Both the position numbers and the translations under genes were made by a program. Source: a virus (Duplodnaviria > Caudoviricetes). From it: DNA of 64,000 nt. The notes under the pieces were generated by a model, which saw nothing but the letters and a program-made list of their open reading frames with translations, had not been told where the DNA came from and did no database searches. Of this stretch, positions 1 to 64,000 are shown piece by piece. How positions within the stretch are numbered: the stretch's first letter is position 1; every line of letters begins with the position of its first letter. Location of the stretch: IMG/VR virus record IMGVR_UViG_3300028048_000113, positions 24,561-88,560 of that record, one strand, 5' to 3'.

Positions 1-1
1 G

Positions 2-391
2 GCCTATAATATTAACAATAATGCATATCAATATTGTGAAGCACCTCTTCAGTTAGTTAACTTAGTTGACTTCTTAAGAAAAAGAGGTGTAAAAGTCTAT
101 GGATTGACTGAATGCACTAATTCATTTGAGTATAATTCAAAATATAATAGACTTAAGGAATGTTATCCAGGAAGTTTTGAACATCATGGTGATTTAATTT
201 CAGTTCATACTAGACATAACAAGATAGCTGTAATGAAAATCTTGGCTCAGAGAGATGGTTATGATCTTGATGAAATTTTATTCATTGATGATAGTTATCC
301 TGAAGTAATGGAAGCTTATGAAGCAGGAATGCTTTCTATGCATACAATGGAAGCAATGATTAGATTTGAAAATATGGAAGATTATTTATAA
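2..391 (+). CDS. HAD-superfamily hydrolase-like protein, 5' truncated by window edge
   Basis: Frame is open from base 2 (AYNINNNAYQYCEAPLQLVNLVDFLRKRGVKVYGLT...). C-terminal LFIDD resembles HAD motif IV; motif I lies outside the window. Confidence 0.5.
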   Translation, partial: AYNINNNAYQYCEAPLQLVNLVDFLRKRGVKVYGLTECTNSFEYNSKYNRLKECYPGSFEHHGDLISVHTRHNKIAVMKILAQRDGYDLDEILFIDDSYPEVMEAYEAGMLSMHTMEAMIRFENMEDYL

Positions 392-403
392 AGAGGAATA
401 AAT

Positions 404-613
404 ATGGCTTATTGGATTAGAAGAACCAAAATAGAAAAGAATCAAAGATTTGAAACTCACTATTGTTCAGAATGTGGTTTTGAAGGATCTTATGATTATG
501 AAACAGGAATTGGAGTAGAGGATTTTTCTTTTTGTCCTAACTGTGGTGAAGCCATTGAAGGTCATAAAGCAAATAGTCTTCCTACTATCTATACAGAAAT
601 GGAGCTTAGATAA
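404..613 (+). CDS. Small zinc-ribbon protein
   Basis: CSECG...CPNCG pairs; RBS GAGGA upstream. Confidence 0.6.
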   Translation: MAYWIRRTKIEKNQRFETHYCSECGFEGSYDYETGIGVEDFSFCPNCGEAIEGHKANSLPTIYTEMELR

Positions 614-1218
614 TGGATTATGATATTATTAAAGGCATTGAAGATTTAGCAAAAGCCGAACAGGCTGTTAAAGATTATCAGAAAGCTGTCAATGAGTATT
701 TTAAACTTACATTAAAAGAACTTATTTCATTTTTAGAAGCAAAAAAGCATCAAGATAATTTTGCTTTTGTTTATTATAATAAAATCTTCAGACTTAAAAA
801 GTCTGTATGGTCTAGAAATCCTATAGGAGATGACTTAAAGTATAAATACTTAGATACTATGGAAATTTCAGACATAAAATTTTATAAGAAATCTGTTAGC
901 TTAGAAATAAAATATGAGGCTAAAGTTAATGATAAGGAAATAACACAAACAGGTTATATCTTTCTTCCTTATGATCATATTGATGATTTTTCTCTTATAA
1001 GATTTTGTAATGTATATGAAGCTGAAAAAGCATATCAGGTTGGTCTTAAAAGAAAAATTAATAAAGAAAATGAAGAAAAAGAAAAACAGGCTATTATAGA
1101 CAAATATAAGAAAACTGTAAAAGAATATGAAGCAATGAAGAGAAATCTTGATTATTTAGAAAAGTTAGCTAAAGAAATGGGTTATAATCCTGAAGAGGAA
1201 AAGGAGGCTGAAAAATGA
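613..1218 (+). CDS. Hypothetical protein (coiled-coil ends)
   Basis: 201-aa ORF translationally coupled to both neighbours. Confidence 0.6.
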   Translation: MDYDIIKGIEDLAKAEQAVKDYQKAVNEYFKLTLKELISFLEAKKHQDNFAFVYYNKIFRLKKSVWSRNPIGDDLKYKYLDTMEISDIKFYKKSVSLEIKYEAKVNDKEITQTGYIFLPYDHIDDFSLIRFCNVYEAEKAYQVGLKRKINKENEEKEKQAIIDKYKKTVKEYEAMKRNLDYLEKLAKEMGYNPEEEKEAEK

Positions 1219-1754
1219 AGATTCTTGTATGTGTAACAGGTGGTATTGCTGCATATAAGGTTCCTGATCTTGTAAATGAATATTATAAGAGAGGAGACAC
1301 TGTTAAAGTAATGATGACAGATAATGCTTGTAAGTTTGTCACACCTCTTACTTTTCAGACTATGTCAAAGCAGTCAGTTATTACTGATACTTTTAATGAA
1401 GAAGATTCTGAAAAGATCAATCATATTTATTATGCACAGGAATATGATGCTATTATTGTAGCTCCTGCAACAGCAAATACAGTTGCAAAGATTGCACATG
1501 GAATTGCTGATAATGTAGTTACCTCAACCATTATTGCAGCAAATATTCCTGTTTTTGTTGTACCTTCTATGAATTCAGTAATGTATAATGATGAAGCATT
1601 TCAGGCAAATCTTGATATTCTTAAGAATAGATCTAAGTTTAAGATTATCTATCCTGATGAAGGACTTCTTGCTTGTGGTGTTACTGGTCCTGGTAAGTTT
1701 CCTCAGATTGATAGAATTATGGAAGAAGTAGATGCTTCTATGGAGGGATTGTAA
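1215..1754 (+). CDS. coaC: Phosphopantothenoylcysteine decarboxylase (HFCD flavoprotein, CoaC)
   Basis: VTGGIAAYK, APATANTVAKIAHGIADN, PSMNSVMY and GLLACG motifs typical of the CoaC/Dfp N-terminal domain. Confidence 0.9.
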   Translation: MKILVCVTGGIAAYKVPDLVNEYYKRGDTVKVMMTDNACKFVTPLTFQTMSKQSVITDTFNEEDSEKINHIYYAQEYDAIIVAPATANTVAKIAHGIADNVVTSTIIAANIPVFVVPSMNSVMYNDEAFQANLDILKNRSKFKIIYPDEGLLACGVTGPGKFPQIDRIMEEVDASMEGL

Positions 1755-1755
1755 T

Positions 1756-2145
1756 ATGGATGATGGTTGCTCTGTTCCTGTAATGATTATAGTAATTATT
1801 GCTGCCCTTATATTTTTAGTTATGTGTTCAAGCAATACTAATGCAAAAGCTGATTATGTAAGTGACTATAATAATGGTATTTGTCAGGACTGTGGAGGTA
1901 CTTTAATTTATCAGCAAGCAATTGGACATAAAGACTCTACAGCTTATATATTTCAGTGTGATAAATGTAATATAATAGAAATTGATTCATCTGATGTAAA
2001 GGATAAGGTTATCTATTTTACTAATGGAGAAACTAGACCTGCTACTACATATGCAACTGAAGAAGAATTTTCTGATGAATATAAGCAAAAGCATCAAGAT
2101 AATAATTATGATGTTTGCAATGGTTCATTTGATTATGAGGGTTAA
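1756..2145 (+). CDS. Membrane-anchored zinc-ribbon protein (paralog of 27243..27539)
   Basis: N-terminal hydrophobic helix, then CQDCG...CDKC. Start moved to ATG 1756 behind RBS GGAGGG. Confidence 0.55.
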   Translation: MDDGCSVPVMIIVIIAALIFLVMCSSNTNAKADYVSDYNNGICQDCGGTLIYQQAIGHKDSTAYIFQCDKCNIIEIDSSDVKDKVIYFTNGETRPATTYATEEEFSDEYKQKHQDNNYDVCNGSFDYEG

Positions 2146-2148
2146 AAT

Positions 2149-3222
2149 ATGAATATTTTATTTGTAGCTGGAACATGGAATAAGGAAGGTGGAAAACCTT
2201 CAGGACTTATTGAAAAAATGTATAATAGTCTTTTGTCTAAAATGAAGACAGAGGACCATATTGATTATTTTAATGGTGGTAATTATGATAATTTAGAGTC
2301 AATTATCAATACTGCTACTAATTATGATGTAATTTTTTGGATGGCCAATGTTCCTAATGATCTTCCTAAAGTTAGAGATGTAAAGAAAGCCAATCCTTAT
2401 GCTATTCTTATTGGCTCAAAAAGAAACATTGATAATGAATATTCTTTTGTTGATGTACTCAACAGAACACTTTTGCAGAGACATAATCTTAGTATCATGT
2501 TTTCTAAATCAAATTCTGAAAAGGAATATACAATGACTCTGTTTGATCCTCTTGGAACTGCTTGGTATGAGGGTAAGAGTACAGATGAATTAATGACTGC
2601 TCTTGTCAAAAGAGTAAGATTCTTGCTCACTACAACAAGAAAAAGAACATATCAGGTACCTGGAGATGTACTTATTCCTAACAATGAAGAGTTTATTAAA
2701 TATGTTAGAGAAGTTGCTGAAATCTTTCATGAAACAATTCAACACTCAGATGGTGTTACAAGATTTTTAGGTAATTCTTCATTTAGAGGTGAAGGTAATA
2801 TTATTTATGTATCTGAAAGAGATGTAGATAAGTCAACAATTGACATTGACCATTTTGTTGCTGCATTTACTGAGGATAATACAACATATTATTATGGAGA
2901 TAAGAAGCCTTCAAAGGACACAATTGTTCAGACATATCTTTATAAAGCATTTCCTAATATCAACTATATTGTACATTCTCATTGTTATACAGAAGGTGGA
3001 GCTTGGACAATGACACCTGTTCCTTGTGGCTCACTTGATGAGTTGACTGAGATTACTTATGCAATGAAAGACTATAATGATGATTATAGTGGTACATATT
3101 ATAAGTTTAATCTTAAGGGTCATGGATGCTTGATTCTTGGTTCTACTCTTGAGGAAATGAAGCAAACTAAATATATTACTAGAGAATTGCCTGAAAGAAT
3201 TTATTTACAAGAAAATATCTAA
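2149..3222 (+). CDS. Fusion: CoaB-like N-terminal domain plus class II aldolase/adducin domain
   Basis: C-half has GNSSFR, KPSKD, IVHSH and KGHG (Zn-binding His set of class II aldolases). N-half aligns by eye with the CoaB at 5184. Confidence 0.7.
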   Translation: MNILFVAGTWNKEGGKPSGLIEKMYNSLLSKMKTEDHIDYFNGGNYDNLESIINTATNYDVIFWMANVPNDLPKVRDVKKANPYAILIGSKRNIDNEYSFVDVLNRTLLQRHNLSIMFSKSNSEKEYTMTLFDPLGTAWYEGKSTDELMTALVKRVRFLLTTTRKRTYQVPGDVLIPNNEEFIKYVREVAEIFHETIQHSDGVTRFLGNSSFRGEGNIIYVSERDVDKSTIDIDHFVAAFTEDNTTYYYGDKKPSKDTIVQTYLYKAFPNINYIVHSHCYTEGGAWTMTPVPCGSLDELTEITYAMKDYNDDYSGTYYKFNLKGHGCLILGSTLEEMKQTKYITRELPERIYLQENI

Positions 3223-3256
3223 TAGTGTATAATAGTAATATAGAGGTATAGCAAAC

Positions 3257-3712
3257 ATGATTGATGGAGAAATTAAAAGAGCTTTTGATTATCTGATGGA
3301 TTCAGCTTGTGCTACATGCAAGTATATTCCTAAGAGTGAAGAATGCAAGAAAGTAAAAAGTAGTTGTGGTAATTATAATGCCTTGGCTGCAATTGCAAAA
3401 GCTGTATCTGAAAGAGATGGCTATAAGGAAAAAGCAGAAATACTTGAAAAAGATCTTGATACCCTTATGGCCTCAGAAAATTTCTTTAACCATCTTGAAA
3501 ATGTTGACACTGAACTCTATTGGAGAAAATACAAATCAGAGTGGCCTAAGAAGAATGGTGAAAAAGTATTTGTAGTTTCTAAAAATGGCACAATAGGTGA
3601 TGGTATTTATTGTGACAAAACAGTTACTAGATATATTAAGACTATGATTTGTGATGAAGATGACATTGAGGCATGGATGCCAATGCCTAAATATAAACAG
3701 GAGAATAACTAA
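3257..3712 (+). CDS. Hypothetical phage protein with DUF551-like C-terminus
   Basis: Ends ...AWMPMPKY, resembling the phage DUF551 WMPLP motif. Confidence 0.45.
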   Translation: MIDGEIKRAFDYLMDSACATCKYIPKSEECKKVKSSCGNYNALAAIAKAVSERDGYKEKAEILEKDLDTLMASENFFNHLENVDTELYWRKYKSEWPKKNGEKVFVVSKNGTIGDGIYCDKTVTRYIKTMICDEDDIEAWMPMPKYKQENN

Positions 3713-3714
3713 AC

Positions 3715-4149
3715 ATGAAGTATGAATTTGAAGTTGATGGTAAGAAGTTTAATGTAATTTTTGACATTGATGAACTTCTTAAGGATTTTAGTAAGAGTGA
3801 CTTTATCACTTTTTATGAGCCTGAGTCATTTGTTAAGTATGGAAATATTCCTGAATATGGTGATCCATATATGACAGAAACAGAATATCTGATTGCAATC
3901 AATGATTATGTTGAGAGTATTAAGGCTCTTGATAATAAAGATAAGCTCAAGTCAATGGTTGAAAAGTGGCCTAAGAAGAAGAATGGTTATCTTAATGGTA
4001 GAAATGTTGACTATCTCTGTGAATCAGATGTATGTGAATATATTTGTGAATGGCACAATACCTGGATTTATGATACAGTAAAGGCTGTTGCAAGGGATGA
4101 AAAGACCATTGAGATTATTAGCTATAAGAAGACAGACACACCTGGTTAA
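3715..4149 (+). CDS. Hypothetical protein
   Basis: 144-aa ORF with RBS GGAGA. Confidence 0.6.
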   Translation: MKYEFEVDGKKFNVIFDIDELLKDFSKSDFITFYEPESFVKYGNIPEYGDPYMTETEYLIAINDYVESIKALDNKDKLKSMVEKWPKKKNGYLNGRNVDYLCESDVCEYICEWHNTWIYDTVKAVARDEKTIEIISYKKTDTPG

Positions 4150-4160
4150 GGAGAAATGGT

Positions 4161-4580
4161 ATGGGAGTATCAGTATATGCTAATCATTCAACTTTAAGTT
4201 TTGATATGGGTGGTGGAGGCTTTTTCAATATTAGAAAAAATATTGCTTATGCCCTCAATGAAGACTTAGGTGAAGTTTATGAATCTCTTCTTAGATGTCA
4301 TTATAAGGCAGATTTTGAAGAGCATGATAGAAAAGCAAATAAGATTATAGCTGATAATAATCTTGAGGAGTATGCAGATGTCTTAGATTTTCTTTATGCA
4401 TCTGATATTGAAGGTAAGATTTCTCATAAGACTTGTAAAAGAATTTATGATCTTATTAAAGATATAGATTTTGGAGATAAGTGTTTTAGATATGCTGCTC
4501 AAGCTCATAATGACTATGAGGAATTTAAGCAGTTCTTACTAGAATGTTATTCACATCATAGAAAAATGAGGTGGTCATAA
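4161..4580 (+). CDS. Hypothetical protein
   Basis: 139-aa ORF with RBS AAGGAG. Confidence 0.6.
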   Translation: MGVSVYANHSTLSFDMGGGGFFNIRKNIAYALNEDLGEVYESLLRCHYKADFEEHDRKANKIIADNNLEEYADVLDFLYASDIEGKISHKTCKRIYDLIKDIDFGDKCFRYAAQAHNDYEEFKQFLLECYSHHRKMRWS

Positions 4581-4948
4581 TGGATATGTATAATCAGTTA
4601 AAAAAGACTGAAAAGGTACTTAGAGATTATGATAATCTACGTTTTAAAGTAGATTTGATTATTCATAAGTATTTTGATAAGGACTTTAAAATAGATAGAA
4701 TTTATTATGATGAAGGTTTTGGAACAATAGAGGTTCTTGGCTTTAATGATTATAAGCCAACTTATACTTTTCCTGCTGAGTGTTTATTTTTACCAAATGA
4801 TGAGGTAGAAGAGGTAATACTAAAACATAAGAAAAAGGTAGAAGAATTTGATAAGCTTTTAAATGAAGCAGCTGATCTTATAGCAAAAACAGAAAAGCTA
4901 TTAAAAGAAATGGATAATGAAGATGGAGAAGATGAGGTAATAAAATGA
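4580..4948 (+). CDS. Hypothetical protein
   Basis: TAATG overlap with the previous stop suggests a start at 4580. Confidence 0.55.
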   Translation: MDMYNQLKKTEKVLRDYDNLRFKVDLIIHKYFDKDFKIDRIYYDEGFGTIEVLGFNDYKPTYTFPAECLFLPNDEVEEVILKHKKKVEEFDKLLNEAADLIAKTEKLLKEMDNEDGEDEVIK

Positions 4949-5172
4949 CAGTTCAGGAATTAATTGATGAATTAGAAAAGATACCTAATAAACAACTCAA
5001 AGTAAAACTTGAGAATGGTATGTTGACTAAGATTGAACTTAAAGATATTAAGACTATGGATTCTTATGAAAAGATGGTAGTTTTATCTGATAGTAAAAAT
5101 CCTAATGACTGGGCTGAACATATTAAGAATGGTACATTTACTAAAGATTTCTTTGGTGGATTAAATTTATAA
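4945..5172 (+). CDS. Hypothetical phage protein
   Basis: MTVQELIDELEKIP N-terminus is common in small phage proteins; ATGA overlap. Confidence 0.55.
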   Translation: MTVQELIDELEKIPNKQLKVKLENGMLTKIELKDIKTMDSYEKMVVLSDSKNPNDWAEHIKNGTFTKDFFGGLNL

Positions 5173-5183
5173 GGGGAAATAAA

Positions 5184-5930
5184 ATGAATATTGTAATTAC
5201 AGCTGGTGGAACAACAGAACATATTGATGCAGTTAGAGGTATTACTAATACAGGTACAGGAACCCTTGCTTCAATTATTGCTTCTGGTCTTCAGGAACAG
5301 GCTGAAGTAGAAAATATTTTTTACATTCATACTGCAAAGGCAAAGAAACCTGCTTCAGATGAAAAGATTATCTATATTGAGGCAGATGATACTAATTCAG
5401 TTGCAACTGCAGTTGAAAAGGTACTTAAGGAAAATAAGATTGATTGGTTCATTCATGCAATGGCCATTTCTGATTACTATGTAGATTATGTAACTACAGC
5501 TCAAAAGATTACTGATTCTATTTCTCAGTTTGAGAATACTGGAATTACTAATATTATTCTTGAAGGAAAGAATAGATTGGATAATTCTAGAAAGCTTTCT
5601 TCTGATGAGGATAATCTTGTTGTAGTACTTAAGAAGACACCTAAGATTATTGGCATGATTAAGAGACTTTCTCCTAATACAAAACTTATTGGTTTTAAGC
5701 TTCTCAATAATGTAACTGATGAAGAGCTTAGAAATGTAGCATATAAGCTTCTTCTTAAGAATAACTGTGATTATGTTGTAGCCAATGACTCTTCTAAGAT
5801 TACAGCTGACAAGCATGAGGCTATTTTTGTTAATAAGTCTGGTGATATTATTGGTAAGGTTTATGATAATAATCAGATTGCTGGAAGTATTGCCAATATT
5901 GTTATCTGGAATGAAAGAAAGACATATTAA
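5184..5930 (+). CDS. coaB: Phosphopantothenate--cysteine ligase (monofunctional CoaB)
   Basis: ITAGGTTEHIDAVRGITNTGTG, HAMAISDY, KTPKII, LIGFKLL and YVVAND motifs. Confidence 0.9.
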   Translation: MNIVITAGGTTEHIDAVRGITNTGTGTLASIIASGLQEQAEVENIFYIHTAKAKKPASDEKIIYIEADDTNSVATAVEKVLKENKIDWFIHAMAISDYYVDYVTTAQKITDSISQFENTGITNIILEGKNRLDNSRKLSSDEDNLVVVLKKTPKIIGMIKRLSPNTKLIGFKLLNNVTDEELRNVAYKLLLKNNCDYVVANDSSKITADKHEAIFVNKSGDIIGKVYDNNQIAGSIANIVIWNERKTY

Positions 5931-5971
5931 CATTAAATAACAAAAGTTTTTCTTAATTAACTAAAAATCAG

Positions 5972-6001
5972 TTTACACACATATATTTAATATGATAAAA
6001 T
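5972..6001 (+). promoter_or_regulatory. Class A promoter TTTACA-N18-TAAAAT with extended -10 TG
   Basis: Direct motif match in an intergenic gap. Confidence 0.6.
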
Positions 6002-6035
6002 AACTTTAATCAAATAATAAAGGAGTCTACACCTG

Positions 6036-6095
6036 ATGTATAATAATAGAATTCCACTTGATTGTCCAGCAGATGAAGATCCATTTGATTATTAA
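6036..6095 (+). CDS. Candidate 19-aa small protein MYNNRIPLDCPADEDPFDY
   Basis: First ATG after the 5972 promoter, AAGGAG 10 nt upstream; below the ORF-track cutoff. Confidence 0.4.
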   Translation: MYNNRIPLDCPADEDPFDY

Positions 6096-6120
6096 GAAAG
6101 AAAGACTGAGGAAATTTTAA

Positions 6121-6366
6121 ATGTTGTATGGTGTTGAAAAGCTTAATTTGATCTATGATGACAATGAGGAGTATACAGTAGCTGGTGAAGTAGTTTGTAT
6201 AGCAGATCTTGAACCTGATAATAGTTATGATATATTCAGAATTATTAGTAGACTTACTAATGAACCACTTATTATCTTTAGCCCCTTGCTTGCAAAGACT
6301 GTCACAAAGGTCAAGAATAATCAAAAATATGTTACTCAATATAGGTTGACACCAATGACATGTTAA
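6121..6366 (+). CDS. Hypothetical protein
   Basis: 81-aa ORF with RBS GAGG. Confidence 0.55.
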   Translation: MLYGVEKLNLIYDDNEEYTVAGEVVCIADLEPDNSYDIFRIISRLTNEPLIIFSPLLAKTVTKVKNNQKYVTQYRLTPMTC

Positions 6367-6421
6367 TGAAATAACCTAAAAATTGTAGTTATACATATAT
6401 AACTTTTAATTATACTATTAT

Positions 6422-6453
6422 AAAGGAGAGATGAAAAAAGTCTCTCCTTTTTT
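6422..6453 (+). terminator. Intrinsic terminator
   Basis: AAAGGAGAG/CTCTCCTTT stem followed by a T-run. Confidence 0.65.
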
Positions 6454-6519
6454 ATTATTTAGTTTACTTAAAAAGTATAATAAATATAATAAATATAAGA
6501 AAAATGAAAGGAGCAGATC

Positions 6520-6699
6520 ATGATAAAATCATTTAAGTGTGATAGATGCGGAAAAGAATACAGCCCTTATGATAAAAGTGCTGCTAGTTCATCATTTGAT
6601 CTATTAGAACTTAGTTGTATTTTTGAAACAGGAAAAGCCACTCAGGATCTCTGTTATGATTGTTACAGAGAATTACAGGAGTGGTTTAATAATGATTGA
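6520..6699 (+). CDS. 59-aa zinc-finger-like protein (not in ORF track)
   Basis: MIKSFKCDRCGK...DLCYDCYRELQEWFNND; RBS AAAGGAG; downstream of promoter 6463-6490. Confidence 0.65.
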   Translation: MIKSFKCDRCGKEYSPYDKSAASSSFDLLELSCIFETGKATQDLCYDCYRELQEWFNND

Positions 6700-6713
6700 G
6701 ATAAGGAGTTATA

Positions 6714-7217
6714 ATGATTAGTATAGACGATTCATTAAAAGACGTAAATGATATTTACAAGCAGTTAATGCCTTTAGTAGATGATGTAGTGTCAAAGAAT
6801 ACTAAAGAAGTCGACGCTATTTTCAAAAATATCAAAAAAGATCTTACTAATCTTACTAATAAGGAGTTGCAAGATTACATGTTGCAACTAACGGTCGAAG
6901 CATATTATCTGACCAGTATTAAAGATTCAAGTACACTTAAGCAAGAGTGTGCTTTAACTTTGTTAAAAACAGGTCAAGCGAATATATTTAATGGAACAGC
7001 CGGAACGCAGAACGCTAGAAACAATCAGGCAATAGTAGACACGTTAGATAAGCAAGTTGTTAATGTATTATACAATGCAATAACAAATAGATTTAAGTCA
7101 AAACTGGATGAAATTCATAGAATGATAAATGTACTCAGTAATGTCCTCATTAGTAAGAATGCGGAAGCAAAATTACGAGGGGGAATTAAAGATGATACAC
7201 ACAGTGACGACATTTGA
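6714..7217 (+). CDS. Helical hypothetical protein, possibly a UvsY-like recombination mediator
   Basis: All-helical 167-aa protein two genes upstream of recA. The UvsY idea rests on context and size only. Confidence 0.3.
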   Translation: MISIDDSLKDVNDIYKQLMPLVDDVVSKNTKEVDAIFKNIKKDLTNLTNKELQDYMLQLTVEAYYLTSIKDSSTLKQECALTLLKTGQANIFNGTAGTQNARNNQAIVDTLDKQVVNVLYNAITNRFKSKLDEIHRMINVLSNVLISKNAEAKLRGGIKDDTHSDDI

Positions 7218-7515
7218 GAAGATTACAAAGATCGAACGAGATAGTAAAGGCATTTATATTCTACCTTTTCCAGAATTTGGAAAAATACATTGTGCGGGAT
7301 ATTATACATCGGTAGAAGACGCAATCAATTTTATGAATGCCAATTCAGAAATATTACATGATACAACCAATGATTATTGTATTATAGAAGAATATGATGA
7401 AGGCCTCTTTTCAACCACAAAGAACCGTTATCTTTATAAATGGAATAATGATCGGTTTGAACAGATTGATGAACCCATTTCATTAAATAAAGTTACAAAT
7501 TTTGCAATGGGTTAA
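7192..7515 (+). CDS. Hypothetical protein
   Basis: Start moved to ATG 7192 behind RBS GAGGGG. Confidence 0.55.
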   Translation: MIHTVTTFEKITKIERDSKGIYILPFPEFGKIHCAGYYTSVEDAINFMNANSEILHDTTNDYCIIEEYDEGLFSTTKNRYLYKWNNDRFEQIDEPISLNKVTNFAMG

Positions 7516-7597
7516 GTGAAAGGCTATTTAATTATATATGTAATGTTTAGTGTTTTTTATTATGTTTATTAAATTAGAAAGGAATATATTTTAAATT

Positions 7598-8818
7598 ATG
7601 AGTAGTGTACTAGACATTGCCAAGTCAATCAATAAGGCTTGGAAATCAGATGTTTTAACATCTGCAGACCTCATTCCTGAGTGTCAAAGATTTTCAATGG
7701 GAACCCTTTCAGCAGATTATGCTTTGTACGGTGGTCTCCCTGAAGGTAAGTTAATTGTTTATGCTGGTGAATCCGGATCCTGTAAGTCACTTTTGGCTAC
7801 ATTGGCTATGGCACAGTATCAGAAGGAACATCCAGACAGAACTTGTATCTACGTTGATGCAGAGGAAACACTTAGAGGTCAGCTTGATTGGTTTGTAAAG
7901 ATGACCGGTCTCAATACCTCACCTGAGCAATTTGTAAGATATGACTGTGCTGGTAAGTCAGCGGAGGAAATCTTCAAGGATCTTATTGCAATTCAGGAAG
8001 CAGACAATATTGGTATGATTATTATTGACTCAGCACCAATGCTTCTTTCTCAGGCGGATATTGATAATGATATTGACAAGGATAATGGTCAGAGAGCTTC
8101 AATTGCTAAGTCAATGGGTAAGTTCCTTAAGTTCATGATCCCTGCAATTGCAAAGAAGGGAAATCCTCTTCTTGTTATTAACCATACCAGAGTTGCTGGT
8201 AAGACATTTACAGGTGCTACAATTTATACTGAGCCTTGTGGATATGCTCTTAACTACTACCCTACAATCAAGGTAAGATTTGGTAGTAGAAAGTTCACCA
8301 AGGGTGATAAGATTGATGTATCTGCTTCTCAGACAGATGCTGATACAGATGGACTTTGTGCAACATTCTCAGTTACAAAGAACAGACTTGGACCTCTTAA
8401 TAGAAATGGTGCAAAGATTATTTTTAGATATGATACAGGTCTTGATACTTTAACTGACCTTATTGAAATTATCACAAAGTATGAGATTGCAAAGAGACTT
8501 TCTACAGTTTCTTGGCAGTTAGTAATTCCTGGAACTGATACACCTTATACAGATGAGACAGGTGCTCCTCTTACTTTTGCTGGTAAGGCTAAGATGATTG
8601 ACTATATTAAGGAAAATCCAGAGTTTAGAGCAGAGTATGAAAAGGCAGTTTCAGACTTTATTAACAAGGCTGGAAAAGACATTTCTCTTATTGATGAAGA
8701 TGACCTTGCTGAAATCATGGCAGCTGAAAAGGGTGTCGAGGAAACTATCAAGAAGGGTATTGAAGAGGAGCAGGAATCTGCTTCAAAGGAAAAGTCAGAT
8801 AAGGCTGATGAAGAGTAA
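7598..8818 (+). CDS. recA: RecA/UvsX-like recombinase
   Basis: DYALYGGLPEGK, Walker A-like GESGSCKS, YVDAE, IIIDS, LVINH, VTKNR; acidic tail. Confidence 0.88.
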   Translation: MSSVLDIAKSINKAWKSDVLTSADLIPECQRFSMGTLSADYALYGGLPEGKLIVYAGESGSCKSLLATLAMAQYQKEHPDRTCIYVDAEETLRGQLDWFVKMTGLNTSPEQFVRYDCAGKSAEEIFKDLIAIQEADNIGMIIIDSAPMLLSQADIDNDIDKDNGQRASIAKSMGKFLKFMIPAIAKKGNPLLVINHTRVAGKTFTGATIYTEPCGYALNYYPTIKVRFGSRKFTKGDKIDVSASQTDADTDGLCATFSVTKNRLGPLNRNGAKIIFRYDTGLDTLTDLIEIITKYEIAKRLSTVSWQLVIPGTDTPYTDETGAPLTFAGKAKMIDYIKENPEFRAEYEKAVSDFINKAGKDISLIDEDDLAEIMAAEKGVEETIKKGIEEEQESASKEKSDKADEE

Positions 8819-8825
8819 TTAAATG

Positions 8826-8857
8826 TGGGCTAGGTGTAATAGCCTAGCCCATTTATT
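8826..8857 (+). terminator. Terminator-like hairpin after recA
   Basis: TGGGCTAGG/CCTAGCCCA stem followed by TTTATT. Confidence 0.6.
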
Positions 8858-8864
8858 AAAACTT

Positions 8865-9284
8865 ATGAGACTAAAAAGAGACAGTTTAAACACAGAAAAT
8901 TCAATGAGAATGCATCGAGATGATGGCACAAAGAAACCAACTCGATACTATTCTGACAAACAAGAAAAGTCAATTGCAAAAGCAATTGGTGCCAAGCAAA
9001 CCAAAAATTCTGGAGCAACTGCATATCAAAAAGGTGATGTTCTAGATGATAATTGGTTGATAGAGGCAAAGACTTGTACTAAAGATCAAAAATCTTTTAG
9101 TATGCAAGAAGAGTGGTTCGATAAAAATAGGTCTGAATCTATTTTTATGAAGAAAGACTACACTGCAGTAGTATTTAACTTTGGACCGGGAAAAAGGAAT
9201 TATTATTGTGTAGATGAAAGCACTTTCTTAGAAATGAAAGAGGCTTTGGAGGAAAAGAGACGAAATGACATGCAAGATATGTAA
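8865..9284 (+). CDS. Holliday junction resolvase-like PD-(D/E)XK nuclease (start uncertain)
   Basis: NSGAT...KGDV...WLIEAKT catalytic pattern; follows recA. Confidence 0.6.
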   Translation: MRLKRDSLNTENSMRMHRDDGTKKPTRYYSDKQEKSIAKAIGAKQTKNSGATAYQKGDVLDDNWLIEAKTCTKDQKSFSMQEEWFDKNRSESIFMKKDYTAVVFNFGPGKRNYYCVDESTFLEMKEALEEKRRNDMQDM

Positions 9285-9537
9285 TGAAAACTTTACCACA
9301 ATGCAAGGTATAAGTGCTCATATAAAAAGAGTGCATAAAATTGAATCTCAAACTTATTATGATAAGTATTTTAAAGCTCCTGCTGAAGGAGTTTGTTCTA
9401 TTTGTGGGAAACCTACAAGGTATATTGGTTTGTCTCAGGGTTACATGAGATGTTGTAATGATTGTAAGACTATAAAAGGATTACAGACGAGACAAAGGGT
9501 ATGCACAAAATATACTACAGGGGAGAACAAAAAATGA
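9265..9537 (+). CDS. C2H2/CxxC zinc-finger protein, possibly a truncated endonuclease N-terminus
   Basis: CKIC...HIKRVH and CSICG...CCNDC; no nuclease domain follows. Confidence 0.45.
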   Translation: MTCKICNENFTTMQGISAHIKRVHKIESQTYYDKYFKAPAEGVCSICGKPTRYIGLSQGYMRCCNDCKTIKGLQTRQRVCTKYTTGENKK

Positions 9538-9582
9538 TTAAAAAGGATATTTATACAGCTTATGTTTTAGAATACAGAGAGT

Positions 9583-10143
9583 ATGAAAACTAAGGAACTT
9601 GTTGAAGGAATTTTATATATGAACCCAACTCTAGAATTATTATTCAGAGCGGCACATATAACAAATAATGAAGATAGAAACTGGAAGCCTGTTGAACACA
9701 ATGAGATCGGGTTTATTCATAAGTTTACTGATCCTAAGTTTGTAGTAATAGTGGAGACACAAATACATGTATTTATATTTGGAGATCCTTATACAGATGA
9801 ATTTGGTAATGAAAGAGGCTTTCACGTTTACATTATAGAAGGACCTAATTGTAAACATACAGCTGTAGACAAAAAGAAACTAATAGATGAAGTAAAATTA
9901 TTAACAAGTCAAGAAAGATTTTTACCTGAAGGTTATATGAATCGTATAATATATATGGATGCTCATGGTTTATTATACATATTCAATAAGTCAGATGGTA
10001 AAAGTAACTTCTTTAGTAAGTCAACTTGGACGTATGGAACTGATATTTATAAAGTAGAACCTAATAATCAAGAACCAATGAGTGCTGAAAAGATTTTAAA
10101 GGAATGTTATACACAAGTTGAGGATTATTACAGAACAGAATGA
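9583..10143 (+). CDS. Hypothetical protein
   Basis: 186-aa ORF. Confidence 0.55.
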   Translation: MKTKELVEGILYMNPTLELLFRAAHITNNEDRNWKPVEHNEIGFIHKFTDPKFVVIVETQIHVFIFGDPYTDEFGNERGFHVYIIEGPNCKHTAVDKKKLIDEVKLLTSQERFLPEGYMNRIIYMDAHGLLYIFNKSDGKSNFFSKSTWTYGTDIYKVEPNNQEPMSAEKILKECYTQVEDYYRTE

Positions 10144-10179
10144 AAACATACATACATATAGAGAATAAGGAGACTAAAG

Positions 10180-10524
10180 ATGAGTAAAAGAGGTACTAAT
10201 GACCAGCAACATATAATGGATGCTTTAGATAGAGGCGATTATGAGTACGTTTGGGAAAAAGTAAAGTATGTTGGCTACAAAAAAGTAGTGAGCATCAATG
10301 AAAGATACTTAATCTTCTATGACATTGTAGCTGATTTTGAAACAGAAAAGAATAATAACTTCATTAAATATTATTTGAATCATATTGGTTATGCATCAAA
10401 TAATAGCAGAAATTCAAAGATTACACAGTCAAGAGGAGTACTTGACAGATGCAAAAGAGAATACATTTCTCCTACTGAATGCAATGGTTATCCAATTGCA
10501 AAAGATATGAGAAAGTGGCATTAA
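10180..10524 (+). CDS. Hypothetical protein with weak sigma region-2-like segment
   Basis: 114 aa, RBS AAGGAG; see findings. Confidence 0.4.
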   Translation: MSKRGTNDQQHIMDALDRGDYEYVWEKVKYVGYKKVVSINERYLIFYDIVADFETEKNNNFIKYYLNHIGYASNNSRNSKITQSRGVLDRCKREYISPTECNGYPIAKDMRKWH

Positions 10525-10549
10525 TCTTTTTGTGAAGGGAAATTAAACA

Positions 10550-11092
10550 ATGAAAAATATAGTAAGATTAGCTGGTAAAAAAATTGATCTCTGTGTTTTT
10601 AGAACAGATCCAGAGGCAATTGAATTATATACCAAATGGATAAATGACAAATCTATCAATATGTGGGTTGGTCATAATGTTGTGTGTCAAAGTTTTAGTG
10701 AAACTGAAGATTGGGCAAAAAGTGATAAGAGTAAGATAAGATTTAATATAGTCAACAAGGAAGGTAAACTTGTTGGTAATTGTGATTGTGGAAGAAGACA
10801 TTATGCTTCATTTAATACTGTTGGTTTAGGTATTTATATTGGTGAAGCTGATGGTAGAAATAAGGGTTATGGAACTGAAGCTATCAAAATGTTAGTCAAG
10901 TTTGCTTTTACTGAATTAAATGCTCATAGAGTTACACTTAATGTAGTTGCTGATAATGTTAGAGCAATTAAGTGTTATACTAAAGCTGGTTTTACTCAAA
11001 ATGGTGTAGCACATGATGAAGTCTACTATAATGGAAAATTTCATGATTTAATTTCAATGGAAATTTTAAGAGATAACTGGGAGGAAGAGTAA
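10550..11092 (+). CDS. GNAT N-acetyltransferase, RimJ/RimL family
   Basis: LGIYIGEADGRNKGYGTEA, AHRVTLNV, NVRAIKCYTKAGF. Confidence 0.88.
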   Translation: MKNIVRLAGKKIDLCVFRTDPEAIELYTKWINDKSINMWVGHNVVCQSFSETEDWAKSDKSKIRFNIVNKEGKLVGNCDCGRRHYASFNTVGLGIYIGEADGRNKGYGTEAIKMLVKFAFTELNAHRVTLNVVADNVRAIKCYTKAGFTQNGVAHDEVYYNGKFHDLISMEILRDNWEEE

Positions 11093-11093
11093 C

Positions 11094-11819
11094 ATGTTAT
11101 TAAAGACTCAAGGCATAAGAAAAATGTTCACAATGCCAGTGGATGTTTTGAATGATAATAGACTCTCAATTGGAGCAAAAGGTCTTTACACTCAGATATT
11201 ATATAGTAATGATGATATTTGCAGTCTTGAAGATTTAACTAAACTCTCAACAACTCCTATTGAAGAATTAAAGTCATATTTTGAAGAACTCACAACTGTT
11301 GGTTATATTGAAATGAATAACAAGCAGGCTAAACTTAAAAATACTGCTCCTAAGACAGTTGAAAATGTAGAGGAAAAAGTAAAGGAAGCTAAAGAGTATG
11401 CAGAAACAACTCAAGCTCCTAAACTTAGTATATACGATAAGATTAAGATGATAATTGAAAGTTATACAGATCTTAGTACTAGTGTACAAAATCTTTTACT
11501 TGTTTATTTCACAAAGAGATTGAACAAGGAAGGTAGATTTGCAACCTCAGATGATCTTCATGCCAATCAGGTTAGAGCAATGATTGGAGAATTGGTTAGC
11601 TTCCATCTTAGTGAGGAAGATGAACTTAAATGCATCCAGCAAAGTATTGATAAGCAATGGTTTAAGTTTGTACCTAATATTCCAGTTGCTACTGATAATA
11701 AAGCACCTAGATTTGATAAGTCTAAGTTGGTTAGTGGATCTTATACTTTAGATGATATTGCAGAAATTAAAAAGAAAGCAGAGGCTTTAGAGGCTTCTGG
11801 AGAGCAAGGAGTATTCTAA
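11094..11819 (+). CDS. Phage replication initiator / replisome organiser (wHTH)
   Basis: DNRLSIGAKGLY...ELTTVGYI N-terminal wHTH pattern; directly upstream of DnaC-DnaB-DnaG. Confidence 0.6.
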   Translation: MLLKTQGIRKMFTMPVDVLNDNRLSIGAKGLYTQILYSNDDICSLEDLTKLSTTPIEELKSYFEELTTVGYIEMNNKQAKLKNTAPKTVENVEEKVKEAKEYAETTQAPKLSIYDKIKMIIESYTDLSTSVQNLLLVYFTKRLNKEGRFATSDDLHANQVRAMIGELVSFHLSEEDELKCIQQSIDKQWFKFVPNIPVATDNKAPRFDKSKLVSGSYTLDDIAEIKKKAEALEASGEQGVF

Positions 11820-11820
11820 T

Positions 11821-12483
11821 ATGAAAGTAAAAGATTGTATTTATAGAGACAAGTGTACACACAAACCTTGTTCTGAATCTTGCATAAGATATATTCAAAT
11901 GCAGAGATTACTTGAACTTAGTAATCTTCCTGTAAAATATCAAAAGCCTATCAAGATCATAAGTGTTGATGAAGATAGAGCAGAATATATCAAGTTGGCA
12001 AATATCAAAGATGATATTGTTAACTGGGTAGGAAAAGGTAAGAACTTATATATTTGTTCTTCAACTTGTGGTAATGCAAAGACAAGTTGGGGAGTAAAGT
12101 TAATGTTAAATTATTTTGATAAAACATGGCATAATAGTTATGATATAACTAGAGGCCTTTATATACATGTTCCTACACTTCTTTTGGATATTAAGAATTT
12201 TGGAAGCATTCCTGAATATGTTAATAGAATTAAAGAAGCTGATTTGGTTATTTGGGACGACATTGCATTTTCAAAGTTAACTGAATATGAACATGAACAA
12301 TTATTACAGTTTATTGATAATAGAATGGCAAATGGTTTAAGTAATATCTACACAAGTAATATTACAAACTCAGAAGAACTTGCTGGTTATATTGGAAATA
12401 GATTGTCAAGTAGAATTTATAGTAATTCAGAAGTTATAGAATTCAAAGCAGGTGACTGGAGAGTTGGAGGTAAATTAGAATGA
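11821..12483 (+). CDS. dnaC: DnaC/IstB-like helicase loader ATPase
   Basis: LYICSSTCGNAKT, LVIWDDI, IDNR, IYTSN, RLSSRI. Confidence 0.82.
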   Translation: MKVKDCIYRDKCTHKPCSESCIRYIQMQRLLELSNLPVKYQKPIKIISVDEDRAEYIKLANIKDDIVNWVGKGKNLYICSSTCGNAKTSWGVKLMLNYFDKTWHNSYDITRGLYIHVPTLLLDIKNFGSIPEYVNRIKEADLVIWDDIAFSKLTEYEHEQLLQFIDNRMANGLSNIYTSNITNSEELAGYIGNRLSSRIYSNSEVIEFKAGDWRVGGKLE

Positions 12484-13766
12484 TACAATTACAAGCTTTA
12501 AACTATATTTTGAAAAATCACGACTCTGACTTATTAATGACTTATGGTCCTGAGTATTTCTTTAATTATACAAAAGAATATGATGCCATAAAGCAACATT
12601 ATCTTAAGTACAAGACAGTACCTGATGCAGTTTCAGTTCTCGAAAAAGTTCCTGATTTTCAGATTATTGATACGAACGAATCTAAAAAGTATATCGAAGA
12701 GAAGCTTTTTGAAGAGTTTGTTTATAAAAGAACAAGAGAAATCATGAGCGACAAGAAAGACTTATTCAAGTCTGATGCAGTTAGAGCAAAAAATGAAATG
12801 ATTGCTGAGTTACAGAACATGCATCCACCTAGAAGCAGTTATGGTACAAACATTGTCGCTAATGCTCAGGAAAGATATGAGAAACTCATTAGTACCTTAG
12901 CATCTCCTAATGCAGACAAGTTTAGTACAGGACTTCCTGAATTGGATATGAAACTTGGTGGAGGAATGCATAGAGGTGAAGAAGTAATTGTTGTATTTGC
13001 TAGAACCAACAATGCTAAAACCTGGATTGCAGAAAAGTTTGCAGTATCAGTTTGGGCAGAAGGAAACAATGTTGGATTCTTCTCACCTGAGATGACAGCT
13101 ACCTCAATTGGTTATAGATTTGATACCTTGTTTAAGAATTTCAATAATAAAGGAATTCAGGGTAGTGATATAACATACAATACAGATAAGTATAAGACAT
13201 ATATTGGTCAGTTATCTAAGAACAAAACAGTCTTTAGTGTAACATCACCTCTTGACTTTGATAGAGAAGTTACTGTAACTAAGTTGAAAAAGTGGGTTAC
13301 AGATTTGGACCTTAAAATGTTAGTTATTGATGGTTTAACATATCTCCATGATGAAAAGGGCAATGGCCATCAGAATGAAACACAGAGACTTACAGATATA
13401 TCAGAAGACCTTATGACATTGTCAAATGAACTTAGCATCCCTGTTGTTGTAGTTGTACAGGCAAACAGAGAAGGTGCTAGAGATGCAAATGGTGAAGTCA
13501 ATAATGATACACCTGAAATTGATACAATTCGTGGTTCTGATGGTATTTCTCACAATGCATCAAGAGTTATCTCAGTAAGATGCAAAGATAATATCTTAAC
13601 ACTTTACCTTAATAAGAACCGTTATGGTGAAGTAAATGTCAAGTTAATCTATAAGTATGACATCAATGAAGGTAAGTTTACCTACATAGCAAATCCTAAA
13701 GATGGCTTAAATATTGATGCTGATGCAATAAGAGATGAATTTAAAGATAATACAGAGAATTTCTAA
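12480..13766 (+). CDS. dnaB: Replicative DNA helicase, DnaB family
   Basis: TGLPELD, ARTNNAKT, FFSPEM, LVIDGL, QANR, SDGISHNA, KNRYG. Confidence 0.88.
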   Translation: MIQLQALNYILKNHDSDLLMTYGPEYFFNYTKEYDAIKQHYLKYKTVPDAVSVLEKVPDFQIIDTNESKKYIEEKLFEEFVYKRTREIMSDKKDLFKSDAVRAKNEMIAELQNMHPPRSSYGTNIVANAQERYEKLISTLASPNADKFSTGLPELDMKLGGGMHRGEEVIVVFARTNNAKTWIAEKFAVSVWAEGNNVGFFSPEMTATSIGYRFDTLFKNFNNKGIQGSDITYNTDKYKTYIGQLSKNKTVFSVTSPLDFDREVTVTKLKKWVTDLDLKMLVIDGLTYLHDEKGNGHQNETQRLTDISEDLMTLSNELSIPVVVVVQANREGARDANGEVNNDTPEIDTIRGSDGISHNASRVISVRCKDNILTLYLNKNRYGEVNVKLIYKYDINEGKFTYIANPKDGLNIDADAIRDEFKDNTENF

Positions 13767-14719
13767 TGGATATTCAAAATATAGAATTACAGACTGATAT
13801 TTATAAGATTTTAGACAGATTATTTTCTGAACTGAATAGAAGAGGTTCCTCTTTATTTAGTCAGGGTTATAAAGAATCTGGTGACTATCTTATGGTTCAG
13901 TGTCCATATCATAAATTTGGACAGGAAAAACACCCATCTGCTGAGTTTAGAAAAGCAGATGGCTTTTTCTACTGTTTTAATTGTAAAGCATCTCATCCTC
14001 TTCCTTCTGTTATCTCAGATTTATTAGATACAAATGGTAGAGCTTGGTTACTTGAAAATTTTGATGGTGTTGATACCTCAAATAGAGAAGTAGACAAGTT
14101 AGACTTACCTGAAAGAAAAGTAAAAGAGAAAGTTTATATAGATCCTAAGGAACTAGATAAATATAGAGTAAGACATCCTTATATGTATCAGAGAAAGATG
14201 ACAGATGAGATAATAGATAAATTTGACATTGGATATGATGAAGAAACTCAATGCATTACTTTTCCTATTAAAGATGAATTTGGAAATATTCTTTTTATAG
14301 CACGAAGAAGTGTTAATACAAAATACTTTCACTATCCTAATAATGTTGACAAACCTCTTTATGGTCTCTATGAAATTTATAGAGAAATGAAAGCAGGTAA
14401 GAATATTGATACTATTTATGTATGTGAAAGTATGATTAATGCTCTTACTCTTTGGAGTTGGGGAAAGTATGCAATAGCATTGAATGGAACAGGTTCTTAT
14501 AAGCAACATGAAATGCTAAAGAAAACACCTTTTAAAGAATTGATATTAGCCCTCGATCCAGATCCTGCAGGAAGAAAAGGAACTGAAAAGATAAAAGCTG
14601 CTCTAGAAAGCACTAAAATAATTAGTGAACTGAATATTCCTGAAGGTAAGGATGTTAATGATCTTACTTATGACGAATTCACTAGATTGACTGTAAAAGA
14701 TGATTTTTGGTTTTTATAA
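13766..14719 (+). CDS. dnaG: DNA primase (CHC2 Zn finger + Toprim)
   Basis: CPYH...CFNC, YVCESMINA, LALDPDPAG, KDVND. Confidence 0.88.
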   Translation: MDIQNIELQTDIYKILDRLFSELNRRGSSLFSQGYKESGDYLMVQCPYHKFGQEKHPSAEFRKADGFFYCFNCKASHPLPSVISDLLDTNGRAWLLENFDGVDTSNREVDKLDLPERKVKEKVYIDPKELDKYRVRHPYMYQRKMTDEIIDKFDIGYDEETQCITFPIKDEFGNILFIARRSVNTKYFHYPNNVDKPLYGLYEIYREMKAGKNIDTIYVCESMINALTLWSWGKYAIALNGTGSYKQHEMLKKTPFKELILALDPDPAGRKGTEKIKAALESTKIISELNIPEGKDVNDLTYDEFTRLTVKDDFWFL

Positions 14720-14728
14720 AAAAAATAG

Positions 14729-14758
14729 TTTACAAATATCATTTTTTAGTGTTATAAT
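14729..14758 (+). promoter_or_regulatory. Class A promoter TTTACA-N18-TATAAT (TG extended -10)
   Basis: Direct motif match. Confidence 0.65.
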
Positions 14759-14798
14759 AAATTTATCAAAAAACCTAATCTAAAAAGGAGAATAATAT

Positions 14799-15107
14799 AT
14801 GAGTCAGTTTAAGTGGTGTTATGAAAAGTCTTGCAAGGGCAAGTGTGAAGACTATGATAATAATCATTGTGATGGATGCTATTTCTTTGAAGCATACATT
14901 CTTGGTATGATGGAAATGGCAGAGAGTGCAAAGTGGGTAGATATTACTAAGGTAAATAGTTGTACAGCTGAGAAGTTATATTCAGGAAAGTGCAGCAAGT
15001 GTAACAACACAGTGAGAGTTTGCCTCACTAATGAAGACACAAAGGAATTTGCTAAGGCACTTCCATTCTGCCCCAAGTGTGCAGCATCCATGTTGGAGAA
15101 AAAGTAA
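14799..15107 (+). CDS. Cys-rich zinc-ribbon protein
   Basis: CSKC and CPKC pairs plus N-terminal Cys cluster. Confidence 0.55.
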   Translation: MSQFKWCYEKSCKGKCEDYDNNHCDGCYFFEAYILGMMEMAESAKWVDITKVNSCTAEKLYSGKCSKCNNTVRVCLTNEDTKEFAKALPFCPKCAASMLEKK

Positions 15108-15296
15108 ATGGATAAAGAAGTAAAAAAGATAGCTGAATATATGGGTCAAACAAACCCTATAGCTATTGAAGTTCTTGAAAGTACCTGGTGTACTTTCTCA
15201 AAGGAAATCTTAAATAAAGACTGGGCTCCAGTTGAAGACATTACTCTTAAAGCCTATGCAGAATGGCTTAAAAGAGAAAGTGAAATCTGGAGATAA
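15108..15296 (+). CDS. Hypothetical protein
   Basis: 62 aa, abuts previous stop. Confidence 0.5.
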   Translation: MDKEVKKIAEYMGQTNPIAIEVLESTWCTFSKEILNKDWAPVEDITLKAYAEWLKRESEIWR

Positions 15297-15319
15297 AATC
15301 ACTTAAAGACTTTTAAAAT

Positions 15320-15349
15320 AAAGAGCTGATCTAAATGGTCAGCTCTTTT
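15320..15349 (+). terminator. Intrinsic terminator
   Basis: AAAGAGCTGA/TCAGCTCTTT stem. Confidence 0.65.
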
Positions 15350-15419
15350 AATTTACTATTTACAAAAATATTATTTTTAGTATATAATAAATTTAACAAA
15401 ATCTTAAAGGAATAGAACT

Positions 15420-15812
15420 ATGTATCTAGAAATTACAGAAGAAGAGCTTAATAATAGAATAAGACACATGGATTACTTGTTCTATTTCAAGAGTCAAGGT
15501 GGACATTTTGGATCAACTGAAGAGGTCTTAATGATCTTTGCTGTCCAGAATAAATTTGCTATCTACAATGGAAAGATGGATTATCTTTCTTTGATGTCAT
15601 CTTGGCAATATGAAAAGTTTGTTAAGAAAATTACAAGATATACAAAGAACTGGAAAGTTCATGACAATAAAAACTGGGCTGGAGATAACTATAACATAGT
15701 TATTAACTTTGATGGTGCTCCAAGGTCTTACTGTGGAAATATTTTATGTAAGAATTGGAAAAAGTTTTATAGATTAGTAGATTGTATTAGAAAAGGAATG
15801 ACAATTGTATGA
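15420..15812 (+). CDS. Hypothetical protein
   Basis: 130 aa, downstream of promoter 15359-15388. Confidence 0.55.
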   Translation: MYLEITEEELNNRIRHMDYLFYFKSQGGHFGSTEEVLMIFAVQNKFAIYNGKMDYLSLMSSWQYEKFVKKITRYTKNWKVHDNKNWAGDNYNIVINFDGAPRSYCGNILCKNWKKFYRLVDCIRKGMTIV

Positions 15813-16606
15813 GTGCATTAGATAAGAGAATGAAGGAATTTTATGAGTTTATCCCAAAAACAAAACTCATGAGAAGATGTCCAGTTGCTATTAGAATTGA
15901 TGGTAAGGCATTCCACACATTTACTAGAGGTTTTAAGAAGCCTTTTGATAAAATTATGATTGAAACTATGCAGGAAACAACCAAGTATCTTTGTGAGAAT
16001 ATTCAGGGTTGTGTTCTTGGTTATACACAGTCAGATGAGATTACCTTGATCCTTATTGATTATAAGAATCTTGAGAGTTCAGCTTGGTTTGACTATGAAG
16101 TTCAGAAGATTTGTAGTGTTGCTGCATCTATGGCAACCATGCAATTTAATAGATTGTTTGCTAAAAAGGTTGCTATGTATAAGGATAAGTTAGATGATCT
16201 CAGAGCAATGAGAATTATTACTGATACAGATATTGCATTAGGTCTTGCTTATGAGAAGTCACTTGAGAATGGTGCAATGTTTGATGCTAGATGTTTTAAT
16301 ATTCCTAAGGATGAGGTTTGTAATCTTATCTATTGGAGACAGCAGGATGCTTCAAGAAATAGTATTCAGATGCTGGCTAGAACATATTATTCATCTAAGC
16401 AGCTTCAGGGTAAGAAAAATACTATGATTCAGGATATGCTCTTTAAAGACTTTGGTATCAATTGGAATGATTGTCCAGTAGTTGAGAAGAGAGGTACAGC
16501 TTGCATTAAGGATGAAGATGGCAAGTGGTTTATTGATGAGAATATGCCTATTCTTAGAGCCAAAGACAGACAGTATGTTGAGAAACTCATCTATCTAGAC
16601 AAATGA
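15809..16606 (+). CDS. thg1: tRNA(His) guanylyltransferase / Thg1-like protein
   Basis: IRIDGKAFHTFT, GYTQSDEIT, FDAR, WRQQDASRNSI. Confidence 0.9.
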   Translation: MSALDKRMKEFYEFIPKTKLMRRCPVAIRIDGKAFHTFTRGFKKPFDKIMIETMQETTKYLCENIQGCVLGYTQSDEITLILIDYKNLESSAWFDYEVQKICSVAASMATMQFNRLFAKKVAMYKDKLDDLRAMRIITDTDIALGLAYEKSLENGAMFDARCFNIPKDEVCNLIYWRQQDASRNSIQMLARTYYSSKQLQGKKNTMIQDMLFKDFGINWNDCPVVEKRGTACIKDEDGKWFIDENMPILRAKDRQYVEKLIYLDK

Positions 16607-16998
16607 ATAAAGAACAACTAAAAGAAGCAATAAAATATATTGAATTTGAAAATAAACTGTATGAGGCTGCTCAGGCAGTTAAAAAAGAATGTAAAATAAA
16701 TTGTTATTGTGAAAAAATTATATTAAATAGTAAAGATCATATTATCTACACTATTGTTTTTATTGAACCAATTCAATATAATGCTGTTGCAAAAGCTAGT
16801 GTTAAGTTTGAATTTGATAAGCTTACCTATGGATTATCTTCAGGTGGACCTTATATTAATAATACTGATAATGTATTAGTAGATGATACAAAATATAATG
16901 AAGCCTTATTTAGAATTGGTATGGCTATAGGATATTTTTCAAGAGAATTTCAAAATGAATTAGTACAAATGCAACATGATATTTGTGAGGGCACATAA
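16603..16998 (+). CDS. Hypothetical protein
   Basis: 131 aa, ATGA overlap. Confidence 0.55.
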   Translation: MNKEQLKEAIKYIEFENKLYEAAQAVKKECKINCYCEKIILNSKDHIIYTIVFIEPIQYNAVAKASVKFEFDKLTYGLSSGGPYINNTDNVLVDDTKYNEALFRIGMAIGYFSREFQNELVQMQHDICEGT

Positions 16999-17433
16999 AT
17001 GGCTTCATATAAAAATGCTCTAGACAGATTAATGAAAGAAGCTTATTTAGAAGAAGAGCTTAGAAAACTTGTAGATGATGCTAATATAGATTTGGCATCA
17101 GATAAGAGTATTGCCTGTTCTCTTAGGAAAATTTATAAAAATGGCATATCTTATTATCATATTATTTTTACTGGTTATGGAATTGATATAGGTTTAGGAC
17201 CTAAAATAGAAACTCCTATATCATTTAGAGTTGAATCAAATAAAATTGTTTTAGGTAGTACAACTGGAAATATAATAGTAAAAATTCCATCAGTATTAAA
17301 TAATATTAAAGAATCAGCAATTAATAATGAAAAACATAGATTAGAAATAATCAAACATGAATTTTTTACTAAATATGGTGATAGAATTGATAAAATAATA
17401 GAAGAATATAATAAAACTTTAAAGGAGAGTTAA
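16999..17433 (+). CDS. Hypothetical protein
   Basis: 144 aa. Confidence 0.55.
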   Translation: MASYKNALDRLMKEAYLEEELRKLVDDANIDLASDKSIACSLRKIYKNGISYYHIIFTGYGIDIGLGPKIETPISFRVESNKIVLGSTTGNIIVKIPSVLNNIKESAINNEKHRLEIIKHEFFTKYGDRIDKIIEEYNKTLKES

Positions 17434-17434
17434 A

Positions 17435-17611
17435 ATGCTAAAAAATATAGAAAAGTACATACCAGTAGATTACAAGTTAACTTGGATAGATAAGTGTATT
17501 ACTCCTATGGATGCTCCAGCATTTCAAGATAGTGATCCTGAAGTAAAGAAATTAAGTGATGCTCTTTGGCATATTGCATTGAGAGAATTATTTCTTCCTA
17601 CTGAAGACTAA
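17435..17611 (+). CDS. 58-aa hypothetical protein (not in ORF track)
   Basis: MLKNIEKYIP...ELFLPTED; RBS AAAGGAG. Confidence 0.55.
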   Translation: MLKNIEKYIPVDYKLTWIDKCITPMDAPAFQDSDPEVKKLSDALWHIALRELFLPTED

Positions 17612-17645
17612 TTTAATTATATATAGTATGTTAGGAGGATAATAT

Positions 17646-18458
17646 ATGAGACTTAATCAAGATGGCTGTAATGATTTATGTCCAAAAGACAAAAATCTAG
17701 CCATAAACGTTGTAAATTATCTAAAAGCAGGAAATAGAGTTATTGGAGATCCTGGAGAAGGATTAAAACAAACTCTAGCGAAACTTGAAGAACAAAAAGC
17801 AAATAGAGATTTTGGTATTCTCGACTGGAAAACTGTAGATGCCGATCTTGAAGAACAAATTTCCAAAACAAAAGCAGGAATAAAAGGTGAGGAGCAGTTA
17901 TGTGAATACTTAGCTACTCTTATTAAATATGATGATAAGTTAGATGGTTTAATTGCATTTGCCTCACTTGCTTATGATTTTGGTGAAGAGAATGATAAGG
18001 ATTATATTCCTGATACTGATACTTTATTGGTATACGGTAATCATATTTTAGTAGTTGATGCTAAAAATCTTAAAACAAAACCAGGCAATCCTCTTATTCT
18101 AGTTGATGATATGGTTATGGATGCTGAAAAAATGAGAGAATTGATTACTGTACATCCATCTACTCATATTTGGGAAAAAGTAATGGCTGATGCAGGAATT
18201 CCTTTAGAGTCAATTGATGGTTATGTATGTATCGTTAATGACCAAGAAGTTGAAATCATAAGAGATGAACATTGGGAAGAATGTAATACTAAACTTATTC
18301 ATATTGCAGAACTTAGAGATGTTCTTGAACAGTGGGTTGAAGGCAAAGATAATACAGCATCACTTAGAATGTTAACTGAGATTGCTAAAGCACAGATTAG
18401 AAAAGAAAAAGATTTGTCTTTTGATATAGACACTATCAAACGTAAGTTTGGTATATAA
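17646..18458 (+). CDS. NERD-like PD-(D/E)XK nuclease domain protein
   Basis: GIKGEEQL...DTDTLLVYGNHILVVDAKN. Confidence 0.6.
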   Translation: MRLNQDGCNDLCPKDKNLAINVVNYLKAGNRVIGDPGEGLKQTLAKLEEQKANRDFGILDWKTVDADLEEQISKTKAGIKGEEQLCEYLATLIKYDDKLDGLIAFASLAYDFGEENDKDYIPDTDTLLVYGNHILVVDAKNLKTKPGNPLILVDDMVMDAEKMRELITVHPSTHIWEKVMADAGIPLESIDGYVCIVNDQEVEIIRDEHWEECNTKLIHIAELRDVLEQWVEGKDNTASLRMLTEIAKAQIRKEKDLSFDIDTIKRKFGI

Positions 18459-18554
18459 AAAAATATTTACTTCATTTCAGTCATAAATATAATATGAATT
18501 GTAACTAATTTCAGTAATGAAATTGCGGCTTTTTATAAATGAAAGGAAAAAGAA

Positions 18555-19532
18555 ATGACTGATCAAGATTTGGTCAAGAAAATCTCCAAGATAGTTATTG
18601 GAGCATTAGCAGGTATAGTAGCAATCATACTTGTATGTAATTGCTTCTATAAAGTAGATGAGCAACATAATGCTGTACTTACTCAGTTTGGTACAGTACT
18701 TAAGGTTGACACAGCTGGTTTTTACTTTAAAGCACCTTGGCAGGTTGCAAGAAAAGTAGATATGACCACTCATGGTACACCTATTGGTTATTCAATTGAG
18801 AATGGTCAAAATATTCCAAATACAGATGATGGTATAATGATTACAGAAGATTACAACTTCTTAAACATTGACTTCTATATGGAATATGCAGTAGTTGATC
18901 CAGTAGCTTATTTGTATAATACAGAAAATCCTGAACTTGTTTTGAGAAACATTGCACAAGCAAATATCAGAACAGTTGTTTCAAATTATACAGTTGATGA
19001 AGCTATGACAACTGCAAAGGGACAGATTCAGGCAGATATTAAGCAAGCCATTATGGATGAGCTTGATAAGAATAATATTGGTCTTAAGATTATCAATATT
19101 ACAATTCAGGACTCAGAACCACCTACAGATACAATTAAGGCTGCATTCCAGTCAGTAGAAAATGCTAAGCAGGGTGCAGACACAGCAATGAATAAGGCTA
19201 AGGAATATCAGAATAGCCAGCTTCCTGCAGCACAGGCTGAAGCAGATAATATTATTCAGCAGGCTGAGGCTGATAAACAGGCAAGAATTGCAGAGGCTCA
19301 AGGTCAGGTAGAAAGATTTAATAAAATCTATGAGGAATATAAGTTATTCCCTACTGTAACAAAAGCAAGATTATTCTATGAAAGAATGGAAAATGTACTT
19401 CCTGGTTGTAAGATTATTATTACAGATGGTACTACATCCACAGTATATCCTGTAGATTCTTTTACAAAGAATACTCCACCTTATAAGCCAGTTGAAACAA
19501 CAACTACCACAACTGATGGAGGTAATGGCTAA
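18555..19532 (+). CDS. hflK: FtsH protease modulator HflK (SPFH/band 7)
   Basis: TM helix, AVLTQFG, ITEDYN, IQDSEPP, AFQSV, ARLFYERMENVL. Confidence 0.85.
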   Translation: MTDQDLVKKISKIVIGALAGIVAIILVCNCFYKVDEQHNAVLTQFGTVLKVDTAGFYFKAPWQVARKVDMTTHGTPIGYSIENGQNIPNTDDGIMITEDYNFLNIDFYMEYAVVDPVAYLYNTENPELVLRNIAQANIRTVVSNYTVDEAMTTAKGQIQADIKQAIMDELDKNNIGLKIINITIQDSEPPTDTIKAAFQSVENAKQGADTAMNKAKEYQNSQLPAAQAEADNIIQQAEADKQARIAEAQGQVERFNKIYEEYKLFPTVTKARLFYERMENVLPGCKIIITDGTTSTVYPVDSFTKNTPPYKPVETTTTTTDGGNG

Positions 19533-19533
19533 T

Positions 19534-20415
19534 ATGAGAAAGAATAAAATTTTAATTGGTGTATTTGCAGGTGTGGCAGTACTTATTGGATTGATTGTAT
19601 TCTTTGCATCAGTCTATACAGTACATACAAAGGAATCTGCAATTGTAGTTAGACTTGGTAAGGCACAAGCAACAGTTACAGAAACTGGAATGCATGCACA
19701 TGCTCCATTCATTGAATCTACAGTAAAGGTTTATATGGGTGAGAACTTGTATGATATGCCTAAGTCAGATGTAATTACTTCAGACAAGAAATCAATGATT
19801 GCTGATAATTATGTTATTTGGGAAGTAACAGATGCTCTCAAATATTACCAAACACTTGGTGGTGTTAAGAATAGAGCTGAGGAAAGAGTTGAGGCTGCAG
19901 TATACAATGCAACCAAGAATACAATTTCTTCAATGACTCAGGAAGAAATTATTGCTGCAAGAGGTATGACTCTTACAAATGCAATTACATCAGCATCTAA
20001 CTCAGATATTGCACAGTATGGTATTAATATTAAGATTGCTGAAATTAAGGCACTTGACCTTCCTGATAACAACAAGGAAGCTGTCTATAACAGAATGATC
20101 TCTGAGAGACAGAATATTGCAGCTGGTTACACAGCTCAGGGTAATAAGGATGCTCAGATTGTCATTAATGATACTGACAAGCAAGCTTCTATTATTAGGG
20201 CTGATGCTGAGGCAAAAGCAGCAATTATTAGAGCTGAAGGTGAAGCAGAGTACATGAAGATCCTTTCAGCAGCATATAATGATCCTGACAAGGCAGCATT
20301 CTATAACTATCTTAGAGGATTAGATGCACTTGAAGCTCTTGCAAAAGCAGACTCCACAATTATCCTTGATAAGGACTCTGATTATGCAAAGATCCTTTAT
20401 GGTTATTACACATAA
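19534..20415 (+). CDS. hflC: FtsH protease modulator HflC (SPFH/band 7)
   Basis: TM helix, IVVRLGK, ITSDKKSM, VYNRMISER, AEAKA, FYNYLRGLDA. Confidence 0.85.
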   Translation: MRKNKILIGVFAGVAVLIGLIVFFASVYTVHTKESAIVVRLGKAQATVTETGMHAHAPFIESTVKVYMGENLYDMPKSDVITSDKKSMIADNYVIWEVTDALKYYQTLGGVKNRAEERVEAAVYNATKNTISSMTQEEIIAARGMTLTNAITSASNSDIAQYGINIKIAEIKALDLPDNNKEAVYNRMISERQNIAAGYTAQGNKDAQIVINDTDKQASIIRADAEAKAAIIRAEGEAEYMKILSAAYNDPDKAAFYNYLRGLDALEALAKADSTIILDKDSDYAKILYGYYT

Positions 20416-20425
20416 TTAAATAAAG

Positions 20426-20462
20426 AGGAGTAGATCTTTTAGGAGGTCTACTCCTTTATTTT
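20426..20462 (+). terminator. Intrinsic terminator
   Basis: AGGAGTAGA/TCTACTCCT stem followed by T-rich tail. Confidence 0.65.
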
Positions 20463-20567
20463 GTGTGTGAAAGGCTATTTAATTATTATATCGTTTATAG
20501 TAATTGGTTTACTTTTTAACAATGTTAAATATAATAAATTTATATATATTTTAAAGGAGGTACTGCT

Positions 20568-21146
20568 ATGAAGCGTACTGAAAATGATTTCGAGAAGATT
20601 AAGATTACGAAAGCCTCCACTAATAAAGTTGCTTGCAACCTTTATTACGACTCATTTGGAATTGAAAAGATCAAAATTCAAAACTTTGACTATGCATCAA
20701 AGCAAAGCATAGACAGTTATATTGATTTTGAAGACGTTATTAGAATTGCAGCTGACTGTATGTCAGGCAAGATTATTAAGGACATTGAAAAGGCTCAGGC
20801 AGAAAACAAGCAGTACAGCCTTGGATATAAGGGTTCAAAGTCCTCCTCTATTTATGATGGAAAGCCTGAATCAAGACAGATTACATTTGGTTTGTCTGGT
20901 GGTAAGGTTTACATCAATATGACAAGATGTGAAGGTGTAGTTGACCCTGAAAATGGAACCATTAAGCCTAATGCTACTAGAGATAAGTCAAAGGATCTCA
21001 AGCTCTCAGTTGGTGTAGATGTGGATAAGTTTAGAGCAATGTTCTTGTATGCAGATGCTTGGATTAAGGCATATCTTTCTAGAGAAGTACCTCTCCTTTA
21101 TGATGAGGTAGACCAGAAGAGAAAGGAAAATTCTAAGACAAACTAA
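20568..21146 (+). CDS. Hypothetical protein, first gene of the RNAP operon
   Basis: 192 aa, RBS AAGGAGG, behind tandem class B and class A promoter motifs. Confidence 0.6.
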   Translation: MKRTENDFEKIKITKASTNKVACNLYYDSFGIEKIKIQNFDYASKQSIDSYIDFEDVIRIAADCMSGKIIKDIEKAQAENKQYSLGYKGSKSSSIYDGKPESRQITFGLSGGKVYINMTRCEGVVDPENGTIKPNATRDKSKDLKLSVGVDVDKFRAMFLYADAWIKAYLSREVPLLYDEVDQKRKENSKTN

Positions 21147-21167
21147 TCCAAATTTGGAGGTACCAAA

Positions 21168-23429
21168 ATGACAATTCCTGAATTATTTGAGAAAGAATTG
21201 AAGTTTTGGATTGAAGCAAATGAAAAGTTCCTGGGTGTCACTCCTATCGATGACACCTGGGACTATGCTGATATTCAAGCTTCAATTGACGAATCATGTA
21301 AGAAGTTCTGGAACGTTGAAAAACCTTGTAAGTTAGCAACTAACTTAAACAAAGGACTTCTTAATAAAGACGCTAGTCTCCAGGTAAAAAATTCATATAT
21401 GCTTAAGTTAAACTTCTATAACATGTGTATAGATGTTTTTGGCGATTATGGACCTGAATATGGACTCAAAAAGATCTGCGCAATACCTACTCCTTGCAAT
21501 GATCTTTGCTGGATTATCAATAGAACACATTACGTCACAAGAGTAGCTGCAACTAAAGATATTTATGGTTGCGTAAGTAAGGAAAGTTACAACCTCATTA
21601 AGGGAGAGGGTTGGAATTATACTATTGATACTGATACTTTTGATTGTGTTGTTACAAAAGATGAATATAAGTTCAATCCTACATTGGATGAAATCTTCGA
21701 TAATCACCTTTCAAGACGTTCAAAGTATTTGTTAGAAGCAGTTCTTGGTGAACCTGTTACAAAGGAAAACTTCAAGGCAGGTTTAAGAAAGCTTCCTACT
21801 TTCGACAAATCTTCTATTTTTAATTATAAATTTACGCGTATGGAATATTTTGAGGATGTTGTACTCAATTCTAAGAAGTATGCACAGCCTACAAAAGATA
21901 TTCTTCTTGGCGTTAATACAATCATTTCTTCAAAGACAAGACAGTGGACAAGTACTAAGGAGCATATTGATGGTTGTTTAGTACGTTCAGAGTCTAAGAT
22001 CTTTGCACTTGAAAACTTTAGAACATGTGCAAACTTCTTCAATATTGAAAGAAAAGATAACCCTAATATTAATGCTGCAGCTGCAAGCAGTGTACACTCT
22101 AAGTTTACCTATAATGATGCTAATGGTTTCTTTGATTCATTCAAGACCGTCACATCAAAATCAGCTGGTAGACAGAGATTATTGCTTGATAATGTAGTTA
22201 CAAAACATGGTCTTCTTTGGATTGTTGATGAAGATGGCACTATGCATAATATGTTTGAATATTTGGATATGCCTCAGGATGAGAGACTTTCTTGTTTGTC
22301 AAAGGCTCCTTTCTGCAATAACGATAAGCCTAAGAGAATCATGATGAATGCTAAGATGACTTCACAGGCAGTTCCTCTTGCTGAAGAAATTGATGAACTT
22401 ACTCATAGAATTACTGCAAGGGTTGGATTTACTGATATTGAAGGTTATACAGCAGCTGACTCAATCATTATTTCAGAGTCATTTGCAAAGAGACTTAGAA
22501 CATACGATCAGGAAATTCTCTACTTAGATAAGAATTCAAACCTTTATAAGGCTCTTACAGAAACTGAACCTGTAGTATTTGATCTCACATTACTTAAGGC
22601 GGTTTTCCCTAGAAAGAATGATGCAATTCTTCTTTCATTTGAGAATGTCAAGATTGATCACATTGATCACGTTGATGACTATAGAGCAAGAGTATTTATT
22701 ACTTGGGAAATTCCTTTCAGACTTGGCGATAAGATTACAAATCTTCATGGTGCTAAGGGTACAGTTGGTTTAATCTTACCTGATGATAAGATGCCTAGAC
22801 TTACCAAGAAAGTTGGTAATATGAAGGCTGGTCCTTTGGAAATAATTATTTCAGGTTATTCAGCTATGAGACGTGGATCTCTTGGTCAGATCTTTGAGGC
22901 ATGGTCTCTTGCTACTGGAAATACCGATGTTGACTTTGCTGCAGATGCTATTGCAAAACATGGCAAAGCAATGGAAACATATAGTAAGAATTCAATAGTT
23001 GAATATAATGGTGAAACACAAGTCATTCCTGTAGGTATTAACTACATTATGAGATTGTATCACCATGCATCAACCAAAGTTTCTTGTTCCTCTGCTGATT
23101 TTGCATATAAGAGAACATTAAGATTTGGTGAGATGGAAAAACTTAATCTTGTAGCTAATGATTGTCCTAATATCCTTAAGGAACTTGGTATTAGATCAGT
23201 TACTAAGTATATTGGTTCTCATAAGCTTATTAACCAGATTGAAGAGACAAGAGAGCTTCCTAAGAATGCTCATATGTCACTCCAGTTTGTAGAAATTCTT
23301 AAATCAATGGGATATAAGTTAACTGTAAGTAAGCTTTCAGATAATTATAGTGGAACAGATGAGAAAGATGATGATAACTTGAATGCTATCATCAAGAAGG
23401 AGGTCAAGTCAAATGAAGATGACAATTGA
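21168..23429 (+). CDS. rpoB: Multisubunit RNA polymerase beta-like subunit (minimal)
   Basis: KRIMMNAKMTSQAVP, GYTAADSIIISE, GDKITNLHGAKGTV, MP, RRGSLGQIFE, GINYIMRLYH, RFGEME correspond in order to the conserved RpoB blocks. Confidence 0.88.
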   Translation: MTIPELFEKELKFWIEANEKFLGVTPIDDTWDYADIQASIDESCKKFWNVEKPCKLATNLNKGLLNKDASLQVKNSYMLKLNFYNMCIDVFGDYGPEYGLKKICAIPTPCNDLCWIINRTHYVTRVAATKDIYGCVSKESYNLIKGEGWNYTIDTDTFDCVVTKDEYKFNPTLDEIFDNHLSRRSKYLLEAVLGEPVTKENFKAGLRKLPTFDKSSIFNYKFTRMEYFEDVVLNSKKYAQPTKDILLGVNTIISSKTRQWTSTKEHIDGCLVRSESKIFALENFRTCANFFNIERKDNPNINAAAASSVHSKFTYNDANGFFDSFKTVTSKSAGRQRLLLDNVVTKHGLLWIVDEDGTMHNMFEYLDMPQDERLSCLSKAPFCNNDKPKRIMMNAKMTSQAVPLAEEIDELTHRITARVGFTDIEGYTAADSIIISESFAKRLRTYDQEILYLDKNSNLYKALTETEPVVFDLTLLKAVFPRKNDAILLSFENVKIDHIDHVDDYRARVFITWEIPFRLGDKITNLHGAKGTVGLILPDDKMPRLTKKVGNMKAGPLEIIISGYSAMRRGSLGQIFEAWSLATGNTDVDFAADAIAKHGKAMETYSKNSIVEYNGETQVIPVGINYIMRLYHHASTKVSCSSADFAYKRTLRFGEMEKLNLVANDCPNILKELGIRSVTKYIGSHKLINQIEETRELPKNAHMSLQFVEILKSMGYKLTVSKLSDNYSGTDEKDDDNLNAIIKKEVKSNEDDN

Positions 23430-24639
23430 GCCTATTAACATTATTGATGATCCTGCAAATCAGGTTACGTCAGATAAGATCTTTCCTCCTAGAAAGATCA
23501 AGGATAAAGATGGTAACTATCTTTTCAATGATGAAGGTATCTTCTCAGAAAAAATTTTCGGTAAGTTTGGTCACTGTAGATGTGGTAAGTTAAGAAAGCC
23601 TGGCTACTGTGAAGAATGTGGATGCAGAGTTCTCAATAAGAGAAAGATGCCTGACTTCTTTATTAAGTTTAGTTTTGACCTTCCTAATAGAGTTATTAAC
23701 TACGGAAAGTTCTCAAACAAGAAGCTTTTAGAGGATCTTCTCTACTATAGAGGATTCATGTATGAAGGAAAGTACATTGAATTTGATCTTAAGAATGATA
23801 TGTCAGTGTATGAACAGGATAAGATCCTTTTTGGTAAGGAAGCAATCCTTTCAATAGGAGTACCTGAGGAATGGTATAATGGTGCAGTTCATAGACTTAT
23901 TTCTATTCCTCATACCTCATTCAGAAAGATTACTTTCCAGAATGATAACTATTTCATTGGTGACCTCAATAACCTTTATATTGATATGATCCGTCTTAAT
24001 AATAAGTATGATAAGCTTAAGAAGAATTCAAAGCTTAACATTCTTAATGAACTCAATATCAGATTTACAATCTGCAATGATCTCACTGTTCTTTATGAAC
24101 AGCTCTTCCAGATCCTTGCTAGAAATCATAGAAATGTTATTGATAATGAGCTTAAGGGTCAGCCTGAAACAGGTATGATTAGAGCAGTTATGACAAATAA
24201 CTTCAGTCTTGATGAGGACACAATTCTTATTGGTAAGTATTTTATTGAGACACTCTATCCTAAATTCTTTAGAGAATATATGATAGACGGTGAACTTGAT
24301 ATTAAGGCAATTAACAAGAAACTTAAAGATGAAAAGTATTTAGTACTCTTTAATAGACAGCCTACCATTGGTGCTAAGTCAATTATTGCAATGCACCCTG
24401 TATTCTCTGAATTAGATACAGAACAGTTTGTTATTCAGGCAAATCCTATTGTATATGATGGACTTGCTGCAGACGTTGATGGTGACTCATTGAATGTAAT
24501 TGCTCTCTATTCTAAGGAAGCTTGTGAAGAAGCTGAAAAGCTCTTACCTAGCAAGAATTATATTGAGGGTTCAAATGGTTCTATCAGAAATGGTATACTT
24601 GATGAGTTTAAGTATGTAGAAACATTATTAGGAGAATAA
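23413..24639 (+). CDS. rpoC: RNA polymerase beta-prime N-terminal half (catalytic)
   Basis: GIFSEKIFG + CRCG..CEECG zinc finger, LFNRQPT, AADVDGD (NADFDGD equivalent). Confidence 0.88.
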   Translation: MKMTIEPINIIDDPANQVTSDKIFPPRKIKDKDGNYLFNDEGIFSEKIFGKFGHCRCGKLRKPGYCEECGCRVLNKRKMPDFFIKFSFDLPNRVINYGKFSNKKLLEDLLYYRGFMYEGKYIEFDLKNDMSVYEQDKILFGKEAILSIGVPEEWYNGAVHRLISIPHTSFRKITFQNDNYFIGDLNNLYIDMIRLNNKYDKLKKNSKLNILNELNIRFTICNDLTVLYEQLFQILARNHRNVIDNELKGQPETGMIRAVMTNNFSLDEDTILIGKYFIETLYPKFFREYMIDGELDIKAINKKLKDEKYLVLFNRQPTIGAKSIIAMHPVFSELDTEQFVIQANPIVYDGLAADVDGDSLNVIALYSKEACEEAEKLLPSKNYIEGSNGSIRNGILDEFKYVETLLGE

Positions 24640-24643
24640 TACT

Positions 24644-25099
24644 ATGTCAGAGGTAACAAAAAAGAAGCCAGCAACAAAATCTACTGGCAAGAAAAAAGTA
24701 GATGACAAAAAGTTGTCTTATATCTTTTTTGGTATTCTTGTTGTAGCAATTATTGGTTTCTCAATATTGTTGTTATTACCTAAGTCTCCTAAGTATGTAA
24801 AGAACTTTGGTGATGATATTGTAACAACAATTGAAATCAAGGAAAAAGATGAAACAATTAGAATGCTTGTAAAGATTAAAGATAATGATGTTATTGAACA
24901 AAAAGGAACTTTAACTTTTATAGCAGATGGAACATCTCAAGATGCTGAAGGAAAAGAAGTAGCATATAAAATTTATGAAGCTTCTTTTGAACCTTTAGAT
25001 TCAGAAGAAGAGCCTGAAGTAGTTCAAATTAAGGTATATGAGAAATCATTAATCTTAGCATATGACTCAGGTGAAATTATTGAATATGAGAGGAAATAA
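24644..25099 (+). CDS. Single-pass membrane protein
   Basis: Basic N-terminus and one TM helix (IFFGILVVAIIGFSILLLL); lies between the two beta-prime halves. Confidence 0.6.
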   Translation: MSEVTKKKPATKSTGKKKVDDKKLSYIFFGILVVAIIGFSILLLLPKSPKYVKNFGDDIVTTIEIKEKDETIRMLVKIKDNDVIEQKGTLTFIADGTSQDAEGKEVAYKIYEASFEPLDSEEEPEVVQIKVYEKSLILAYDSGEIIEYERK

Positions 25100-25104
25100 G
25101 ATAT

Positions 25105-26079
25105 ATGGCAACACTTAAGAACAGAAAGAAATATGTAGAACACTATCATGATCTTGGTGAAGCAATGTTCACAAACTGTACAATTCCTACAGTTGGTGAC
25201 TTTGCAAAAGCCTATAGCAAAAAAGATGCTGATTCAATAAAGAAGATTGAAACTATTACTGAGTTTACTGGTAATAAGAAGGATATTGATGAATCAATTG
25301 AAAGAAGAAACTCAATTTATTCAGATGCTGAATCTAAGAAGTTCATGAATTCAGTTATTGCGGCAAATATCACAGATATTACAGAATCTGGTTGGTTCTA
25401 TAAGAAACTTATCAGTTCTTGTGATGATATGACAATTGTTGCAGATGACTGTGGTTCAGTTGGTGAAGAGTATGCTTGTCCTATCAGTGAAAAAGTATTC
25501 AATTATAAGATCAAGAATAGATATGTAGTTGAATGCAGAGACTATATTGAGGATATTAAAAAGCTTCCTAGAAATGGTAAAATCCATGTAAGAACATTCC
25601 TCACTTGTAAAAAAGGACCTAGACATTTCTGTGCTAAATGTGCAGGATTGTTTAGAAGATCCTATGATACAACATTCATTCCTAAGAATATTGGTATCTA
25701 TTCAACCCTTATGATTACAGAGCACGCTACACAGGCTTCATTAGACTCAATGAATAAAGGTGTTACAGAAAAGTTGAATGTACTTTTGGAAAAGAGAATT
25801 CCTAAGCCTGCTGATCTTAATGAGGCAAAGGAAAAAATTAGAGAAATCATTGATGAAATCGGTGATGTTGGTGTTGACTCAAGATTCTATGAAGTAGCTC
25901 TTCTTTCTAGATATAGAAATGGTGAGTTTGTATCACTTCAAAATTCATTTATCAAACAGGAAGATGTTTTTGGTGCATTTGTATATTCAAATACCAAGAA
26001 ACTTTTTGATAAGATGATTGAAACTGGTGAGTTCAATGCTAACTCAATGAAGACTAAGATAGCCTTTGATGCATACTAA
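25105..26079 (+). CDS. rpoC: RNA polymerase beta-prime C-terminal half (bridge helix, trigger loop)
   Basis: ESGWFYKKL (SGYLTRRL), DDCG, VRTFLTC..FCAKCAG zinc site, IGIYSTLMITEHATQ (VGIIAAQSIGEPGTQ). Confidence 0.82.
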   Translation: MATLKNRKKYVEHYHDLGEAMFTNCTIPTVGDFAKAYSKKDADSIKKIETITEFTGNKKDIDESIERRNSIYSDAESKKFMNSVIAANITDITESGWFYKKLISSCDDMTIVADDCGSVGEEYACPISEKVFNYKIKNRYVVECRDYIEDIKKLPRNGKIHVRTFLTCKKGPRHFCAKCAGLFRRSYDTTFIPKNIGIYSTLMITEHATQASLDSMNKGVTEKLNVLLEKRIPKPADLNEAKEKIREIIDEIGDVGVDSRFYEVALLSRYRNGEFVSLQNSFIKQEDVFGAFVYSNTKKLFDKMIETGEFNANSMKTKIAFDAY

Positions 26080-26103
26080 TTTAATGTACCAATAATAGTA
26101 CTG

Positions 26104-26129
26104 AGGCCTCCCCAACCCGGAGGCCTTTT
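26104..26129 (+). terminator. GC-rich terminator after RNAP operon
   Basis: AGGCCTCC/GGAGGCCT stem followed by TTT. Confidence 0.7.
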
Positions 26130-26197
26130 AAAAAAGTATTTACTTTAAAGCGCTATTGTGATATAATATTTTTAGAAAAGATTTAAGGAGATTTTTG

Positions 26198-27232
26198 ATG
26201 GAAATTATAACAGAAAATGGTAAAGATTATTTAGTCTCCTATATTGCTAAGATTGATAACTCAACCATTGATGCTAATGCATTTTTTGCTGATGCAAAGG
26301 AAACAGTGAACAATATACTTAAGAAGTATAATTCAATTCACAAGACAAAGAATACCTATATTGCAAAGGGTTATGGTGCTCCTCTCCAGTCAATGCTTTC
26401 AAGATTTAGTGGTGATTATTTCTCACCCTCATTTATGAAATCATATGTTGAGGATCCTGCTCTTAACCTTATGGCTAATTTCTTTACAGAGCAGGCAAAT
26501 GATGCTACAGCTATTGGTACAACCTTCCACTCCTGTATGGAAAATTATTATAATCTTCCTGGTGAGGAAAGAGTTAGATCTAAGTTATGGGAAATTGAAA
26601 AGAGTATATTACCTCCTGACCAGGATAAGGAAAAGGTGGATGAATATATTGCTGGTTATATAGATGTAAAAGATTATTTACATCCTAGATCAGCTCTTGA
26701 TGACACAAAACTTAACTGTGTTACAGAGCATAGAGGTAGAGCCAATAACCTTTATGTAAAGTCAATTGGATATACCATTCCTTGTGCAGTATCCTATGTT
26801 GCAGATAGAGTTGACTATAGAGACTCTGATGTAATTATTTTGGACTATAAGACAGGCCACCCTAAGCCTGAGGCAGCAACATTTAATGGTTATCTTGGTT
26901 CAATGCTCCTTTATAAGTGGGCTATGGAACAGGAACTTAATACTACTATCAATAAGGGATTCCTCATTTGTCCTGGTAATGCTCCTTCTCAGAAGTATAT
27001 GGAGTTGGACTATTCCAAGGAAAATGAAGAGAAAATGGCTGAAAATATTGATAGATTCTATAAGAACTTTATGAGAGACAATAGGTCTAGAGAATATGTC
27101 TTCACAGGTGAGGGTTACTTCACCACAGATGATGCAAAACAATATAAAGCTATCATGATGGATAATACTATTTGGATGAGTAAGATCCCTGTTAAGATTT
27201 ATATTGGTGAACATGATGAGTCAGTTCTTTAA
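26198..27232 (+). CDS. PD-(D/E)XK exonuclease, RecB/Cas4-like superfamily
   Basis: GTTFHSCME, ADRVD, ILDYKTG; behind promoter 26139-26167. Confidence 0.72.
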   Translation: MEIITENGKDYLVSYIAKIDNSTIDANAFFADAKETVNNILKKYNSIHKTKNTYIAKGYGAPLQSMLSRFSGDYFSPSFMKSYVEDPALNLMANFFTEQANDATAIGTTFHSCMENYYNLPGEERVRSKLWEIEKSILPPDQDKEKVDEYIAGYIDVKDYLHPRSALDDTKLNCVTEHRGRANNLYVKSIGYTIPCAVSYVADRVDYRDSDVIILDYKTGHPKPEAATFNGYLGSMLLYKWAMEQELNTTINKGFLICPGNAPSQKYMELDYSKENEEKMAENIDRFYKNFMRDNRSREYVFTGEGYFTTDDAKQYKAIMMDNTIWMSKIPVKIYIGEHDESVL

Positions 27233-27242
27233 GGAGTGTTAA

Positions 27243-27539
27243 ATGAGAAAGCTTACTAAAAAAGGTAGCATTGATGTTCAGACTTTTATGTTATTATGTT
27301 TCATGTTAATTATTATTTCATGTCTAATAATGATATTTGTAGTTTCTGGATCAAAAAATCATTGGAATGATGGACGCTGTCCTAAATGTAATACAGAATG
27401 GAGATATGTTCAGGCAGTTGGTCATCAATATACTACAGGATATATTTATGTTTGTGATACTTGTGGTGATAAGATAGAAACAAATCATGAACCTGATTGG
27501 AAAACAGTAAAGACAGGTGAATTAAATGAGAGCAATTAA
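27243..27539 (+). CDS. Membrane-anchored zinc-ribbon protein (paralog of 1756..2145)
   Basis: TM helix then CPKC...QAVGH...YVCDTCG. Confidence 0.55.
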   Translation: MRKLTKKGSIDVQTFMLLCFMLIIISCLIMIFVVSGSKNHWNDGRCPKCNTEWRYVQAVGHQYTTGYIYVCDTCGDKIETNHEPDWKTVKTGELNESN

Positions 27540-28764
27540 AGACATAACTGGACAGAAATTTGGTAAGCTTACAGCACTTTATCCACTAGAAAAAAGAAAT
27601 TCTAGTGGTAATGCTATTTGGCACTGCAAATGTGAATGTGGTGGAACTAGAGATGCTATAGCTAGCTATTTAATAAATGGTTCTACCACAGGATGTAAAG
27701 ATTGTCAAACAGCAAGAGGAAAATTTAAAGATATAACTGGTCAACAGTTTAATTATCTAACTGTACTTTACAAAACAAACAAAAAAGACAATAGAAACAG
27801 TAGAATTTGGCACTGTAGATGTGTCTGTGGTAAAGAAGTTGATATTCCTGGAGATAGACTCAGAAGTGGTCAAGCTAAATCTTGTGGATGTAAAAATCTT
27901 AGAAAAAGCTGTAGTATGGGAAGTACTCATGCTATTAAGAATTCTACTGATTTGACAGGTCAGAAATTTGGTAAGTTAACAGTAATGAGTAGATCAGCTA
28001 ATAAACATAGAAAGGGTAGATACTGGACTTGTAAGTGTGAGTGTGGTAAAATAAAAGTATATGATACCAATACTCTTATACATAAGACTTCTTGTGGTTG
28101 TGATAGAAAGAGAAAGTCTTATAAGATGAGAACTTTTGATTCAGTTTCAGTTGGTGATAGATTTGGAAAACTCACAACTGTCTATTATTTACCTAGTAAA
28201 CCGGGTCATTGGATCTGTAAATGTGACTGTGGTAATTTAGCTATAATTAGAACTAATGATCTTAAAAAGGGTGTTACTCAGAGCTGTGGTTGTAGAAAAA
28301 TAAAAAATCCTGATAAATTACCTTATTATAAAAAATTGCTTGATGCCAAAACAGATTTAACTGGAATGAGATTTGGTAAACTCACAGTTGTTAAAGATAC
28401 TGGTAAATCAAATGGAAAGGGTAAACTATGGCTTTGCAAGTGTGATTGTGGTAACACTAAAGAAGTAACAGATTCAGCTCTTAGATTTAATATGACTAAA
28501 ACCTGTGGTTGTACAAAATATAATGGAAAAGACTTAACAGGTCAAAGATTTGGCAGACTCACAGTACTTGAGAAAACAAACAAGAGATGTCATGGTTATA
28601 TTGTTTGGAAGTGTAAGTGTGATTGTGGAAACATAGTAGAAATACCTATGCATAATCTTTCATACAATAATTCAACTAGATCTTGTGGATGTCTATTAAA
28701 AGAAACTAAAGCCACATGGGGACAAAGAGTAAAAGATAATTATAAAGAGTGGAAAAAGTTATGA
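27526..28764 (+). CDS. Cys-rich repeat protein (6 copies of DLTGQxFGxLT..WxCxCxCG..SCGC)
   Basis: Repeats counted in the translation; this unit usually accompanies phage HNH/AP2 proteins. Confidence 0.75.
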   Translation: MRAIKDITGQKFGKLTALYPLEKRNSSGNAIWHCKCECGGTRDAIASYLINGSTTGCKDCQTARGKFKDITGQQFNYLTVLYKTNKKDNRNSRIWHCRCVCGKEVDIPGDRLRSGQAKSCGCKNLRKSCSMGSTHAIKNSTDLTGQKFGKLTVMSRSANKHRKGRYWTCKCECGKIKVYDTNTLIHKTSCGCDRKRKSYKMRTFDSVSVGDRFGKLTTVYYLPSKPGHWICKCDCGNLAIIRTNDLKKGVTQSCGCRKIKNPDKLPYYKKLLDAKTDLTGMRFGKLTVVKDTGKSNGKGKLWLCKCDCGNTKEVTDSALRFNMTKTCGCTKYNGKDLTGQRFGRLTVLEKTNKRCHGYIVWKCKCDCGNIVEIPMHNLSYNNSTRSCGCLLKETKATWGQRVKDNYKEWKKL

Positions 28765-29735
28765 GATTTATAGATTTAACTGGTAAACAGTTTGGAAGAC
28801 TCACTGCTTTATATACTAATAGAAGAAATGGAAAAGGCAATATTATTTGGCATTGTAAATGCCAATGCGGAAATGAAACTGATGTTTTAGGAATTAACCT
28901 CAGAAATGGAGCTACAAGATCTTGTGGTTGTTTATTTAAAGAAACTCATAAGGTTATTAAAAAACCAAATGATTTAACAAATCAAAAATTTGGTAAATTA
29001 ACTGCACTTGAAATGGTGGGTAAGAATTCTATTGGTGCTATTAAGTGGCGCTGTAGATGTGATTGTGGAAATTATAGAGACGTAGTAAATAGTTTATTGC
29101 TTAATGGTAAAGTTACAGCTTGCCTTGAATGTTCTAAATTAGGTCGTCAAAAAGACATAACTGGGCAGCAATTTGGTAATCTAACTGCATTATATTCTCT
29201 TAATAAAACTGATGAGCATCATTCTATAATATGGCATTGTAAATGTATTTGTGGTAAAGAATTAGATATATCTTTAATGAAATTAAAAAATGGTTCTGTA
29301 TTTTCTTGTGGATGCTCAAAGAAACCTAAAAATCCTACACCATTGACAGATAAACGTGTTCATAATTTAATTGGTCAGAGATTTGGTAAGTTAACTGTAA
29401 TTGCTGATACAGGTAAGTCAAATCGTTGGGGTAAAATTTGGCTATGTCAATGTGACTGTGGTAATACTAAAGAAGTAGATAGTAATAAACTTCATATGAA
29501 AAGTGTTACATCTTGTGGTTGTGTAAGAAAAGATCTAACTGAATATAAAAGTAGACATTTAGAGGGCCAACAGTTTGGTCAATTAACTGTTCTTGAATAT
29601 GCTGGAAAAAACAAATATAGTCAATCCATTTGGAAATGTAAATGTAGTTGTGGCAATATTAGATATGCAGTTGGTAGTTATCTTGTAAGAGGAATGGTAA
29701 AATCTTGCGGTTGTTTAAGAAATAAAAACAAATAA
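28761..29735 (+). CDS. Cys-rich repeat protein (5 copies)
   Basis: Same repeat unit; no catalytic domain. Confidence 0.75.
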   Translation: MRFIDLTGKQFGRLTALYTNRRNGKGNIIWHCKCQCGNETDVLGINLRNGATRSCGCLFKETHKVIKKPNDLTNQKFGKLTALEMVGKNSIGAIKWRCRCDCGNYRDVVNSLLLNGKVTACLECSKLGRQKDITGQQFGNLTALYSLNKTDEHHSIIWHCKCICGKELDISLMKLKNGSVFSCGCSKKPKNPTPLTDKRVHNLIGQRFGKLTVIADTGKSNRWGKIWLCQCDCGNTKEVDSNKLHMKSVTSCGCVRKDLTEYKSRHLEGQQFGQLTVLEYAGKNKYSQSIWKCKCSCGNIRYAVGSYLVRGMVKSCGCLRNKNK

Positions 29736-29736
29736 C

Positions 29737-30636
29737 ATGAATAAAGAAAAATATTTTATAGATTTACAAGATATGAAATTTGGGCGGTTAACTGCCCTTT
29801 TTCCAGTAGAAGAGAAAGCTAAGAATGGTGAAACTCAATGGATGTGCCAATGTGAATGTGGCGGCACAAAAGTTGTAAAAGGCAGTCATCTTAGAGGTGG
29901 AAATACTCAATCTTGTGGATGTATTAGAAATAAGAAAATAGAAGGTCAGAAGTTTAACAAATTAACTGCTATCAAGTCAAGACGAAGAGATGATGGTAGA
30001 GTAGTTTGGTTATGTAAGTGTGACTGCGGAAATGAAATCGAAGTTCTTACTGCTGATCTTCTAAATGGTTTATATGTTTCTTGTGGTTGTACAGGAAGTA
30101 GAAGAACTAAATTTAGAACAGTTGAGTCATTTAATACAAAAGCAATCTCTAATTTTGTGGGTAAGAGATTTAATGAATTTGTTATTCTTGCTCCTACTCA
30201 TAAGAGATATTTTGAGGATGTGCTTTGGAAATGTAGATGTGACTGTGGTAAGATTTTCTTTGCACCCACAGCATTTATTTTGAATGGTAAAATAAAATCA
30301 TGTGGTCATTTACATGAAGCTTTCAATAAGAATTTTGGTAAAGACATAAGACGAAAATCGAATAGATATGTATTCAATAAGATAGGAATAGGTTTTACTA
30401 TCAAAGGTGAAAAGTTCTATTTTGATAAAGAGGACTATGACAAAATAAAAAACTATTGTTGGCGTTTTAATGAATATGGAACTCTTATTGCTCATGATCC
30501 TGAGTCATGGCCAGAAAAGAAATCAGTCATACCGGCATGGAGAGTTATATTTAATGAGAAAGATAAGTCAAAGAAAATAGTATATAAAAATAAGAATAAA
30601 TGGGATCTTAGAAAGAGGAATTTGGAGGTGATCTAA
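29737..30636 (+). CDS. Cys-rich repeat protein (3 copies) with degenerate HNH-like C-terminus
   Basis: C-terminus FYFDKEDYDKIKNYCW...IVYKNKNKWDLRKRNL resembles phage HNH DHINxNxLDNRxxNL but lacks the His. Confidence 0.65.
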   Translation: MNKEKYFIDLQDMKFGRLTALFPVEEKAKNGETQWMCQCECGGTKVVKGSHLRGGNTQSCGCIRNKKIEGQKFNKLTAIKSRRRDDGRVVWLCKCDCGNEIEVLTADLLNGLYVSCGCTGSRRTKFRTVESFNTKAISNFVGKRFNEFVILAPTHKRYFEDVLWKCRCDCGKIFFAPTAFILNGKIKSCGHLHEAFNKNFGKDIRRKSNRYVFNKIGIGFTIKGEKFYFDKEDYDKIKNYCWRFNEYGTLIAHDPESWPEKKSVIPAWRVIFNEKDKSKKIVYKNKNKWDLRKRNLEVI

Positions 30637-30992
30637 TGATACTCTATGGAGTAATACTCGTTACTTGCCTGATTATTGCCTTTTTTGATTATAAATATCA
30701 ATCAGTTCCATTAGCTACTTTGATTATTAATTATATTGCTATATGTTATCTCATTGGTAATCCCGGATTATATTTAGGAGTATTTATTATATTTTATGCT
30801 CTAGCAAAAGAACTTCCAATAGACCTTTTGTACGTCTCTTTAATAGTCTATTTAATAATAATAGGAAGCGTCTCTACAATACATATAGCAGTGACTTTAA
30901 TATTTAGTCTATTCTATATAGTATTTTCTAAAAAGAAGAAAATTAGCTTTTTGCTTCCATTAGAGGTTATATTAATGTCAGCTTTAATTTAA
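30636..30992 (+). CDS. Polytopic membrane protein, possibly A24 prepilin-peptidase-like
   Basis: IAFFDYKYQSVP, PIDLL and KKISFLLPL resemble A24 blocks. Confidence 0.4.
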   Translation: MILYGVILVTCLIIAFFDYKYQSVPLATLIINYIAICYLIGNPGLYLGVFIIFYALAKELPIDLLYVSLIVYLIIIGSVSTIHIAVTLIFSLFYIVFSKKKKISFLLPLEVILMSALI

Positions 30993-31003
30993 AGGAGGAT
31001 GTA

Positions 31004-31480
31004 ATGGAAAAATCTTTATTGATTAAACGTTTAGTTGAATGTAAGGATGTGAATAATAAATTAACTGAGGCATATAATCTTTCAATGCAAAAGGATCTTG
31101 AAGCATCTGAACTCTTCACTAAATGCACAGCATTAATCAAAGAGCTTTCAGATCTTTCTTTAGACTTTGAATATTTGAGAGAAAATGCACCTAAGTATGA
31201 TCTTAAGAGAAATGAATTTAGTAGTCTTCTCGATGCAATATGTGAATACTTAGGAGATGCCGTTGAATATAGTGTATATCAAGGACCAGTCTTTGCAAAA
31301 GCATCTCATCTAGAAGGATGTCCTATCTCAACTGATGATTTAGTGATGTATACAGCAAAACCTTTTGATGTAATAGTTCGTCCTGTAGTTGAATTTGATA
31401 AAGAAAAGTATAAGACTTGTAAGTGCTATCGTGAAAGTACTGGTTACTATGATGTATATTTGACAACACTTGAGAAGTGA
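31004..31480 (+). CDS. Hypothetical protein
   Basis: 158 aa, RBS AAGGAGG. Confidence 0.55.
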   Translation: MEKSLLIKRLVECKDVNNKLTEAYNLSMQKDLEASELFTKCTALIKELSDLSLDFEYLRENAPKYDLKRNEFSSLLDAICEYLGDAVEYSVYQGPVFAKASHLEGCPISTDDLVMYTAKPFDVIVRPVVEFDKEKYKTCKCYRESTGYYDVYLTTLEK

Positions 31481-31490
31481 GGAATTTAAT

Positions 31491-31745
31491 ATGTTAAGTA
31501 CAATTTTACAGAATTTATGGGCTTTTGCAATTTCAATGCCTACTAACTTAATAATTATTTTCATCATTTGTATTATCATGAAAGTAGTTTTTAAGAAGAA
31601 GACAAAGGATTGCATTTATTTCGTCCTTGGTTATTTAGCAATTGGTCTCCTTTTAGGAATCTTTGGTATCACAATGCCAAGCTTCTTACAAATTGGTAGA
31701 TGGATTGCAAATGGAGTTAAGACCGTTTGGAACGGTATTTGGTAA
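31491..31745 (+). CDS. Small two-TM membrane protein
   Basis: Two hydrophobic helices flanking KKKTK. Confidence 0.55.
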   Translation: MLSTILQNLWAFAISMPTNLIIIFIICIIMKVVFKKKTKDCIYFVLGYLAIGLLLGIFGITMPSFLQIGRWIANGVKTVWNGIW

Positions 31746-31783
31746 GTTTTCTTTTTTCTCCGGAGGTCAACTCCACTTATATT

Positions 31784-31827
31784 GAATAGGTCTAGGCAAA
31801 AAGTCTAGGCCTATTCCTTGCCTTTTT
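31784..31827 (+). terminator. Probable terminator
   Basis: GAATAGG...CCTATTC imperfect stem with a downstream T-run. Confidence 0.5.
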
Positions 31828-31887
31828 GTTTACAAGACATTATTTATAGATTATAATGAATTATATTAAGTAAAAAGGAGCAAATGC

Positions 31888-32163
31888 ATGAGAGTAAAAT
31901 ATTTATATGCAGAAGTTGATAGAAGAGGAGAACTTACTATAGATAAGTATCCTTATGTTGAAGAACTTGAAAATCTTACAATGACAGAAGATGGAAGATT
32001 TGAAATCTGTTTAATGGATGAGTGTGATTTTTTATCATATAAGACTTTTTCTTATGAAACATATAAATCACTTTGGGATGAGTTACTTAGAAGTGGTTAT
32101 ATTGATCTTACAAAATTTGGATATTTTATTCCATGTCAAGATTTAAGAAATATTAAGGAGTAA
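31888..32163 (+). CDS. Hypothetical protein
   Basis: 91 aa, behind promoter 31829-31857. Confidence 0.55.
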   Translation: MRVKYLYAEVDRRGELTIDKYPYVEELENLTMTEDGRFEICLMDECDFLSYKTFSYETYKSLWDELLRSGYIDLTKFGYFIPCQDLRNIKE

Positions 32164-32165
32164 TT

Positions 32166-32345
32166 ATGAGCTTTATTAAAATTGGTGAGAATTTGGTAAA
32201 TGTAAAGAATATTGCATATATTTCAGAGGATGAGCTTAATGAAAATCAATCAGTAATTTATTTTATTGGTGGTAGTAAGTTGAGACTTCCTAAGACATTG
32301 GTAGCTAGTGTTTCTTATGAACTTGAAAAGGGGTTAGTACAGTGA
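32166..32345 (+). CDS. 59-aa hypothetical protein (not in ORF track)
   Basis: MSFIKIGENLVNVKNIAYI...; RBS AAGGAG; stop overlaps the coaD GTG. Confidence 0.55.
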   Translation: MSFIKIGENLVNVKNIAYISEDELNENQSVIYFIGGSKLRLPKTLVASVSYELEKGLVQ

Positions 32346-32815
32346 AAGTAGGATTTTATGCAGGATCATTTGATCCTTTTACAAATGGACATCTTCAGGT
32401 AGTAAAGAAAGCATGTGAGCTTTTTGATGTAGTAATAATTGGAATTGGTACAAATTCTGCAAAAGCTAGAAGATTTGATAAGCTTAAGATGGTCACTGCT
32501 ATTAAGGAAGTAATGGAAAAAGAAGGCCTTGATGAAAAGGTAATGGTTATTACTTATGAAGGAATGACAACAAGTATTGCTAAAAAGTATAATGCAAATT
32601 ATCTCATTAGAGGCATTAGAAATGGCATTGACTATCAGTATGAAGAGAACATTGCCTCTATGAATCAAGAAGTTGATGGACTTGATACTATTTACTTTAG
32701 AGCTGGAGAGCTTGGTAATGTAAGTTCAAGTATGGTTATGGAACTTCTTAAAAATGATAGAGATGTCTCTAAGTATCTTCCTGAGCCAATCTACAATCTT
32801 GTTAAAACTAACTAA
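32342..32815 (+). CDS. coaD: Pantetheine-phosphate adenylyltransferase
   Basis: YAGSFDPFTNGH, LIRGIR, DYQYE, VSSSMV, DVSKYLP. Confidence 0.92.
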   Translation: MKVGFYAGSFDPFTNGHLQVVKKACELFDVVIIGIGTNSAKARRFDKLKMVTAIKEVMEKEGLDEKVMVITYEGMTTSIAKKYNANYLIRGIRNGIDYQYEENIASMNQEVDGLDTIYFRAGELGNVSSSMVMELLKNDRDVSKYLPEPIYNLVKTN

Positions 32816-32909
32816 ATATTTTAGCAAAAAGTATCAAAAAATTTACAAAAAATTGTTTAATTTTTCAAAAAATAATATATAATATCAATACACAAAAGGT
32901 ATAGATTAT

Positions 32910-33059
32910 ATGTATTCAAAAACAAAAATAGTAAATTTTTTATCCAAACAATTAAATATTAGTAAGCAAGATCTACAAAAATGTTGTATTACAGAACTTT
33001 TTGATATTCTTGATAAATGTGGACTTACTCAGCAGTTTGAACAACTTTTAGCGCATTAA
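32910..33059 (+). CDS. 49-aa hypothetical protein (not in ORF track)
   Basis: MYSKTKIVNF...EQLLAH; RBS AAAGGT; followed by a terminator. Confidence 0.45.
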   Translation: MYSKTKIVNFLSKQLNISKQDLQKCCITELFDILDKCGLTQQFEQLLAH

Positions 33060-33085
33060 AGGTAGCATATTAGTGCTATCTTTTT
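33059..33085 (+). terminator. Intrinsic terminator
   Basis: AGGTAGCA/TGCTATCT stem followed by TTTT. Confidence 0.6.
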
Positions 33086-33199
33086 GTGTGCATAAAAGTA
33101 CCTTTAATAGTACTATTAAAAAATCAGCTAAAATATAAGTTTACATACATAAACCAATATGATAGAATAGCACTATAAAATAATAAAGGAAGTTACAGA

Positions 33200-34030
33200 A
33201 TGAAGTTAGTTGTTATTGGAAGCTCATCTTTTTCAGACAAGGAATTATTTGATTCAACAATCAAGGACTATTCAGCTGATGAATATATTGTAAAGGCAAA
33301 GAGTGACTTTGCAACATGGATCCCTGGAGCCACAACATTCACAAAATACAATGACTTGGTAATTGAAGATGACATGCAGATCCTGGCATTCTGGGATGGT
33401 GAGTCTCTCAATGTAAAGAGGATTGTAGAAGCATATCCTGAAAAGTCAACCATTGTTACCTTTGAAAATAAGGCAGTCAAGTCTTTCTATGACATGGTAG
33501 AACAGATCAAGAATGAAAAGTGGAAGGAAGGATGCAGAACCCTTATTAAGAAGCTTCCTAATTACTTCTGGGTGGTTGCAGCATCATCCTCTGGGAAGTA
33601 CCACCCTAAATGTGACTTGGGCTCTGGAGGGCTTGTAAGACACTCTGTGATGGTAGCTGTTACAGCTGTTGATTTGGTAAGAGCTGAGATTTTTGTAGAG
33701 GACAATGACCTCAATGCTGATATGGCCCTTATTGCTGGCCTTTTCCATGATTGCCTCAAACAGGGCAAGGATTGTACAGGTCACACAGTATTTGAGCATC
33801 CTGAATTGGCAGCTGAATTCCTTAATGAGGAACTTAAAGATTATATTGAGGAACCCTACCTCTCAATTATTTGTGGTGGTATAAAGACACACATGGGAAA
33901 GTGGACCACATCAGATTATGCACCTGATGTAGTATTGGAGAAGCCCTCCACAGCTTTCCAGAAGTTAGTCCATACAGCTGACTATGTAGCAGCTAGAAAA
34001 TATATTTCAGGTCTTGAGGAATGGCAGTAA
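33200..34030 (+). CDS. SLOG/YspA-like N-domain fused to HD phosphohydrolase
   Basis: MKLVVIGSSSF...AFWDGES (SLOG-like); GKYHP, GGLVRH, GLFHD, HP, THMG, HTAD (HD family). Confidence 0.7.
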   Translation: MKLVVIGSSSFSDKELFDSTIKDYSADEYIVKAKSDFATWIPGATTFTKYNDLVIEDDMQILAFWDGESLNVKRIVEAYPEKSTIVTFENKAVKSFYDMVEQIKNEKWKEGCRTLIKKLPNYFWVVAASSSGKYHPKCDLGSGGLVRHSVMVAVTAVDLVRAEIFVEDNDLNADMALIAGLFHDCLKQGKDCTGHTVFEHPELAAEFLNEELKDYIEEPYLSIICGGIKTHMGKWTTSDYAPDVVLEKPSTAFQKLVHTADYVAARKYISGLEEWQ

Positions 34031-34044
34031 AGGAGAAGAACTAA

Positions 34045-34233
34045 ATGGAAATTACAAAGAATTCATTTTATGACACAATGGAAGAGGTTCTCTATGGGGA
34101 TTGTGTTGCTGACTATATTACAAAGTCAGAAATGAAGGATTATCTTAAGGACATTAAGAAGTTTATAAAGCATGCCAAGGATGGAGATGAATATTGGTAT
34201 GCAGGTAGTAAGTATATTATCACCAATTGTTAA
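34045..34233 (+). CDS. Hypothetical protein
   Basis: 62 aa, RBS AAGGAG. Confidence 0.55.
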   Translation: MEITKNSFYDTMEEVLYGDCVADYITKSEMKDYLKDIKKFIKHAKDGDEYWYAGSKYIITNC

Positions 34234-34357
34234 AATAAACAAAAACCACTTTAAATTTATATAAATTTTTTGACAAAAGTTCTTTAAGTTTTTAGTTTAC
34301 AAACTATAAAAAATGACCCATAACTATATATGGGAACGTTAATAAAGGAGGTAATCA

Positions 34358-34372
34358 ATGAAGCTTAAATAA
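34358..34372 (+). other. Minigene MKLK with perfect Shine-Dalgarno
   Basis: AAAGGAGGT-AATCA-ATG AAG CTT AAA TAA. Confidence 0.4.
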
Positions 34373-34381
34373 CTCAAGCGG

Positions 34382-34410
34382 TTTACAGGAGTAAGGATTT
34401 GTGGTATAAT
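34382..34410 (+). promoter_or_regulatory. Class A promoter of the sigma gene, TTTACA-N17-TATAAT (TG extended)
   Basis: Direct motif match. Confidence 0.7.
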
Positions 34411-34445
34411 AATACTACACAAGAATAATGAGGTGAACAAGTATA

Positions 34446-35468
34446 ATGAAAATTACTAATGCTGTAGAAAAAATTATCAATAAGGAAACCAAGGATAAGG
34501 AAATAGATCTGGATAAGTATTCAGAGATTATGGCTGATCTCACAGGTGATGAATATGTTGAACTTATCAACAAGCTTAGTGAGTTGGGTTATACAGTAAG
34601 TAGTAAGGAAGAGGAAGAGGATGAAGAGGCTGATGCCCTTATCAATAGTAATGACATTAAGTCAATTATCTCAAGATTCCCTCTTCTCACAAAGGAACAG
34701 GAACTTGACTTAGCTAATAAGAAGCTTGAGGGTGATTTGGATGCTAAAGAGCTTCTTATCAATTCAAATCTGAGATTGGTTGTCTCAATTGTAAAGAAGT
34801 ACCTCAATAGAGGTGTTGAATTCCCTGACCTGTTTAGTGCTGGCTGCACTGGACTTACAATGGCAGTTGATAAGTTTGACCCTTCCAAGGGCTACAAGCT
34901 CTCAACATTTGCCACATGGTGGATTAGACAGCAGATTACAAGTGAAATCTCAACTATGGGTAGAATGATTAGAATACCTGTAAATACTGCTCAGAAGGTA
35001 AATGAGGTTAAGAAGGCTAAGAGAGCCCTTGAAATTGATCTTAATAGAGAGCCTTCCCTTGAGGAAGTTGCAGAAAGACTTGGTATTACTGAGGAAAAGG
35101 TAATTGAACTCCTTAGTTATGATATTCAGCCTATCTCCTATGATCAGGCCATATCCAGTGACTCAGATGATACCCTTCTGGACTTCATAAGCACAGAATT
35201 GGTTGATGAGGATGAAACCTCAGACATTATTAAGGCCCTTGATGAGATTGAACTCAAGAAGGAAGTCAGAACCCTTATGAGAACTCTGACCCCTAGAGAG
35301 AAGCAGGTTATCCTTCTCAGAAAGGGATTTATCAATAATAAAGTTTATAAGCTCCAGGAAATTGGTGAAATCTTGGGTGTAACTAAGCAGATGGTTAAGT
35401 CCATTGAAGAAAAGGCCACCCATAAGATGAAGATTGAATCAGTTGTCATCCAGATGAGTGAAAACTAA
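34446..35468 (+). CDS. RpoD/SigA-like sigma-70 factor (phage-encoded)
   Basis: PLLTKEQE, NSNLRLVVSIVKKYLNRG, KFDPSKGYKLSTFATWWIRQ, RMIRIPV, REPSLEEVA, LTPREKQVI, region 4.2 HTH. Confidence 0.92.
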   Translation: MKITNAVEKIINKETKDKEIDLDKYSEIMADLTGDEYVELINKLSELGYTVSSKEEEEDEEADALINSNDIKSIISRFPLLTKEQELDLANKKLEGDLDAKELLINSNLRLVVSIVKKYLNRGVEFPDLFSAGCTGLTMAVDKFDPSKGYKLSTFATWWIRQQITSEISTMGRMIRIPVNTAQKVNEVKKAKRALEIDLNREPSLEEVAERLGITEEKVIELLSYDIQPISYDQAISSDSDDTLLDFISTELVDEDETSDIIKALDEIELKKEVRTLMRTLTPREKQVILLRKGFINNKVYKLQEIGEILGVTKQMVKSIEEKATHKMKIESVVIQMSEN

Positions 35469-35520
35469 TTGATACAAAAAATTGGTTTACTATTTAAGAT
35501 AGGGGACATATAATATCATT

Positions 35521-35605
35521 ATCAAACATAAAAATAATGTTTGTACTACAGACGTAGTTGTTCTCCTTTTTCAAAAAGCTATCATCGAAAGGTGGTAGCT
35601 TTTTT
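35521..35605 (+). ncRNA. Candidate ~85-nt small RNA with anti-Shine-Dalgarno tract
   Basis: Promoter 35486-35514, no ORF, two short hairpins, TTCTCCTTT, terminator 35573-35605 with GAAA loop. Confidence 0.45.
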
Positions 35606-35706
35606 AATGCATGTGAAGGGCTATTTAATTATATAAGTTAAATTATAGTTTACTTATAAGGAAAAAGACATATAATACAATTATCATTTATGAAAGGAAA
35701 TTAAAC

Positions 35707-37803
35707 ATGGCAGCAAAGAAAAATCTGTATGACGAGTATAGTATCGTAACAGAAACGCCAAGAGAGTTTACACGAAGAGTTCCAAGTACATATCTTGGAA
35801 GTTCGCGTACAAATACAAACTTGGTAAAAGAAGTGTTTGCTAATGCAGTTGATGAACATGCTATTGGACACGGTGATACTATTAACGTTACTATTGACAC
35901 TGCTAAGAACATTTACTCCATTGAGGATAATGGACAAGGCTTCTTAGTTAATGCCGGTATTGATGAAGAAGGAGAAACAATTCTCCAAAGATCCTTTGAC
36001 AAACTTAATACCTCAGGTAAGACCTCAGCAGACGGTGTTTATGAAGGTACTGCACTTGGTCTTAACGGTATTGGTGCTAAACTTACCAACTGGTTGTCAC
36101 TAAAATTGAATGTTATTACTTATAGAGATGGTAAGTTTGAGGAACTTGATTTTAAGGATGGAATTTTCCAGAAAAGAAAAGTCGGTGAAACAAAGAGAGC
36201 TTCAGGTACAAAGGTTACTTGGTCACCTGATCCTAAATTCTTCGCTCAAAACATTCCTGATATTGCAATGTTAAAGAGCCACTTTGAGGTAATTGCAGCT
36301 CTTTGTCCTAATCTCACTATAAACCTTGTTTATAATGGTGAAGAGTCAAGTTATTCAGAACCTGGTGGTCTTAATTCCTATGTAGATAGGAAAGTAAAGA
36401 GTAAAGAATTATTCTCAAATAGATTCGCCACAGAAAGAACAGTTGATGTAACTTACTTCAAGCCTAAGAAGTACCCGGGACTCACACTTAAAGACACAGA
36501 CTTTAAGGATGGAGTCTATAATTATGATAGAACTAATGAAATTGGTTGGGATCATATACCTCACAAGGCTGAAGACATGGTGGTTACTATCAAGAAATCA
36601 GAATGTGAACAGTTCACAAGACAAGAAAAACTTAATATTTGTATGACATATACTTCAGATTATTCTGAGAATATTGATGCATATGTTAATCTTGGTCACA
36701 CTGATGCTGGTGCACATATTCAAGCATTCCATACCGCATTTGTTAGAGCAATCAATAAATATGCCACAGATGCCGGATGGTTAAAGAAGAATGACAAGAA
36801 TTTCAATAGTAATGAAATTTCAGAAGGTCTTTATGTAGCATTTAATATGACTACCACAACAGCAAAATATGATGCTCAGAATAAATCAAGAATTGATGAT
36901 ATTGATGCAAAAGTAATCAATGTTGTAGTTGGTGGTGACTTTGCTACTTGGTTAATGAATAATCCTGGTGACGCTAAGATTATTGTTGACAGAGCTTTAA
37001 CTGCTAGAAAGGCAAGAGAAGCTGCACAGAAAGCAAAGGAAAAGATTAGAGATGCTTCAAATGGTAAAGGCGCAAAGTCTATCTTTACAGACCTTCCTAC
37101 AAAGCTTTCAGATGCTTATCCTAAGAACAAGAAAGATAGAAGTAAGTGTGAATTATACATCTGTGAGGGTGACTCAGCTGCTTCATCTATCAAGGGTTGT
37201 AAGAATGCTGAATTCCAAGCAACATTCCCTATTAGAGGTAAGATCTTGAATTGTCAAAAAGCTACAGCTGCTCAGGTTTATGGCAATGCAGAGATTGCAG
37301 CTATTACAAAAGCACTTGGTCTTGATATTGACAAAACAACAGGTAAGCTTATTTATGATACAAAGAAGCTTAGATACGATAAGATCATAATTGCTTCAGA
37401 TGAAGACGTTGATGGTCTTGATATTGCTTCATTGTTATTGACAGTATTTAACTGGGTATGTCCTGAACTTATTGAGAATGGTCATATCTATCATGTACAT
37501 GGTGCATTATTTAAGGCAACATTCAAAGATGATACTTATAAGTTATTCCAGACTGAAGCTGAACTTGAGGCTTGGAAAAAGACTAATAAGAAGCCTTATA
37601 TACTTTCAAGAGCAAAAGGTCTTGGTGAGTTGACAAAGGATGAGACTAAGGAACAGTTAGTAAATCCTGCAACTAGAAATCTTCATAGACTTGTAGTTGA
37701 TAATATGGAAGAATTTAACAAGTACCTTGACATGGCTAAGGGACCTGATCCTGAGGCTCGTAAGGTTTATCTTGAAGAGCACTTCAATGATTATGAAGAA
37801 TAA
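35707..37803 (+). CDS. Type IIA topoisomerase subunit B (GyrB/ParE-like)
   Basis: EVFANAVDE, DNGQG, GLNGIGAK, CEGDSA, PIRGKILN, DEDVDG, RAKGLGE. Confidence 0.92.
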   Translation: MAAKKNLYDEYSIVTETPREFTRRVPSTYLGSSRTNTNLVKEVFANAVDEHAIGHGDTINVTIDTAKNIYSIEDNGQGFLVNAGIDEEGETILQRSFDKLNTSGKTSADGVYEGTALGLNGIGAKLTNWLSLKLNVITYRDGKFEELDFKDGIFQKRKVGETKRASGTKVTWSPDPKFFAQNIPDIAMLKSHFEVIAALCPNLTINLVYNGEESSYSEPGGLNSYVDRKVKSKELFSNRFATERTVDVTYFKPKKYPGLTLKDTDFKDGVYNYDRTNEIGWDHIPHKAEDMVVTIKKSECEQFTRQEKLNICMTYTSDYSENIDAYVNLGHTDAGAHIQAFHTAFVRAINKYATDAGWLKKNDKNFNSNEISEGLYVAFNMTTTTAKYDAQNKSRIDDIDAKVINVVVGGDFATWLMNNPGDAKIIVDRALTARKAREAAQKAKEKIRDASNGKGAKSIFTDLPTKLSDAYPKNKKDRSKCELYICEGDSAASSIKGCKNAEFQATFPIRGKILNCQKATAAQVYGNAEIAAITKALGLDIDKTTGKLIYDTKKLRYDKIIIASDEDVDGLDIASLLLTVFNWVCPELIENGHIYHVHGALFKATFKDDTYKLFQTEAELEAWKKTNKKPYILSRAKGLGELTKDETKEQLVNPATRNLHRLVVDNMEEFNKYLDMAKGPDPEARKVYLEEHFNDYEE

Positions 37804-37817
37804 GGAAGGAAATTAGT

Positions 37818-39899
37818 ATGACAAAAAGAACTCCAAAAAGTACAGGTGTTGAAATAGTGGAGCGTGAACCTGTCTCAATGCCTATTGTTGAGGAAATTAC
37901 AAAGAACTTTGTTCTTTATGCTAAGGAAATCAACAAAAACAGAGCATTCCCTCATTTGCTTCCTGGTATTAAACCTATTCATGGTCATGCCTTATGGGCA
38001 ATGTGGGCAAATGGTAGAAAACATAACAAACCTTTTACCAAGTCAGCTAAAATTGCTGGTGAAGTAATGAGTTATTCACCTCACGCTGAGTGTTATGGCT
38101 CATTAGTATTGTTATGTCAGGACTTTACATATCATATTCCTTATATCACAGGTCGTGGTTCATTTGGATCTTTAACAGGTGGTCCTACTCCTGCTGCCTC
38201 AAGATATACAGAAATGAAGCTTAGTGAATTTATTGAAGATGTACTCTTCTATAACACAAAGCTTCTAGATATGGGTATGAACTATTTGGAAGAAGAACCT
38301 GAGCCTATTCTTAACACTTGGGTTGCACTTTTACCTTTGTTATTTATGACAAATACCTCAGGTATGGGATATACAGTTTCAAACTCTTGGTCCTCTGGTA
38401 ACCTTTTAGAGTTTAGAGAACAGTTACTTAATTATCTTAAGACAGGTAAAGTTGATTGTTCAAAGATTTATCCTGACTTCCCTAATGGTGGTATTATCAT
38501 CAATAAGTCAGAGATGAAAGAACTCTATGAAACAGGTAAAGGTACCATAAAGCTTAGAGGTAAGACTGAAATTGAAGGTGATACAATTAAGATTTATTCA
38601 CTTCCTTATCAGAAATATCCTGAGCAATTTATGGAAGATGTAAAGAAGCTTGTTACTACTTCACAAACAACTATCACTGACGTTGCAGATAGATGTGATG
38701 ATGAAGGTTTCTTAATTGAAATTGAATGTGAAGCAGGTACAGCTGAATATGTAAGAGAAGTTCTTTTTAGAAAAACTTGTCTTCAGGTAAATATTTCAGA
38801 TGAGCATAAAGCAGTTACAGCTGCTGGTAAGCCTGAACTTATCACATTCCCTGATTATATGAAGACTTTTGTTGATGCAAATATTGCTCTTGTTATTAAA
38901 GAAGCAGTTCTCAATCTTGAGGAAATCAATGAAAGAAAAGAATTAGTTGATGGTTTACTTAATGCTTTGGAAATTATTGATGAAATTATTAAGACAATTA
39001 AGAAGTCAAAGTCAATGGATGATGCAAAGACTGCTATCATGAAGATGCCTAAGTATAAGTTTACTGAAAAGCAAGCTGACTACATTGTACATACACCTCT
39101 TGGTAGATTAGCAAATCTTGAGCAGGTTAAACTTCAGGATGAGAAGAAGGATCTTGACAAGAGAAAAGCTGAGATGGAAGATCTTAGAGATAATCCTAAG
39201 TCTCAGAAAAAGTACTTCCTCAACAGATTTAACAAGTTAGTTGATAAGTATGGTTGGGAAAGAAAAACTGAAGTTATTGATGTTGAGATGCCAGATCTTA
39301 GAGTTGCAGTTGATAAGCCTGCTAAATTGGCTAGACCTAAGAAAGAATTTATGGTAGTTCTTACTGATACTGGTGCTCTTAAGAGAATTGAAGTCACTAA
39401 GTTCAGAGCAACTGGTGAAGACAATAAGAACATCAAGGTTCAGGGTAACCAGAAAGTCACATTGGTTACAAATAAAGGTAATATGTACAAAGTAATGTCA
39501 AATCAGATCAATTTGTGCATGCCTGCTGCAGCTGGTACTCCAATCAAGGATATTAGACCTGAAATCAGTGATGATGAAAAGGTTTTAGCTATCTATGATG
39601 AAGCAGTTACAATGCCTTATATTTACTTTGTTACTAAGAATGGTCTTGGTAAGTGTGGTAAAGTTAAGGATGTTGTTGGCTTGAGTAAGAAAGTTGGTGC
39701 AGTTGTTTGTGGTCTTAAGAGTGATGATGATGAAATCATTGCAATTAAGCTACTTGATGATAAGAACAAGGTAGAAATTATCACAGACAAGAGAAAAGAA
39801 GTAATTGTTCCTGGTAAGGCACAAGGTAGAAGCTCATCTGGTAAGAAGGTTATTAACCTTAAGAAGGGTGAGGAAATTATAGAGGTTCACTCAGTTTAA
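37818..39899 (+). CDS. Type IIA topoisomerase subunit A (GyrA/ParC-like, no GyrA box seen)
   Basis: GIKPIH, KSAKIAGEV, YSPHA, AASRYTE (catalytic Tyr), PDFPNGG, beta-pinwheel-like C-terminus. Confidence 0.92.
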   Translation: MTKRTPKSTGVEIVEREPVSMPIVEEITKNFVLYAKEINKNRAFPHLLPGIKPIHGHALWAMWANGRKHNKPFTKSAKIAGEVMSYSPHAECYGSLVLLCQDFTYHIPYITGRGSFGSLTGGPTPAASRYTEMKLSEFIEDVLFYNTKLLDMGMNYLEEEPEPILNTWVALLPLLFMTNTSGMGYTVSNSWSSGNLLEFREQLLNYLKTGKVDCSKIYPDFPNGGIIINKSEMKELYETGKGTIKLRGKTEIEGDTIKIYSLPYQKYPEQFMEDVKKLVTTSQTTITDVADRCDDEGFLIEIECEAGTAEYVREVLFRKTCLQVNISDEHKAVTAAGKPELITFPDYMKTFVDANIALVIKEAVLNLEEINERKELVDGLLNALEIIDEIIKTIKKSKSMDDAKTAIMKMPKYKFTEKQADYIVHTPLGRLANLEQVKLQDEKKDLDKRKAEMEDLRDNPKSQKKYFLNRFNKLVDKYGWERKTEVIDVEMPDLRVAVDKPAKLARPKKEFMVVLTDTGALKRIEVTKFRATGEDNKNIKVQGNQKVTLVTNKGNMYKVMSNQINLCMPAAAGTPIKDIRPEISDDEKVLAIYDEAVTMPYIYFVTKNGLGKCGKVKDVVGLSKKVGAVVCGLKSDDDEIIAIKLLDDKNKVEIITDKRKEVIVPGKAQGRSSSGKKVINLKKGEEIIEVHSV

Positions 39900-40174
39900 T
39901 AGTAGTGGCTCTAGTCAGTAAAATGGCTAGAGCCCATAAATTTAATAAAAATCTCAAAAAACAGAGATTTGTCACAGTTATTCGATAATAAATAATATTA
40001 AAGTATAATATCATGTTAACGCAGAAGAAACTCGCAGAGACAGATATAGAGAATTATAGACGTGTCAGTTGAAAGTCAGAGAGAGCATTCTGAAGCCTTC
40101 TGAGGATAACTAGAACATATTTACTATTAAGGGTAGTGAGCATATAATATTAGTATAAGGAGTTATATTAAAAA

Positions 40175-42112
40175 ATGGATTTGATGCAGAAAAATAGGGA
40201 CATGCTATTGGCAGGTCGCTATAACATTCAAGACACACGACAATTGTCAAAAATTGCCAGTCTTAAAAATCCAAATGATTATGACTTATATCTAATTGCT
40301 TGTGCTTTATGTAATTATGATATACCTGAAAAAGCTGAAGCTAGAGATCTACGAATGCAGCTTTTTATAAAAACTAATAATTCAGGAATTGATTACAGTC
40401 ATGATGATTCGGATTATGGAAAAATAGAAACCAAACTTAAATGTACCAATACAGGTAAGACGAATAAGTATGGTTTGTATGAATATGAAGTCAACGTAAA
40501 TGACAGAGATTTGGTAGCAGACCTTTGGGAATACAAAACGAAGGATTGCTTAAAGTATGTTGACAATAGATCATTTTCAGATAAGATTATTATTTCAATC
40601 GGAAAAACTCAATTGGAAAATTTCAAGGCTATGTTAAAGAAACTTGGCATTGCTTATGAAAATAAGGACATAAATGAAGGCATTATTTATACAAATAAAT
40701 CAACTCATAAGTTGATTGATATAAATACTCTAAACCTTCCTTTCACTCCTTATGACTTCCAAATTGAGGACGCTGAAAAGATACTTAAAACAAAGAGAGC
40801 ACTTCTTGGACATGAAATGGGTTGTGGTAAAACTCTTATCTCAATCCTTGTCGGTGAAAGCATAAAGATGCCTAAACTAGTTATTTGTCCTGAGTCTCTT
40901 AGATTAAATTGGGAAAAAGAAATCAGACAAGCAAGAGCAGATGCAGATGTTCAGATTCTTTATAGTAATGAGTCACCTCATTTTGGTAAAGATTGGACTA
41001 TCGTAGGTTATTTGACAGCAAGTAAGTTTTTACCTAACTTGAAATCATTCAAATGTATATTTGTTGATGAATGTCAGAACTGTAAAGCAGTAAATAACTG
41101 GGGAAAGCCAACAAGTAAAAGAGCAAATTCTGTAATTGATTTGGCTCAATCTGCTGAGTATTGTTATCTTTTATCCGGTACTCCACTTCCTTCTCATAAC
41201 AGAGACTTATTTAATATTCTCAAAATGTTAAAGTGTGAAAAGTTTGATTTTAATAATCAATGGGCATTCAAGCATTTTGCTGATAAGTTCTGTGATCCTA
41301 AGGAAACTCATTGGGGTAAAGATTATTCAGGTAATAGTAATTCTGAGGAACTTCATAAGGTACTCAGTGCTCTTATGACAAGAAGACTTAAGAAAGATGT
41401 ATTACCTAACCTAACAAAGCAACGTCAGTTTATTCCTATTGCACCTAAGTTTAAGAAAGACTACAAGGATATTGAAAAGAGATTATTTACACCTCAAGAT
41501 GGTGATACATATATGGCTCTTGCAATGACAGGTAGACAATTACTTAGTCAATATAAGTTAGATACTGCAATTGAATTAGCAGAGACTCTTTTGAATGCTG
41601 ATGAGAGTGTAGTTATTGTTACTAACTTTGTTGAAACAGCTGATAAGCTTATGGAACACTTTGGAGATCAGGCATGTGCTATTAGAGGTGGCATGACTGA
41701 TAAACAAAAAGAAAAGGCAAAAGAAGAATTCCAAAATAAAGAGAAAACAGTATGTGTATTAAATATGCAGGCTGGTGGTGTAGGTCATACCTTAACTGCC
41801 GCTCATGCAATGATTATAATTGATTATGCATGGATCCCATCTGAAATGATCCAGGTAGAGGACAGAATCTGTAGAACAGGTCAAGATGAACATTGTATGA
41901 TCTATTATGTATATTGTGTTAATGCTATATTTGATAATCTTTTTATTGATATGATTAGTAATAAGTCTGCAAATATTGATTTGGTCGTAGATAATGCTCA
42001 AAATACATTTGACTTAAGTTATGAAAAAGATAACTCTAAGACATTTATTGAAAATCTCAAGGAGTATATCAAGAATAACTCAACTGTCAAAAAGAAGCAA
42101 AAGACCATTTAA
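40175..42112 (+). CDS. SWI2/SNF2-family helicase/translocase
   Basis: HEMGCGKT, VICP, FVDECQ, LSGTP, RRLKKDV, GGVGHTL, QVEDRICRTGQ. Confidence 0.88.
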   Translation: MDLMQKNRDMLLAGRYNIQDTRQLSKIASLKNPNDYDLYLIACALCNYDIPEKAEARDLRMQLFIKTNNSGIDYSHDDSDYGKIETKLKCTNTGKTNKYGLYEYEVNVNDRDLVADLWEYKTKDCLKYVDNRSFSDKIIISIGKTQLENFKAMLKKLGIAYENKDINEGIIYTNKSTHKLIDINTLNLPFTPYDFQIEDAEKILKTKRALLGHEMGCGKTLISILVGESIKMPKLVICPESLRLNWEKEIRQARADADVQILYSNESPHFGKDWTIVGYLTASKFLPNLKSFKCIFVDECQNCKAVNNWGKPTSKRANSVIDLAQSAEYCYLLSGTPLPSHNRDLFNILKMLKCEKFDFNNQWAFKHFADKFCDPKETHWGKDYSGNSNSEELHKVLSALMTRRLKKDVLPNLTKQRQFIPIAPKFKKDYKDIEKRLFTPQDGDTYMALAMTGRQLLSQYKLDTAIELAETLLNADESVVIVTNFVETADKLMEHFGDQACAIRGGMTDKQKEKAKEEFQNKEKTVCVLNMQAGGVGHTLTAAHAMIIIDYAWIPSEMIQVEDRICRTGQDEHCMIYYVYCVNAIFDNLFIDMISNKSANIDLVVDNAQNTFDLSYEKDNSKTFIENLKEYIKNNSTVKKKQKTI

Positions 42113-42133
42113 CTATAAAAGGAGAATGGACTT

Positions 42134-43189
42134 ATGGATGATAAAGAAAAATTAGAAAATGAAGCTATAGACACTGAGTTTGTAGAATCAGATTCTAATG
42201 TAGATAATGAAAAAATAGGTAAAGATAGTGAAGGTCTCGATACTCCAAAGGTCGAGACCAAACCTGTTAAGAAAAAAGTAATGACAGCTAAATCATTTGC
42301 AGCTATTATCATTGCTATTATTATTGCTGGTGGTGCTATTGGATATTCTATATATGAATACAATAGAGCAAAAGCCGGAGTAGATGCTGTTATGAGTCAT
42401 AATTATGAATCAAATGGAACTACCGGGACCTCAACATCTGAAGTTACTTCATCTTCATTGAGTGATGAAGATCTTTGGGAAAGTTATGTTACAGATAGAG
42501 AAGCTGATAATGGCATAACTGGAACTACTAGAATAGTTCATGGTGAATATGGTGATTATGCAGTTGATGAAGCTGGTCGTGAATGGGAATTAGAAGAAGG
42601 AATAAATGATCCAGAAAATAATGCAATGGCAACAATGGATACTGAGGAAACTTTAGCTCCTATCTCATTTAATCCTCAAAAAGATGTTAATGCAGATAGT
42701 AGTCTTATTGGAATTTCAACAATTTCAGTTGATGGTATTATTTTAGACTTTCCTGTAGACTACAATACAGTTAGTTCTAAATTTACATTGATTAGAGATG
42801 AAAATGAATCAGTTGATGCCATTGATCCTGATGAAATTATAAATGATGAAATCTCTTTAATGTATAAATCAAAAACAGGAACTGGAAATGTTTGGTTTAC
42901 ATTTAGTTCTGAAGGTGCATCTAAGAAATTAAGTGAATGTAAGTTAGTTAAAATGGAAATAACTAGTATCATTCATGGTACACCTACTAATCATAATATG
43001 TCAATTGCATTAGGTGGTGGAGTAAATTTTGGTGATGATTATGACACAATAAAATCAAAATTTCCTGATGTACCTGTAGATCACTTAAATAAATATCCAG
43101 CTTTTATGTTAATCTATGAAAAAGATGGATATAAATATTATTTCTTTGGAGATAATAACGGCTTAACACAAGTCACAATAGAATTCTAA
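42134..43189 (+). CDS. Membrane-anchored surface protein with Ser/Thr-rich linker
   Basis: One TM helix (FAAIIIAIIIAGGAIG), GTTGTSTSEVTSSS linker, globular C-domain. Confidence 0.6.
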   Translation: MDDKEKLENEAIDTEFVESDSNVDNEKIGKDSEGLDTPKVETKPVKKKVMTAKSFAAIIIAIIIAGGAIGYSIYEYNRAKAGVDAVMSHNYESNGTTGTSTSEVTSSSLSDEDLWESYVTDREADNGITGTTRIVHGEYGDYAVDEAGREWELEEGINDPENNAMATMDTEETLAPISFNPQKDVNADSSLIGISTISVDGIILDFPVDYNTVSSKFTLIRDENESVDAIDPDEIINDEISLMYKSKTGTGNVWFTFSSEGASKKLSECKLVKMEITSIIHGTPTNHNMSIALGGGVNFGDDYDTIKSKFPDVPVDHLNKYPAFMLIYEKDGYKYYFFGDNNGLTQVTIEF

Positions 43190-43202
43190 AAAGGAGGGAG
43201 AC

Positions 43203-44510
43203 ATGAAAAGACTATTAAGAATTTTAGCTGTAATTGCTGTTGTCTTAGGTGTGTTATACATGTGTGGCTATAACCTCACATCTATAAAACATTCATGGGA
43301 AATTCAGGCTCCTGAGAAAGTTTTTAGTCCTTTAAAAGAAGCAATCCCTTCTGCAGTACAGAATCTTGGAACTCCAAATGATAATAACACTGATCCAACT
43401 ATTGTCACAGGAACAGATGATGTTAATTGGACTATTCCAACAAACAATGATCCTTTATTTAATCCCAGTAAAAATACTGATGAAACAATTAGTATTGCAA
43501 CTAGTGAACAAAATGGTGGATCTGGTAATGGTGGATCCGGTAGTATTGGTGCAAGTAATGAAATCAATATTACTAATAAGAATGGTGGAACTGGTGAAAC
43601 TGAGAAACTTGATGTTACATTGTCTAGAGACATCACAGTTAATATCAATGGTAAAGAAGTAAATCTTAAGACACAAACCTCTATTTCATTTGTTAAATGG
43701 TTAGCAAATAATTATAAAGATGGTAGTGATGTTAGTTACTATGATAAGGATGGAAATCCTATTGGAGAAACAACAACCACTGAGACAATAGAGGCAACCA
43801 CAGAAACATCAGAAACTACAGAAACCTCAGTAACTGAAACTACAAAGGAAACTCCTTCAGTCAATCCTAAATTGATTGATGATGTACAAGTTAGTTATGA
43901 TGATCAGCTTTCTGATTATGCACATCTTGTAGTATTAATTGCAGATATTGAAGTAGTTGATGAATTACCAGATTATAACACTTTACCTAAATATAATAGA
44001 GATACTTTTGAAAAGCCAGTAAAGAGTTATATTTTAGGCGGACTTAAGATAAATAGAAATAATTATTCTTGGCGTACAAGTCCTTTCTTTAATCAGAAAG
44101 ATTTTACTTTTACTTGTCCTTATACTGGAAAAGTAATTACTGACACAGATGATAAGAAACAAGACAATGACTTTGGTACTCTTGATTATGACCATATTGT
44201 ACCTCTCAAATCAGCATATATTAGAGGTGCTAGTGAATGGTCAAAGGATAAGCAAAATGAATATGCTTATGACCAGTGGGTTGGTGTAGATGTTCTCAAC
44301 TCAGCAAATAGAAGTAAAGCTGATAAAGGACCTCTTGAATACTTACCTGAAAAGAATATTGAAGACTATTGCTATTCTTGGTTACTTATTTGTAGTAAGT
44401 ATGATTTAAAGATGACACAAGCAGAGATTGATCTTTGTAAGAAATATATCGAGAATGCTCTTAATAGTGGTGAACCTGTAACTCACTTAGGTGGACACTA
44501 TGATGGCTAA
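43203..44510 (+). CDS. Exported/anchored protein with C-terminal DUF1524-type HNH nuclease
   Basis: Signal/TM helix, Thr/Glu-rich linker, CPYTG, YDHIVPL, GASEW, NSANRSKAD, YCYSW. Confidence 0.72.
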   Translation: MKRLLRILAVIAVVLGVLYMCGYNLTSIKHSWEIQAPEKVFSPLKEAIPSAVQNLGTPNDNNTDPTIVTGTDDVNWTIPTNNDPLFNPSKNTDETISIATSEQNGGSGNGGSGSIGASNEINITNKNGGTGETEKLDVTLSRDITVNINGKEVNLKTQTSISFVKWLANNYKDGSDVSYYDKDGNPIGETTTTETIEATTETSETTETSVTETTKETPSVNPKLIDDVQVSYDDQLSDYAHLVVLIADIEVVDELPDYNTLPKYNRDTFEKPVKSYILGGLKINRNNYSWRTSPFFNQKDFTFTCPYTGKVITDTDDKKQDNDFGTLDYDHIVPLKSAYIRGASEWSKDKQNEYAYDQWVGVDVLNSANRSKADKGPLEYLPEKNIEDYCYSWLLICSKYDLKMTQAEIDLCKKYIENALNSGEPVTHLGGHYDG

Positions 44511-44590
44511 AATTGTATCATTATTTTTATTTACTTATTGAAATAATGACTATATAATATTATTATAAACTTTTTAAAGGAGATTTTTAA

Positions 44591-44743
44591 ATGCAAGGAA
44601 GAAAGCCAACGAGATATGAATGGCCTATACTTGAAGCAAACAACCTTAACACAAAAGAATGGCTAGTGCAGAAGAATGCTAATGATTATATGCAATTAGT
44701 CAACAAGAAAACTAAAAAAGAAATAATAATAAATAAGGAATAG
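44591..44743 (+). CDS. 50-aa small phage protein (not in ORF track)
   Basis: MQGRKPTRYE...EWLVQK; RBS AAAGGAG; behind promoter 44530-44558. Confidence 0.55.
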   Translation: MQGRKPTRYEWPILEANNLNTKEWLVQKNANDYMQLVNKKTKKEIIINKE

Positions 44744-44789
44744 TCTTTATGACTATTCTTTATTTTAATAAAAGGAAAGGAACTGATAT

Positions 44790-46112
44790 ATGAACATTAT
44801 TTTAAGTGGTCCAGATGCATGCGGAAAGACAACTCTCGGTGAAAAACTTAAGGCAAAGTATAACATGCCTATTATTCATTCCACAGCAACTACAAGAAAT
44901 ACGTTAGAGTATCATTTGGATTTGATTGACTATCATGATAATACTATCTTTGATAGATTTTCAGTCGGTGAAATGATTTTTCCTAAGATTTATGGAAGAC
45001 CTGCAATGCTTACTGAGGAAGAGTTTTTTAAGACTCTTAGAAGAGTAGAAGACAATAATGACATGTATATTATCTTTACATGTTCAGATGTTGAAATTCT
45101 TAAGCAGAGATTGATTGAACGTGGTGAGGAAGATTACCTTGCTGAAATCGTACAGCAATGTGAGTTATACAATGAAGTAGCTATGAAGATGGCTAACTTC
45201 TTTGGTAATTATAAGAATTTTTATGCTATTGACATTGCAGAACCTCATGCATATGACAGACTTGATAAATGGATTGATGAACATTATGGAAAGATTACAC
45301 CTAATGTAGCATACAAGAAATTAGCAAATGACCTTTTGGATTATGGACATCCTATTCCTTCTAGTAACCCTCGTGGTACTACAAAGGAACTTACTGATTA
45401 TTCATTCACTATTGATGATTTGGATGTCAATGAATGCATTACACTTAAGTCAGGCGGTACAAATCTCACTTATGTAGCAGCAGAGATTCTTTGGTACTGG
45501 TCATCTAGAAATGATCTTGCTTTTATTAACAAGTTCTCATCTTTCTGGAATAAGGTAACTGATGATGGTGTAACTGCCAACTCAGCTTATGGTTATATTC
45601 TTCAGCAAAAGCATGGTTTTAACCAGATTGAGAAGATCATTGAATTGTTACAGAAGGATCCTTTTTCAAGAAGAGCAGTTCTTAACATCAATGTACCTAA
45701 TGAAAAGGTTATTGAGACTCATGATGAAATGTGTACAATTTGTTTAAACTATCAGATTAGAGATGGTGTTCTTGATTGTAACTGTGTAATGAGATCTAAT
45801 GACTTTAACTTTGGTCTTAGAAATGACATTGCATACTTCATCTATCTCCAGAAGTACATTGCAGATAGACTTGGAGTTGGTTATGGTAAGTACACACATT
45901 ATGCATTCTCAATGCATATGTATGACAGAGACTTTAAGTTCTGTAAGAAGGTTGCTTATGGTGACATGGAAACATCAGATGAAAGACTTGATGTAAGAAA
46001 GCTTATTGACAATAAGGATACTCTTATTGACTGGATTGATAATAAATTTACATCAAAGGAAGACTTTACTCAGATGCTTAAGGATATGAATATCATTTAT
46101 CCAGCAAAGTAA
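44790..46112 (+). CDS. Fusion: dNMP kinase + dCMP hydroxymethylase (thymidylate synthase fold)
   Basis: N-part GPDACGKTT and FDRF (NMP kinase). C-part DEMCT..QIRDG..MRSNDFNFGLRND has Asp at the pyrimidine-specificity position, as in T4 gp42. Confidence 0.8.
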   Translation: MNIILSGPDACGKTTLGEKLKAKYNMPIIHSTATTRNTLEYHLDLIDYHDNTIFDRFSVGEMIFPKIYGRPAMLTEEEFFKTLRRVEDNNDMYIIFTCSDVEILKQRLIERGEEDYLAEIVQQCELYNEVAMKMANFFGNYKNFYAIDIAEPHAYDRLDKWIDEHYGKITPNVAYKKLANDLLDYGHPIPSSNPRGTTKELTDYSFTIDDLDVNECITLKSGGTNLTYVAAEILWYWSSRNDLAFINKFSSFWNKVTDDGVTANSAYGYILQQKHGFNQIEKIIELLQKDPFSRRAVLNINVPNEKVIETHDEMCTICLNYQIRDGVLDCNCVMRSNDFNFGLRNDIAYFIYLQKYIADRLGVGYGKYTHYAFSMHMYDRDFKFCKKVAYGDMETSDERLDVRKLIDNKDTLIDWIDNKFTSKEDFTQMLKDMNIIYPAK

Positions 46113-46139
46113 AGATAAATAAAAAATAATTAACAATTG

Positions 46140-46169
46140 AATACTCAGCCTAGAATGGCTGAGTATTTT
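46140..46169 (+). terminator. Intrinsic terminator
   Basis: AATACTCAGCC/GGCTGAGTATT stem followed by TTT. Confidence 0.7.
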
Positions 46170-46190
46170 TAATAAATGGGGAAATAGAAT

Positions 46191-46562
46191 ATGAAAAAGT
46201 TAATTACGATTTTGTTATGTGTAGGAATGATAGGTATATGCTCCTGTAATCTTATTCAGAAGACAGAAACTATGCCTGAGCAGCCAACCTTTACTTCTAG
46301 AGTTAGAATGACTACAACAAAAGCCACAACTAAAATGACTACAATTATGACAACTACCGAAGAAACAACTTCTTCTGAGGAGACAACTGAGGAGACTACA
46401 GAAACAACAAAAGCAACTCCTAAGAATGTATATGTAGCCAAAGGTGGTAAGTATCATTATAATAAGAAGTGTAAGGATCTTAAGAAGAAAAAGTACAGTA
46501 CAATGACCTATGAGAAGGCCATAAAAGCTGGATATAAGCCTTGTACAAAATGCGTTAAATAA
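46191..46562 (+). CDS. Lipoprotein-like protein with Thr-rich linker and small metal-binding C-domain
   Basis: Signal with Cys (GICSC), Thr/Glu tract, YVAKGGKYH..C..AIKAGYKPCTKC. Confidence 0.65.
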   Translation: MKKLITILLCVGMIGICSCNLIQKTETMPEQPTFTSRVRMTTTKATTKMTTIMTTTEETTSSEETTEETTETTKATPKNVYVAKGGKYHYNKKCKDLKKKKYSTMTYEKAIKAGYKPCTKCVK

Positions 46563-46648
46563 TAGACTATTTAATAATAATAGTGGAATGTGAACAATAC
46601 CTGATCTTTTTGGTCAGGTATTTTTATTATAAGATTAAGGAGACAATT

Positions 46649-47131
46649 ATGATTACTATTAGTAGTATTGAACCTATGCCTTTAGATAAATTTGATGTAT
46701 ATAAAAAATATACCGAAGCAAAAAATGTTGATTGTTATTGGGTATATACTGAAGATGAAAATGATTTATGGACTTCAGGCGCTACTAAACAAGATAGAAT
46801 AAATGATCCACAAATGTTATTATCATATAGAGATGGTGAATTATGTGAAGGTAGTGTAGCAAATAATGGAGATGTTATTCCTATTCTTCATCTTAATGTT
46901 ATAAATGATCCTGTAGCGGATATATTTCTTAGTAATATAGGTAATACGGTGGAATTTGCAGACATAACTTGGACAGTGTGTGCTAGAAATACTTTAATTG
47001 CAAATGAATCTATTGGCACCTCTATTTATAATACTGTAGAAAAATATATTAAATATGAAGGTAGTGTCCTAGAAAAATTTTTAAATTCTTGGCTAGATCA
47101 GCATAGAAATAATAAAATTATATTTACATAA
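46649..47131 (+). CDS. Hypothetical protein
   Basis: Start moved to ATG 46649 behind AAGGAG; the longer track start overlaps terminator 46596-46626. Confidence 0.55.
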   Translation: MITISSIEPMPLDKFDVYKKYTEAKNVDCYWVYTEDENDLWTSGATKQDRINDPQMLLSYRDGELCEGSVANNGDVIPILHLNVINDPVADIFLSNIGNTVEFADITWTVCARNTLIANESIGTSIYNTVEKYIKYEGSVLEKFLNSWLDQHRNNKIIFT

Positions 47132-47143
47132 AGGAGAAAAACT

Positions 47144-47569
47144 ATGAGAAAAATAATAACAGGTTTCTTAATAATTATTTTAATTCTATGTTCATGCGGA
47201 TGTGCTGATAAATCAAAATTAGAAAATTATGTTACTAATTATGATGAAGTAGTAACTTTATTAAGAGATAGTTTTAATGATAATAAAATAATTATTACGG
47301 ATTGGAAATTAGATAAAACTCAAAAAGAAGCAGGAATGCAAAAAGTAATAGATCAAAATGAACAATCATTAAAACAATTTGGTAATGGCACTTGGTATTT
47401 ATCTGTAAATGGTATTCAAGTAACTGTATTTGTTAGAAATCATATTGCAGAGATGATTACTTATTATGATGGTTCCTATTATAATACTAAATATACTAAA
47501 ACTTATGAAGATAATAGACCAAAAATTGACATAGTTGCTACAGAAGCATCTGATGTTTTTAAAGGATAA
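47144..47569 (+). CDS. Putative lipoprotein
   Basis: MRK + hydrophobic stretch + CSCGC lipobox-like. Confidence 0.55.
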   Translation: MRKIITGFLIIILILCSCGCADKSKLENYVTNYDEVVTLLRDSFNDNKIIITDWKLDKTQKEAGMQKVIDQNEQSLKQFGNGTWYLSVNGIQVTVFVRNHIAEMITYYDGSYYNTKYTKTYEDNRPKIDIVATEASDVFKG

Positions 47570-47579
47570 GGAGAAAGTT

Positions 47580-47828
47580 ATGACACCAGATTTTGTAGAC
47601 GATAGATTAAATAAAGATATGCAAGAAATTAGAAAAATTATGAAAAGTGATGGCACAAATCCAATATTCAAGGTAGAATTTAGAAGAAATTCAAATAATG
47701 ATATAGTAATGGTGGTAACAGCTGAAACTAATACTATGCCACCACAGAAATATTTTTGTACAACCGTAAATCAATTTGGAGAGTCTTTTGTTAATTATAT
47801 TAAAGACACTGCTAATTGGGTATTATAA
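47580..47828 (+). CDS. Hypothetical protein
   Basis: RBS AAGGAG before ATG 47580. Confidence 0.55.
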   Translation: MTPDFVDDRLNKDMQEIRKIMKSDGTNPIFKVEFRRNSNNDIVMVVTAETNTMPPQKYFCTTVNQFGESFVNYIKDTANWVL

Positions 47829-47839
47829 GGAGAAACATT

Positions 47840-48196
47840 ATGTGGTACAACTGCTTAGTAAAAATGGATGTTTATGACATGTTTAAACAAGGTGGAAATG
47901 ATCTAGAAGCTGAGGTAAAAAAGGCTCTTTGTAGTGTTATTAATGCCACTAGTTTTAGTTCTTTTGTTGATTATTGTAATACAGATGAATTAGATGATGA
48001 TACTTATGATAAAATAAGTAAATTAGAACTTGATGAACTTGAACCTAATAGTATGTTCTTTAGTACAGTTACTGTTGAGGAAAGTGAACTTTGTGTAAAT
48101 TGGGGAGAATCTGATGATGATTCTACTTTAGTATATGAAGTACCAGTTAGCATAAATGTTGAGAAAGTATTAAAAATTTATAGTGATGAAACATAA
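47840..48196 (+). CDS. Acidic hypothetical protein
   Basis: RBS AAGGAG before ATG 47840. Confidence 0.55.
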   Translation: MWYNCLVKMDVYDMFKQGGNDLEAEVKKALCSVINATSFSSFVDYCNTDELDDDTYDKISKLELDELEPNSMFFSTVTVEESELCVNWGESDDDSTLVYEVPVSINVEKVLKIYSDET

Positions 48197-48207
48197 GGAG
48201 AGCATAT

Positions 48208-48552
48208 ATGACACTAAGTGAATGTTTTGATGCAATAAAAGCTGGTAATCAAGCTATAAAAGATATTGATGCTACTTTATATTATTATTCTAGAGTAGCT
48301 ATACAAAATCAAGGTTGTTATTATTTTCAAGAAAAGAATTGTCAAAATATGGATGATTTTTATAAACTTATAGATGAAGTTGCAGATGCTGTTCGTGATG
48401 AAAAAGATTTTTATATTGATCTTTTGTCTAAAGACTGTGAATGGAATTTTGATGATGGAAAAGCCACAATCCATTTGGCAGATCCAAATATAGGTAAAAT
48501 AATAACTGTTCATATGATGTTACAATTGCAGATTAAGTATGAACATATATAA
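48208..48552 (+). CDS. Hypothetical protein
   Basis: 114 aa, RBS AAGGAG. Confidence 0.55.
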   Translation: MTLSECFDAIKAGNQAIKDIDATLYYYSRVAIQNQGCYYFQEKNCQNMDDFYKLIDEVADAVRDEKDFYIDLLSKDCEWNFDDGKATIHLADPNIGKIITVHMMLQLQIKYEHI

Positions 48553-48563
48553 AGGAGAAAGCT

Positions 48564-48746
48564 ATGTCTTATAAACCAGAGAAAATTCCAAAGGAACTTT
48601 ATAAAGATTGTGAGCGATGTGCCAAGACTTATGGCACTTTAGGTTGTTGTGATACCGTTAGTAATGAATGGGTGTATGACTGTATAGAAGGACATAAGGA
48701 ATTTATAGATATTGCAATTCATAGACTTGAAAAAGAAGAAAATTAA
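48564..48746 (+). CDS. Small Cys-rich hypothetical protein
   Basis: CERC, GCC, C; RBS AAGGAG. Confidence 0.5.
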   Translation: MSYKPEKIPKELYKDCERCAKTYGTLGCCDTVSNEWVYDCIEGHKEFIDIAIHRLEKEEN

Positions 48747-48760
48747 GGGAGTGAATATTT

Positions 48761-49333
48761 ATGACAATAGATGAAGTATATGAGTTAATTATCTCAAATA
48801 AAAATTATAAAAAGTATACAATTAAAAGAAATGAAAATGGCTTTACTGTAACATTAGGTGCTTTTAGATTGACTATAAATAGAGAGGTTGCAGACAATAT
48901 TGAAACTGAAATACCTTATACATATTCAGATACCAAAAGAGTTGATAGAAAAGTAAAGGTACATGATCTTGCAAAAGATATTAATGTTTTATTAAGCAGA
49001 GACTGGGAACCTCAAACATATACTAGAGGCTTTCATGTATTTATTGGTGAACCTGAAGAAAATGGTGATTATCAAGCAGAAGATAGAGTATTTTTTAGAT
49101 ATGATGATTATGACTTGATTGAAGAAGTAGAAGTAGATGGAAATTATGAAGTAACTTCTGGTTATGCTGATAAGGATAAGCTTTATGTAAGAACAATTAG
49201 TTCATTACCAAAAGTAACATTAGATCAAATAAACAATATTGAAGCTGCAGATGCAATTAGTTCTTGGGCTGAAACCTATAGTGATAAGTATACTGACTGG
49301 TATGGTAAAGGATTCTCAAAGGGTACATTCTAA
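48761..49333 (+). CDS. Hypothetical protein
   Basis: 190 aa. Confidence 0.55.
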   Translation: MTIDEVYELIISNKNYKKYTIKRNENGFTVTLGAFRLTINREVADNIETEIPYTYSDTKRVDRKVKVHDLAKDINVLLSRDWEPQTYTRGFHVFIGEPEENGDYQAEDRVFFRYDDYDLIEEVEVDGNYEVTSGYADKDKLYVRTISSLPKVTLDQINNIEAADAISSWAETYSDKYTDWYGKGFSKGTF

Positions 49334-49344
49334 GGAGATACAAC

Positions 49345-50691
49345 ATGAAACTTGATTTTTATTCAGGTGAAGCAAAGAAAATAAAGAAATTTTTAGATAT
49401 TGATTTACCTTATACCAAAGCAGAAATAAGAGTATGCAATGGACAATCTAATATAAAATTTAAAAAGAATCTTAAAGGTTTTAGAGATACTTGTTTTGAA
49501 GTATTAGAAGGATATAATGATTCTTATGTATCAGTTAAACCAATCAATAATATTTATGTACAACAGGCTATTTTTGATGTTTATGATGCTGTAAGACTTA
49601 CTATTCATATAAAAGTAAAAGATCTTAGTAAAGAAGAAATGGTAAATTTATATTCTTTTGGTTTTACTTCTACTCAAGCAGAGAATTTCAGATTAAAGAA
49701 AAAATGTCTACCTGAAACAACAGAAGATGACATGATAGAGATAATCAAGAAAGTATATGAAGGTGATGATCTTTACATTGAGGCCTGCACTAATCATACT
49801 GAAATTAAGTATACTGGTCCTTATGCTGAATTTTTAAAAGATATGGAAATTATCGGTGCTAAAGAATTTGACTTACCTTTAGATATAAAAATATATGATC
49901 GTGATGTTTTTTGGTCTTCTTCTGAAGTTGAGTTTTTAGAATGTTCTTCAGCTCGCGGAAAAACACCAATAATAACTATTCCAGCCACTTTACATTGCAT
50001 TTGTGGTAGACCTAAATATACTAGTTATGGTGATGGTTTTAATTATGGAGATGTTTTAGCTAGTAGAAGTGGAAATGTACTCAAAGAAAAATTAAAAGAA
50101 TGTGTTAATGCCTATTGTAATGATAATATACCTGATCTTAAAAAGAGTGTAGAACATTGTCTCTTTTTTACCACAGAATTACAAGATTTATTTAGATATA
50201 GTGTAAGATATTATAAAAAGAACCCCAAAATTATATATGATAATCATCTTAATTTTGCTTTTGATTTAGATGAATTGGAAAAAACTCTTAGTTCTATTAG
50301 TAAATCTCCTGTTAGTTTTGCTAATTATGCAGCAAAAATCAATAAACCTAATATAGGTCTCACTGACAAATTATATGACTTTTTTGTTCATTTAGATGAG
50401 TTTTCTGATCTTGTAGTCACTAATGTTGATGATGTCTATGCAGATAAAGCTGGTGTAACTAAAATAATAGCTAAAAATTCAGATCGTGATATAGTACTCG
50501 CTATACTAGAATTTGAAAATGGTTCATATAAAGTAATAGAACAAAATGAAAGTTCCGCTAATTATATCATAAATAATAAAAAGACTTTAACAACTTTTAT
50601 TGAAGGACTTAGTGAGAATGAATATCTTAGTATTAAATTACAAGATCAAATAAGAGATGTAAAGAATTTAATTTTAATTAACTTATTATAG
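49345..50691 (+). CDS. Hypothetical protein
   Basis: 448 aa, no motif recognised. Confidence 0.6.
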   Translation: MKLDFYSGEAKKIKKFLDIDLPYTKAEIRVCNGQSNIKFKKNLKGFRDTCFEVLEGYNDSYVSVKPINNIYVQQAIFDVYDAVRLTIHIKVKDLSKEEMVNLYSFGFTSTQAENFRLKKKCLPETTEDDMIEIIKKVYEGDDLYIEACTNHTEIKYTGPYAEFLKDMEIIGAKEFDLPLDIKIYDRDVFWSSSEVEFLECSSARGKTPIITIPATLHCICGRPKYTSYGDGFNYGDVLASRSGNVLKEKLKECVNAYCNDNIPDLKKSVEHCLFFTTELQDLFRYSVRYYKKNPKIIYDNHLNFAFDLDELEKTLSSISKSPVSFANYAAKINKPNIGLTDKLYDFFVHLDEFSDLVVTNVDDVYADKAGVTKIIAKNSDRDIVLAILEFENGSYKVIEQNESSANYIINNKKTLTTFIEGLSENEYLSIKLQDQIRDVKNLILINLL

Positions 50692-50701
50692 GAGAAATAA
50701 T

Positions 50702-51211
50702 ATGTTTGAAATGAAGTTAATGGATCTAAAAGTTTTCATAGCTACCGGAAAGGCTAAAATTCTTACACAAGCTGAAGAGGAAATTAAGAGCTTACCTGAT
50801 TCTTTCTTTGAGGCTTATGCATATTCTCATAGAAAAGATGATGATACAATTTGTCTTACTTTTGGTGGTATTGCATTTGCTGGCGAAGAATTAACTAAAA
50901 TTATGGAAAATTATCATCCATATTTAATATTTGAACGTTATCAGCTTTTTGAGAATCAATATTATTTTCCAGAAAAATTTGATTTTACAGATATGTTAGC
51001 TTATGAAGTATTAACTGCTCTTCCGGCTGAGGCATACTATGATGAGGCATACAAGACATATAGACATATATTCTCTGATGATGAAATTAGTCTATTGGGT
51101 TATCTATTAATAGATAGATTCGAGAAAGTACTATCTTGTGAACTAATGTTTCGTTTAGACTGGAATAGTGATAAAGAAGTCTATAACATTATAATTTATC
51201 CAAATAACTGA
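50702..51211 (+). CDS. Hypothetical protein
   Basis: 169 aa, RBS AGGAG. Confidence 0.55.
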   Translation: MFEMKLMDLKVFIATGKAKILTQAEEEIKSLPDSFFEAYAYSHRKDDDTICLTFGGIAFAGEELTKIMENYHPYLIFERYQLFENQYYFPEKFDFTDMLAYEVLTALPAEAYYDEAYKTYRHIFSDDEISLLGYLLIDRFEKVLSCELMFRLDWNSDKEVYNIIIYPNN

Positions 51212-51332
51212 TTTACTTTATCAGAATAACAAATATAATAAAAATATCTGGTCCTTTATTGGATCAGATATTTGTGTGATTTACGAGAGTCTATTTAATT
51301 ATATAAGTGCCCTATAGAAAGGAGATATATAC

Positions 51333-52094
51333 ATGTCAAAAGGTTATGTCTATATTATGACGACAGCCGTTGAAGGCATAATTAAGATTGGACGATCTGA
51401 TAATTGGACTAGACGATGTCAAGATCAATTAGAAGCAAATGGTTATAAAAATATGAATGGTCTAAAAACTTATTTTGTTGTACAAGTAAGTGACCAAGAA
51501 GAAATTGAATCTATAATGCATGACATTTTTAGAGAATCTAGAGTATCTAATTTTGAAATGTTTGCAGTAGATAAAGATAGAGCAAAAAGAGTTCTTTCTA
51601 AAATGGGAACTCAAGTATTTCCAGAAATAGAAATTAAACAACCTAAAAAGGTTGAAAAGACTGATGAGTCAAAAATGACTTTGCAGGATTATTATAAATT
51701 ATTTTGGAAAGATTTTAATGCTGTATTAGTATTCAATAATGCTCCATATAAACCAAGAAGTGAAGATCAAAATTTTAGACTTTACTTTAATTTTGGATCT
51801 AATTACAGTATCAATTTAATACCTAAAGAAAATGTTATAAAATTTAAGTTCTTTACTGATGAAATTTCATATAATAAAATGATGTCCAATAAAGAAACTA
51901 TAGAAAAAGAATTAGGTAGACCTATATACTTTAAGGCTGAAATTGGTGCTGTTTCTAAAAAGATGCAATATGAATGTGATACACTTATTGAAAATTTTGA
52001 TATAACTAATTATGATAAACAAGTTGTAACTGAGACTTTAGATGTTGCATTAAAATTTAAAGATATATTAAATAATTATTTGAAAGGAATTTAA
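51333..52094 (+). CDS. T5orf172/GIY-YIG-like domain plus DUF4268-like C-domain
   Basis: GYVYIM..IKIGRS..R..E..MH..F..E.F; C-part FWKDF...KETIEKELG. Confidence 0.6.
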   Translation: MSKGYVYIMTTAVEGIIKIGRSDNWTRRCQDQLEANGYKNMNGLKTYFVVQVSDQEEIESIMHDIFRESRVSNFEMFAVDKDRAKRVLSKMGTQVFPEIEIKQPKKVEKTDESKMTLQDYYKLFWKDFNAVLVFNNAPYKPRSEDQNFRLYFNFGSNYSINLIPKENVIKFKFFTDEISYNKMMSNKETIEKELGRPIYFKAEIGAVSKKMQYECDTLIENFDITNYDKQVVTETLDVALKFKDILNNYLKGI

Positions 52095-52099
52095 TTAAA

Positions 52100-53131
52100 A
52101 TGATTGATTCAAAGTATTATGATATTAAAGAAAAAATAGAAGAGTCAGATTTTTGGACAAATAAACTTTATAATATGGCTTATGAAAGAGTAAAGGATAG
52201 ACAATATCCTCTTGTTATTCCTTCATATAATAGACCAGATAATAAAATGACGAAATATATCTATGAACATACTATTGATGAGGAACCTTGGGATATTTAT
52301 GTAGTTGTTAGAGCTTCTCAGAAAGAAATATATGAGCAGGCAGAATATTTTAAGAAATGTAATGGTAAGATTAAACTTCTTCCTTTTCCTGATGAAACCA
52401 TTAATGATTTAGGTAAAGTTAGAGTAGAAACAATTAAATATTTTTCAGGTAAGAAAGATTGTATCTTCATGATTGATGATGATACACTTGATATAACATA
52501 TACAGTACCTTATACAAGAAAATCTGGTGCTCAGATTTCAATGTCAGTTACTGATAAATTTATTGGTCATAATACTAATTTTGCTAGAATTTTAGCAATG
52601 TGGCAGGTTGCTATGGAGGAAACTCTTAAAAAGCATGATAATGTTATTATTTCCTGTCCTATGATTGCTGGGTTTAGTTGGGCTCCTAATTTCTGTGATC
52701 CTGAAAATAGTTTAAAGATAATGAGTGGTGCTCAGGCTTGTTGTATGTGTATTAATATAAAAGCATGTAATAAGTATGACATTACTTTTAGAACTAATAA
52801 GGGTAATGGTCATGAAGATAAAGACTTTGTAATTAGAGCAATTCAAAAAGGCTGTATGACAGCTGAGTATAGATGGCTTGCTTATTATTCAGATGGTCTT
52901 GGTACTGATTTCTTAAATAGTGGGATAGCTGAAAGAATGGCTAAGCAACATGATGAAATGTATGCTAATTTTAAAGATGTTGATTATGTTAAGTTTATTA
53001 TTGATAGAAAAGGTCTTAAAAATGTAAGAGTCAATTGGAGTAGAGCAACTAAGTTTTATAATAACTTAACTGGTGAAAACATTAATAAGACAAATAATAA
53101 ATTTAACTTAGCGGAGATATTAGGACTATGA
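52100..53131 (+). CDS. GT-A glycosyltransferase, T-even glucosyl-hmC glucosyltransferase-like
   Basis: VIPSYNR, VVVR, IFMIDDDT (DxD), HEDKDF. Confidence 0.72.
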   Translation: MIDSKYYDIKEKIEESDFWTNKLYNMAYERVKDRQYPLVIPSYNRPDNKMTKYIYEHTIDEEPWDIYVVVRASQKEIYEQAEYFKKCNGKIKLLPFPDETINDLGKVRVETIKYFSGKKDCIFMIDDDTLDITYTVPYTRKSGAQISMSVTDKFIGHNTNFARILAMWQVAMEETLKKHDNVIISCPMIAGFSWAPNFCDPENSLKIMSGAQACCMCINIKACNKYDITFRTNKGNGHEDKDFVIRAIQKGCMTAEYRWLAYYSDGLGTDFLNSGIAERMAKQHDEMYANFKDVDYVKFIIDRKGLKNVRVNWSRATKFYNNLTGENINKTNNKFNLAEILGL

Positions 53132-54237
53132 AAGCAATAGGAATGCATATATTCTGTGGAAGTCAGACAATCGGACATTTACTTGAAGGTTGGAAGATAG
53201 ACACAGTACTTGAAATTTCAGAGGATATGCCTAATCAAAATGCATATCATTTCATTAAGAATTATCCTAAGATTCAGGTAAAAAAACCTTCTGAGTATGA
53301 GGATAATGAAGCATATCTTGACAAACTTAAATCAGAGAATTATGATCTTTTATATTCAAATCCTCCCTGTTCTGGTTTGTCTCAGATAAATAGAAACGCT
53401 AGTGCTGATTGTGCAATAAATGGTAATATCTATAAAGTAATCAACATGGTAAAGAGAATAGAGCCTAAGACATTCTTGATAGAAAATGCTCCTACTCTTA
53501 CTACAACTGGTTTGCCTATTCTTAAGGATCTAGTAAAACAGTTACCTAATTATTATGTAACAATAATCAATGACTATGCTAGAAATCATAATGTTCCTAT
53601 GAATAGACGTAGAACAATGGTTGTAGGATTCTGTAAAAATAATTTTACAAAGATGCCTCAGATACACCAACATGCAGTTGAGACTGATCTTAAGACAGTT
53701 CTTGCTGGAGTTGATTATACATACAATAAAGAATATATTAAGGAAACTGATAAAGATTTGTTTAAGTATTACAAGTATGTAAAGCAAGGCAATGATCTTT
53801 ATGATGCACTTGTTGACAATGATGTAATCATAAACAAAGCAGTTGAGAAGATTAAGTATAATAGAGAGCATAATCTCAGAAGCTGGAATAAGTCACCTTG
53901 GAGACCTGATAAATTAGCACCTTCAATGACCTCTCTTACTAGAATTATTCACCCCACAGAGGATAGAGATTTTTATATTAGAGAGTATGCAGCTCTTATG
54001 GGTTATCCAAATGACTTTGTTTTCTATACAGATGGTCAAACACCTATTGTGCAGTGTATAGCTCAAGGTGTTCCTGTTAATTTTATTAGATATATTTCTA
54101 GTGAAATTAAGAATTCTTTTAAGACAAAGGATTTTGTTGATTGTGAGGTTCTGTATATTAATCAGTGTAATCCTGATAGTATAAAGACTAAAGAATATAC
54201 AAGAGAGTCATTTGATGGAACTGAAAAGATTATATAA
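53128..54237 (+). CDS. Divergent C5 cytosine DNA methyltransferase-like protein
   Basis: Motif IV NPPCSG, motif VI IENAP, motif VIII PMNRRR, C-terminal REYAALMGYP..F and AQGVP; motif I degenerate (FCGSQ). Confidence 0.78.
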   Translation: MKAIGMHIFCGSQTIGHLLEGWKIDTVLEISEDMPNQNAYHFIKNYPKIQVKKPSEYEDNEAYLDKLKSENYDLLYSNPPCSGLSQINRNASADCAINGNIYKVINMVKRIEPKTFLIENAPTLTTTGLPILKDLVKQLPNYYVTIINDYARNHNVPMNRRRTMVVGFCKNNFTKMPQIHQHAVETDLKTVLAGVDYTYNKEYIKETDKDLFKYYKYVKQGNDLYDALVDNDVIINKAVEKIKYNREHNLRSWNKSPWRPDKLAPSMTSLTRIIHPTEDRDFYIREYAALMGYPNDFVFYTDGQTPIVQCIAQGVPVNFIRYISSEIKNSFKTKDFVDCEVLYINQCNPDSIKTKEYTRESFDGTEKII

Positions 54238-54270
54238 AAGGCTATTTATTCTTAATAGAATGGATGATAC

Positions 54271-54300
54271 AAATGCTTAGTAGAAATACTAGGCATTTTT
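54271..54300 (+). terminator. Probable terminator
   Basis: AAATGCTTAGTA/TACTAGGCATTT stem followed by TT. Confidence 0.55.
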
Positions 54301-54324
54301 CATGACTTTTAAAGGAGAAAATTT

Positions 54325-54882
54325 ATGGCATTTGACAAAAGTAAACTTGCGAAAATGGAACAAAAAACAGAAGAAACAATTGCAAAGGCTAATAATGTAG
54401 CTAAAGAATTAACTCCAATGGAATTCTTTGATGAAGAACTTAAAACTCAATGTGATTTAGCACAATCTTCTATTGAATCAGAAGATTTTGAAAACTGGCT
54501 ACAAAAAGAATGTGAAGAAATGTTAGGTGCTGGTGAAAGAGCCTATGTTGGAGTTAAATTGAAGGTAGAAGAAGATAAAGCCAATGATTCTATTACACTT
54601 CGTTTTAGTGTCTGTACTCCAAAAGAAGTTAAATTCAAAGAATTTGAAATAAAACTTGCTTTAGATGATCTTGAGGATTTTGATGAAGGAGAATTGGCTC
54701 AAATTATTATTAAAGCTTTCTTAGTTATTCCTGGAACCATTATAAAGGCATTCAATGATAAATTTGATGCTTTAGGAATCAAACATGAAGATGCAATAGA
54801 CATGTCTGATGCTGATGGTAAAGAAAAAGGTGAAGCTAAGATGATGATCAGATTAAGATTTGATGATGATGAGGAAGAGTAA
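54325..54882 (+). CDS. Acidic hypothetical protein
   Basis: 185 aa, RBS AAGGAG. Confidence 0.6.
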   Translation: MAFDKSKLAKMEQKTEETIAKANNVAKELTPMEFFDEELKTQCDLAQSSIESEDFENWLQKECEEMLGAGERAYVGVKLKVEEDKANDSITLRFSVCTPKEVKFKEFEIKLALDDLEDFDEGELAQIIIKAFLVIPGTIIKAFNDKFDALGIKHEDAIDMSDADGKEKGEAKMMIRLRFDDDEEE

Positions 54883-54883
54883 T

Positions 54884-55168
54884 ATGACTAGAGAAGAAGT
54901 ATTAGCTTTAGCTACTGATGATTATCAGAATAGAAGAGGAGATGCTCCAGAATCAGATGTTCCTGACTCTATTAGTGTTTATGAGAGATCAGATGGTAAC
55001 TTTTCGATCTCAGCTAGTTTTAAGAATACTTCAGAAGATAGAGCTGAAAAGTGGTTAGAAAAGTTTGTTGATAAAAAGGATCTCAAGACAGTAAGAGCAG
55101 TCTCTGCTTGGCAATCTGGAGAATATCATGATGACTGGGTAGATGCGGAAATTGTTGTCTCAATTTAA
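54884..55168 (+). CDS. Hypothetical protein
   Basis: Start moved to ATG 54884. Confidence 0.55.
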   Translation: MTREEVLALATDDYQNRRGDAPESDVPDSISVYERSDGNFSISASFKNTSEDRAEKWLEKFVDKKDLKTVRAVSAWQSGEYHDDWVDAEIVVSI

Positions 55169-55233
55169 TTTTTTTATTTACTTTCTGAAAATTTATACAT
55201 ATAATAAAACTATATGTAAAAGGAAGTATAGAC

Positions 55234-55845
55234 ATGAATATAGAAAAGTTTAACAAAACTAAATCAGAGTCTTTAAGTAAGTGGGATAAAGACTGTGCAT
55301 TTTTTGATCTTATTACTAAAGAGTGGATTGATTATCTTAAGGTTGTGATAGAAAATATTTCTGATGAGAAATTAGATAATCTTATAGATAAAAAGATATT
55401 TGATTATCCTAATAGTAAATATATTTATATAAATCAAAAGATTTGTTATCCTTTAATTGAAAAGTATAGCTCTAGTGCTACATTATCACATGAAGTCACT
55501 CTTTATTATAGAGAGTATGAAGATTTATTTAAAAATGAAGATTATGAATTTTTCTATACATCTGATCAATTAGATATACTTGAAAGTAATCCTGATGTTA
55601 ATGATGATTATGATTATTCAGAAACTCAAGCTGCATATATAATGGAATATGCAAGTGCTAGATATTACATAAATAAAGAAATAATACCAGCATTGCAAAA
55701 AAGACTTGAAAAATATGGGTTATTAGTAGTTTCAGGACAATTTTCTTCTTCAGAAATAAACATAAAAGTAAAGAATCCAGTTAATATGAGTAAGTTAGAT
55801 CAGTTTAAACTTAATATAAGAAATAAAAAGGCTCAAAGGAAGTAA
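55234..55845 (+). CDS. Hypothetical protein (paralog of 55848..56396)
   Basis: Shared N- and C-terminal motifs; behind promoter 55177-55205. Confidence 0.6.
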   Translation: MNIEKFNKTKSESLSKWDKDCAFFDLITKEWIDYLKVVIENISDEKLDNLIDKKIFDYPNSKYIYINQKICYPLIEKYSSSATLSHEVTLYYREYEDLFKNEDYEFFYTSDQLDILESNPDVNDDYDYSETQAAYIMEYASARYYINKEIIPALQKRLEKYGLLVVSGQFSSSEINIKVKNPVNMSKLDQFKLNIRNKKAQRK

Positions 55846-55847
55846 GC

Positions 55848-56396
55848 ATGGATATAAACAGATTTAATAAAATATATTCAGATGAAAAGCAAAAGCAAGA
55901 TTTTCAGTCTCAATATGCTAAGAAATTCTTAGCAGACGTTGATGTTTACTGGGTAGATTATGTAAAGAAACTTGTTAGTAGTATTTCAGATAAAAATCTT
56001 GATAATAGTATTGCTAGACTTATGCAAAAGTCTCCCCTGGCTGATACTTTTGAGTTACGTCAGTATGTGTATGGACCTAGAATTTATAAAACATACATAA
56101 ACTATAATACATCTTCTGTATTATTTACTGAGTCAGATATGTGGTCAAATTCACTTTCTAGAGCTAAATGTGATAATATTGATTTTAATGCTCTTATAAA
56201 TTATTGTCATCTTAATAAATATTATTATGATAGAAGTGAAGGTTGTGTCTTTTGTCTTAATGAAAAAACTGATGCATTACTAAAACAGATTGTACCATTA
56301 TTAGAATCTAGACTTAAAATGTATGGATTAAAAATTAAGAATACTTATATAAATAGTGGTACTATACATGTAGTATTTTATAATCCTTGTAAATGA
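55848..56396 (+). CDS. Hypothetical protein (paralog of 55234..55845)
   Basis: WVDYVK..ISDKNLDN and IVPLLESRLKMYGL match the upstream gene. Confidence 0.6.
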   Translation: MDINRFNKIYSDEKQKQDFQSQYAKKFLADVDVYWVDYVKKLVSSISDKNLDNSIARLMQKSPLADTFELRQYVYGPRIYKTYINYNTSSVLFTESDMWSNSLSRAKCDNIDFNALINYCHLNKYYYDRSEGCVFCLNEKTDALLKQIVPLLESRLKMYGLKIKNTYINSGTIHVVFYNPCK

Positions 56397-56489
56397 GTAC
56401 CTTTATTAGTACATTAAAAAATGAATAAACTATGTACATTCAATAACTTTTATGATATAATATAATCATAAAAATTAAGGAAGAAAATT

Positions 56490-57017
56490 ATGACAGAAAA
56501 GATTTTGATTTGTGGTAGAAGTGGTTCAGGAAAAGATACATTTGCCAAGCTATTAAAGAGCTTTGGACTAAAGGATGTTTGTTCCTATACCACAAGACCT
56601 AGAAGAGATGGTGAAGGTGATACACATACTTTCATTACTGAAAAAGAAGTTAAGAACTATCCTAACAAAATAGCAGTAACTGAAATCAATGGTTATACAT
56701 ACTTTGCCACAAAAGAACAACTTGAAGAGGCAGACTATTACATTATAGACCCTAATGGAATTGAATACTTGCACTCTCATTTTCCTGAAATCAAGTATAG
56801 AATAGTTTATATCTATGCTGATAGAAAAATAAGAAAGCAGAGAGCAATTTCTAGAGGTGGAGCAAAGGAAAGAAGCATTTTCATATCAAGAGACAAATCA
56901 GAAAATGAACAGTTTAGTAAGTTTGAAAAGAACCTCTACAAGACTAATGTAACTGTATTTGTCAATAATGAAGATGATATTGAAAATCTTAAGAAATTTG
57001 CTAAGATGTATTTGTAA
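56490..57017 (+). CDS. gmk: Guanylate kinase-like nucleoside monophosphate kinase
   Basis: GRSGSGKD, SYTTRPRRDGE, NGYTY, IIDPNG. Confidence 0.8.
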   Translation: MTEKILICGRSGSGKDTFAKLLKSFGLKDVCSYTTRPRRDGEGDTHTFITEKEVKNYPNKIAVTEINGYTYFATKEQLEEADYYIIDPNGIEYLHSHFPEIKYRIVYIYADRKIRKQRAISRGGAKERSIFISRDKSENEQFSKFEKNLYKTNVTVFVNNEDDIENLKKFAKMYL

Positions 57018-57037
57018 TATAAAGTTAACATAGACTA

Positions 57038-57069
57038 AAGTAGTCTCCTCTGGTTAGGAGACTATTTTT
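57038..57069 (+). terminator. Intrinsic terminator
   Basis: AAGTAGTCTCCT/AGGAGACTATTT stem followed by TT. Confidence 0.65.
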
Positions 57070-57085
57070 ATTTTGGAGAAGAAAT

Positions 57086-57766
57086 ATGTATGAAGTTTAT
57101 GTTTATATAAGTAATAAATATAGAAAAGCTTATTCTAATCCTGACACATTTCTAGATAGTTTATCAACTGAAGATATAAAAGATTTAATGAAAGATCTCC
57201 CATCTGATCTTATGAATAAGCTTTTATTTTGTAACCATTTTCTAAAGATTTGTCATCAGATGGCTATTCATTATCCTCAATTTACAATGAGATGCAAACT
57301 TTCTAATTATGCGCATATTAAGATAGTCTTTGATGATGTTAGTTGTATTGTAGAAGTAGATGATGAAAAACTCAATATGAATTTTAAAGAATATCTAAAT
57401 CATTTTGTGTATTATATATTAGACAGATATTATAAAAGTTTTGGCATAGATCTTATTACTGAAGGAACATGGGATGATTTTGAGAAATCTATTTCATTAA
57501 ATTCATATATCTATTATGACTTTGAGTCTAAATTTCTTAAATATTTTTCAGAAAATATATCAGAACTTGTTAATATAGAAGATATTAAGTTTGATTCAGA
57601 TATGATAAAGACTATAACTTTTAATATTGATGTTGAATATTTAAATTTACTTCTTAATGAAGTATTAAATGACATTAATATAGAAAATAGAACAAAGATT
57701 TACGGTTATATGGCTAAATATTTTAATAAAATAACAAAAGAATTAACGGAGGGTTATTGTTTATGA
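57086..57766 (+). CDS. Hypothetical protein
   Basis: 226 aa. Confidence 0.55.
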   Translation: MYEVYVYISNKYRKAYSNPDTFLDSLSTEDIKDLMKDLPSDLMNKLLFCNHFLKICHQMAIHYPQFTMRCKLSNYAHIKIVFDDVSCIVEVDDEKLNMNFKEYLNHFVYYILDRYYKSFGIDLITEGTWDDFEKSISLNSYIYYDFESKFLKYFSENISELVNIEDIKFDSDMIKTITFNIDVEYLNLLLNEVLNDINIENRTKIYGYMAKYFNKITKELTEGYCL

Positions 57767-58092
57767 AAATAGATGAAATACCTTATATCACAGAGGAGGT
57801 TTTAGGTTCAGAAAAGGAAGCTCTTATTTATGCTACTAGATTTTATGCTAAGATGCTTGGTGTAACAGAAGAGGAAGCTAAAGAGTATACAGATATTATT
57901 TATAGCATAAAGGAATCTAAAGTGCCAACTGCTATTAGATATGAATTTGTCGATGGCTTTGATTATTTTACAAAATGTTGGTTTACTTATACTAAGAGAG
58001 GTGAAAAGAAGCTAGCTATTTGTGGTTATGTCTGCTGGGCTGTTAAAGATGATGCTAAGACTGAAAAAGAATATGAAAAATTGAGAGGTTAA
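57763..58092 (+). CDS. Hypothetical protein
   Basis: ATGA overlap suggests a start at 57763. Confidence 0.55.
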   Translation: MKIDEIPYITEEVLGSEKEALIYATRFYAKMLGVTEEEAKEYTDIIYSIKESKVPTAIRYEFVDGFDYFTKCWFTYTKRGEKKLAICGYVCWAVKDDAKTEKEYEKLRG

Positions 58093-58095
58093 TGT

Positions 58096-58377
58096 ATGGC
58101 TAGATATGATGCAACTAATTTTAAGAGATTTAAGTCAAATGCTTTTATATTTGAAAGCTTCACAGATCATGACTTTGTAGTTGTTTATCCAACAAAAGCA
58201 TATCCTCATTTTGGTTTTTATTATGTAGAGCATGGATGTCCTGAATATGACTTAAATAAATATGAGTTAGAACTTCCTAAAGATGAAAAGTATGAAATTA
58301 TGGGAATAATTAAGAGCATGAATTTAGATAACTATTGGGAAGATCCAACTGATTATGCTAATATGATTTATAGGTGA
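58096..58377 (+). CDS. Hypothetical protein
   Basis: 93 aa, RBS GAGG. Confidence 0.55.
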   Translation: MARYDATNFKRFKSNAFIFESFTDHDFVVVYPTKAYPHFGFYYVEHGCPEYDLNKYELELPKDEKYEIMGIIKSMNLDNYWEDPTDYANMIYR

Positions 58378-58380
58378 ATT

Positions 58381-58662
58381 ATGATAAAGTTTATTAAATA
58401 TACAGGTGAGGCACCTAATTATTGCAGAGGTGTTCTTACTCTTGAAATAGATGGAAAAATAACTAAATTTGGTTATGATTCTGACTGTGACTATGAACCT
58501 TTCTGGGAAATGGGAGGTGCATGGAATAATGCAGGTTATGGAGAAAGAGAAAAATGGATAGCAGATCCTTTTGCTACATTACCTAAAGAATTAGATATAG
58601 ACAAATTACTTGAAGTAATGAATGAGAATGTAGATCCCGGATGTTGTGGAGGATGCAGTTAA
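58381..58662 (+). CDS. Hypothetical protein ending CCGGC
   Basis: YTGEAPNYCRG...IDG...GCCGGCS. Confidence 0.6.
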   Translation: MIKFIKYTGEAPNYCRGVLTLEIDGKITKFGYDSDCDYEPFWEMGGAWNNAGYGEREKWIADPFATLPKELDIDKLLEVMNENVDPGCCGGCS

Positions 58663-58997
58663 TGATAAAAGTAGAGTGGACAGGAGTATCTCCAACTCTT
58701 TGCATGGGAAACTGGCATATCTTTATAGATGGTGTTGACTATTCAGATAAGATACCAGAAAAACTAAGAAGAGAGCCAATGAAAACTTATGGTAAGTATA
58801 GTAAATGGCATTTTGATAGTAACACACCCTATGAAGTTTGGGAAACCTATAAAGACGGTCTTGATGAGGAAGACTGGATTGAGGAAAATAATTATTGGCT
58901 CTCTACTATTACAAATAACTATAACATAAAGTGTGGAATTTATAGAGCTATTCAAGAACAAGACTGGAGATTTAACTCCTGTGGAGGTTGTATATGA
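58662..58997 (+). CDS. Hypothetical protein ending SCGGC (paralog of previous)
   Basis: WTGVSPTLCMG...IDG...NSCGGCI; TAATG coupling. Confidence 0.6.
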   Translation: MIKVEWTGVSPTLCMGNWHIFIDGVDYSDKIPEKLRREPMKTYGKYSKWHFDSNTPYEVWETYKDGLDEEDWIEENNYWLSTITNNYNIKCGIYRAIQEQDWRFNSCGGCI

Positions 58998-59407
58998 TGG
59001 AAGAATATTATACACCAGAGTTTAAGGCTTTGGTAAATGCAATGAAGACTCAAATATTGCCTCTTAGTGATGTATCAAATATGTTTAACATAAAGGCAGA
59101 AAGAGATTTAATAACCGTACATAAAAAGTGGGATGGAACACCTACTATTTGTATGATAGAGATAAGATATGATGACTCTTCTATGAAATTTAATTTTCAT
59201 GGAAAAGCAGAATTTAAAATGTTTGGTTATGGCTTTATTATAACAGATGATATAAATAACATAGAGGAATGGAATAGATTTTTAAATAAAACAAAGAAAT
59301 TTATTGAAGTAACTACAAATGATTATCCTGAATATACACAAAGCTTTTTACAATTGATAGAAGAGGTATATAATGTAATTAATACATTAAAATTAAAAGG
59401 AGAATGA
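58994..59407 (+). CDS. Hypothetical protein
   Basis: ATGA overlap. Confidence 0.55.
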   Translation: MMEEYYTPEFKALVNAMKTQILPLSDVSNMFNIKAERDLITVHKKWDGTPTICMIEIRYDDSSMKFNFHGKAEFKMFGYGFIITDDINNIEEWNRFLNKTKKFIEVTTNDYPEYTQSFLQLIEEVYNVINTLKLKGE

Positions 59408-59408
59408 T

Positions 59409-59963
59409 ATGTCTAATAATGCTAATATAAAATTTTTAGTACTTAAGTTAGACACTGCTTATAAAAATAGAATTGAAGATTTTAAGGTTATAGCTATGGA
59501 TATGTTTGGCTTTGAAAGCTTTAATAAACTATTATTTATAGAAGGTTATAATGATTGTTGTGATAATTTTCTAGTTGACCAAAGTGCTTATAATACAGTT
59601 GATCTAACAAAATGTTTTAAAGAAAATGAAGATAAAATTGAGGTAATTGAAGATGAATTACATACAATGGCTACTCATTGTATTGAAGGTTTAATTCTTC
59701 AGCAAATATATGCTATTATAGTTAATGATGATGCCTTTAATTATCCAAATATTGACTGGTTAGAATATGCTAGATATTTGAGTAAGAATATCTCAGAATT
59801 AGCATTGTGGTCAAAGCCTAATACTAGAGATGGAAATGTTAATCTTCTTTTTGATATTGATATGGCATACTTGACACATATAACAAATGAATTTAATCCT
59901 GATATTTTAGATAAAAGTGATTTTAATGTAGGATTATTGTTAGGCAAGAATGGAATAAATTAA
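59409..59963 (+). CDS. Hypothetical protein
   Basis: 184 aa. Confidence 0.55.
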   Translation: MSNNANIKFLVLKLDTAYKNRIEDFKVIAMDMFGFESFNKLLFIEGYNDCCDNFLVDQSAYNTVDLTKCFKENEDKIEVIEDELHTMATHCIEGLILQQIYAIIVNDDAFNYPNIDWLEYARYLSKNISELALWSKPNTRDGNVNLLFDIDMAYLTHITNEFNPDILDKSDFNVGLLLGKNGIN

Positions 59964-59974
59964 GGAGAAACAAA

Positions 59975-60520
59975 ATGGATCTAGAAATGATAGAAAATAT
60001 TAGTGGCTTTGATAAAATGGTTGATCATTTCCCTATTGAAAAAAGAGGTAATGATTATTTTTCCACTGAAGATAATAAAAAAGTAGAATTTGCTGGATGT
60101 TTTTGTCTTCCTTTTGATGTATTTGCCAAATTAGTAGAAGAAAATAGAGATAGATTTTCAGATATAGATTATTTTGTAGATGCAATGCAAAAACCACCTT
60201 TAAAAGGTATTGTAAAACTATTTTGTAAAGAAATGCAACCATATTATCCAAATAGAAAATATAAAGTAACTAGAGAAGACTCAGTATATGATAAGTTATA
60301 TAGTGTATTTATATTTTTTAATAATCCAGTATTTATAAAAGAAGGATTTTTGCTTGATAATAAACCATTTTTAATTCAAATAGCAGAAAATCTTTTTACT
60401 ACTGAGCAGATATTACATGTTATTTCAATTTCAGAATTTAGATTAGTACCTGAACTTTGTGAATGGGATATAGACGAAGACAATACTCTTTTATTACAAT
60501 TTAGGCATAAAGATATTTAA
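59975..60520 (+). CDS. Hypothetical protein
   Basis: 181 aa, RBS AAGGAG. Confidence 0.55.
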   Translation: MDLEMIENISGFDKMVDHFPIEKRGNDYFSTEDNKKVEFAGCFCLPFDVFAKLVEENRDRFSDIDYFVDAMQKPPLKGIVKLFCKEMQPYYPNRKYKVTREDSVYDKLYSVFIFFNNPVFIKEGFLLDNKPFLIQIAENLFTTEQILHVISISEFRLVPELCEWDIDEDNTLLLQFRHKDI

Positions 60521-60532
60521 GGAGAATAACAC

Positions 60533-61024
60533 ATGTCAGAATATGAAAAGTTAGAAGAATATTTAGAAGGTTTATGTATTTGTGATGACATTAGTAGAAA
60601 TGAAATGTATGCTATACTAAACAATTATGAAAAATGGGATAAAAATGATATTGATGAAAAGTACTATTATTATGATGGTATAAAATACATGCATTCACCT
60701 GAGCATAGTTTAGATAATTTTGCTCTTGTTTGTGGTGAAGTTTCTAAAGTAATTGATCCAGATATAAAAGTCAAGATAGAAAGTGACACCAGAATAAAAA
60801 TTAGTGTCAAAGTTAATAAAGGAATTAATGCAACTTGTGTTTTAGATGTTACTGGGAAGAAATCTAAAGTAAAATATAAATTACATGATGCAGACCAAAT
60901 AGATACTTATGATAATTTCATTGATGCTACAAATGGTTTTTGGCAATGTTTAAAAGATCTTGAAGATAAAAAGCATTTAACAGAACTGGAAGCATTTTTT
61001 GATTCAGCTTATAATTTGTATTGA
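60533..61024 (+). CDS. Hypothetical protein
   Basis: 163 aa, RBS AAGGAG. Confidence 0.55.
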   Translation: MSEYEKLEEYLEGLCICDDISRNEMYAILNNYEKWDKNDIDEKYYYYDGIKYMHSPEHSLDNFALVCGEVSKVIDPDIKVKIESDTRIKISVKVNKGINATCVLDVTGKKSKVKYKLHDADQIDTYDNFIDATNGFWQCLKDLEDKKHLTELEAFFDSAYNLY

Positions 61025-61030
61025 GGTTAT

Positions 61031-61813
61031 ATGATTAAATTTTTATTACAAAAGAATGACATAGAAAGTGAAGATGAATATATTATTGTTAAAAACATTT
61101 TAGACAATAATAATCTTTACTATGAAGAAATAACTCAAGATGAGTTATCATCTTATTGTGATAAGAAATATATTCCAATTGGTAATATTGAATTTGTTAG
61201 AGAAGCAATTCAAATAATGTATCAACCAGATTTTATTGAACAACCAATTGAGATACCTACATATCTTCAAACTCCAGAATTTCTAAAGAGAACCTATAAG
61301 ATATGTAAGTGGAATGAAATTCCTAGAAAAGGTAAATGGTTCATTAAAGATGCATCTAAAATGAAATATTTTAGAGTATATGCTGATACTGAATTCATTA
61401 TAGATGATGAAATATTTGATTATCAGCCTAAATTTAGTTATGATAACTCAATAAGTTTACCAAAATCTGATGATTATATTGTTAGCTCTCCATATAGAAT
61501 TGACTCAGAATATAGAATTTATGTCATTGATAGTAAAATAGTAAACTCAGAATTCTATTTAGGCACTAGTGATGTAAAACCAGATATGGCTTTAATAGAG
61601 AAAGCAGTTGAGTTAATAAACACTAATGAAAAATGGTTAAAATCATATTCATTAGATGTTATGGTTGGAGAATTAGGAACAGCTATTATTGAAATACATA
61701 ACTTTTCTGCTATTGGATTGTATAATAGGAAATTTGATAAAGAAATATTAACTACATATACTCAAGGAATTGAGTATTACTTAAATGATAATAGAATAAA
61801 ATATAAGGAGTAA
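61031..61813 (+). CDS. ATP-grasp domain protein (DUF4343/R2K-like)
   Basis: PIGNIEFV, WFIKD..K, SEYRIYVIDSKIV, YSLDV, IIEIHNF.AIGLY. Confidence 0.68.
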   Translation: MIKFLLQKNDIESEDEYIIVKNILDNNNLYYEEITQDELSSYCDKKYIPIGNIEFVREAIQIMYQPDFIEQPIEIPTYLQTPEFLKRTYKICKWNEIPRKGKWFIKDASKMKYFRVYADTEFIIDDEIFDYQPKFSYDNSISLPKSDDYIVSSPYRIDSEYRIYVIDSKIVNSEFYLGTSDVKPDMALIEKAVELINTNEKWLKSYSLDVMVGELGTAIIEIHNFSAIGLYNRKFDKEILTTYTQGIEYYLNDNRIKYKE

Positions 61814-61818
61814 TAATA

Positions 61819-63243
61819 ATGATAAGACCACTTTTAGGAGGAGGCTGTAGTGAATGTAAGGCTACAGATGATAGAGTAGGCAAAGGACGATGCAAGCATA
61901 TTTTGTGTCAGAGTTCTAGTAATGCTTTAAATACTCTTAATATCATTCAAGAAAGTGGTGGAGAAGCTTATCTTGTTGGTGGTTGTGTTAGAGATATGGT
62001 TCTTAATCAAAAACCTCATGATGAAGATATTACCACTTCTTTAACTCCAGATCAAGTTATTAGTTTATTTGAAAGTAAAGGATATGAAGTAATTCCTACA
62101 GGATTACAACATGGAACAGTAACTGTCATGATGGACGGTGAAGGATATGAAATTACTACATTCAGAAAAGATGGTGATTATTCTGATGGCAGACATCCTG
62201 ATTCTGTTGAGTTTAGTACAAATGTAGAAGATGACTGTAGTAGAAGAGACTTTACTTTTAATGCTATGTATTATGATGGTAAACAAATCGTAGATACTTA
62301 TAATGGTCAGAAAGACATTGAGGATAAGGTAATTAGAACTGTTGGAGATCCTGATGAAAGATTTAATGAGGATGCTCTTAGAATGATGAGAGCAGTTAGA
62401 TTTAGTTCTAAATTAGGATTTACAATAGCTCCAGAAGTTACTGCTTCTATTAGTAAAAATAAGGATCTAATTCATAATGTTTCTGCTGAAAGAATTCAAG
62501 CTGAGATGACAAAAATGCTTCAAGGTCCTAATAAGAGATATGCATTACAAACAATGCAACAAACAGGCTTAATGAAAGAAGTAATGCCTGAGCTTGATGC
62601 TCTTAAATCAGTAAAACAGAAGAGTAAATATCATTATGAAGATGCATTTGAACATACAATGTCTGTTATGGACAATTGTCCTGATGATGTTCAAGTTCAG
62701 TATGCAGCAATGTTTCATGATTTAGGAAAAGGAACTACCAAACAAGTAGATCCTGATGGAACTGAACATTTTAAAGGTCATTCTACAGATTCAGCAAAAC
62801 AAGCTGATGAAATTTGTAGAAGATTAAAAATGTCTACTGCAGATAGAGAAACTATTGTTAAATTAGTTAAGTATCATGACAGACCAGATGATGCTGAGAT
62901 GAAGAATGTCAGAAAATCAGCTGCTAAGTTTGTATATGAACATCAAGACTTAACTGACGATGAATATAAGAAATTAGAGCAATTATGGATAGCTGATAGA
63001 AAGGCTCATAAGGATCCTAATACTGAATCTTTGAATAATTATATTAAGGAACTTGATGGAGTATTAGCTGGACCACATAGAATAAGTGATTTATCTGTTA
63101 AAGGTAATGATTTATTAGCATTAGGTTATAAAGGACCTCAAATTGGTAAGGCACAGAAATACTTATTAAAGCAATCTCTTACTAATAATACAAATGATAA
63201 GGATAAGTTAATTAAATTATTAAATGGTTTTAAAGGAGAATAA
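61819..63243 (+). CDS. cca: CCA-adding tRNA nucleotidyltransferase with HD domain
   Basis: YLVGGCVRD, DEDITT, GTVTV, RRDFTFNAM, EDALRMMRAVRF, ERIQAE, FHDLGK. Confidence 0.9.
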   Translation: MIRPLLGGGCSECKATDDRVGKGRCKHILCQSSSNALNTLNIIQESGGEAYLVGGCVRDMVLNQKPHDEDITTSLTPDQVISLFESKGYEVIPTGLQHGTVTVMMDGEGYEITTFRKDGDYSDGRHPDSVEFSTNVEDDCSRRDFTFNAMYYDGKQIVDTYNGQKDIEDKVIRTVGDPDERFNEDALRMMRAVRFSSKLGFTIAPEVTASISKNKDLIHNVSAERIQAEMTKMLQGPNKRYALQTMQQTGLMKEVMPELDALKSVKQKSKYHYEDAFEHTMSVMDNCPDDVQVQYAAMFHDLGKGTTKQVDPDGTEHFKGHSTDSAKQADEICRRLKMSTADRETIVKLVKYHDRPDDAEMKNVRKSAAKFVYEHQDLTDDEYKKLEQLWIADRKAHKDPNTESLNNYIKELDGVLAGPHRISDLSVKGNDLLALGYKGPQIGKAQKYLLKQSLTNNTNDKDKLIKLLNGFKGE

Positions 63244-63246
63244 TAT

Positions 63247-63669
63247 ATGTTTTATTTAATGAATAATCTAAAACAACCTTTAGTAAAAATTTTAGCAATT
63301 GCTTTATCAGTAATAACATTTTGGGGAGTATTTGCAGCTACATTAACATTATTATCGAGATTAGAATTTACTAATGAGGCTACTGCTACTGTAGTAGACA
63401 AATATATATCAGATGATGGTTGGTATATAACAGTAACTTATACTTATGATGGTGTAGATTATAGAGAAAACTATCAGTCTTCTAATTATCAAGTTGGAGA
63501 TAAGTTTTCAATATTCTTAAAATATAATAATCCACGTTATTTTTATGATGCTAGTAGTAATGTATCAACAGAGAGTATTTTTTGTTATGTAGTAGCAGCT
63601 GTTTGGTTTGGTATATGTATTATACTAGACATAAGCTATTTTGTATTTCATAAAAAATTGATTACTTAA
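63247..63669 (+). CDS. Two-TM membrane protein (DUF3592-like layout)
   Basis: TM - beta-rich loop (VTYTYDG, YQVGD) - TM. Confidence 0.5.
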   Translation: MFYLMNNLKQPLVKILAIALSVITFWGVFAATLTLLSRLEFTNEATATVVDKYISDDGWYITVTYTYDGVDYRENYQSSNYQVGDKFSIFLKYNNPRYFYDASSNVSTESIFCYVVAAVWFGICIILDISYFVFHKKLIT

Positions 63670-63701
63670 ATAAAGTTCTAAAAAGTATAAGGAGATTAAC
63701 T

Positions 63702-64000
63702 ATGACAATTGATGAAATGAAACAAACAGTTAAGGTTGAATTACAGAAAGCATTTAAAGGTTCTTATGAAGTATTTGAATCTGATAATAGTGATTTATTT
63801 AATGATGATGAGCAGTATGCATTTGAGGCTGTTTTAGAGAAAAATATAACCGCTGCAGTTGCATATCTAGACAAAGATAACAAATGGAGATTTTGCTTAG
63901 CAATTGGTGATTTAGATAGTAATTGGGATGTGCCTACTAAATATGAATCAAAATCAGAAAATTTAGCATCTGCAATTGAAAAAGCCATTGCAGAATTTAA
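63702..64000 (+). CDS. Hypothetical protein, 3' truncated by window edge
   Basis: ATG 63702 behind AAGGAG; frame open to the end. Confidence 0.55.
   Translation, partial: MTIDEMKQTVKVELQKAFKGSYEVFESDNSDLFNDDEQYAFEAVLEKNITAAVAYLDKDNKWRFCLAIGDLDSNWDVPTKYESKSENLASAIEKAIAEF

Follow-up and report, generated by a model that had tools for sequence, protein, structure and literature searches.

The gene that lies between coaC and coaB in the 64,000-nucleotide stretch of phage DNA analysed here (the window) encodes a two-domain protein, which we call X, that joins a CoaB-like core to a class II aldolase domain. The same gene stands inside the coaC-coaB operon of gut bacteria, and X is therefore probably a partner in the synthesis of coenzyme A (CoA). 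Going one step further, X may be an active, metal-dependent enzyme working with the CoaB/CoaC segment of the pathway, a reading that we favour while placing it somewhat below an even chance. A preliminary description of the sequence had noticed this fusion between the two CoA genes, and both of its domains and both flanking genes were recovered in our analysis.

Results

The features of the phage cluster are collected in Table 1. The best NCBIfam matches of the coaC product, TIGR00521 (coaBC, 211 bits) and TIGR02113 (coaC_strep, 180 bits), fall just under their cut-offs, and its translation shows the INHI His, PSMNSVMY and ACGVTGPG motifs; the models that match coaB (NF005231, 224 bits; TIGR02114, 197 bits) are likewise slightly under cut-off. 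The small ORF between coaC and X is absent from bacterial coaC/coaB operons, and a GAGGG Shine-Dalgarno-like box stands 10 nt 5' of the start of the X ORF. No coaE was found in the 88.5-kb phage record, which is only about 37% complete, so that this gene possibly lies outside the known part; the CoA steps that the record does encode end at dephospho-CoA.

Table 1. CoA genes of the phage, X and the two domains of X, with positions in the window.
Feature	Position	Strand	Basis
coaC, stand-alone streptococcal-type phosphopantothenoylcysteine decarboxylase	1215..1754	+	PF02441 Flavoprotein, E 2.8e-33
Small ORF, 137 aa, between coaC and X	1732..2145	+	Hydrophobic N-terminus, CxxC pairs
X, 357 aa, two domains (CoaB core and class II aldolase)	2149..3222	+	ORF, AF2 model, homologues
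X N-domain, residues 1-163, predicted pared-down PPCS/CoaB fold	2149..2637	+	VIA structure comparison, conserved residues
X C-domain, residues 173-345, predicted class II aldolase, AraD-like	2665..3183	+	PF00596, AraD profile match, VIA
coaB, stand-alone phosphopantothenate-cysteine ligase	5184..5930	+	PF04127 DFP, E 1.5e-23; GGTTEHIDAVRGITN signature intact
coaD, pantetheine-phosphate adenylyltransferase	32342..32815	+	TIGR01510, 139.2 bits (cut-off 103.3); PF01467, E 3e-15

The AF2 model of X (pLDDT 91.4, pTM 0.88) has two domains, of which the first is best matched, by VIA comparison, by CoaB/PPCS (2gk4, Z 16.1, rmsd 2.5 Å over 155 aligned residues). More than 20 further PPCS entries follow at Z 13-15, whereas an unbiased search through 48,161 chains gave Z values of at most 10 and about 115 aligned residues for unrelated folds. 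The predicted domain thus has the CoaB-type Rossmann-like fold that had been proposed for it, and on this model it derives from the CoaB (PPCS) fold. Similarity at the level of sequence is marginal. Pfam DFP gave no match at E <=0.1 in the N-domain, no coaB model was among the NCBIfam matches of X, and no canonical CoaB appeared among the best 150 matches of an N-domain profile search. The block-by-block alignment with CoaB that had been put forward earlier receives weak support: greedy local hhalign returned a co-linear alignment of 160 columns (P 0.003), whose best block is the same LPKVRDVKKANPYAILIGSK / TPKIIGMIKRLSPNTKLIGFK pair, but a BLASTP comparison of the N-domain with the CoaB of the window gave no match and default hhalign gave a probability of 3%; over the hhalign comparisons with neighbouring CoaBs the probabilities were 3-11%.

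In place of the CTP-binding signature GGTxExIDxVRxIxNxSxG, X has the consensus GGTWDxxGGKxSG, about 10 residues shorter and without the E, D, R and N positions that are invariant in the neighbouring CoaBs; the loss of the catalytic signature GGTxExIDxVRxITN, already remarked on before, is thus borne out. From the fourth strand to the PK block there are about 8 residues in X and about 55 in the window's CoaB, the whole domain measures 160 aa as compared with 229-248 aa in CoaB, and the dimerisation beta-sandwich and KxKK flap are missing. In CoaB this flap closes over the partner subunit's active site (PMC7794376). With the CTP signature and the insert of about 55 residues (dimerisation region and flap) both gone, X is left without the usual CTP-binding elements and the usual means of acyl-cytidylate formation. 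The N-domain retains a beta1-alpha1 loop that is both glycine-rich and basic, as well as a Lys/Asn motif co-linear with the PK..K..P..GFK block of CoaB, and G8, G15, N42-G-G44, W64, K79, S90-K91-x-N93, D133-P-L-G136, R155 and R164 are invariant. Eighteen N-domain positions are invariant among homologues down to 38% identity, including those of phages of 29-52% GC, which points to a working binding site and argues against a decayed remnant.

The C-terminal half had been described as a class II aldolase with its set of metal-binding histidines, and so it appears here. Residues 188-308 match Pfam Aldolase_II (PF00596) at 40.6 bits against a cutoff of 22.2 (E 3.2e-10), residues 173-345 of the AF2 model match the folds of FucA and AraD at Z 13-14.6 (VIA), and a PDB profile match to AraD (1jdi, E 1.3e-6) places KPSKDT..HSHC of X on KPSSDT..HTHS. 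The putative metal ligands D257, H276, H278 and H325 are invariant in 43 homologues, with D257 aligned to the Asp of the AraD KPSSDT and HSH to HTH. Also conserved are G208-N209-x-S211, K253-P-S255-K-D257, R224, C279, P292-C-G294, E298 and E301, of which Glu298 and Glu301 are candidate acid/base residues, and Lys228, Lys253 and Lys256 around the predicted site are invariant or nearly so. The phosphate pocket keeps N209, S211 and S255; R224-D225 replace the Ser/Thr-Gly loop and K256 replaces the second Ser. As modelled, then, the C-domain is a catalytic unit with the class II aldolase fold of the AraD/FucA type, and it keeps its predicted metal site.

These residues bear on two other explanations. 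Because the catalytic elements of CoaB are gone, the main role of X could be to regulate or scaffold CoaB/CoaC or another CoA enzyme without catalysis, as a pseudo-CoaB sensor of a pathway intermediate or as a metabolon assembler, and there are precedents in heteromeric PPCS and in moonlighting or scaffolding paralogues of the CoA pathway (PMC12985681; PMC7794376). The invariance, over about 660 clusters, of the metal ligands and nearby polar residues of the aldolase domain points instead to catalysis, and X is also present where there is no CoaB or CoaC to regulate, in some bacteria and in phage genomes that are complete or nearly so; we regard such a role as very unlikely. Alternatively, X may be a sugar-phosphate enzyme of AraD/MtnB type (an epimerase, an aldolase or a dehydratase) in pentose, nucleotide or thio-sugar salvage, with the N-domain as a nucleotide- or phosphate-binding regulatory module and with no tie to coaBC beyond a shared LysR regulon for sulphur or cofactor salvage. 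AraD and MtnB are the nearest sequence relatives, and the putative metal and acid/base residues are kept, but the canonical phosphate loop has become Arg-Asp and the equivalog scores lie far under cut-off (AraD TIGR00760, 29.3 versus 389 bits; MtnB NF006672, 32.2 versus 226 bits). We consider this explanation possible, if on the unlikely side, and its other points are taken up below.

Gene order ties X to the CoA genes. X adjoins coaC and coaB in 17 of 27 bacterial loci, from reduced-genome gut Bacilli, and adjoins coaC/coaB in all six further metagenome contigs (6/6), in the order coaC-X-coaB or coaC-coaB-X, the genes overlapping or lying few bases apart. Since coaB was found in only 18 of 121 related genomes, these counts support a functional link between X and CoaB/CoaC, and the co-occurrence of X homologues with coaB/coaC, on which the preliminary description had staked its proposal, proves to be far above chance. 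The operons are accompanied by a divergently transcribed, orthologous LysR regulator (61-71% identity). In two genomes (G001 and G094) the coaB of the operon is the only one of the genome, and in another (G003) coaE and coaD lie 5 kb from a coaC-X'-X-coaB cluster. A sugar-phosphate enzyme would leave unexplained both the tight, often overlapping placement with coaC/coaB in 23 loci and the specific CoaB origin of the extra domain. More in keeping with it, about ten bacterial loci have X with only the LysR regulator and without coaBC, and occasional operon members include the serine O-acetyltransferase CysE and NudE-like NUDIX hydrolases, enzymes that act on ADP compounds and set sugar phosphates free.

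CoaB/CoaC-type genes are accompanied by class II aldolase-like modules in other forms too, which we count in favour of a role in this pathway. A stand-alone aldolase-like protein (c19) occurs in coaC-coaB-c19-aminotransferase operons with the same LysR orthologue; its similarity is statistically not significant. Fusions of a CoaC-like flavoprotein to an aldolase domain also exist. They belong to another aldolase subfamily than X (hhalign 70% over 68 columns), their aldolase domain being more canonical (PTSE, TxG). Both points weigh against this argument. Another operon partner (c2) has a nitrilase-superfamily fold and was rejected as a relative of X (hhalign probability 0.2%).

The link of X to coaB/coaC is not obligatory. 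Five IMG/VR phage loci carry X without coaBC, and no DFP or Flavoprotein match was found in Lak-A2 and two phage records (estimated to be 90-100% complete) that carry X. The occurrence of X without coaBC in bacteria and phages, and the frequent lack of coaD/coaE in carriers, count against our favoured reading. The suggestion that X marks a non-canonical branch next to coaC/coaB, which might make or salvage a precursor resembling pantoate or pantothenate or a nucleotide-activated metabolite, is thus supported in one part: synteny speaks for the link to CoaB/CoaC, but X also goes without these genes.

The family comprises 626 full-length homologues, and the N-domain profile retrieved 664 cluster representatives; at 50% identity there are thus about 660 clusters, almost all of the X architecture and mostly viral, including those of Lak megaphages; among the 120 matches listed there was no named protein. 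The mostly viral distribution, with X alone in phages of very different hosts, again suits a sugar-phosphate enzyme. A tree places the window's X inside the bacterial coaC-X-coaB clade (support 100/100), with "alone" and "operon" contexts intermixed among close relatives. PHROGs gave no informative family for X, the ESM Atlas returned only its own clusters, all unnamed, and the first 8 kb of the window had no match in a DNA search of 50,697 phage records. We found no description of the architecture of X in the literature, no relevant literature on phage CoA biosynthesis and, in full-text literature, nothing on a class II aldolase together with phosphopantothenoylcysteine, coaB or pantothenate kinase (PanK) and nothing on a "type IV pantothenate kinase".

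Some phage contexts raise the idea that X takes part in phage RNA repair, its targets being RNA or tRNA ends or nucleotide-linked caps (dephospho-CoA-capped RNA, the CCA end, for instance). In three phage loci a T4 RnlA-type RNA ligase follows X at a distance of 1-3 genes downstream, one X homologue also carries a fused PTH2 peptidyl-tRNA hydrolase domain, and the CoA steps encoded by the phage stop at dephospho-CoA. Two of the three ligase loci are close relatives, so that the three are not independent; the fusions are isolated cases in a varied set of C-terminal tails; the bacterial operons hold nothing that points to RNA; and coaE may simply lie beyond the 37%-complete phage record. We find this reading extremely unlikely. 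The C-terminal extensions of longer X homologues were rejected as a Rosetta-stone signal because the tails are heterogeneous.

A further explanation starts from the missing kinase. X might replace or bypass PanK and deliver 4'-phosphopantothenate or 4'-phosphopantetheine to CoaB or CoaD; on the phage side, X would then be an unregulated version of the rate-limiting step. No type I PanK above cut-off or short PanK-like kinase was found in any of the 27 carrier genomes, 12 of which have both coaD and coaE and lack only PanK. Short PanK-like kinases are present in 9 of 32 coaD-positive genomes of the sampled order, none of them with X or coaB, and X standing alone in phages would suit an auxiliary gene that serves a flux-controlling step. 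CoaB-like domains also belong to the ribokinase-like fold class (SCOP). Against this, X has no Walker-type or ribokinase signature and no match to the models of PanK types I-III (TIGR00554, PF03630, PF03309), and we know of no kinase with either fold in the form that it takes in X. PanK is, moreover, missing across the whole order, also from genomes without X: type I was found in none of 121 sampled genomes of the gut lineage and type III in none of five carriers or of the 121 related genomes, while the type II search, negative in five carriers, matched no control genome either and counts for little. Fourteen coaD-positive genomes lack X, coaB and a PanK-like gene alike, and nine coaB-positive genomes with the nitrilase-like partner are also without PanK. 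The complementarity of X and PanK (p about 0.03 before allowing for relatedness) is consequently weak. Across carriers coaD was found in 12 of 27 and coaE in 14 of 27, about half showing neither, so that the product of a PanK would have nowhere to go there; most of the 121 gut-lineage genomes show no coaB, coaD or coaE. As a non-homologous replacement proposed from gene presence and absence only, the kinase idea is distinctly unlikely, and we would equally be surprised if X were a fourth, non-homologous supply of 4'-phosphopantothenate or 4'-phosphopantetheine spread by huge phages.

Discussion

How X might act with CoaB and CoaC can be outlined. We suspect that the C-domain handles a phosphorylated alpha-hydroxy-carbonyl compound, since the 4-phosphopantoyl group and L-ribulose 5-phosphate, the substrate of AraD, share a phosphate-CH2-C-CH(OH)-C(=O) spacing. 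Since C3' of 4-phosphopantoyl bears no hydroxyl, however, neither a retro-aldol nor an AraD-type reaction could take place there as such, and it counts against our proposal that we know of no class II aldolase-fold enzyme that works on pantothenate derivatives. The N-domain would no longer be able to form an acyl-cytidylate and may have become a ligand-binding module for a phosphopantothenate- or pantetheine-type compound or a cytidine nucleotide. Alternatively, it may serve for docking and in this way couple the aldolase-fold site with CoaB/CoaC. CoaB activity requires partner contacts and the CoA enzymes of yeast form a metabolon (PMC7794376), and in Plasmodium PPCS paralogues form a heteromeric PPCS (PMC12985681). 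Docking on CoaB by the canonical dimer interface is doubtful given that X lacks the dimerisation insert. As for the phage, its coaC-X-coaB genes and coaD may have been taken from, or be shared with, a reduced-genome Bacilli host, and the cassette could raise or restore the supply of 4'-phosphopantetheine or dephospho-CoA during infection.

CoA synthesis, a drug target, is viewed as a closed pathway of five steps. If our proposal is correct, the third gene of coaC-coaB operons represents an unrecognised step, partner or control of this pathway, and about 660 sequence clusters would gain an annotation. X also bears on the gap in the 121 gut-lineage genomes, which show no type I or III PanK and mostly no coaB, coaD or coaE; were the kinase reading true, X would fill the place of the missing PanK and, as an auxiliary gene of huge phages, release CoA synthesis in the host from its main point of control. 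X is widely carried by large phages, Lak megaphages included, and at least one phage lineage with a coaC-X-coaB-coaD set is a clear case of phage-borne cofactor metabolism.

Among known systems, CoaB/PPCS itself (2gk4 from S. pneumoniae, 1u7z from E. coli) resembles residues 1-163 of X in its Rossmann-like core (Z 13-16, rmsd 2.5-2.8 Å, 144-158 residues), with the PK..K..P..G-x-K block co-linear and with a genuine coaB and coaC as gene neighbours of X. X differs in having no HMM-level similarity, no CTP signature and no insert of about 55 residues, in the size of the domain (160 aa versus about 230 in CoaB) and in its fusion to a second, predicted catalytic domain. AraD/FucA share with X the fold, the GN-S motif, HxH followed by HG some 47 residues on, and the residues of a three-His metal site with an Asp as fourth ligand, as in AraD (KPSSDT / KPSKDT), whereas X has Arg224-Asp225 for the Ser/Thr-Gly loop, Lys256 for Ser, and an additional invariant Cys279 and Pro-Cys-Gly 292-294; it lacks the C-terminal helices of FucA and carries a fused CoaB-like N-domain. 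The heteromeric PPCS of Plasmodium falciparum (PMC12985681) sets a precedent for a pair of PPCS-fold proteins that work jointly in one organism, but both partners are full-length and make up one PPCS enzyme, while X lacks the dimerisation region. The bifunctional CoaBC (Dfp) likewise fuses a CoaB-fold domain to another enzyme of the same operon and is associated with CoaC; there a catalytically complete CoaB domain is joined to the flavoprotein decarboxylase, whereas X pairs an aldolase-fold domain with a CoaB-fold domain devoid of its catalytic elements.

Phage gene content and the coaC-X-coaB cassette

The window, which is AT-rich (about 30% G+C) and coded nearly entirely on the plus strand, makes up the right-hand 64 kb of an IMG/VR virus record of 88.5 kb (37% complete by CheckV). 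It comes from a large phage and encodes a DnaB-type helicase and a primase besides the RNA polymerase, sigma-70 and other phage genes tabulated below. The gene for X, the two-domain protein under study, starts 395 nt after coaC ends, and coaB follows it at a distance of 1.96 kb. With coaD, the phage covers three consecutive steps of coenzyme A synthesis, the last product being dephospho-CoA; a search of the 88.5-kb record, itself only 37% complete, yielded no coaE. Small phage ORFs with no family match separate coaC, X and coaB (window 1732-2145 and 3257-5172), and the ORF at 4161-4580, between X and coaB, matches phrog_19831. Bacterial coaC/coaB/X operons, in contrast to the phage cassette, have no such inserts.

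Features of the window and of the compared bacterial and phage loci (L numbers)
Feature	Location	Strand	Remarks
coaC	window 1215-1754		stand-alone, streptococcal-type, motifs intact
X	window 2149-3222	+	357 aa; GAGGG box 10 nt upstream
coaB	window 5184-5930		stand-alone, streptococcal-type, motifs intact
GNAT acetyltransferase	window 10550-11092
Thg1-like tRNA-His guanylyltransferase homologue	window 15809-16606
SPFH/Band-7 proteins	window 18555-20415		two in tandem
RNA polymerase beta/beta'-like subunits	window 21168-24639		split
coaD (pantetheine-phosphate adenylyltransferase)	window 32342-32815	+	score above curated cut-off
sigma-70 factor	window 34446-35468		full
NudE-like NUDIX hydrolases and serine O-acetyltransferase	L061:4283-5734, L063:8085-9035, L062:5800-6321
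285-aa protein and coaB	L044-L055		LysR-divergent two-gene operon, no adjacent coaC
285-aa protein, example	L046:4914-5762	+
coaB adjacent to it	L046:5762-6544
coaC-coaB, then c19, PLP aminotransferase	L042:3119-6736	-
coaB, then c19, methyltransferase, PLP aminotransferase	L043:1438-4500	+	no coaC
Flavoprotein-aldolase fusions	L037:2887-4032 (+), L038:3934-5019 (-), L039:4071-5174 (-)		beside SAM methyltransferase
T4 RnlA-type RNA ligase	L056:12299-13465		scanned, E 3.6e-22
T4 RnlA-type RNA ligase	L057:11635-12813, L058:11189-12289		judged by similar N-termini

X joins a CoaB-like domain to a class II aldolase domain

Pfam gave no match in the first 170 residues of X. In an AlphaFold2 model built from 43 homologues (pLDDT 91.4, pTM 0.88), residues 1-163 superpose best on Streptococcus pneumoniae CoaB (2gk4; Z 16.1, rmsd 2.5 Å, 155 aligned residues), and more than 20 further structures of PPCS, the CoaB enzyme, superpose with Z of 13-15. 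PPCS again ranked first in a wide scan of 48,161 representative chains, independent of Foldseek, in which the next unrelated folds, CheY-like receivers, reached Z of at most 10 over about 115 aligned residues. The likeness to CoaB is therefore specific, beyond generic Rossmann similarity, and the predicted structure supports the CoaB fold claimed in the preliminary description. The likeness is faint in sequence. Of the block-by-block alignment on which that claim was based, the PK block (PK..VK..NP...LIGSK versus PK..IK..SP...LIGFK) stands as the best block of a greedy local hhalign comparison that is co-linear over 160 columns (P 0.003), but BLASTP of the N-domain against the window's CoaB found no match and default hhalign gave a probability of only 3%. 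The CoaB catalytic signature is indeed lost, as had been proposed: where the neighbouring CoaBs invariably have the CTP signature GGTxExIDxVRxITN, X has a shorter GGTWDxxGG(K/R)xSG loop. Also missing is a CoaB insert of about 55 residues, which bears the KxKK flap and the dimerisation sandwich (PMC7794376).

The proposed class II aldolase identity of the C-terminal half was borne out by Pfam Aldolase_II (residues 188-308, E 3.2e-10) and by superposition of modeled residues 173-345 on FucA, AraD and relatives (Z 13-14.6). D257, H276, H278, C279, PCG 292-294, E298, E301 and H325-G326 are invariant across the homologues. In the profile alignment, KPSKDT...HSHC in X is paired with AraD's KPSSDT...HTHS, so that Asp is the fourth metal ligand in both. 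X therefore has two folds and a retained metal site, and its N-domain surface is strongly constrained without the CTP signature or the flap/dimerisation insert. That it acts mainly as a regulatory pseudo-CoaB seems to us distinctly unlikely.

A search of 5.8 billion proteins returned 626 full-length homologues, and a profile of the N-domain alone found representatives of 664 clusters (50% identity), mostly proteins of 345-400 aa with the same architecture; its top 150 matches included no canonical CoaB. Eighteen N-domain positions are invariant in homologues down to 38% identity, and the invariant residues include G8, G15, NGG 42-44, W64, K79, S90-K91-x-N93, DPLG 133-136, R155 and R164. Given so many full-length homologues and invariant residues in both domains, we rejected the idea that X is a decayed CoaB remnant. 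None of the 120 listed homologues has an informative name, the single source that names one giving 'hypothetical protein'. In the literature searched we found no description of this architecture, or of its placement in coaBC operons and huge phages; both domains belong to known superfamilies, and their combination is apparently undescribed.

Linkage to coaC and coaB

Scanning one genome per species yielded 27 bacterial X loci, all in uncultured gut Bacilli, 'Tenericutes' or Erysipelotrichaceae-type genomes of 0.6-1.9 Mb, Clostridium sp. CAG:465 among them. Asked whether they co-occur with coaB and coaC, the homologues proved to adjoin both directly in 17 of the 27 loci (coaC-coaB-X or coaC-X-coaB) and in all six further metagenome contigs retrieved by exact-protein look-up, so the association is frequent, though not obligatory. 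Of 121 genomes sampled in the order to which CAG:465 belongs, a gut lineage with genomes of 0.9-2.2 Mb, only 18 have coaB (32 have coaD and 39 coaE), which places the adjacency far beyond chance. A divergent LysR regulator always faces the operon and is better conserved across loci (61-71% identity) than X itself. In a maximum-likelihood tree, the window's X and its closest phage relative fall inside the bacterial coaC-X-coaB clade (support 100/100), and the phage and host cassettes thus share ancestry. Tandem X paralogues occur in two loci. The operon occasionally includes a NudE-like NUDIX hydrolase that carries a long N-terminal extension (two loci) or, in one case, a serine O-acetyltransferase (CysE/EpsC) scoring above cut-off.

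Other coaB operons of the order have different partners. Of the 14 other coaB-positive genomes examined, 12 have coaB directly behind the gene of a 285-aa protein that has no Pfam match, is modeled (pLDDT 86) as a nitrilase-superfamily amidase fold and bears the motifs FPEM, K and LNCMEY. Two genomes have coaB-c19-aminotransferase operons, one with coaC first, beside the same LysR orthologue (about 69% identity); c19, of 224 aa, has aldolase-like GN, HxH and HG motifs, a similarity that is visible but not significant. Three genomes encode separate fusions (361-381 aa) in which a CoaC-like flavoprotein domain precedes an aldolase half of a more canonical class II subfamily than that of X (PTSE, HGHC). 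This recurrence of aldolase-fold modules near CoaB/CoaC-type genes supports functional coupling, even though they are not orthologous to X.

X outside coaBC operons and the pantothenate kinase question

About ten bacterial loci have X and a LysR gene, the same regulator, with no coaBC within 8 kb, and these copies intermix with operon-borne ones in the tree. X also stands alone in five IMG/VR phage loci (29-52% G+C). Whole-record searches found no match to DFP or Flavoprotein, the Pfam families of CoaB and CoaC, in Lak-A2 or in either of two records, of 144 kb (90% complete) and 608 kb (100% complete); in LR756500, coaB lies 360 kb from X. Just 12 of the 27 carrier genomes have coaD and 14 have coaE. 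These distributions limit the CoA reading, and that X is instead a CoA-independent sugar-phosphate enzyme within a shared regulon, while doubtful, deserves serious consideration. In three phage loci a gene for a T4 RnlA-type RNA ligase follows the stand-alone X at a distance of 1-3 genes. We regard a role for X at RNA ends as very improbable.

Twelve carriers have coaB, coaC, coaD and coaE and miss only pantothenate kinase (PanK), as would fit X being its replacement. No type I PanK above cut-off or short PanK-like kinase was found in any of the 27 carriers, and no type III PanK in five carriers; type II was likewise not found in five carriers, a null that counts for little because the same search was positive in no control genome. 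Such a bypass nevertheless appears unlikely, since neither fold of X is known as a kinase and the complementarity is weak: PanK is missing throughout the order, with types I and III found in none of the 121 genomes. The 32 coaD-positive genomes comprise nine with a short PanK-like kinase, nine with coaB plus another partner and 14 with none.

A possible partner enzyme of CoaB and CoaC

The tight operon linkage of X with coaC and coaB, and the common origin of its phage and bacterial cassettes, lead us to favor, tentatively, a role for X as a partner enzyme of this CoA segment. The N-domain might bind a related ligand or nucleotide, or dock onto CoaB/CoaC, and the C-domain would be the catalytic unit for a phosphorylated alpha-hydroxy-carbonyl compound. 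One parallel is that the 4-phosphopantoyl group has the same phosphate-CH2-C-CH(OH)-C(=O) spacing as the L-ribulose 5-phosphate of AraD. X differs from AraD and FucA in that Arg224-Asp225 stand where a Ser/Thr-Gly phosphate loop is usual, and Lys256 replaces one Ser.

Follow-up and report, generated by a model that had tools for sequence, protein, structure and literature searches.

In the bacterial RNA polymerase (RNAP) core, the clamp helices are the docking place of sigma region 2. The AR9 and phiKZ jumbo-phage enzymes function without alpha or omega (PMC13282480, PMC7598289), and no sigma-70-family genes are reported from RNAP-bearing jumbo phages (Iyer et al.). The mReC, multi-subunit RNAP-encoding Caudovirales (Weinheimer and Aylward 2020, PMC7481178), were delimited by a beta and a beta' of at least 800 aa each and by an NADxDGD motif (PMC7481178).

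The stretch of 64,000 nucleotides analysed here (the window) comes from a contig that is an 88.5 kb fragment. It carries, at 21168-26079, three intact RNAP core genes with the core motifs all present and in order. They lie in an operon, p192 / beta / beta'N / p151 / beta'C, whose gene order is the same in 11 independent loci. The features of the locus are:

20424..20457, plus strand: terminator-like hairpin with a 15-bp stem and a T run, closing the upstream SPFH/Band 7 unit
20467..20486, plus strand: 20-mer GTGAAAGGCTATTTAATTAT, one of three copies against 0.08 expected
20508..20535, plus strand: sigma-70/sigmaA-type promoter-like site TTTACT-N16-TATAAT before the RNAP operon (motif search)
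20568-21146, plus strand: p192, ORF of 192 aa, the operon's first gene
21168-23429, plus strand: beta-like subunit, ORF of 753 aa, single chain (Pfam Rpb2_6)
23413-24639, plus strand: beta'N; the longest ORF, from 23383, has 418 aa and the likely start at 23413 gives 408 aa (Pfam Rpb1_2)
24644-25099, plus strand: p151, ORF of 151 aa between the beta' halves
25105-26079, plus strand: beta'C, ORF of 324 aa with a profile match to bacterial beta'
26103..26130, plus strand: hairpin and short T run 3' of the operon, read from the sequence
26139-26167, plus strand: next promoter-like site, 3' of the operon hairpin (motif search)
34446..35468, plus strand: sigma-70-family factor, 340 aa, regions 1.2, 2, 3 and 4 (Pfam)

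Translation of the operon's genes is coupled, their ribosome-binding sites are good, and terminator-like hairpins stand on both sides of the operon. The neighbourhood is one of replication and nucleotide metabolism (DnaB, primase, a PD-(D/E)XK nuclease and gyrase), with a thymidylate-synthase-family/kinase fusion and a glucosyltransferase-like gene also nearby.

The 753-aa beta matches Pfam Rpb2_6 (3.7e-9) and carries the second double-psi beta-barrel, GDK...HGAKG, in which G520, D521, K522, H527, G528, A529, K530 and G531, the Lys pair included, are invariant in 19 sequences; the motifs GDKITNLHGAKG and FGEME were read directly. As a profile against the PDB it matched Firmicutes beta at 1.7e-14, C-terminal region included, AR9 at 5.7e-10 and phiKZ at 1.1e-5. 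The AF2 model (pLDDT 79.9; best Foldseek match 1.9e-19) gave Z scores of about 20 in VIA, with ~480-550 residues aligned at an rmsd of 4.7-6.4, and its residues 1 to ~640-670 align with the second-largest subunits of bacterial, plastid, archaeal and Pol II enzymes. The chain is ~40% shorter than bacterial beta; relative to B. subtilis beta, ~100 residues have gone between the stretches that pair with positions 655 and 758, as has half of the flap in the same alignment. Where bacteria have RHGNKG, the family beta has LHGAKG.

The beta'N ORF matches Pfam Rpb1_2 (3.1e-9), and its profile finds bacterial beta' and cyanobacterial gamma chains in the PDB at 2.3e-11 in three colinear stretches. The 418 aa assigned to it by the initial annotation describe the ORF correctly, and the likely start is the ATG at 23413, 9 nt 3' of AAGGAGG, in agreement with the N-termini of all relatives. 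It contains a Zn finger (C65, C67, C76, C79), the clamp-helix motif LNxLYxxxxRxNxxY/L, NRxPT and the catalytic AADVDGD barrel. D364, D366, G367 and D368 are invariant in nine sequences, all three Asp being fixed in the family, and the first residue of NADFDGD is replaced by A, G or Q across it. The 324-aa beta'C has no Pfam match; a profile of seven sequences matched bacterial beta' chains only (53 chains, all beta'; best E 5.6e-4) and aligns to bacterial beta' 787-979, that is the bridge helix, second Zn site and trigger loop. The second site (C116, C168, C176, C179) is invariant, as is the block STLMITEHATQASLDSMNKG; the chain also has a conserved C-terminal block. The trigger loop is short, without insertion and without the usual Arg and His; the positions of bacterial Met-Arg...His are Leu-Asp...Asn, fixed in the family. 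Thus the initial annotation's claim of a minimal two-barrel RNAP with unsplit beta and split beta' holds for the ORFs, Pfam and profile matches and the AF2 fold of beta alike; the same is true of the order of the catalytic blocks with DVDGD and two Zn sites, read directly and invariant in relatives, and of a size ~60% of bacterial (beta 753 against ~1190 aa, beta' ~732-742 against ~1200 aa in the matched Firmicutes chains).

The chain of beta' is cut C-terminal to the catalytic loop and N-terminal to the bridge helix. Relatives with an unsplit beta' (767-797 aa, ~770), in which the halves are joined by a linker of just ~20-40 aa, exist, and so do others with a beta-beta'N fusion; the split is therefore a derived feature within the lineage. 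By the gene structures and the beta' tree it is recent and lineage-specific and not family-wide, so that it does not serve as the lineage character for which it had been taken.

Between the halves lies p151, a gene missing from the earlier description of the locus. Its product starts with a basic segment and has a single transmembrane helix and a domain rich in beta structure; it is translationally coupled to both beta' halves and is weakly conserved, at 29-51% identity where RNAP shows 63-81%. We considered it as a part of beta' and rejected this, as in the unsplit relatives the halves abut with the short linker.

The product of the first gene, p192, had been regarded as a possible part of the polymerase. 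It has no sequence match in Pfam, PHROG or the PDB, yet its AF2 model (pLDDT 97.3) matches in VIA the folds of the plant Whirly proteins StWhy2 (Z 12.2, rmsd 4.0, 140 residues aligned) and PBF-2 (11.6) and of MRP1/2 (9.9), the next unrelated fold scoring 6.6. On the strength of this model p192 is a Whirly-fold protein of the ssDNA/RNA-binding type, with binding itself predicted. A role as a piece of beta was rejected, the fold being Whirly with no recognisable RNAP part, and the protein does not resemble alpha. Like p192, the Whirly, PUR-alpha and MRP1-2 proteins consist of two beta-beta-beta-beta-alpha repeats, whereas they have no sequence similarity to it and p192 is encoded in the RNAP operon of a giant element. 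Its relatives number 349 representatives, and p192-like clusters are mostly labelled Uroviricota. Each complete relative of the element encodes two OB-fold SSBs of the ordinary type.

The sigma gene that had been reported to co-occur with the operon is real (34446-35468), and its product is a candidate specificity factor as judged by its domains. Sigma-70-type genes are present in four of the five complete relatives, with two to four in each, and the fifth has the RNAP and no detectable sigma. In the closest complete relative the syntenic sigma is 45% identical against about 80% for the RNAP core. The link between sigma and RNAP is weakened, because sigma is far less conserved than the core and is missing in one relative. 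The reported lack of alpha and omega extends to all five complete relatives (PF01000 and PF01192, 0/5), and the same searches matched in 14 of 14 control genomes; no alpha-like assembly platform was found.

The initial annotation further proposed two promoter classes. Both are real repeats: TTTACT-N16-18-TATAAT occurs 10 times in the window against 0.27 expected, always on the coding strand, and the 20-mer has further copies at 7516 before recA and at 35613 before gyrB. The first is a host-type promoter, and TTTACA/TTGACA-N17-TATAAT precedes the homologous first gene in most relatives, the sigma-less one included. The 20-mer did not turn up ahead of the RNAP operon in relatives; it may be an operator or a second promoter class. 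Calling the locus a self-contained transcription system was an overstatement, since a host-type promoter precedes the RNAP operon itself and one relative has no detectable sigma. One bovine metatranscriptome run covers the stretch in full at ≥99% identity. Contigs of four RNA runs from three studies all start at 20558-20563 and none covers the intergenic 20297-20557, with the proviso that contigs of RNA libraries can contain DNA.

Rumen and gut samples have yielded at least 149 clusters of the family's beta (90% identity), and no relative was found in the cellular genomes of 185,579 species, searched with one genome each. Among relatives of 44-84% identity there is no change in either Zn site, in the Lys pair of beta or in the catalytic Asp triad. 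In a beta' tree, with the root placed arbitrarily on the stem, a long stem of ~4.3 changes per site along the path separates the family from bacterial beta' with 100/100 support. This is a large, metagenome-only RNAP family that differs from known jumbo-phage polymerases.

The reading as a compact viral lineage is not supported. In IMG/VR these elements are classed as viruses; the complete relatives measure 250-467 kb, and contigs with a family beta reach 532 kb. The virion hallmarks PF07068, PF05065, PF03237, PF17289 and PF04984 were found in none of the five complete relatives, although such models frequently miss the virion proteins of jumbo phages, and the relatives carry T2SSE-type, TrwB-type and weak VirB4-type ATPases of the secretion/conjugation type. 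The carrier is probably a giant extrachromosomal element, of the 250-470 kb class, of ruminant gut bacteria, with Bacillota as the probable host.

We propose, with a probability of about 0.7, that the operon encodes a working, cut-down bacterial-type two-barrel RNAP core, made of a 753-aa beta and a two-chain beta' (~408 + 324 aa) and lacking its own alpha and omega. The polymerase is real and probably active. The host holoenzyme would read the consensus sigmaA-type promoter before the operon, beta, beta'N and beta'C would assemble, and the new enzyme would then transcribe genes of the element. Promoter specificity would most likely come from the element's sigma-70-family factors acting on the retained beta' clamp-helix motif. 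Counting against a working core are several near-universal active-site residues that are altered and fixed in the family, and the failure to find an alpha-like assembly platform. More tentatively, and here we are doubtful, this may be the first non-cellular multisubunit RNAP to act as a sigma-dependent holoenzyme, with a ~1,500-aa core lacking alpha and omega, sigma-70-family factors of the element and the co-transcribed Whirly-fold protein as a novel type of accessory subunit that would hold nascent RNA or single-stranded DNA. If true, this would amount to a bacterial-type transcription machine that is minimal by nature, carried by an element that may be no classical phage and no classical plasmid.

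The lack of alpha and omega genes in all five complete relatives would also suit a hybrid enzyme, in which the element's beta and split beta' would form no autonomous polymerase but would join host alpha2 (and omega) and work with host sigmaA, only the catalytic subunits being replaced, for example for escape from host regulation or inhibitors. The closeness of the family to Firmicutes beta, C-terminal region included, the abundance of host-type promoters in the window and the relative without sigma point in the same direction. However, the alpha-contact surfaces of beta may be gone, because the chain has lost ~40% of its length, including the ~100 residues and half of the flap, and the AR9 and phiKZ enzymes work without alpha or omega. 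We consider a hybrid enzyme unlikely.

The altered and fixed residues, which in bacteria serve NTP contact and selection, could instead mark a specialised nucleic-acid polymerase, not a general transcriptase, working with the Whirly-fold binder, for example one that makes primers or small RNAs or one of relaxed sugar selectivity on hypermodified DNA. The co-transcription of p192 despite two OB-fold SSBs per complete relative, and the replication and nucleotide-metabolism neighbourhood of the operon, would agree with this. Yet the whole cleft is kept, with Zn finger, clamp helices, bridge helix, trigger loop and a flap remnant, which fits processive transcription, and most relatives have linked sigma genes, so that we hold such a specialised role to be quite improbable.

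Membership in the phiKZ/AR9-type non-virion RNAPs, with beta pieces merely fused, appears very improbable to us. The best PHROG matches are jumbo-phage RNAP beta models (1.2e-13 and 2.5e-10), the place of the beta' split is comparable and the carrier is of jumbo size, but the PHROG and tblastn matches are limited to the barrel motifs (≤28% of the protein), the profiles score bacterial chains above AR9 and phiKZ, and beta'C matches bacterial chains only. A single RNAP set, one beta and one beta'N locus, was found in each of the five complete relatives with Pfam and jumbo-phage PHROG models, sigma genes are present, no gene resembling gp68/gp226 was noticed, and some relatives have an unsplit beta'. 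The initial annotation had likewise set the enzyme apart from phiKZ/AR9, and its unsplit beta, the single set and the sigma genes bear this out.

That the genes are decayed or recently captured host rpoB/rpoC pseudogenes, for which only their reduced size speaks, was the case that the initial annotation named against itself; it is refuted by intact frames with coupled starts, catalytic residues invariant over at least 149 clusters, the long stem (~4.3 changes per site, 100/100) and a search of 185,579 species that found no relative.

Among known systems, the phiKZ/AR9-type RNAPs (PDB 7OGP, 7S00; PMC7598289, PMC7824862) resemble the family in residing on a giant non-cellular replicon, lacking alpha and omega and having beta' cut after the catalytic barrel. 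Their beta is made of two or three polypeptides, whereas that of the family is one chain from the N-terminus to the clamp region; they come as virion and non-virion sets, whereas the family has one set per genome; and they reportedly have no sigma gene and have a phage-specific fifth subunit, gp68/gp226, in contrast to the sigma genes in four of five relatives.

The mReC share with the family a metagenomic, non-cellular origin, partly in host-associated samples, and beta and beta' chains that resemble the bacterial ones and branch off deep, apart from cells. The family (753; 408 + 324 or 767-797 aa; AADVDGD) falls outside both mReC filters, the two being compared by description only. The mReC capsid is gp23-type (PF07068), a model found in none of the five complete relatives in a search that matched nowhere at all.

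Cyanobacterial and plastid rpoC1 (gamma) and rpoC2 also divide beta' between catalytic loop and bridge helix, and cyanobacterial gamma chains are among the best beta'N matches. The likeness drawn by the initial annotation is right as to this interval and not as to the exact spot: gamma ends ~125 aa past the catalytic block and beta'N ~50, and the bridge helix lies ~200 aa into rpoC2 and ~90 aa into beta'C. Moreover, the window's split is the recent, lineage-specific one, with a foreign gene (p151) in the gap.

The best matches remain the Firmicutes chains of the bacterial core (e.g. PDB 6WVJ, 8I23, 8X6F, 7L7B), which share with the family two double-psi beta-barrels, colinear blocks, both Zn sites, the clamp-helix motif, bridge helix and trigger loop, with beta aligned from the N-terminus on. 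The family differs from them in its ~60% size, the lack of an alpha or omega gene, the two-gene beta', the altered near-universal residues, its long separate branch and its absence from cellular genomes. In sequence it is nearer to bacterial beta and beta' than to the AR9 and phiKZ enzymes.

A bacterial-type RNA polymerase (RNAP) is usually seen as about 3,000 residues or more (alpha2, beta, beta' and omega) with near-invariant catalytic residues, and the predicted enzyme encoded here is a core of about half that size, which selection has maintained in hundreds of elements from rumen and gut. We propose that this core is compact, real and probably active. Its genes lie where the initial annotation placed them, and the operon reads as follows:

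20424-20457, upstream edge of the operon, strong terminator hairpin
20508-20535, before the operon, promoter-like site TTTACT-N16-TATAAT
20568-21146, + strand, p192
21168-23429, + strand, beta
23383-24639, + strand, beta'N ORF
24644-25099, + strand, p151, 151 aa (N-terminus basic, a single transmembrane helix, small beta-rich domain)
25105-26079, + strand, beta'C
26103-26130, downstream edge of the operon, hairpin with a short T run

The 753-aa beta matches Pfam Rpb2_6 (3.7e-9), and a beta profile of 19 sequences aligns colinearly with Firmicutes beta (1.7e-14) over three stretches: the fork region, the GYxxED block, and a segment from the second barrel to the C-terminal clamp region. The 418-aa beta'N ORF matches Rpb1_2 (3.1e-9) and its profile reaches 2.3e-11 against bacterial beta' and cyanobacterial gamma; the Zn finger comes first, followed by the LNxLY...N clamp-helix motif and then the NRxPT...DxDGD block. 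The ORF of the initial annotation is thus present, and the chain most likely starts at ATG 23413, which is preceded by AAGGAGG and is the start in all relatives. The 324-aa beta'C has no Pfam match; its profile matched 53 PDB sequences, every one beta', over the bridge helix, Zn2 and the trigger loop (best E 5.6e-4).

The AlphaFold2 model of beta (pLDDT 79.9, pTM 0.79) matches bacterial and plastid beta in Foldseek at 1.9e-19, and a second structural aligner places it with second-largest subunits from bacteria, plastids, archaea and Pol II (Z about 20). As the structural alignment, which extends to about residue 640-670, begins at model residue 1, beta is complete at its N-terminus and unsplit, in agreement with the earlier claim. 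Compared to B. subtilis beta, its N-terminal lobes are shorter by roughly 250 residues, about half of the flap is gone, and about 100 residues are lacking between the segments that align to 655 and 758.

Several catalytic residues differ between bacteria and the family of homologues of this core. In the alignment, the first residue of NADFDGD (N458 in E. coli numbering) is N in bacteria and A, G or Q in the family, the Arg of NRAPT is kept, and the barrel motif of beta, RHGNKG in bacteria, is LHGAKG. The trigger-loop block is MRTFH in bacteria and LDSMN, invariant in seven sequences, in the family, whose trigger loop is short and carries neither the usual Arg nor the usual His. As these substitutions are fixed within the family, function is favored over decay, and the predicted enzyme may have altered catalytic properties. 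The possibility that the genes are host rpoB/rpoC pseudogenes, raised by the initial annotation, does not agree with the beta' tree (25 rows, 749 columns, LG+C20+F+G4, rooted on ten bacterial beta' sequences), in which the family forms a separate single clade on a long stem with 100/100 support. Searching with beta yielded at least 149 clusters, 44-84% identical and 700-830 aa long, for which no source gave a name; one lies on an NCBI MAG labelled "Bacilli bacterium". A beta alignment scan of one genome per species in 185,579 prokaryote species found no relative.

The order p192-beta-beta'N-p151-beta'C-PD-(D/E)XK nuclease is repeated in independent loci. Beta' had been described as two pieces; the split is seen, and an extra gene, p151, lies between the halves. 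This gene is translationally coupled to both of its neighbors and evolves fast (29-51% identity vs 63-81% for the core), and in L013, the relative without a detectable sigma gene, its position is held by an unrelated 171-aa Cys-rich protein and a 480-aa ORF. An intron or ribozyme in the gap was rejected, as Rfam has no match in the whole window and the flanking genes each have their own ribosome-binding site and start. That p151 is the missing middle of beta' is ruled out by its transmembrane helix and by the join of about 20-40 residues in unsplit relatives. Searches among longer proteins found such unsplit beta' relatives (767-797 aa), with a short linker between the N and C parts, as well as beta-beta'N fusions of 1091-1095 aa (unsplit or fused forms: P0274-P0276, P0279, P0280; P0277, P0278; loci L028, L029, L030), indicating ongoing fission and fusion of genes within the lineage.

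The split of beta' is lineage-specific. The split clade of the window has 100/100 support in the beta' tree, L013, which is split with a different insert, joins the unsplit P0275 and P0274 (support 91/87 and 84/95), and all split forms come together as one clade in only 2% of bootstrap trees; the backbone of the tree is unresolved, and the starred branches alone are compatible with a single origin of split forms. Unsplit beta' is probably the older state, and from the sequences we infer that beta' would have been broken more than once in the same linker by inserted genes. The beta'C of L003, L029 and the fusion lineages was not located; a 266-aa gene of L003 and a 359-aa gene of L029 were considered, and the beta'C profile matches neither. 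L003 (12054-13283 and 8125-9273) encodes the most divergent beta'N, without the entire N-terminal Zn-finger segment, and carries an IS605 OrfB/TnpB-like gene upstream of p192. After its beta'N, the position expected for beta'C is taken by a primase and a 912-aa SSSPR-51 protein.

The first gene of the operon encodes p192, a 192-aa protein whose model (pLDDT 97.3) consists of two beta4-alpha repeats and matches potato Why2 (Z 12.2, rmsd 4.0, 140 aligned), followed by PBF-2 (Z 11.6), MRP1/2 (Z 9.9) and Pur-alpha (Z 7.0), with the next unrelated row at 6.6. Foldseek likewise returned PURA and Whirly at probability 0.98-0.99 (E about 2e-3 and above), and the protein atlas gave a viral "Whirly" cluster as a lead. 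Sequence searches of Pfam, PHROG and PDB gave no match, and the p192 family comprises 349 representatives at E <= 1e-3. The protein is not a split-off N-terminus of beta, as the beta model aligns from its residue 1 to B. subtilis residue 25 onward and the fold of p192 is Whirly. Nor is it simply the single-stranded DNA-binding protein (SSB) of the element, let alone the sole one, as each complete relative has two ordinary OB-fold SSB genes. The gene is linked to beta in the window clade, L003, L013 and L028 and unlinked in L029 and L030, and giant elements may use the family to bind ssDNA or RNA in connection with transcription. Two distant members (L016 5252-6085; L017 6001-6609) lie a few genes from sigma genes on other large contigs.

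Two promoter motif classes had been noted, and both hold as repeats. The class TTTACT-N16-18-TATAAT has 10 occurrences (0.27 expected), every one on the + strand, and a 20-mer at 20467-20486 is a genuine repeat (observed 3 vs expected 0.08). The 20-mer is not a conserved signal of the RNAP operon, being absent before the operon in every relative checked; in the closest relative, its core has one match behind the sigma gene. Most relatives carry TTTACA/TTGACA-N17-TATAAT before the homologous first gene, and the sigma-less L013 has a perfect TTGACA-N17-TATAAT before its operon. As this is a host-type promoter, L013 included, the sequences point to the host holoenzyme as the putative transcriber of the operon. 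Sigma-70-family genes number 2-4 in each of four of the five complete relatives. A sigma-like frame with an in-frame TAG lies in G003, one of these five (30168-30983, L023), and may be explained by breakage of the copy, by a split gene or by recoding. The core may find promoters through sigma or otherwise, and may need host subunits.

Gut sequencing runs of 13 studies, on bovine, sheep and goat samples, contain the stretch. Parts of it occur in four metatranscriptome runs (three studies), one of which covers all bins at >=99% identity. The RNA-library contigs begin at 20558-20563, with none over 20297-20557, a weak hint, from contig data in which DNA carry-over is possible, that an RNA 5' end lies shortly after the predicted promoter. 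In three of the four runs a single contig (window 20563-21700) begins with p192 and ends about 450-530 nt inside beta, at a depth several-fold above that of the downstream contigs. This step in beta is possibly a pointer to an internal 3' end or processing site; as contig depth cannot rank expression, the idea that p192 is expressed above beta was dropped.

The source is a single record of 88,560 bp, of which the window is bases 24561-88560, with 31% G+C, genes nearly all on the + strand, and neither a terminal repeat nor any N. A compact viral lineage had been suggested; since the records of beta relatives in IMG/VR measure 250,568-467,383 bp (direct terminal repeats in 4, CheckV complete 5/5), the window is a fragment of a giant element rather than a compact genome. 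The closest complete relative is 467 kb, with a beta 83% identical. The parts of the window scanned encode RecA, DnaB, primase, gyrB/gyrA, an SNF2 helicase, a CCA-adding enzyme, a PhoH/PIN protein, TelA, a VWA protein and a PNAG-synthase-like glycosyltransferase, and no virion gene was found among their genes. IMG/VR classes the relatives as viral, and the PHROG matches in the scanned parts are phage-like (a thymidylate-synthase-family/kinase fusion, a glucosyl-HMC-glucosyltransferase-like gene and HNH-repeat genes). The virion hallmark models PF05065, PF03237, PF17289 and PF04984 matched none of the five complete relatives, which counts weakly against a tailed phage and is not proof; PF07068 (gp23-type capsid), searched in the same five, gave no match anywhere, controls included. 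All five encode a T2SSE-family (TadA/VirB11-type) ATPase (about 1e-35; e.g., G003 258941-260507) and a TrwB-like ATPase, and in three a weak VirB4-like match adjoins the former. The carrier may be plasmid-like rather than a phage, and the conclusions on the RNAP are independent of its nature.

Immediately upstream of the operon are two tandem SPFH/Band 7 genes (18555-20415), one of which is kept in relative locus L007. At 27526-30636 lie three tandem genes of repeated Zn-binding modules, the first matching PHROG 374 (HNH endonuclease) in six stretches (E 3e-100). Modified cytosine DNA is suggested by genes at 44790-46112 and 52100-54237, namely the dNMP-kinase/thymidylate-synthase-family fusion, a gene resembling beta-glucosyl-HMC-alpha-glucosyltransferase (PHROG 842, 2e-10) and one resembling a DNA methyltransferase; such DNA is a possible reason for the element to bring its own polymerase.

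No alpha or omega gene was found in the five complete relatives, with controls positive in 14/14 genomes, as had been claimed for the window. Together with the trimmed beta, the short trigger loop and the natural split, unsplit and fused arrangements, this provides, for structural and synthetic biology, a natural example of how little a bacterial-type RNAP needs. Another compact beta-beta' fusion, P0294 (JGI, 1806 aa), holds Rpb2 and Rpb1 domains in one protein (PF04565, PF00562, PF04560, PF00623, PF04998) and is at close range unrelated to the family; gp206 of Salmonella phage Arash (1525 aa), adjoining the portal gene, is a fused form similar to it.

GenBank phages gave only short barrel-motif matches covering at most 28% of the protein, and in the literature searched, with most subscription journals outside it, no description of this architecture was found. 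A study of multi-subunit RNAP-encoding Caudovirales reported bacterial-like beta and beta' in uncultured phages and considered only proteins of >=800 aa with NADxDGD (PMC7481178); the present family, failing both the length and the motif filter, adds an RNAP lineage excluded from such metagenome surveys. Jumbo phages have been reviewed as carrying either an RNAP without sigma or sigma without an RNAP (PMC7824862, PMC13282480), whereas four of the five complete relatives carry an RNAP together with their 2-4 sigma-70-family genes, which breaks the rule of never both. The difference from phiKZ/AR9 that the initial annotation proposed is supported, as AR9/phiKZ chains score below bacterial chains against the family beta profile and are absent from the beta'N matches listed (best 60 of 88) and from the beta'C matches listed, and in all five complete relatives beta and beta'N are each encoded at one locus, also when searched with the jumbo-phage PHROG models. 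The family is a large undescribed lineage, nearer to bacterial enzymes than to those of AR9/phiKZ.

Follow-up and report, generated by a model that had tools for sequence, protein, structure and literature searches.

Phage T4 gp42 and gp1, acting with gp56 and alpha/beta-GT, represent the same chemistry that is predicted for the gene described here, namely hydroxymethylation, a kinase step and later glycosylation of the DNA. The Enterococcus phages VPE25, VFW, 9183 and Planchet (Andrewesvirinae) carry a cluster of kinase, thymidylate synthase (TS)-like, dUTPase and glycosyltransferase genes, and the DNA of VPE25 and VFW resists bisulfite conversion, i.e., it is experimentally cytosine-modified (PMC4999554). 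A 2024 Nat Commun paper on enterococcal type IV restriction was set aside as irrelevant, the phage there being unmodified. MilA, the mildiomycin CMP 5-hydroxymethylase (PDB 5b6d/5jnh), prefers ribonucleotides by virtue of Ala176/Lys133 (PMC5175136) and has no kinase fused to it. YorR of the SPbeta prophage (PDB 2axp/3kb2) is a stand-alone protein with a compact P-loop NMP-kinase fold; we found no published activity for it in the literature, and it is hence uninformative on the substrate of a related kinase. Other phages have clusters with C5-MT, TET and glycosyltransferase genes (Burke et al. 2021, PMC8256090). In E. coli, modified dC is driven into DNA by expressing a TS homologue and the matching dNMP kinase together (PMC13326640).

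The gene studied here lies in a window of 64,000 nucleotides (positions 24,561 to 88,560 of IMG/VR record IMGVR_UViG_3300028048_000113), and judging from its sequence its product is probably a bifunctional enzyme that acts in the modification of cytosine before replication. In contrast to T4, a single chain combines hydroxymethylase and kinase. Identity between the TS domain and gp42 is only ~24%, the two fall in different clades, the kinase has no detectable T4 homologue, the glycosyltransferase is of the TAGT type, and a gp56 search run without a positive control found nothing in the record itself, in two relatives or in VPE25. These Enterococcus phages provide the closest cultured homologues, with 39-47% identity in both halves and the same key residues; their kinase and hydroxymethylase are, however, separate proteins, whose genes follow directly on one another in frame in Planchet and in VPE25 overlap. 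They are siphophages of ~86 kb with T4 beta-GT-like transferases, whereas the fusion phage belongs to a much larger rumen lineage with its own RNAP. MilA is the best sequence and fold match, and it too has Asp at the positions of thymidylate synthase (ThyA) N177 and L143, but the fusion protein has Ser/Arg in place of Ala176/Lys133. Among solved structures YorR comes nearest to the kinase half, whose fold it shares. A TAGT-type transferase and a C5-methylase are held in common with the C5-MT/TET clusters, but no TET/JBP was found here, and hydroxymethylation is predicted to take place on the nucleotide before replication rather than on DNA. The pathway and the anti-restriction strategy are known, and what is new is the fused form; no described kinase–hydroxymethylase fusion was found in the literature, where an earlier mention may nevertheless exist.

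The fused reading frame

The ORF (44790..46112, + strand) encodes 440 amino acids with no internal stop. A Shine-Dalgarno-like site, AAGGAAAGGA, was read directly at 44772..44781 (+ strand), 8-17 nt 5′ of the ATG at 44790. Such motifs accompany 77% of the 78 ORFs of the window, compared with 13% of random positions. This frequency fits a host of the Firmicutes type, in line with the probable Gram-positive host proposed earlier. The RNAP claimed for the same element was supported, as a multisubunit enzyme, by PHROG matches to RNAP beta subunits. At 44738..44758, 3′ of a small upstream ORF, there is a likely terminator with an 8-bp hairpin and a T run; the terminator-like site was reported on the - strand, and the palindromic stem with a TTTATTTT tail is present on the + strand too. 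The fusion gene is therefore probably transcribed either from a start of its own or by readthrough.

The fusion is real and not an assembly artefact, since over 120 protein clusters of 429-456 aa, with 56-98% identity, have the same kinase-TS order and the ORF is covered by contigs from further bovine and sheep studies that differ by substitutions alone. Of the 14 substitutions listed, 13 affect third codon positions. A contig from an RNA library spans 44000-46554 without differences; because DNA can occur in such libraries, it was not taken to prove transcription. An apparent joint (46128→44719) was rejected as low-complexity sequence, consisting of two 18-nt AT-rich matches only. The source record, from a ruminant-gut phage, has 88.5 kb or ~37% of the genome, and contigs that carry fused homologues reach 532 kb. 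Pfam, PHROGs (with the labels thymidylate synthase and thymidylate kinase) and the homologue clusters agree with the original prediction that one ORF joins a P-loop NMP kinase to a TS-fold half.

The kinase half and the neighbouring genes

The N-terminal domain (aa 1-168; 44790..45293, + strand) was assigned through Pfam AAA_18 and Thymidylate_kin, phrog_761 and YorR. Pfam P-loop kinase families match aa 1-150, and it carries a P-loop (G7-x4-G12-K13-T14), a D55-R56-F57 motif and the lid residues R107/R111/E113. Its AF2 model has a pLDDT of 94. The best Foldseek match was YorR (3kb2, TM 0.72), with adenylate, guanylate and thymidylate kinases next in rank, and in the sequence comparison with the PDB YorR was also found (2axp, E 1.4e-10). 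Walker A (GxxxxGK[ST]), the DR[FYH] motif, the Arg-rich lid and the fold are those of a YorR/TMPK-like kinase, which makes the NMP kinase proposed for this half a credible one. No match was obtained in the T4 and SPO1 genomes at E ≤ 1; the domain may work like T4 gp1, but outside the gp1 family.

The kinase and TS-like genes occur as fused kinase-TS, as fused TS-kinase (a separate clade) or as adjacent genes, and the two are found together at ~50 of 80 IMG/VR loci. In the scan of viral contigs a single sequence found nothing, and a scan with an alignment was successful. The two domains have been fused independently in both orders and are otherwise immediate neighbours, which is typical of consecutive steps of a pathway. 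This argues against the possibility that the hydroxymethylase is correctly read and its partner is not an hm-dCMP kinase at all, being instead a kinase of deoxynucleosides, a dNMP kinase of broad range that serves other nucleotides, or a regulatory/scaffold NTPase. Such a partner would be in line with the scores, which for thymidylate kinase stay below the Pfam cut-offs and by fold are alike for NMP kinases and sugar/shikimate kinases, and with YorR, the closest solved relative, having no established activity. A second kinase is also encoded 10 kb downstream (56490..57017, + strand; 175 aa, guanylate-kinase-like; phrog_1815, E 4e-35; AAA_18); this stand-alone P-loop nucleotide kinase is 19% identical to the fused domain and is a possible partner in dNTP supply. 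We nonetheless regard a different role of the fused domain as unlikely, because the P-loop, the DRF motif and the lid arginines are invariant across fused and free forms, and because T-even-type systems depend on a phage-encoded dNMP kinase that handles the modified nucleotide (PMC13326640).

The gene for a TAGT-family DNA glycosyltransferase (52100..53131, + strand; 343 aa) is located 6 kb downstream of the fusion. It was identified by PF20691 (40 bits, the Pfam gathering threshold being 27.5 bits; E 5e-10) and by phrog_842, 'beta-glucosyl-HMC-alpha-glucosyltransferase' (E 2e-10), and is the presumed enzyme that glycosylates 5-hydroxymethylcytosine (5hmC) in DNA. The family was reportedly defined in a comparative-genomics paper of 2013. 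In five of eight phage genomes (the fragment itself and seven relatives) the TAGT gene adjoins or is fused to the TS-like gene, and a TAGT-TS fusion protein (P0126) exists. The cluster of another relative contains an AGT-type glucosyltransferase, a dCMP deaminase and a DCD/dUTPase gene. A search for the AGT family (PF11440) matched no genome, not even the controls, and is hence uninformative.

The start of the next gene, which encodes a 369-aa C5-cytosine DNA methyltransferase homologue (53128..54237, + strand; PF00145, E 5e-28), overlaps the TAGT stop, and the two are translationally coupled. It has intact PPC and ENA motifs and a variant motif I, IFCGSQ, that is kept in the orthologues. It is an accessory gene, found in three of the eight genomes searched and absent from a complete relative of 394 kb. 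Its presence counts against full replacement by hmC, since a seemingly functional methylase would be left without a substrate in DNA that has hmC in place of all C. The fusion might also truly channel its intermediate, so that hm-dCDP is released and hm-dCMP is never free, and in this lineage of very large rumen phages it might, together with the conserved, non-canonical methylase homologue (motif I IFxGSQ), lead to a mixed or new cytosine hypermodification. Here glycosyl-hmC may occur throughout the genome while residual or specific C is the target of the methylase, or methylase-fold chemistry may take place on hmC itself. We hold this to be rather unlikely; if true, it would amount to a two-layer cytosine code and not a simple copy of T4.

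As to the removal of dCTP, no dCTPase, dUTPase, MazG-type enzyme or dCMP deaminase was found in the 88.5-kb record, and these absences are not evidence of absence given a record that is ~37% complete. With no dCTP-removing enzyme in the record, exclusion of dCTP, and hence full replacement of cytosine, is unsupported here. The complete 394-kb relative has a dCMP deaminase and a dUTPase-family gene, and neither TET (Tet_JBP) nor a C5-methylase was found in it, which leaves the nucleotide-level route as the only one to hmC in that phage.

The thymidylate synthase-fold half

The TS-fold domain, a predicted dCMP hydroxymethylase (aa 172-392; 45303..45965, + strand), was delimited by PF00303 (aa 175-386, E 9e-23), PDB matches and residue mapping. 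It is followed by a helical extension of 48 aa (aa 393-440 and the stop codon; 45966..46112, + strand), seen in the alignment and in the AF2 secondary structure, which does not align with the C-terminal tail of ThyA and is common to the VPE25/Planchet enzymes. The AF2 model of the domain (pLDDT 94) matched MilA, TS and T4 dCMP hydroxymethylase (dCH) with a Foldseek probability of 1.0, MilA being the best match (E 4e-18). In the sequence comparison with the PDB, MilA 5b6d (E 2e-26) and T4 dCH 1b49 (E 2.6e-12) were obtained.

Residues were mapped by alignment with T4 gp42, E. coli ThyA and SPO1 gp29. All 12 residues of T4 dCH that were checked are identical in the fusion protein (E232, S265, Y267, R294, R295, D312, C315, S336, D338, D346, H376 and Y378), and they are likewise identical in 120 of 120 fused metagenome homologues, with the exception of one Ser→Ala. 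C315 is the catalytic Cys (T4 C148) and E232 the general-base Glu (T4 E60), both invariant in the family. As had been proposed, Asp is found at the N177 position of ThyA: D346, the Asp of 'RND' within MRSNDFNFGLRNDIAY (aa 334-349), aligns with T4 D179 and is Asp in 120 of 120 fused homologues. Asp at this position selects cytosine over uracil (PMC5175136, PMC6400193). The DEMCT block of the original prediction (HDEMCT, aa 311-316) also follows the gp42 pattern, with the acidic D312 three residues before Cys315. Beyond what had been claimed, the likeness to gp42 extends to the Ser-x-Tyr pair, both phosphate-binding Arg residues and the deoxy-specific Ser. D312-E-M-C315 and S265-A-Y267 match T4 D145 and Ser94-x-Tyr96, where ThyA has L143; in the ternary complex of T4 dCH, an acidic residue three before the catalytic Cys together with Ser94-x-Tyr96 is the hydroxymethylation signature (PMC6400193). 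S336, R294 and R295 form a deoxyribose-type set (in T4, Ser169 with Arg123/Arg124 of the other subunit), deoxy-specific Ser/Arg being opposed to the Ala176/Lys133 of the ribose-preferring MilA (PMC5175136). The conserved Arg pair is the sole basis for suggesting a homodimer with a shared active site.

A dCMP methylase making 5-methyl-dCMP, as reported for Xanthomonas phage XP12, would be compatible with Asp346, which fixes only the identity of the base as cytosine, and the C5-methylase in the cluster means that 5mC chemistry is used by the phage. A methylase is quite improbable, however, because the Leu143 that shields ThyA from water is Asp312 here and, with Ser265-x-Tyr267, gives a water-activating signature, because the D145N mutant of T4 dCH no longer forms hm-dCMP (PMC6400193), and because the linked TAGT and AGT transferases depend on a hydroxyl group as acceptor. 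The flavin-dependent 5-hydroxy-dCMP synthases of the RB69/DLP3 type, which would lead to DNA with glycosylated 5-hydroxycytosine, are also TS homologues with N177D and L143D/E that are paired with dNMP kinases and glycosyltransferases (PMC13326640). Their diagnostic D169N (E. coli numbering; RB69 gp48-type, PMC13326640) is absent, since the Asp is kept as D338 in the fusion protein and in 120 of 120 fused homologues, where Asn would mark such a synthase, and we consider this activity very improbable. An enzyme of uracil nucleotides, either a thymidylate synthase or a dUMP hydroxymethylase, is what the Pfam, PHROG and database names (thymidylate synthase) suggest, but it is hardly credible with Asp in place of both Asn177 and Leu143, every NCBIfam ThyA equivalog far below its cut-off (the best score being 81 bits against 174) and the Asn-bearing homologues clustering apart, with the SPO1 dUMP hydroxymethylase (gp29). 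No more plausible are a CMP hydroxymethylase like MilA/BcmA, MilA being the best PDB match, or post-replicative hmC made by the C5-methylase and a TET-like oxygenase, the methylase and TAGT pair resembling phage TET clusters (PMC8256090), given that the ribo-type Ala176/Lys133 of MilA are Ser336/Arg294 here, as in the deoxy type (PMC5175136), and that Tet_JBP was found neither in the record nor in the 394-kb relative, which lacks the methylase too.

In the tree of TS domains the query clade was placed among the Asp-bearing enzymes, together with VPE25/Planchet, as expected of a dCMP hydroxymethylase rather than an SPO1-type dUMP hydroxymethylase. T4 gp42 falls in a different clade, which counts against a T4-type reading.

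The predicted pathway and its significance

The hydroxymethylase assignment is drawn from the 12 residues, MilA and T4 dCH as best solved relatives, the ThyA scores and the tree. That a pathway is involved is indicated by the pairing and fusion of kinase and TS, the adjacency or fusion of TAGT, and the AGT, deaminase and dUTPase cluster of a relative. The reading as a whole is further supported by the 394-kb relative without TET and methylase, the VPE25/VFW DNA and the precedent of co-expression in E. coli. Pre-replicative cytosine modification, as originally predicted, is upheld by the residues, the nearby TAGT and the modified DNA of cultured relatives; complete replacement of cytosine is not. 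With a T4-style hydroxymethylase–kinase fusion gene near a DNA sugar-transferase, the phage very probably builds glycosylated 5hmC into its DNA.

On the basis of residue identity with T4 dCH, the TS-fold domain would take dCMP and 5,10-methylene-tetrahydrofolate, with Cys315 attacking C6 and Asp346 reading and protonating the cytosine. The folate would then leave, and a water activated by Asp312 (with Ser265/Tyr267) would add to the exocyclic methylene to yield 5-hydroxymethyl-dCMP. From the fusion and the gene pairing, the YorR/TMPK-like domain is predicted to convert hm-dCMP into the diphosphate, from which a host NDP kinase might produce hm-dCTP for incorporation by the phage replisome. TAGT, by family membership and synteny, would then add a sugar to 5hmC in DNA. 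The fusion would keep the hydroxymethylation and kinase steps stoichiometric and close to each other, and the expected outcome is restriction-resistant phage DNA, as in T-even phages and in VPE25/VFW.

T4-style pre-replicative cytosine replacement would be extended to abundant large and huge phages of the ruminant gut, whose hosts are probably Firmicutes. Fusions of kinase and hydroxymethylase in both orders, together with the TAGT-hydroxymethylase fusion, would be Rosetta-stone evidence linking three families whose present annotation does not go beyond 'thymidylate synthase', 'AAA domain' and 'TET-associated' glycosyltransferase. The fusion gene could serve as a convenient one-gene tool to put 5hmdC into bacterial DNA. 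With modification and first phosphorylation arising from a single gene, it would also be a compact marker for hmC-type DNA in metagenomic phages, a DNA that would resist many restriction enzymes and may bias library preparation and methylation-aware sequencing.

The fusion gene and the phage that carries it

The window is the final 64 kb of an 88,560-bp IMG/VR virus record, whose completeness CheckV estimates at ~37%, with about 60% of the genome unseen. The + strand carries every gene, and the G+C content is ~30%. The fusion ORF (44790-46112, + strand, 440 aa) was recovered exactly where the original prediction had placed it, preceded by the ribosome-binding site AAGGAAAGGA. Pfam located a thymidylate-synthase (TS) domain at aa 175-386 (E 9e-23) and matched the N-terminus to P-loop kinase families; the PHROGs labels were thymidylate synthase and thymidylate kinase.

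The predicted phage-encoded RNA polymerase is supported by RNAP β/β′-like proteins in the window. Together with a sigma factor, both topoisomerase II subunits, DnaB, a primase and a UvsX-like recombinase, they form a gene set that fits a large virulent phage. A Shine-Dalgarno-like motif was found ahead of 77% of the ORFs vs 13% of random positions, and the closest cultured homologues come from Enterococcus and Lactobacillus phages. Both observations agree with a Firmicutes-type host, as had been proposed, without proving it. Three tandem genes (27526-30636) carry 6, 5 and 3 repeated stretches matching phrog_374 ('HNH endonuclease'). The phage also encodes a Thg1-like tRNA-His guanylyltransferase (15809-16606) and a CCA-adding tRNA nucleotidyltransferase (61819-63243), although the 64-kb window holds no tRNA gene that ARAGORN could detect.

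The TS-fold half

Among solved proteins, the closest relatives of the TS half were MilA, a CMP hydroxymethylase (E 2e-26), and T4 dCMP hydroxymethylase (E 2.6e-12), both of which outranked true thymidylate synthases. MilA was also the best Foldseek match of a high-confidence AF2 model (pLDDT 94, pTM 0.91). The TS domain was then aligned with T4 gp42, SPO1 gp29 (a dUMP hydroxymethylase), E. coli ThyA and the enzymes of phages VPE25 and Planchet, using sequences from annotated records. The query is identical to T4 gp42 at 12 functional positions (E60, S94, Y96, R123, R124, D145, C148, S169, D171, D179, H216 and Y218), and the same residues are kept in the 120 fused homologues examined, one Ser→Ala being the sole exception. 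The Asp that the original prediction had read at the E. coli N177 position is the equivalent of T4 D179. Asp179 selects and protonates cytosine (PMC5175136, PMC6400193). Asp145, three residues ahead of the Cys, and Ser94-x-Tyr96 activate water, so that hydroxymethyl rather than methyl is formed, and D145N abolishes the product (PMC6400193).

Four other activities were weighed. MilA, the nearest solved relative, would suggest a CMP hydroxymethylase; however, deoxy-specific enzymes are marked by Ser169/Arg123, which the query shares, whereas MilA has Ala176/Lys133 for CMP (PMC5175136). The recently discovered flavin-dependent 5-hydroxy-dCMP synthases are marked by Asn at E. coli position 169 (PMC13326640), where the query retains Asp (D338). 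A dUMP hydroxymethylase is argued against by Asp at T4 position 179, which is Asn in SPO1 gp29. A thymidylate synthase is also argued against: T4 positions 94, 145 and 179 are Pro, Leu and Asn in ThyA, the query has Asp at the latter two, and every NCBIfam thymidylate-synthase equivalog cut-off lies far above the score of the fusion. With the 12-residue match, D338 and these low scores, the TS half passes all sequence-level tests for a predicted dCMP hydroxymethylase and fails those for the four alternatives.

The kinase half and the spread of the fusion

Three elements, invariant among fused and free homologues, mark the kinase half (aa 1-168): the Walker A loop (G7...G12-K13-T14), the motif D55-R56-F57 and a lid rich in arginine (R107, R111). 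SPbeta YorR is the closest solved protein both by sequence (E 1.4e-10) and by fold (TM 0.72), followed in fold by adenylate, guanylate and thymidylate kinases. No homologue was detectable in T4 or SPO1, which argues that this YorR-type domain is an analogue of T4 gp1 outside the gp1 family. We infer its substrate by association with the TS-like gene: in ~50 of 80 IMG/VR loci a kinase homologue is fused to, adjoins or lies within ~3 kb upstream of such a gene. A second small nucleotide kinase (56490-57017; phrog_1815, guanylate-kinase-like) is encoded 10 kb downstream, and the two may share out dNMP phosphorylation.

The kinase-TS fusion is genuine and widespread. In a word-indexed search, over 120 clusters (429-456 aa) matched it along its full length at 56-98% identity, some on contigs of 336-532 kb; an exhaustive HMMER search of 1.8 billion representatives gave 7,964 relatives at E ≤ 0.001, of which 107 reached E ≤ 1e-30. 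Gut metagenomes of bovine, sheep and goat origin (16 studies) contain the stretch; contigs of other bovine and sheep gut studies span the ORF without indels, and 13 of the 14 listed substitutions within it fall at third codon positions.

Fusion order was classified for 149 of 150 listed representative relatives. Three (P0122, P0123 and P0125) are full-length kinase-TS fusions; a fourth candidate, P0246, was spurious, being a 158-aa fragment in which the kinase and TS matches overlap. The reverse order was seen in at least 15 (472-529 aa: P0147, P0162, P0168-P0172, P0180, P0182, P0184, P0188, P0200, P0202, P0204 and P0252). The latter have a well-supported clade to themselves, which means that these two activities became fused independently. 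The two genes are separate in the cultured Enterococcus phages Planchet and VPE25, unlike the single polypeptide of the query: those of Planchet abut in the same frame with one stop codon between them, and those of VPE25 have a 7-nt overlap, which shows the ease with which a fusion could arise.

Gene neighbourhood and proposed pathway

A TAGT-family glycosyltransferase gene (52100-53131, + strand) lies 6 kb downstream of the fusion; it scores over the PF20691 cut-off and matches phrog_842, the T2/T6 glucosyl-HMC glucosyltransferase family. In eight genomes searched (our fragment and seven relatives), TAGT adjoins or is fused to a TS-like gene in five. A homologue of C5-cytosine DNA methylases (53128-54237, + strand) overlaps the TAGT stop codon and is translationally coupled to that gene. 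The methylase looks functional rather than decayed, because its PPC and ENA motifs are intact, as is RRR, and its unusual motif I, the SAM motif (IFCGSQ in place of FxGxG), is a variant kept as IFxGSQ in orthologues of seven related loci rather than a broken motif. Its presence does not fit the hmC reading well, as hmC should offer no substrate to a C5-methylase; the gene is accessory, since only 3/8 genomes have it.

Several arrangements were observed in relatives. In a complete 133-kb phage genome, an N-terminal TAGT is naturally joined to the same Asp-type hydroxymethylase of TS-like sequence, with 48% identity to the query TS half (616-aa protein P0126; locus L028, G003:C1:16999-17610 inside a 617-aa ORF). 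The 532-kb scaffold L004 has the order SNF2 helicase, two unknown genes, fusion, TAGT, one unknown gene, NDP-sugar transferase and C5-methylase. Its 544-aa NTP_transferase (12921-14555; NDP-sugar synthesis) hints at a dedicated sugar donor, possibly non-glucose; the window showed no counterpart. Another relative reads PolA, fusion, 76-aa ORF, T4-type alpha-glucosyltransferase (AGT), C5-methylase, dCMP deaminase and DCD/dUTPase. The window shares with L004 the order SNF2, two unknown genes, fusion; here the two ORFs (42134-44510; 351 and 435 aa) match no Pfam or PHROG family, and the longer, which has a hydrophobic N-terminal segment, carries towards its C-terminus a nuclease-like block, 'DYDHIVPLKSAY...NRSKADKGP', as judged by its appearance.

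In a complete, terminally redundant 394-kb relative, the fusion is 70% identical, with TAGT directly downstream and dCMP deaminase and dUTPase-family genes side by side. The whole genome lacks a Tet_JBP domain and a C5-methylase, so that the nucleotide-level route is its only visible source of the hydroxymethyl acceptor. Cytosine modification is already known in the closest cultured phages: the DNA of VPE25 and VFW resists bisulfite conversion and restriction, and was read as containing glucosylated hmC (PMC4999554). In the searchable literature, the wide spread of the fusion in rumen huge phages appears undescribed. The same appears true of the single-polypeptide kinase-hydroxymethylase, its YorR-type kinase and the parallel TS-kinase and TAGT-TS fusions, architectures that the TAGT-defining paper may mention.

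T4 is the textbook case of the same chemistry and strategy. Full replacement of cytosine, as originally predicted, is not supported in this phage's own genome, because the 88.5-kb record (~37% complete) yielded no dCTPase, dUTPase or MazG-type enzyme. We propose that the TS-fold half would convert dCMP to 5hm-dCMP, given that, residue by residue, it matches an enzyme characterised by structure and by mutation, and that the kinase half would convert 5hm-dCMP to 5hm-dCDP, as repeated independent fusion and synteny suggest. By analogy, a host NDP kinase would then yield 5hm-dCTP, which phage DNA would take up, and TAGT would glycosylate the 5hmC in DNA. The single-chain model is confident and hints that the domains are held in a fixed arrangement, which makes channelling between the two halves plausible.
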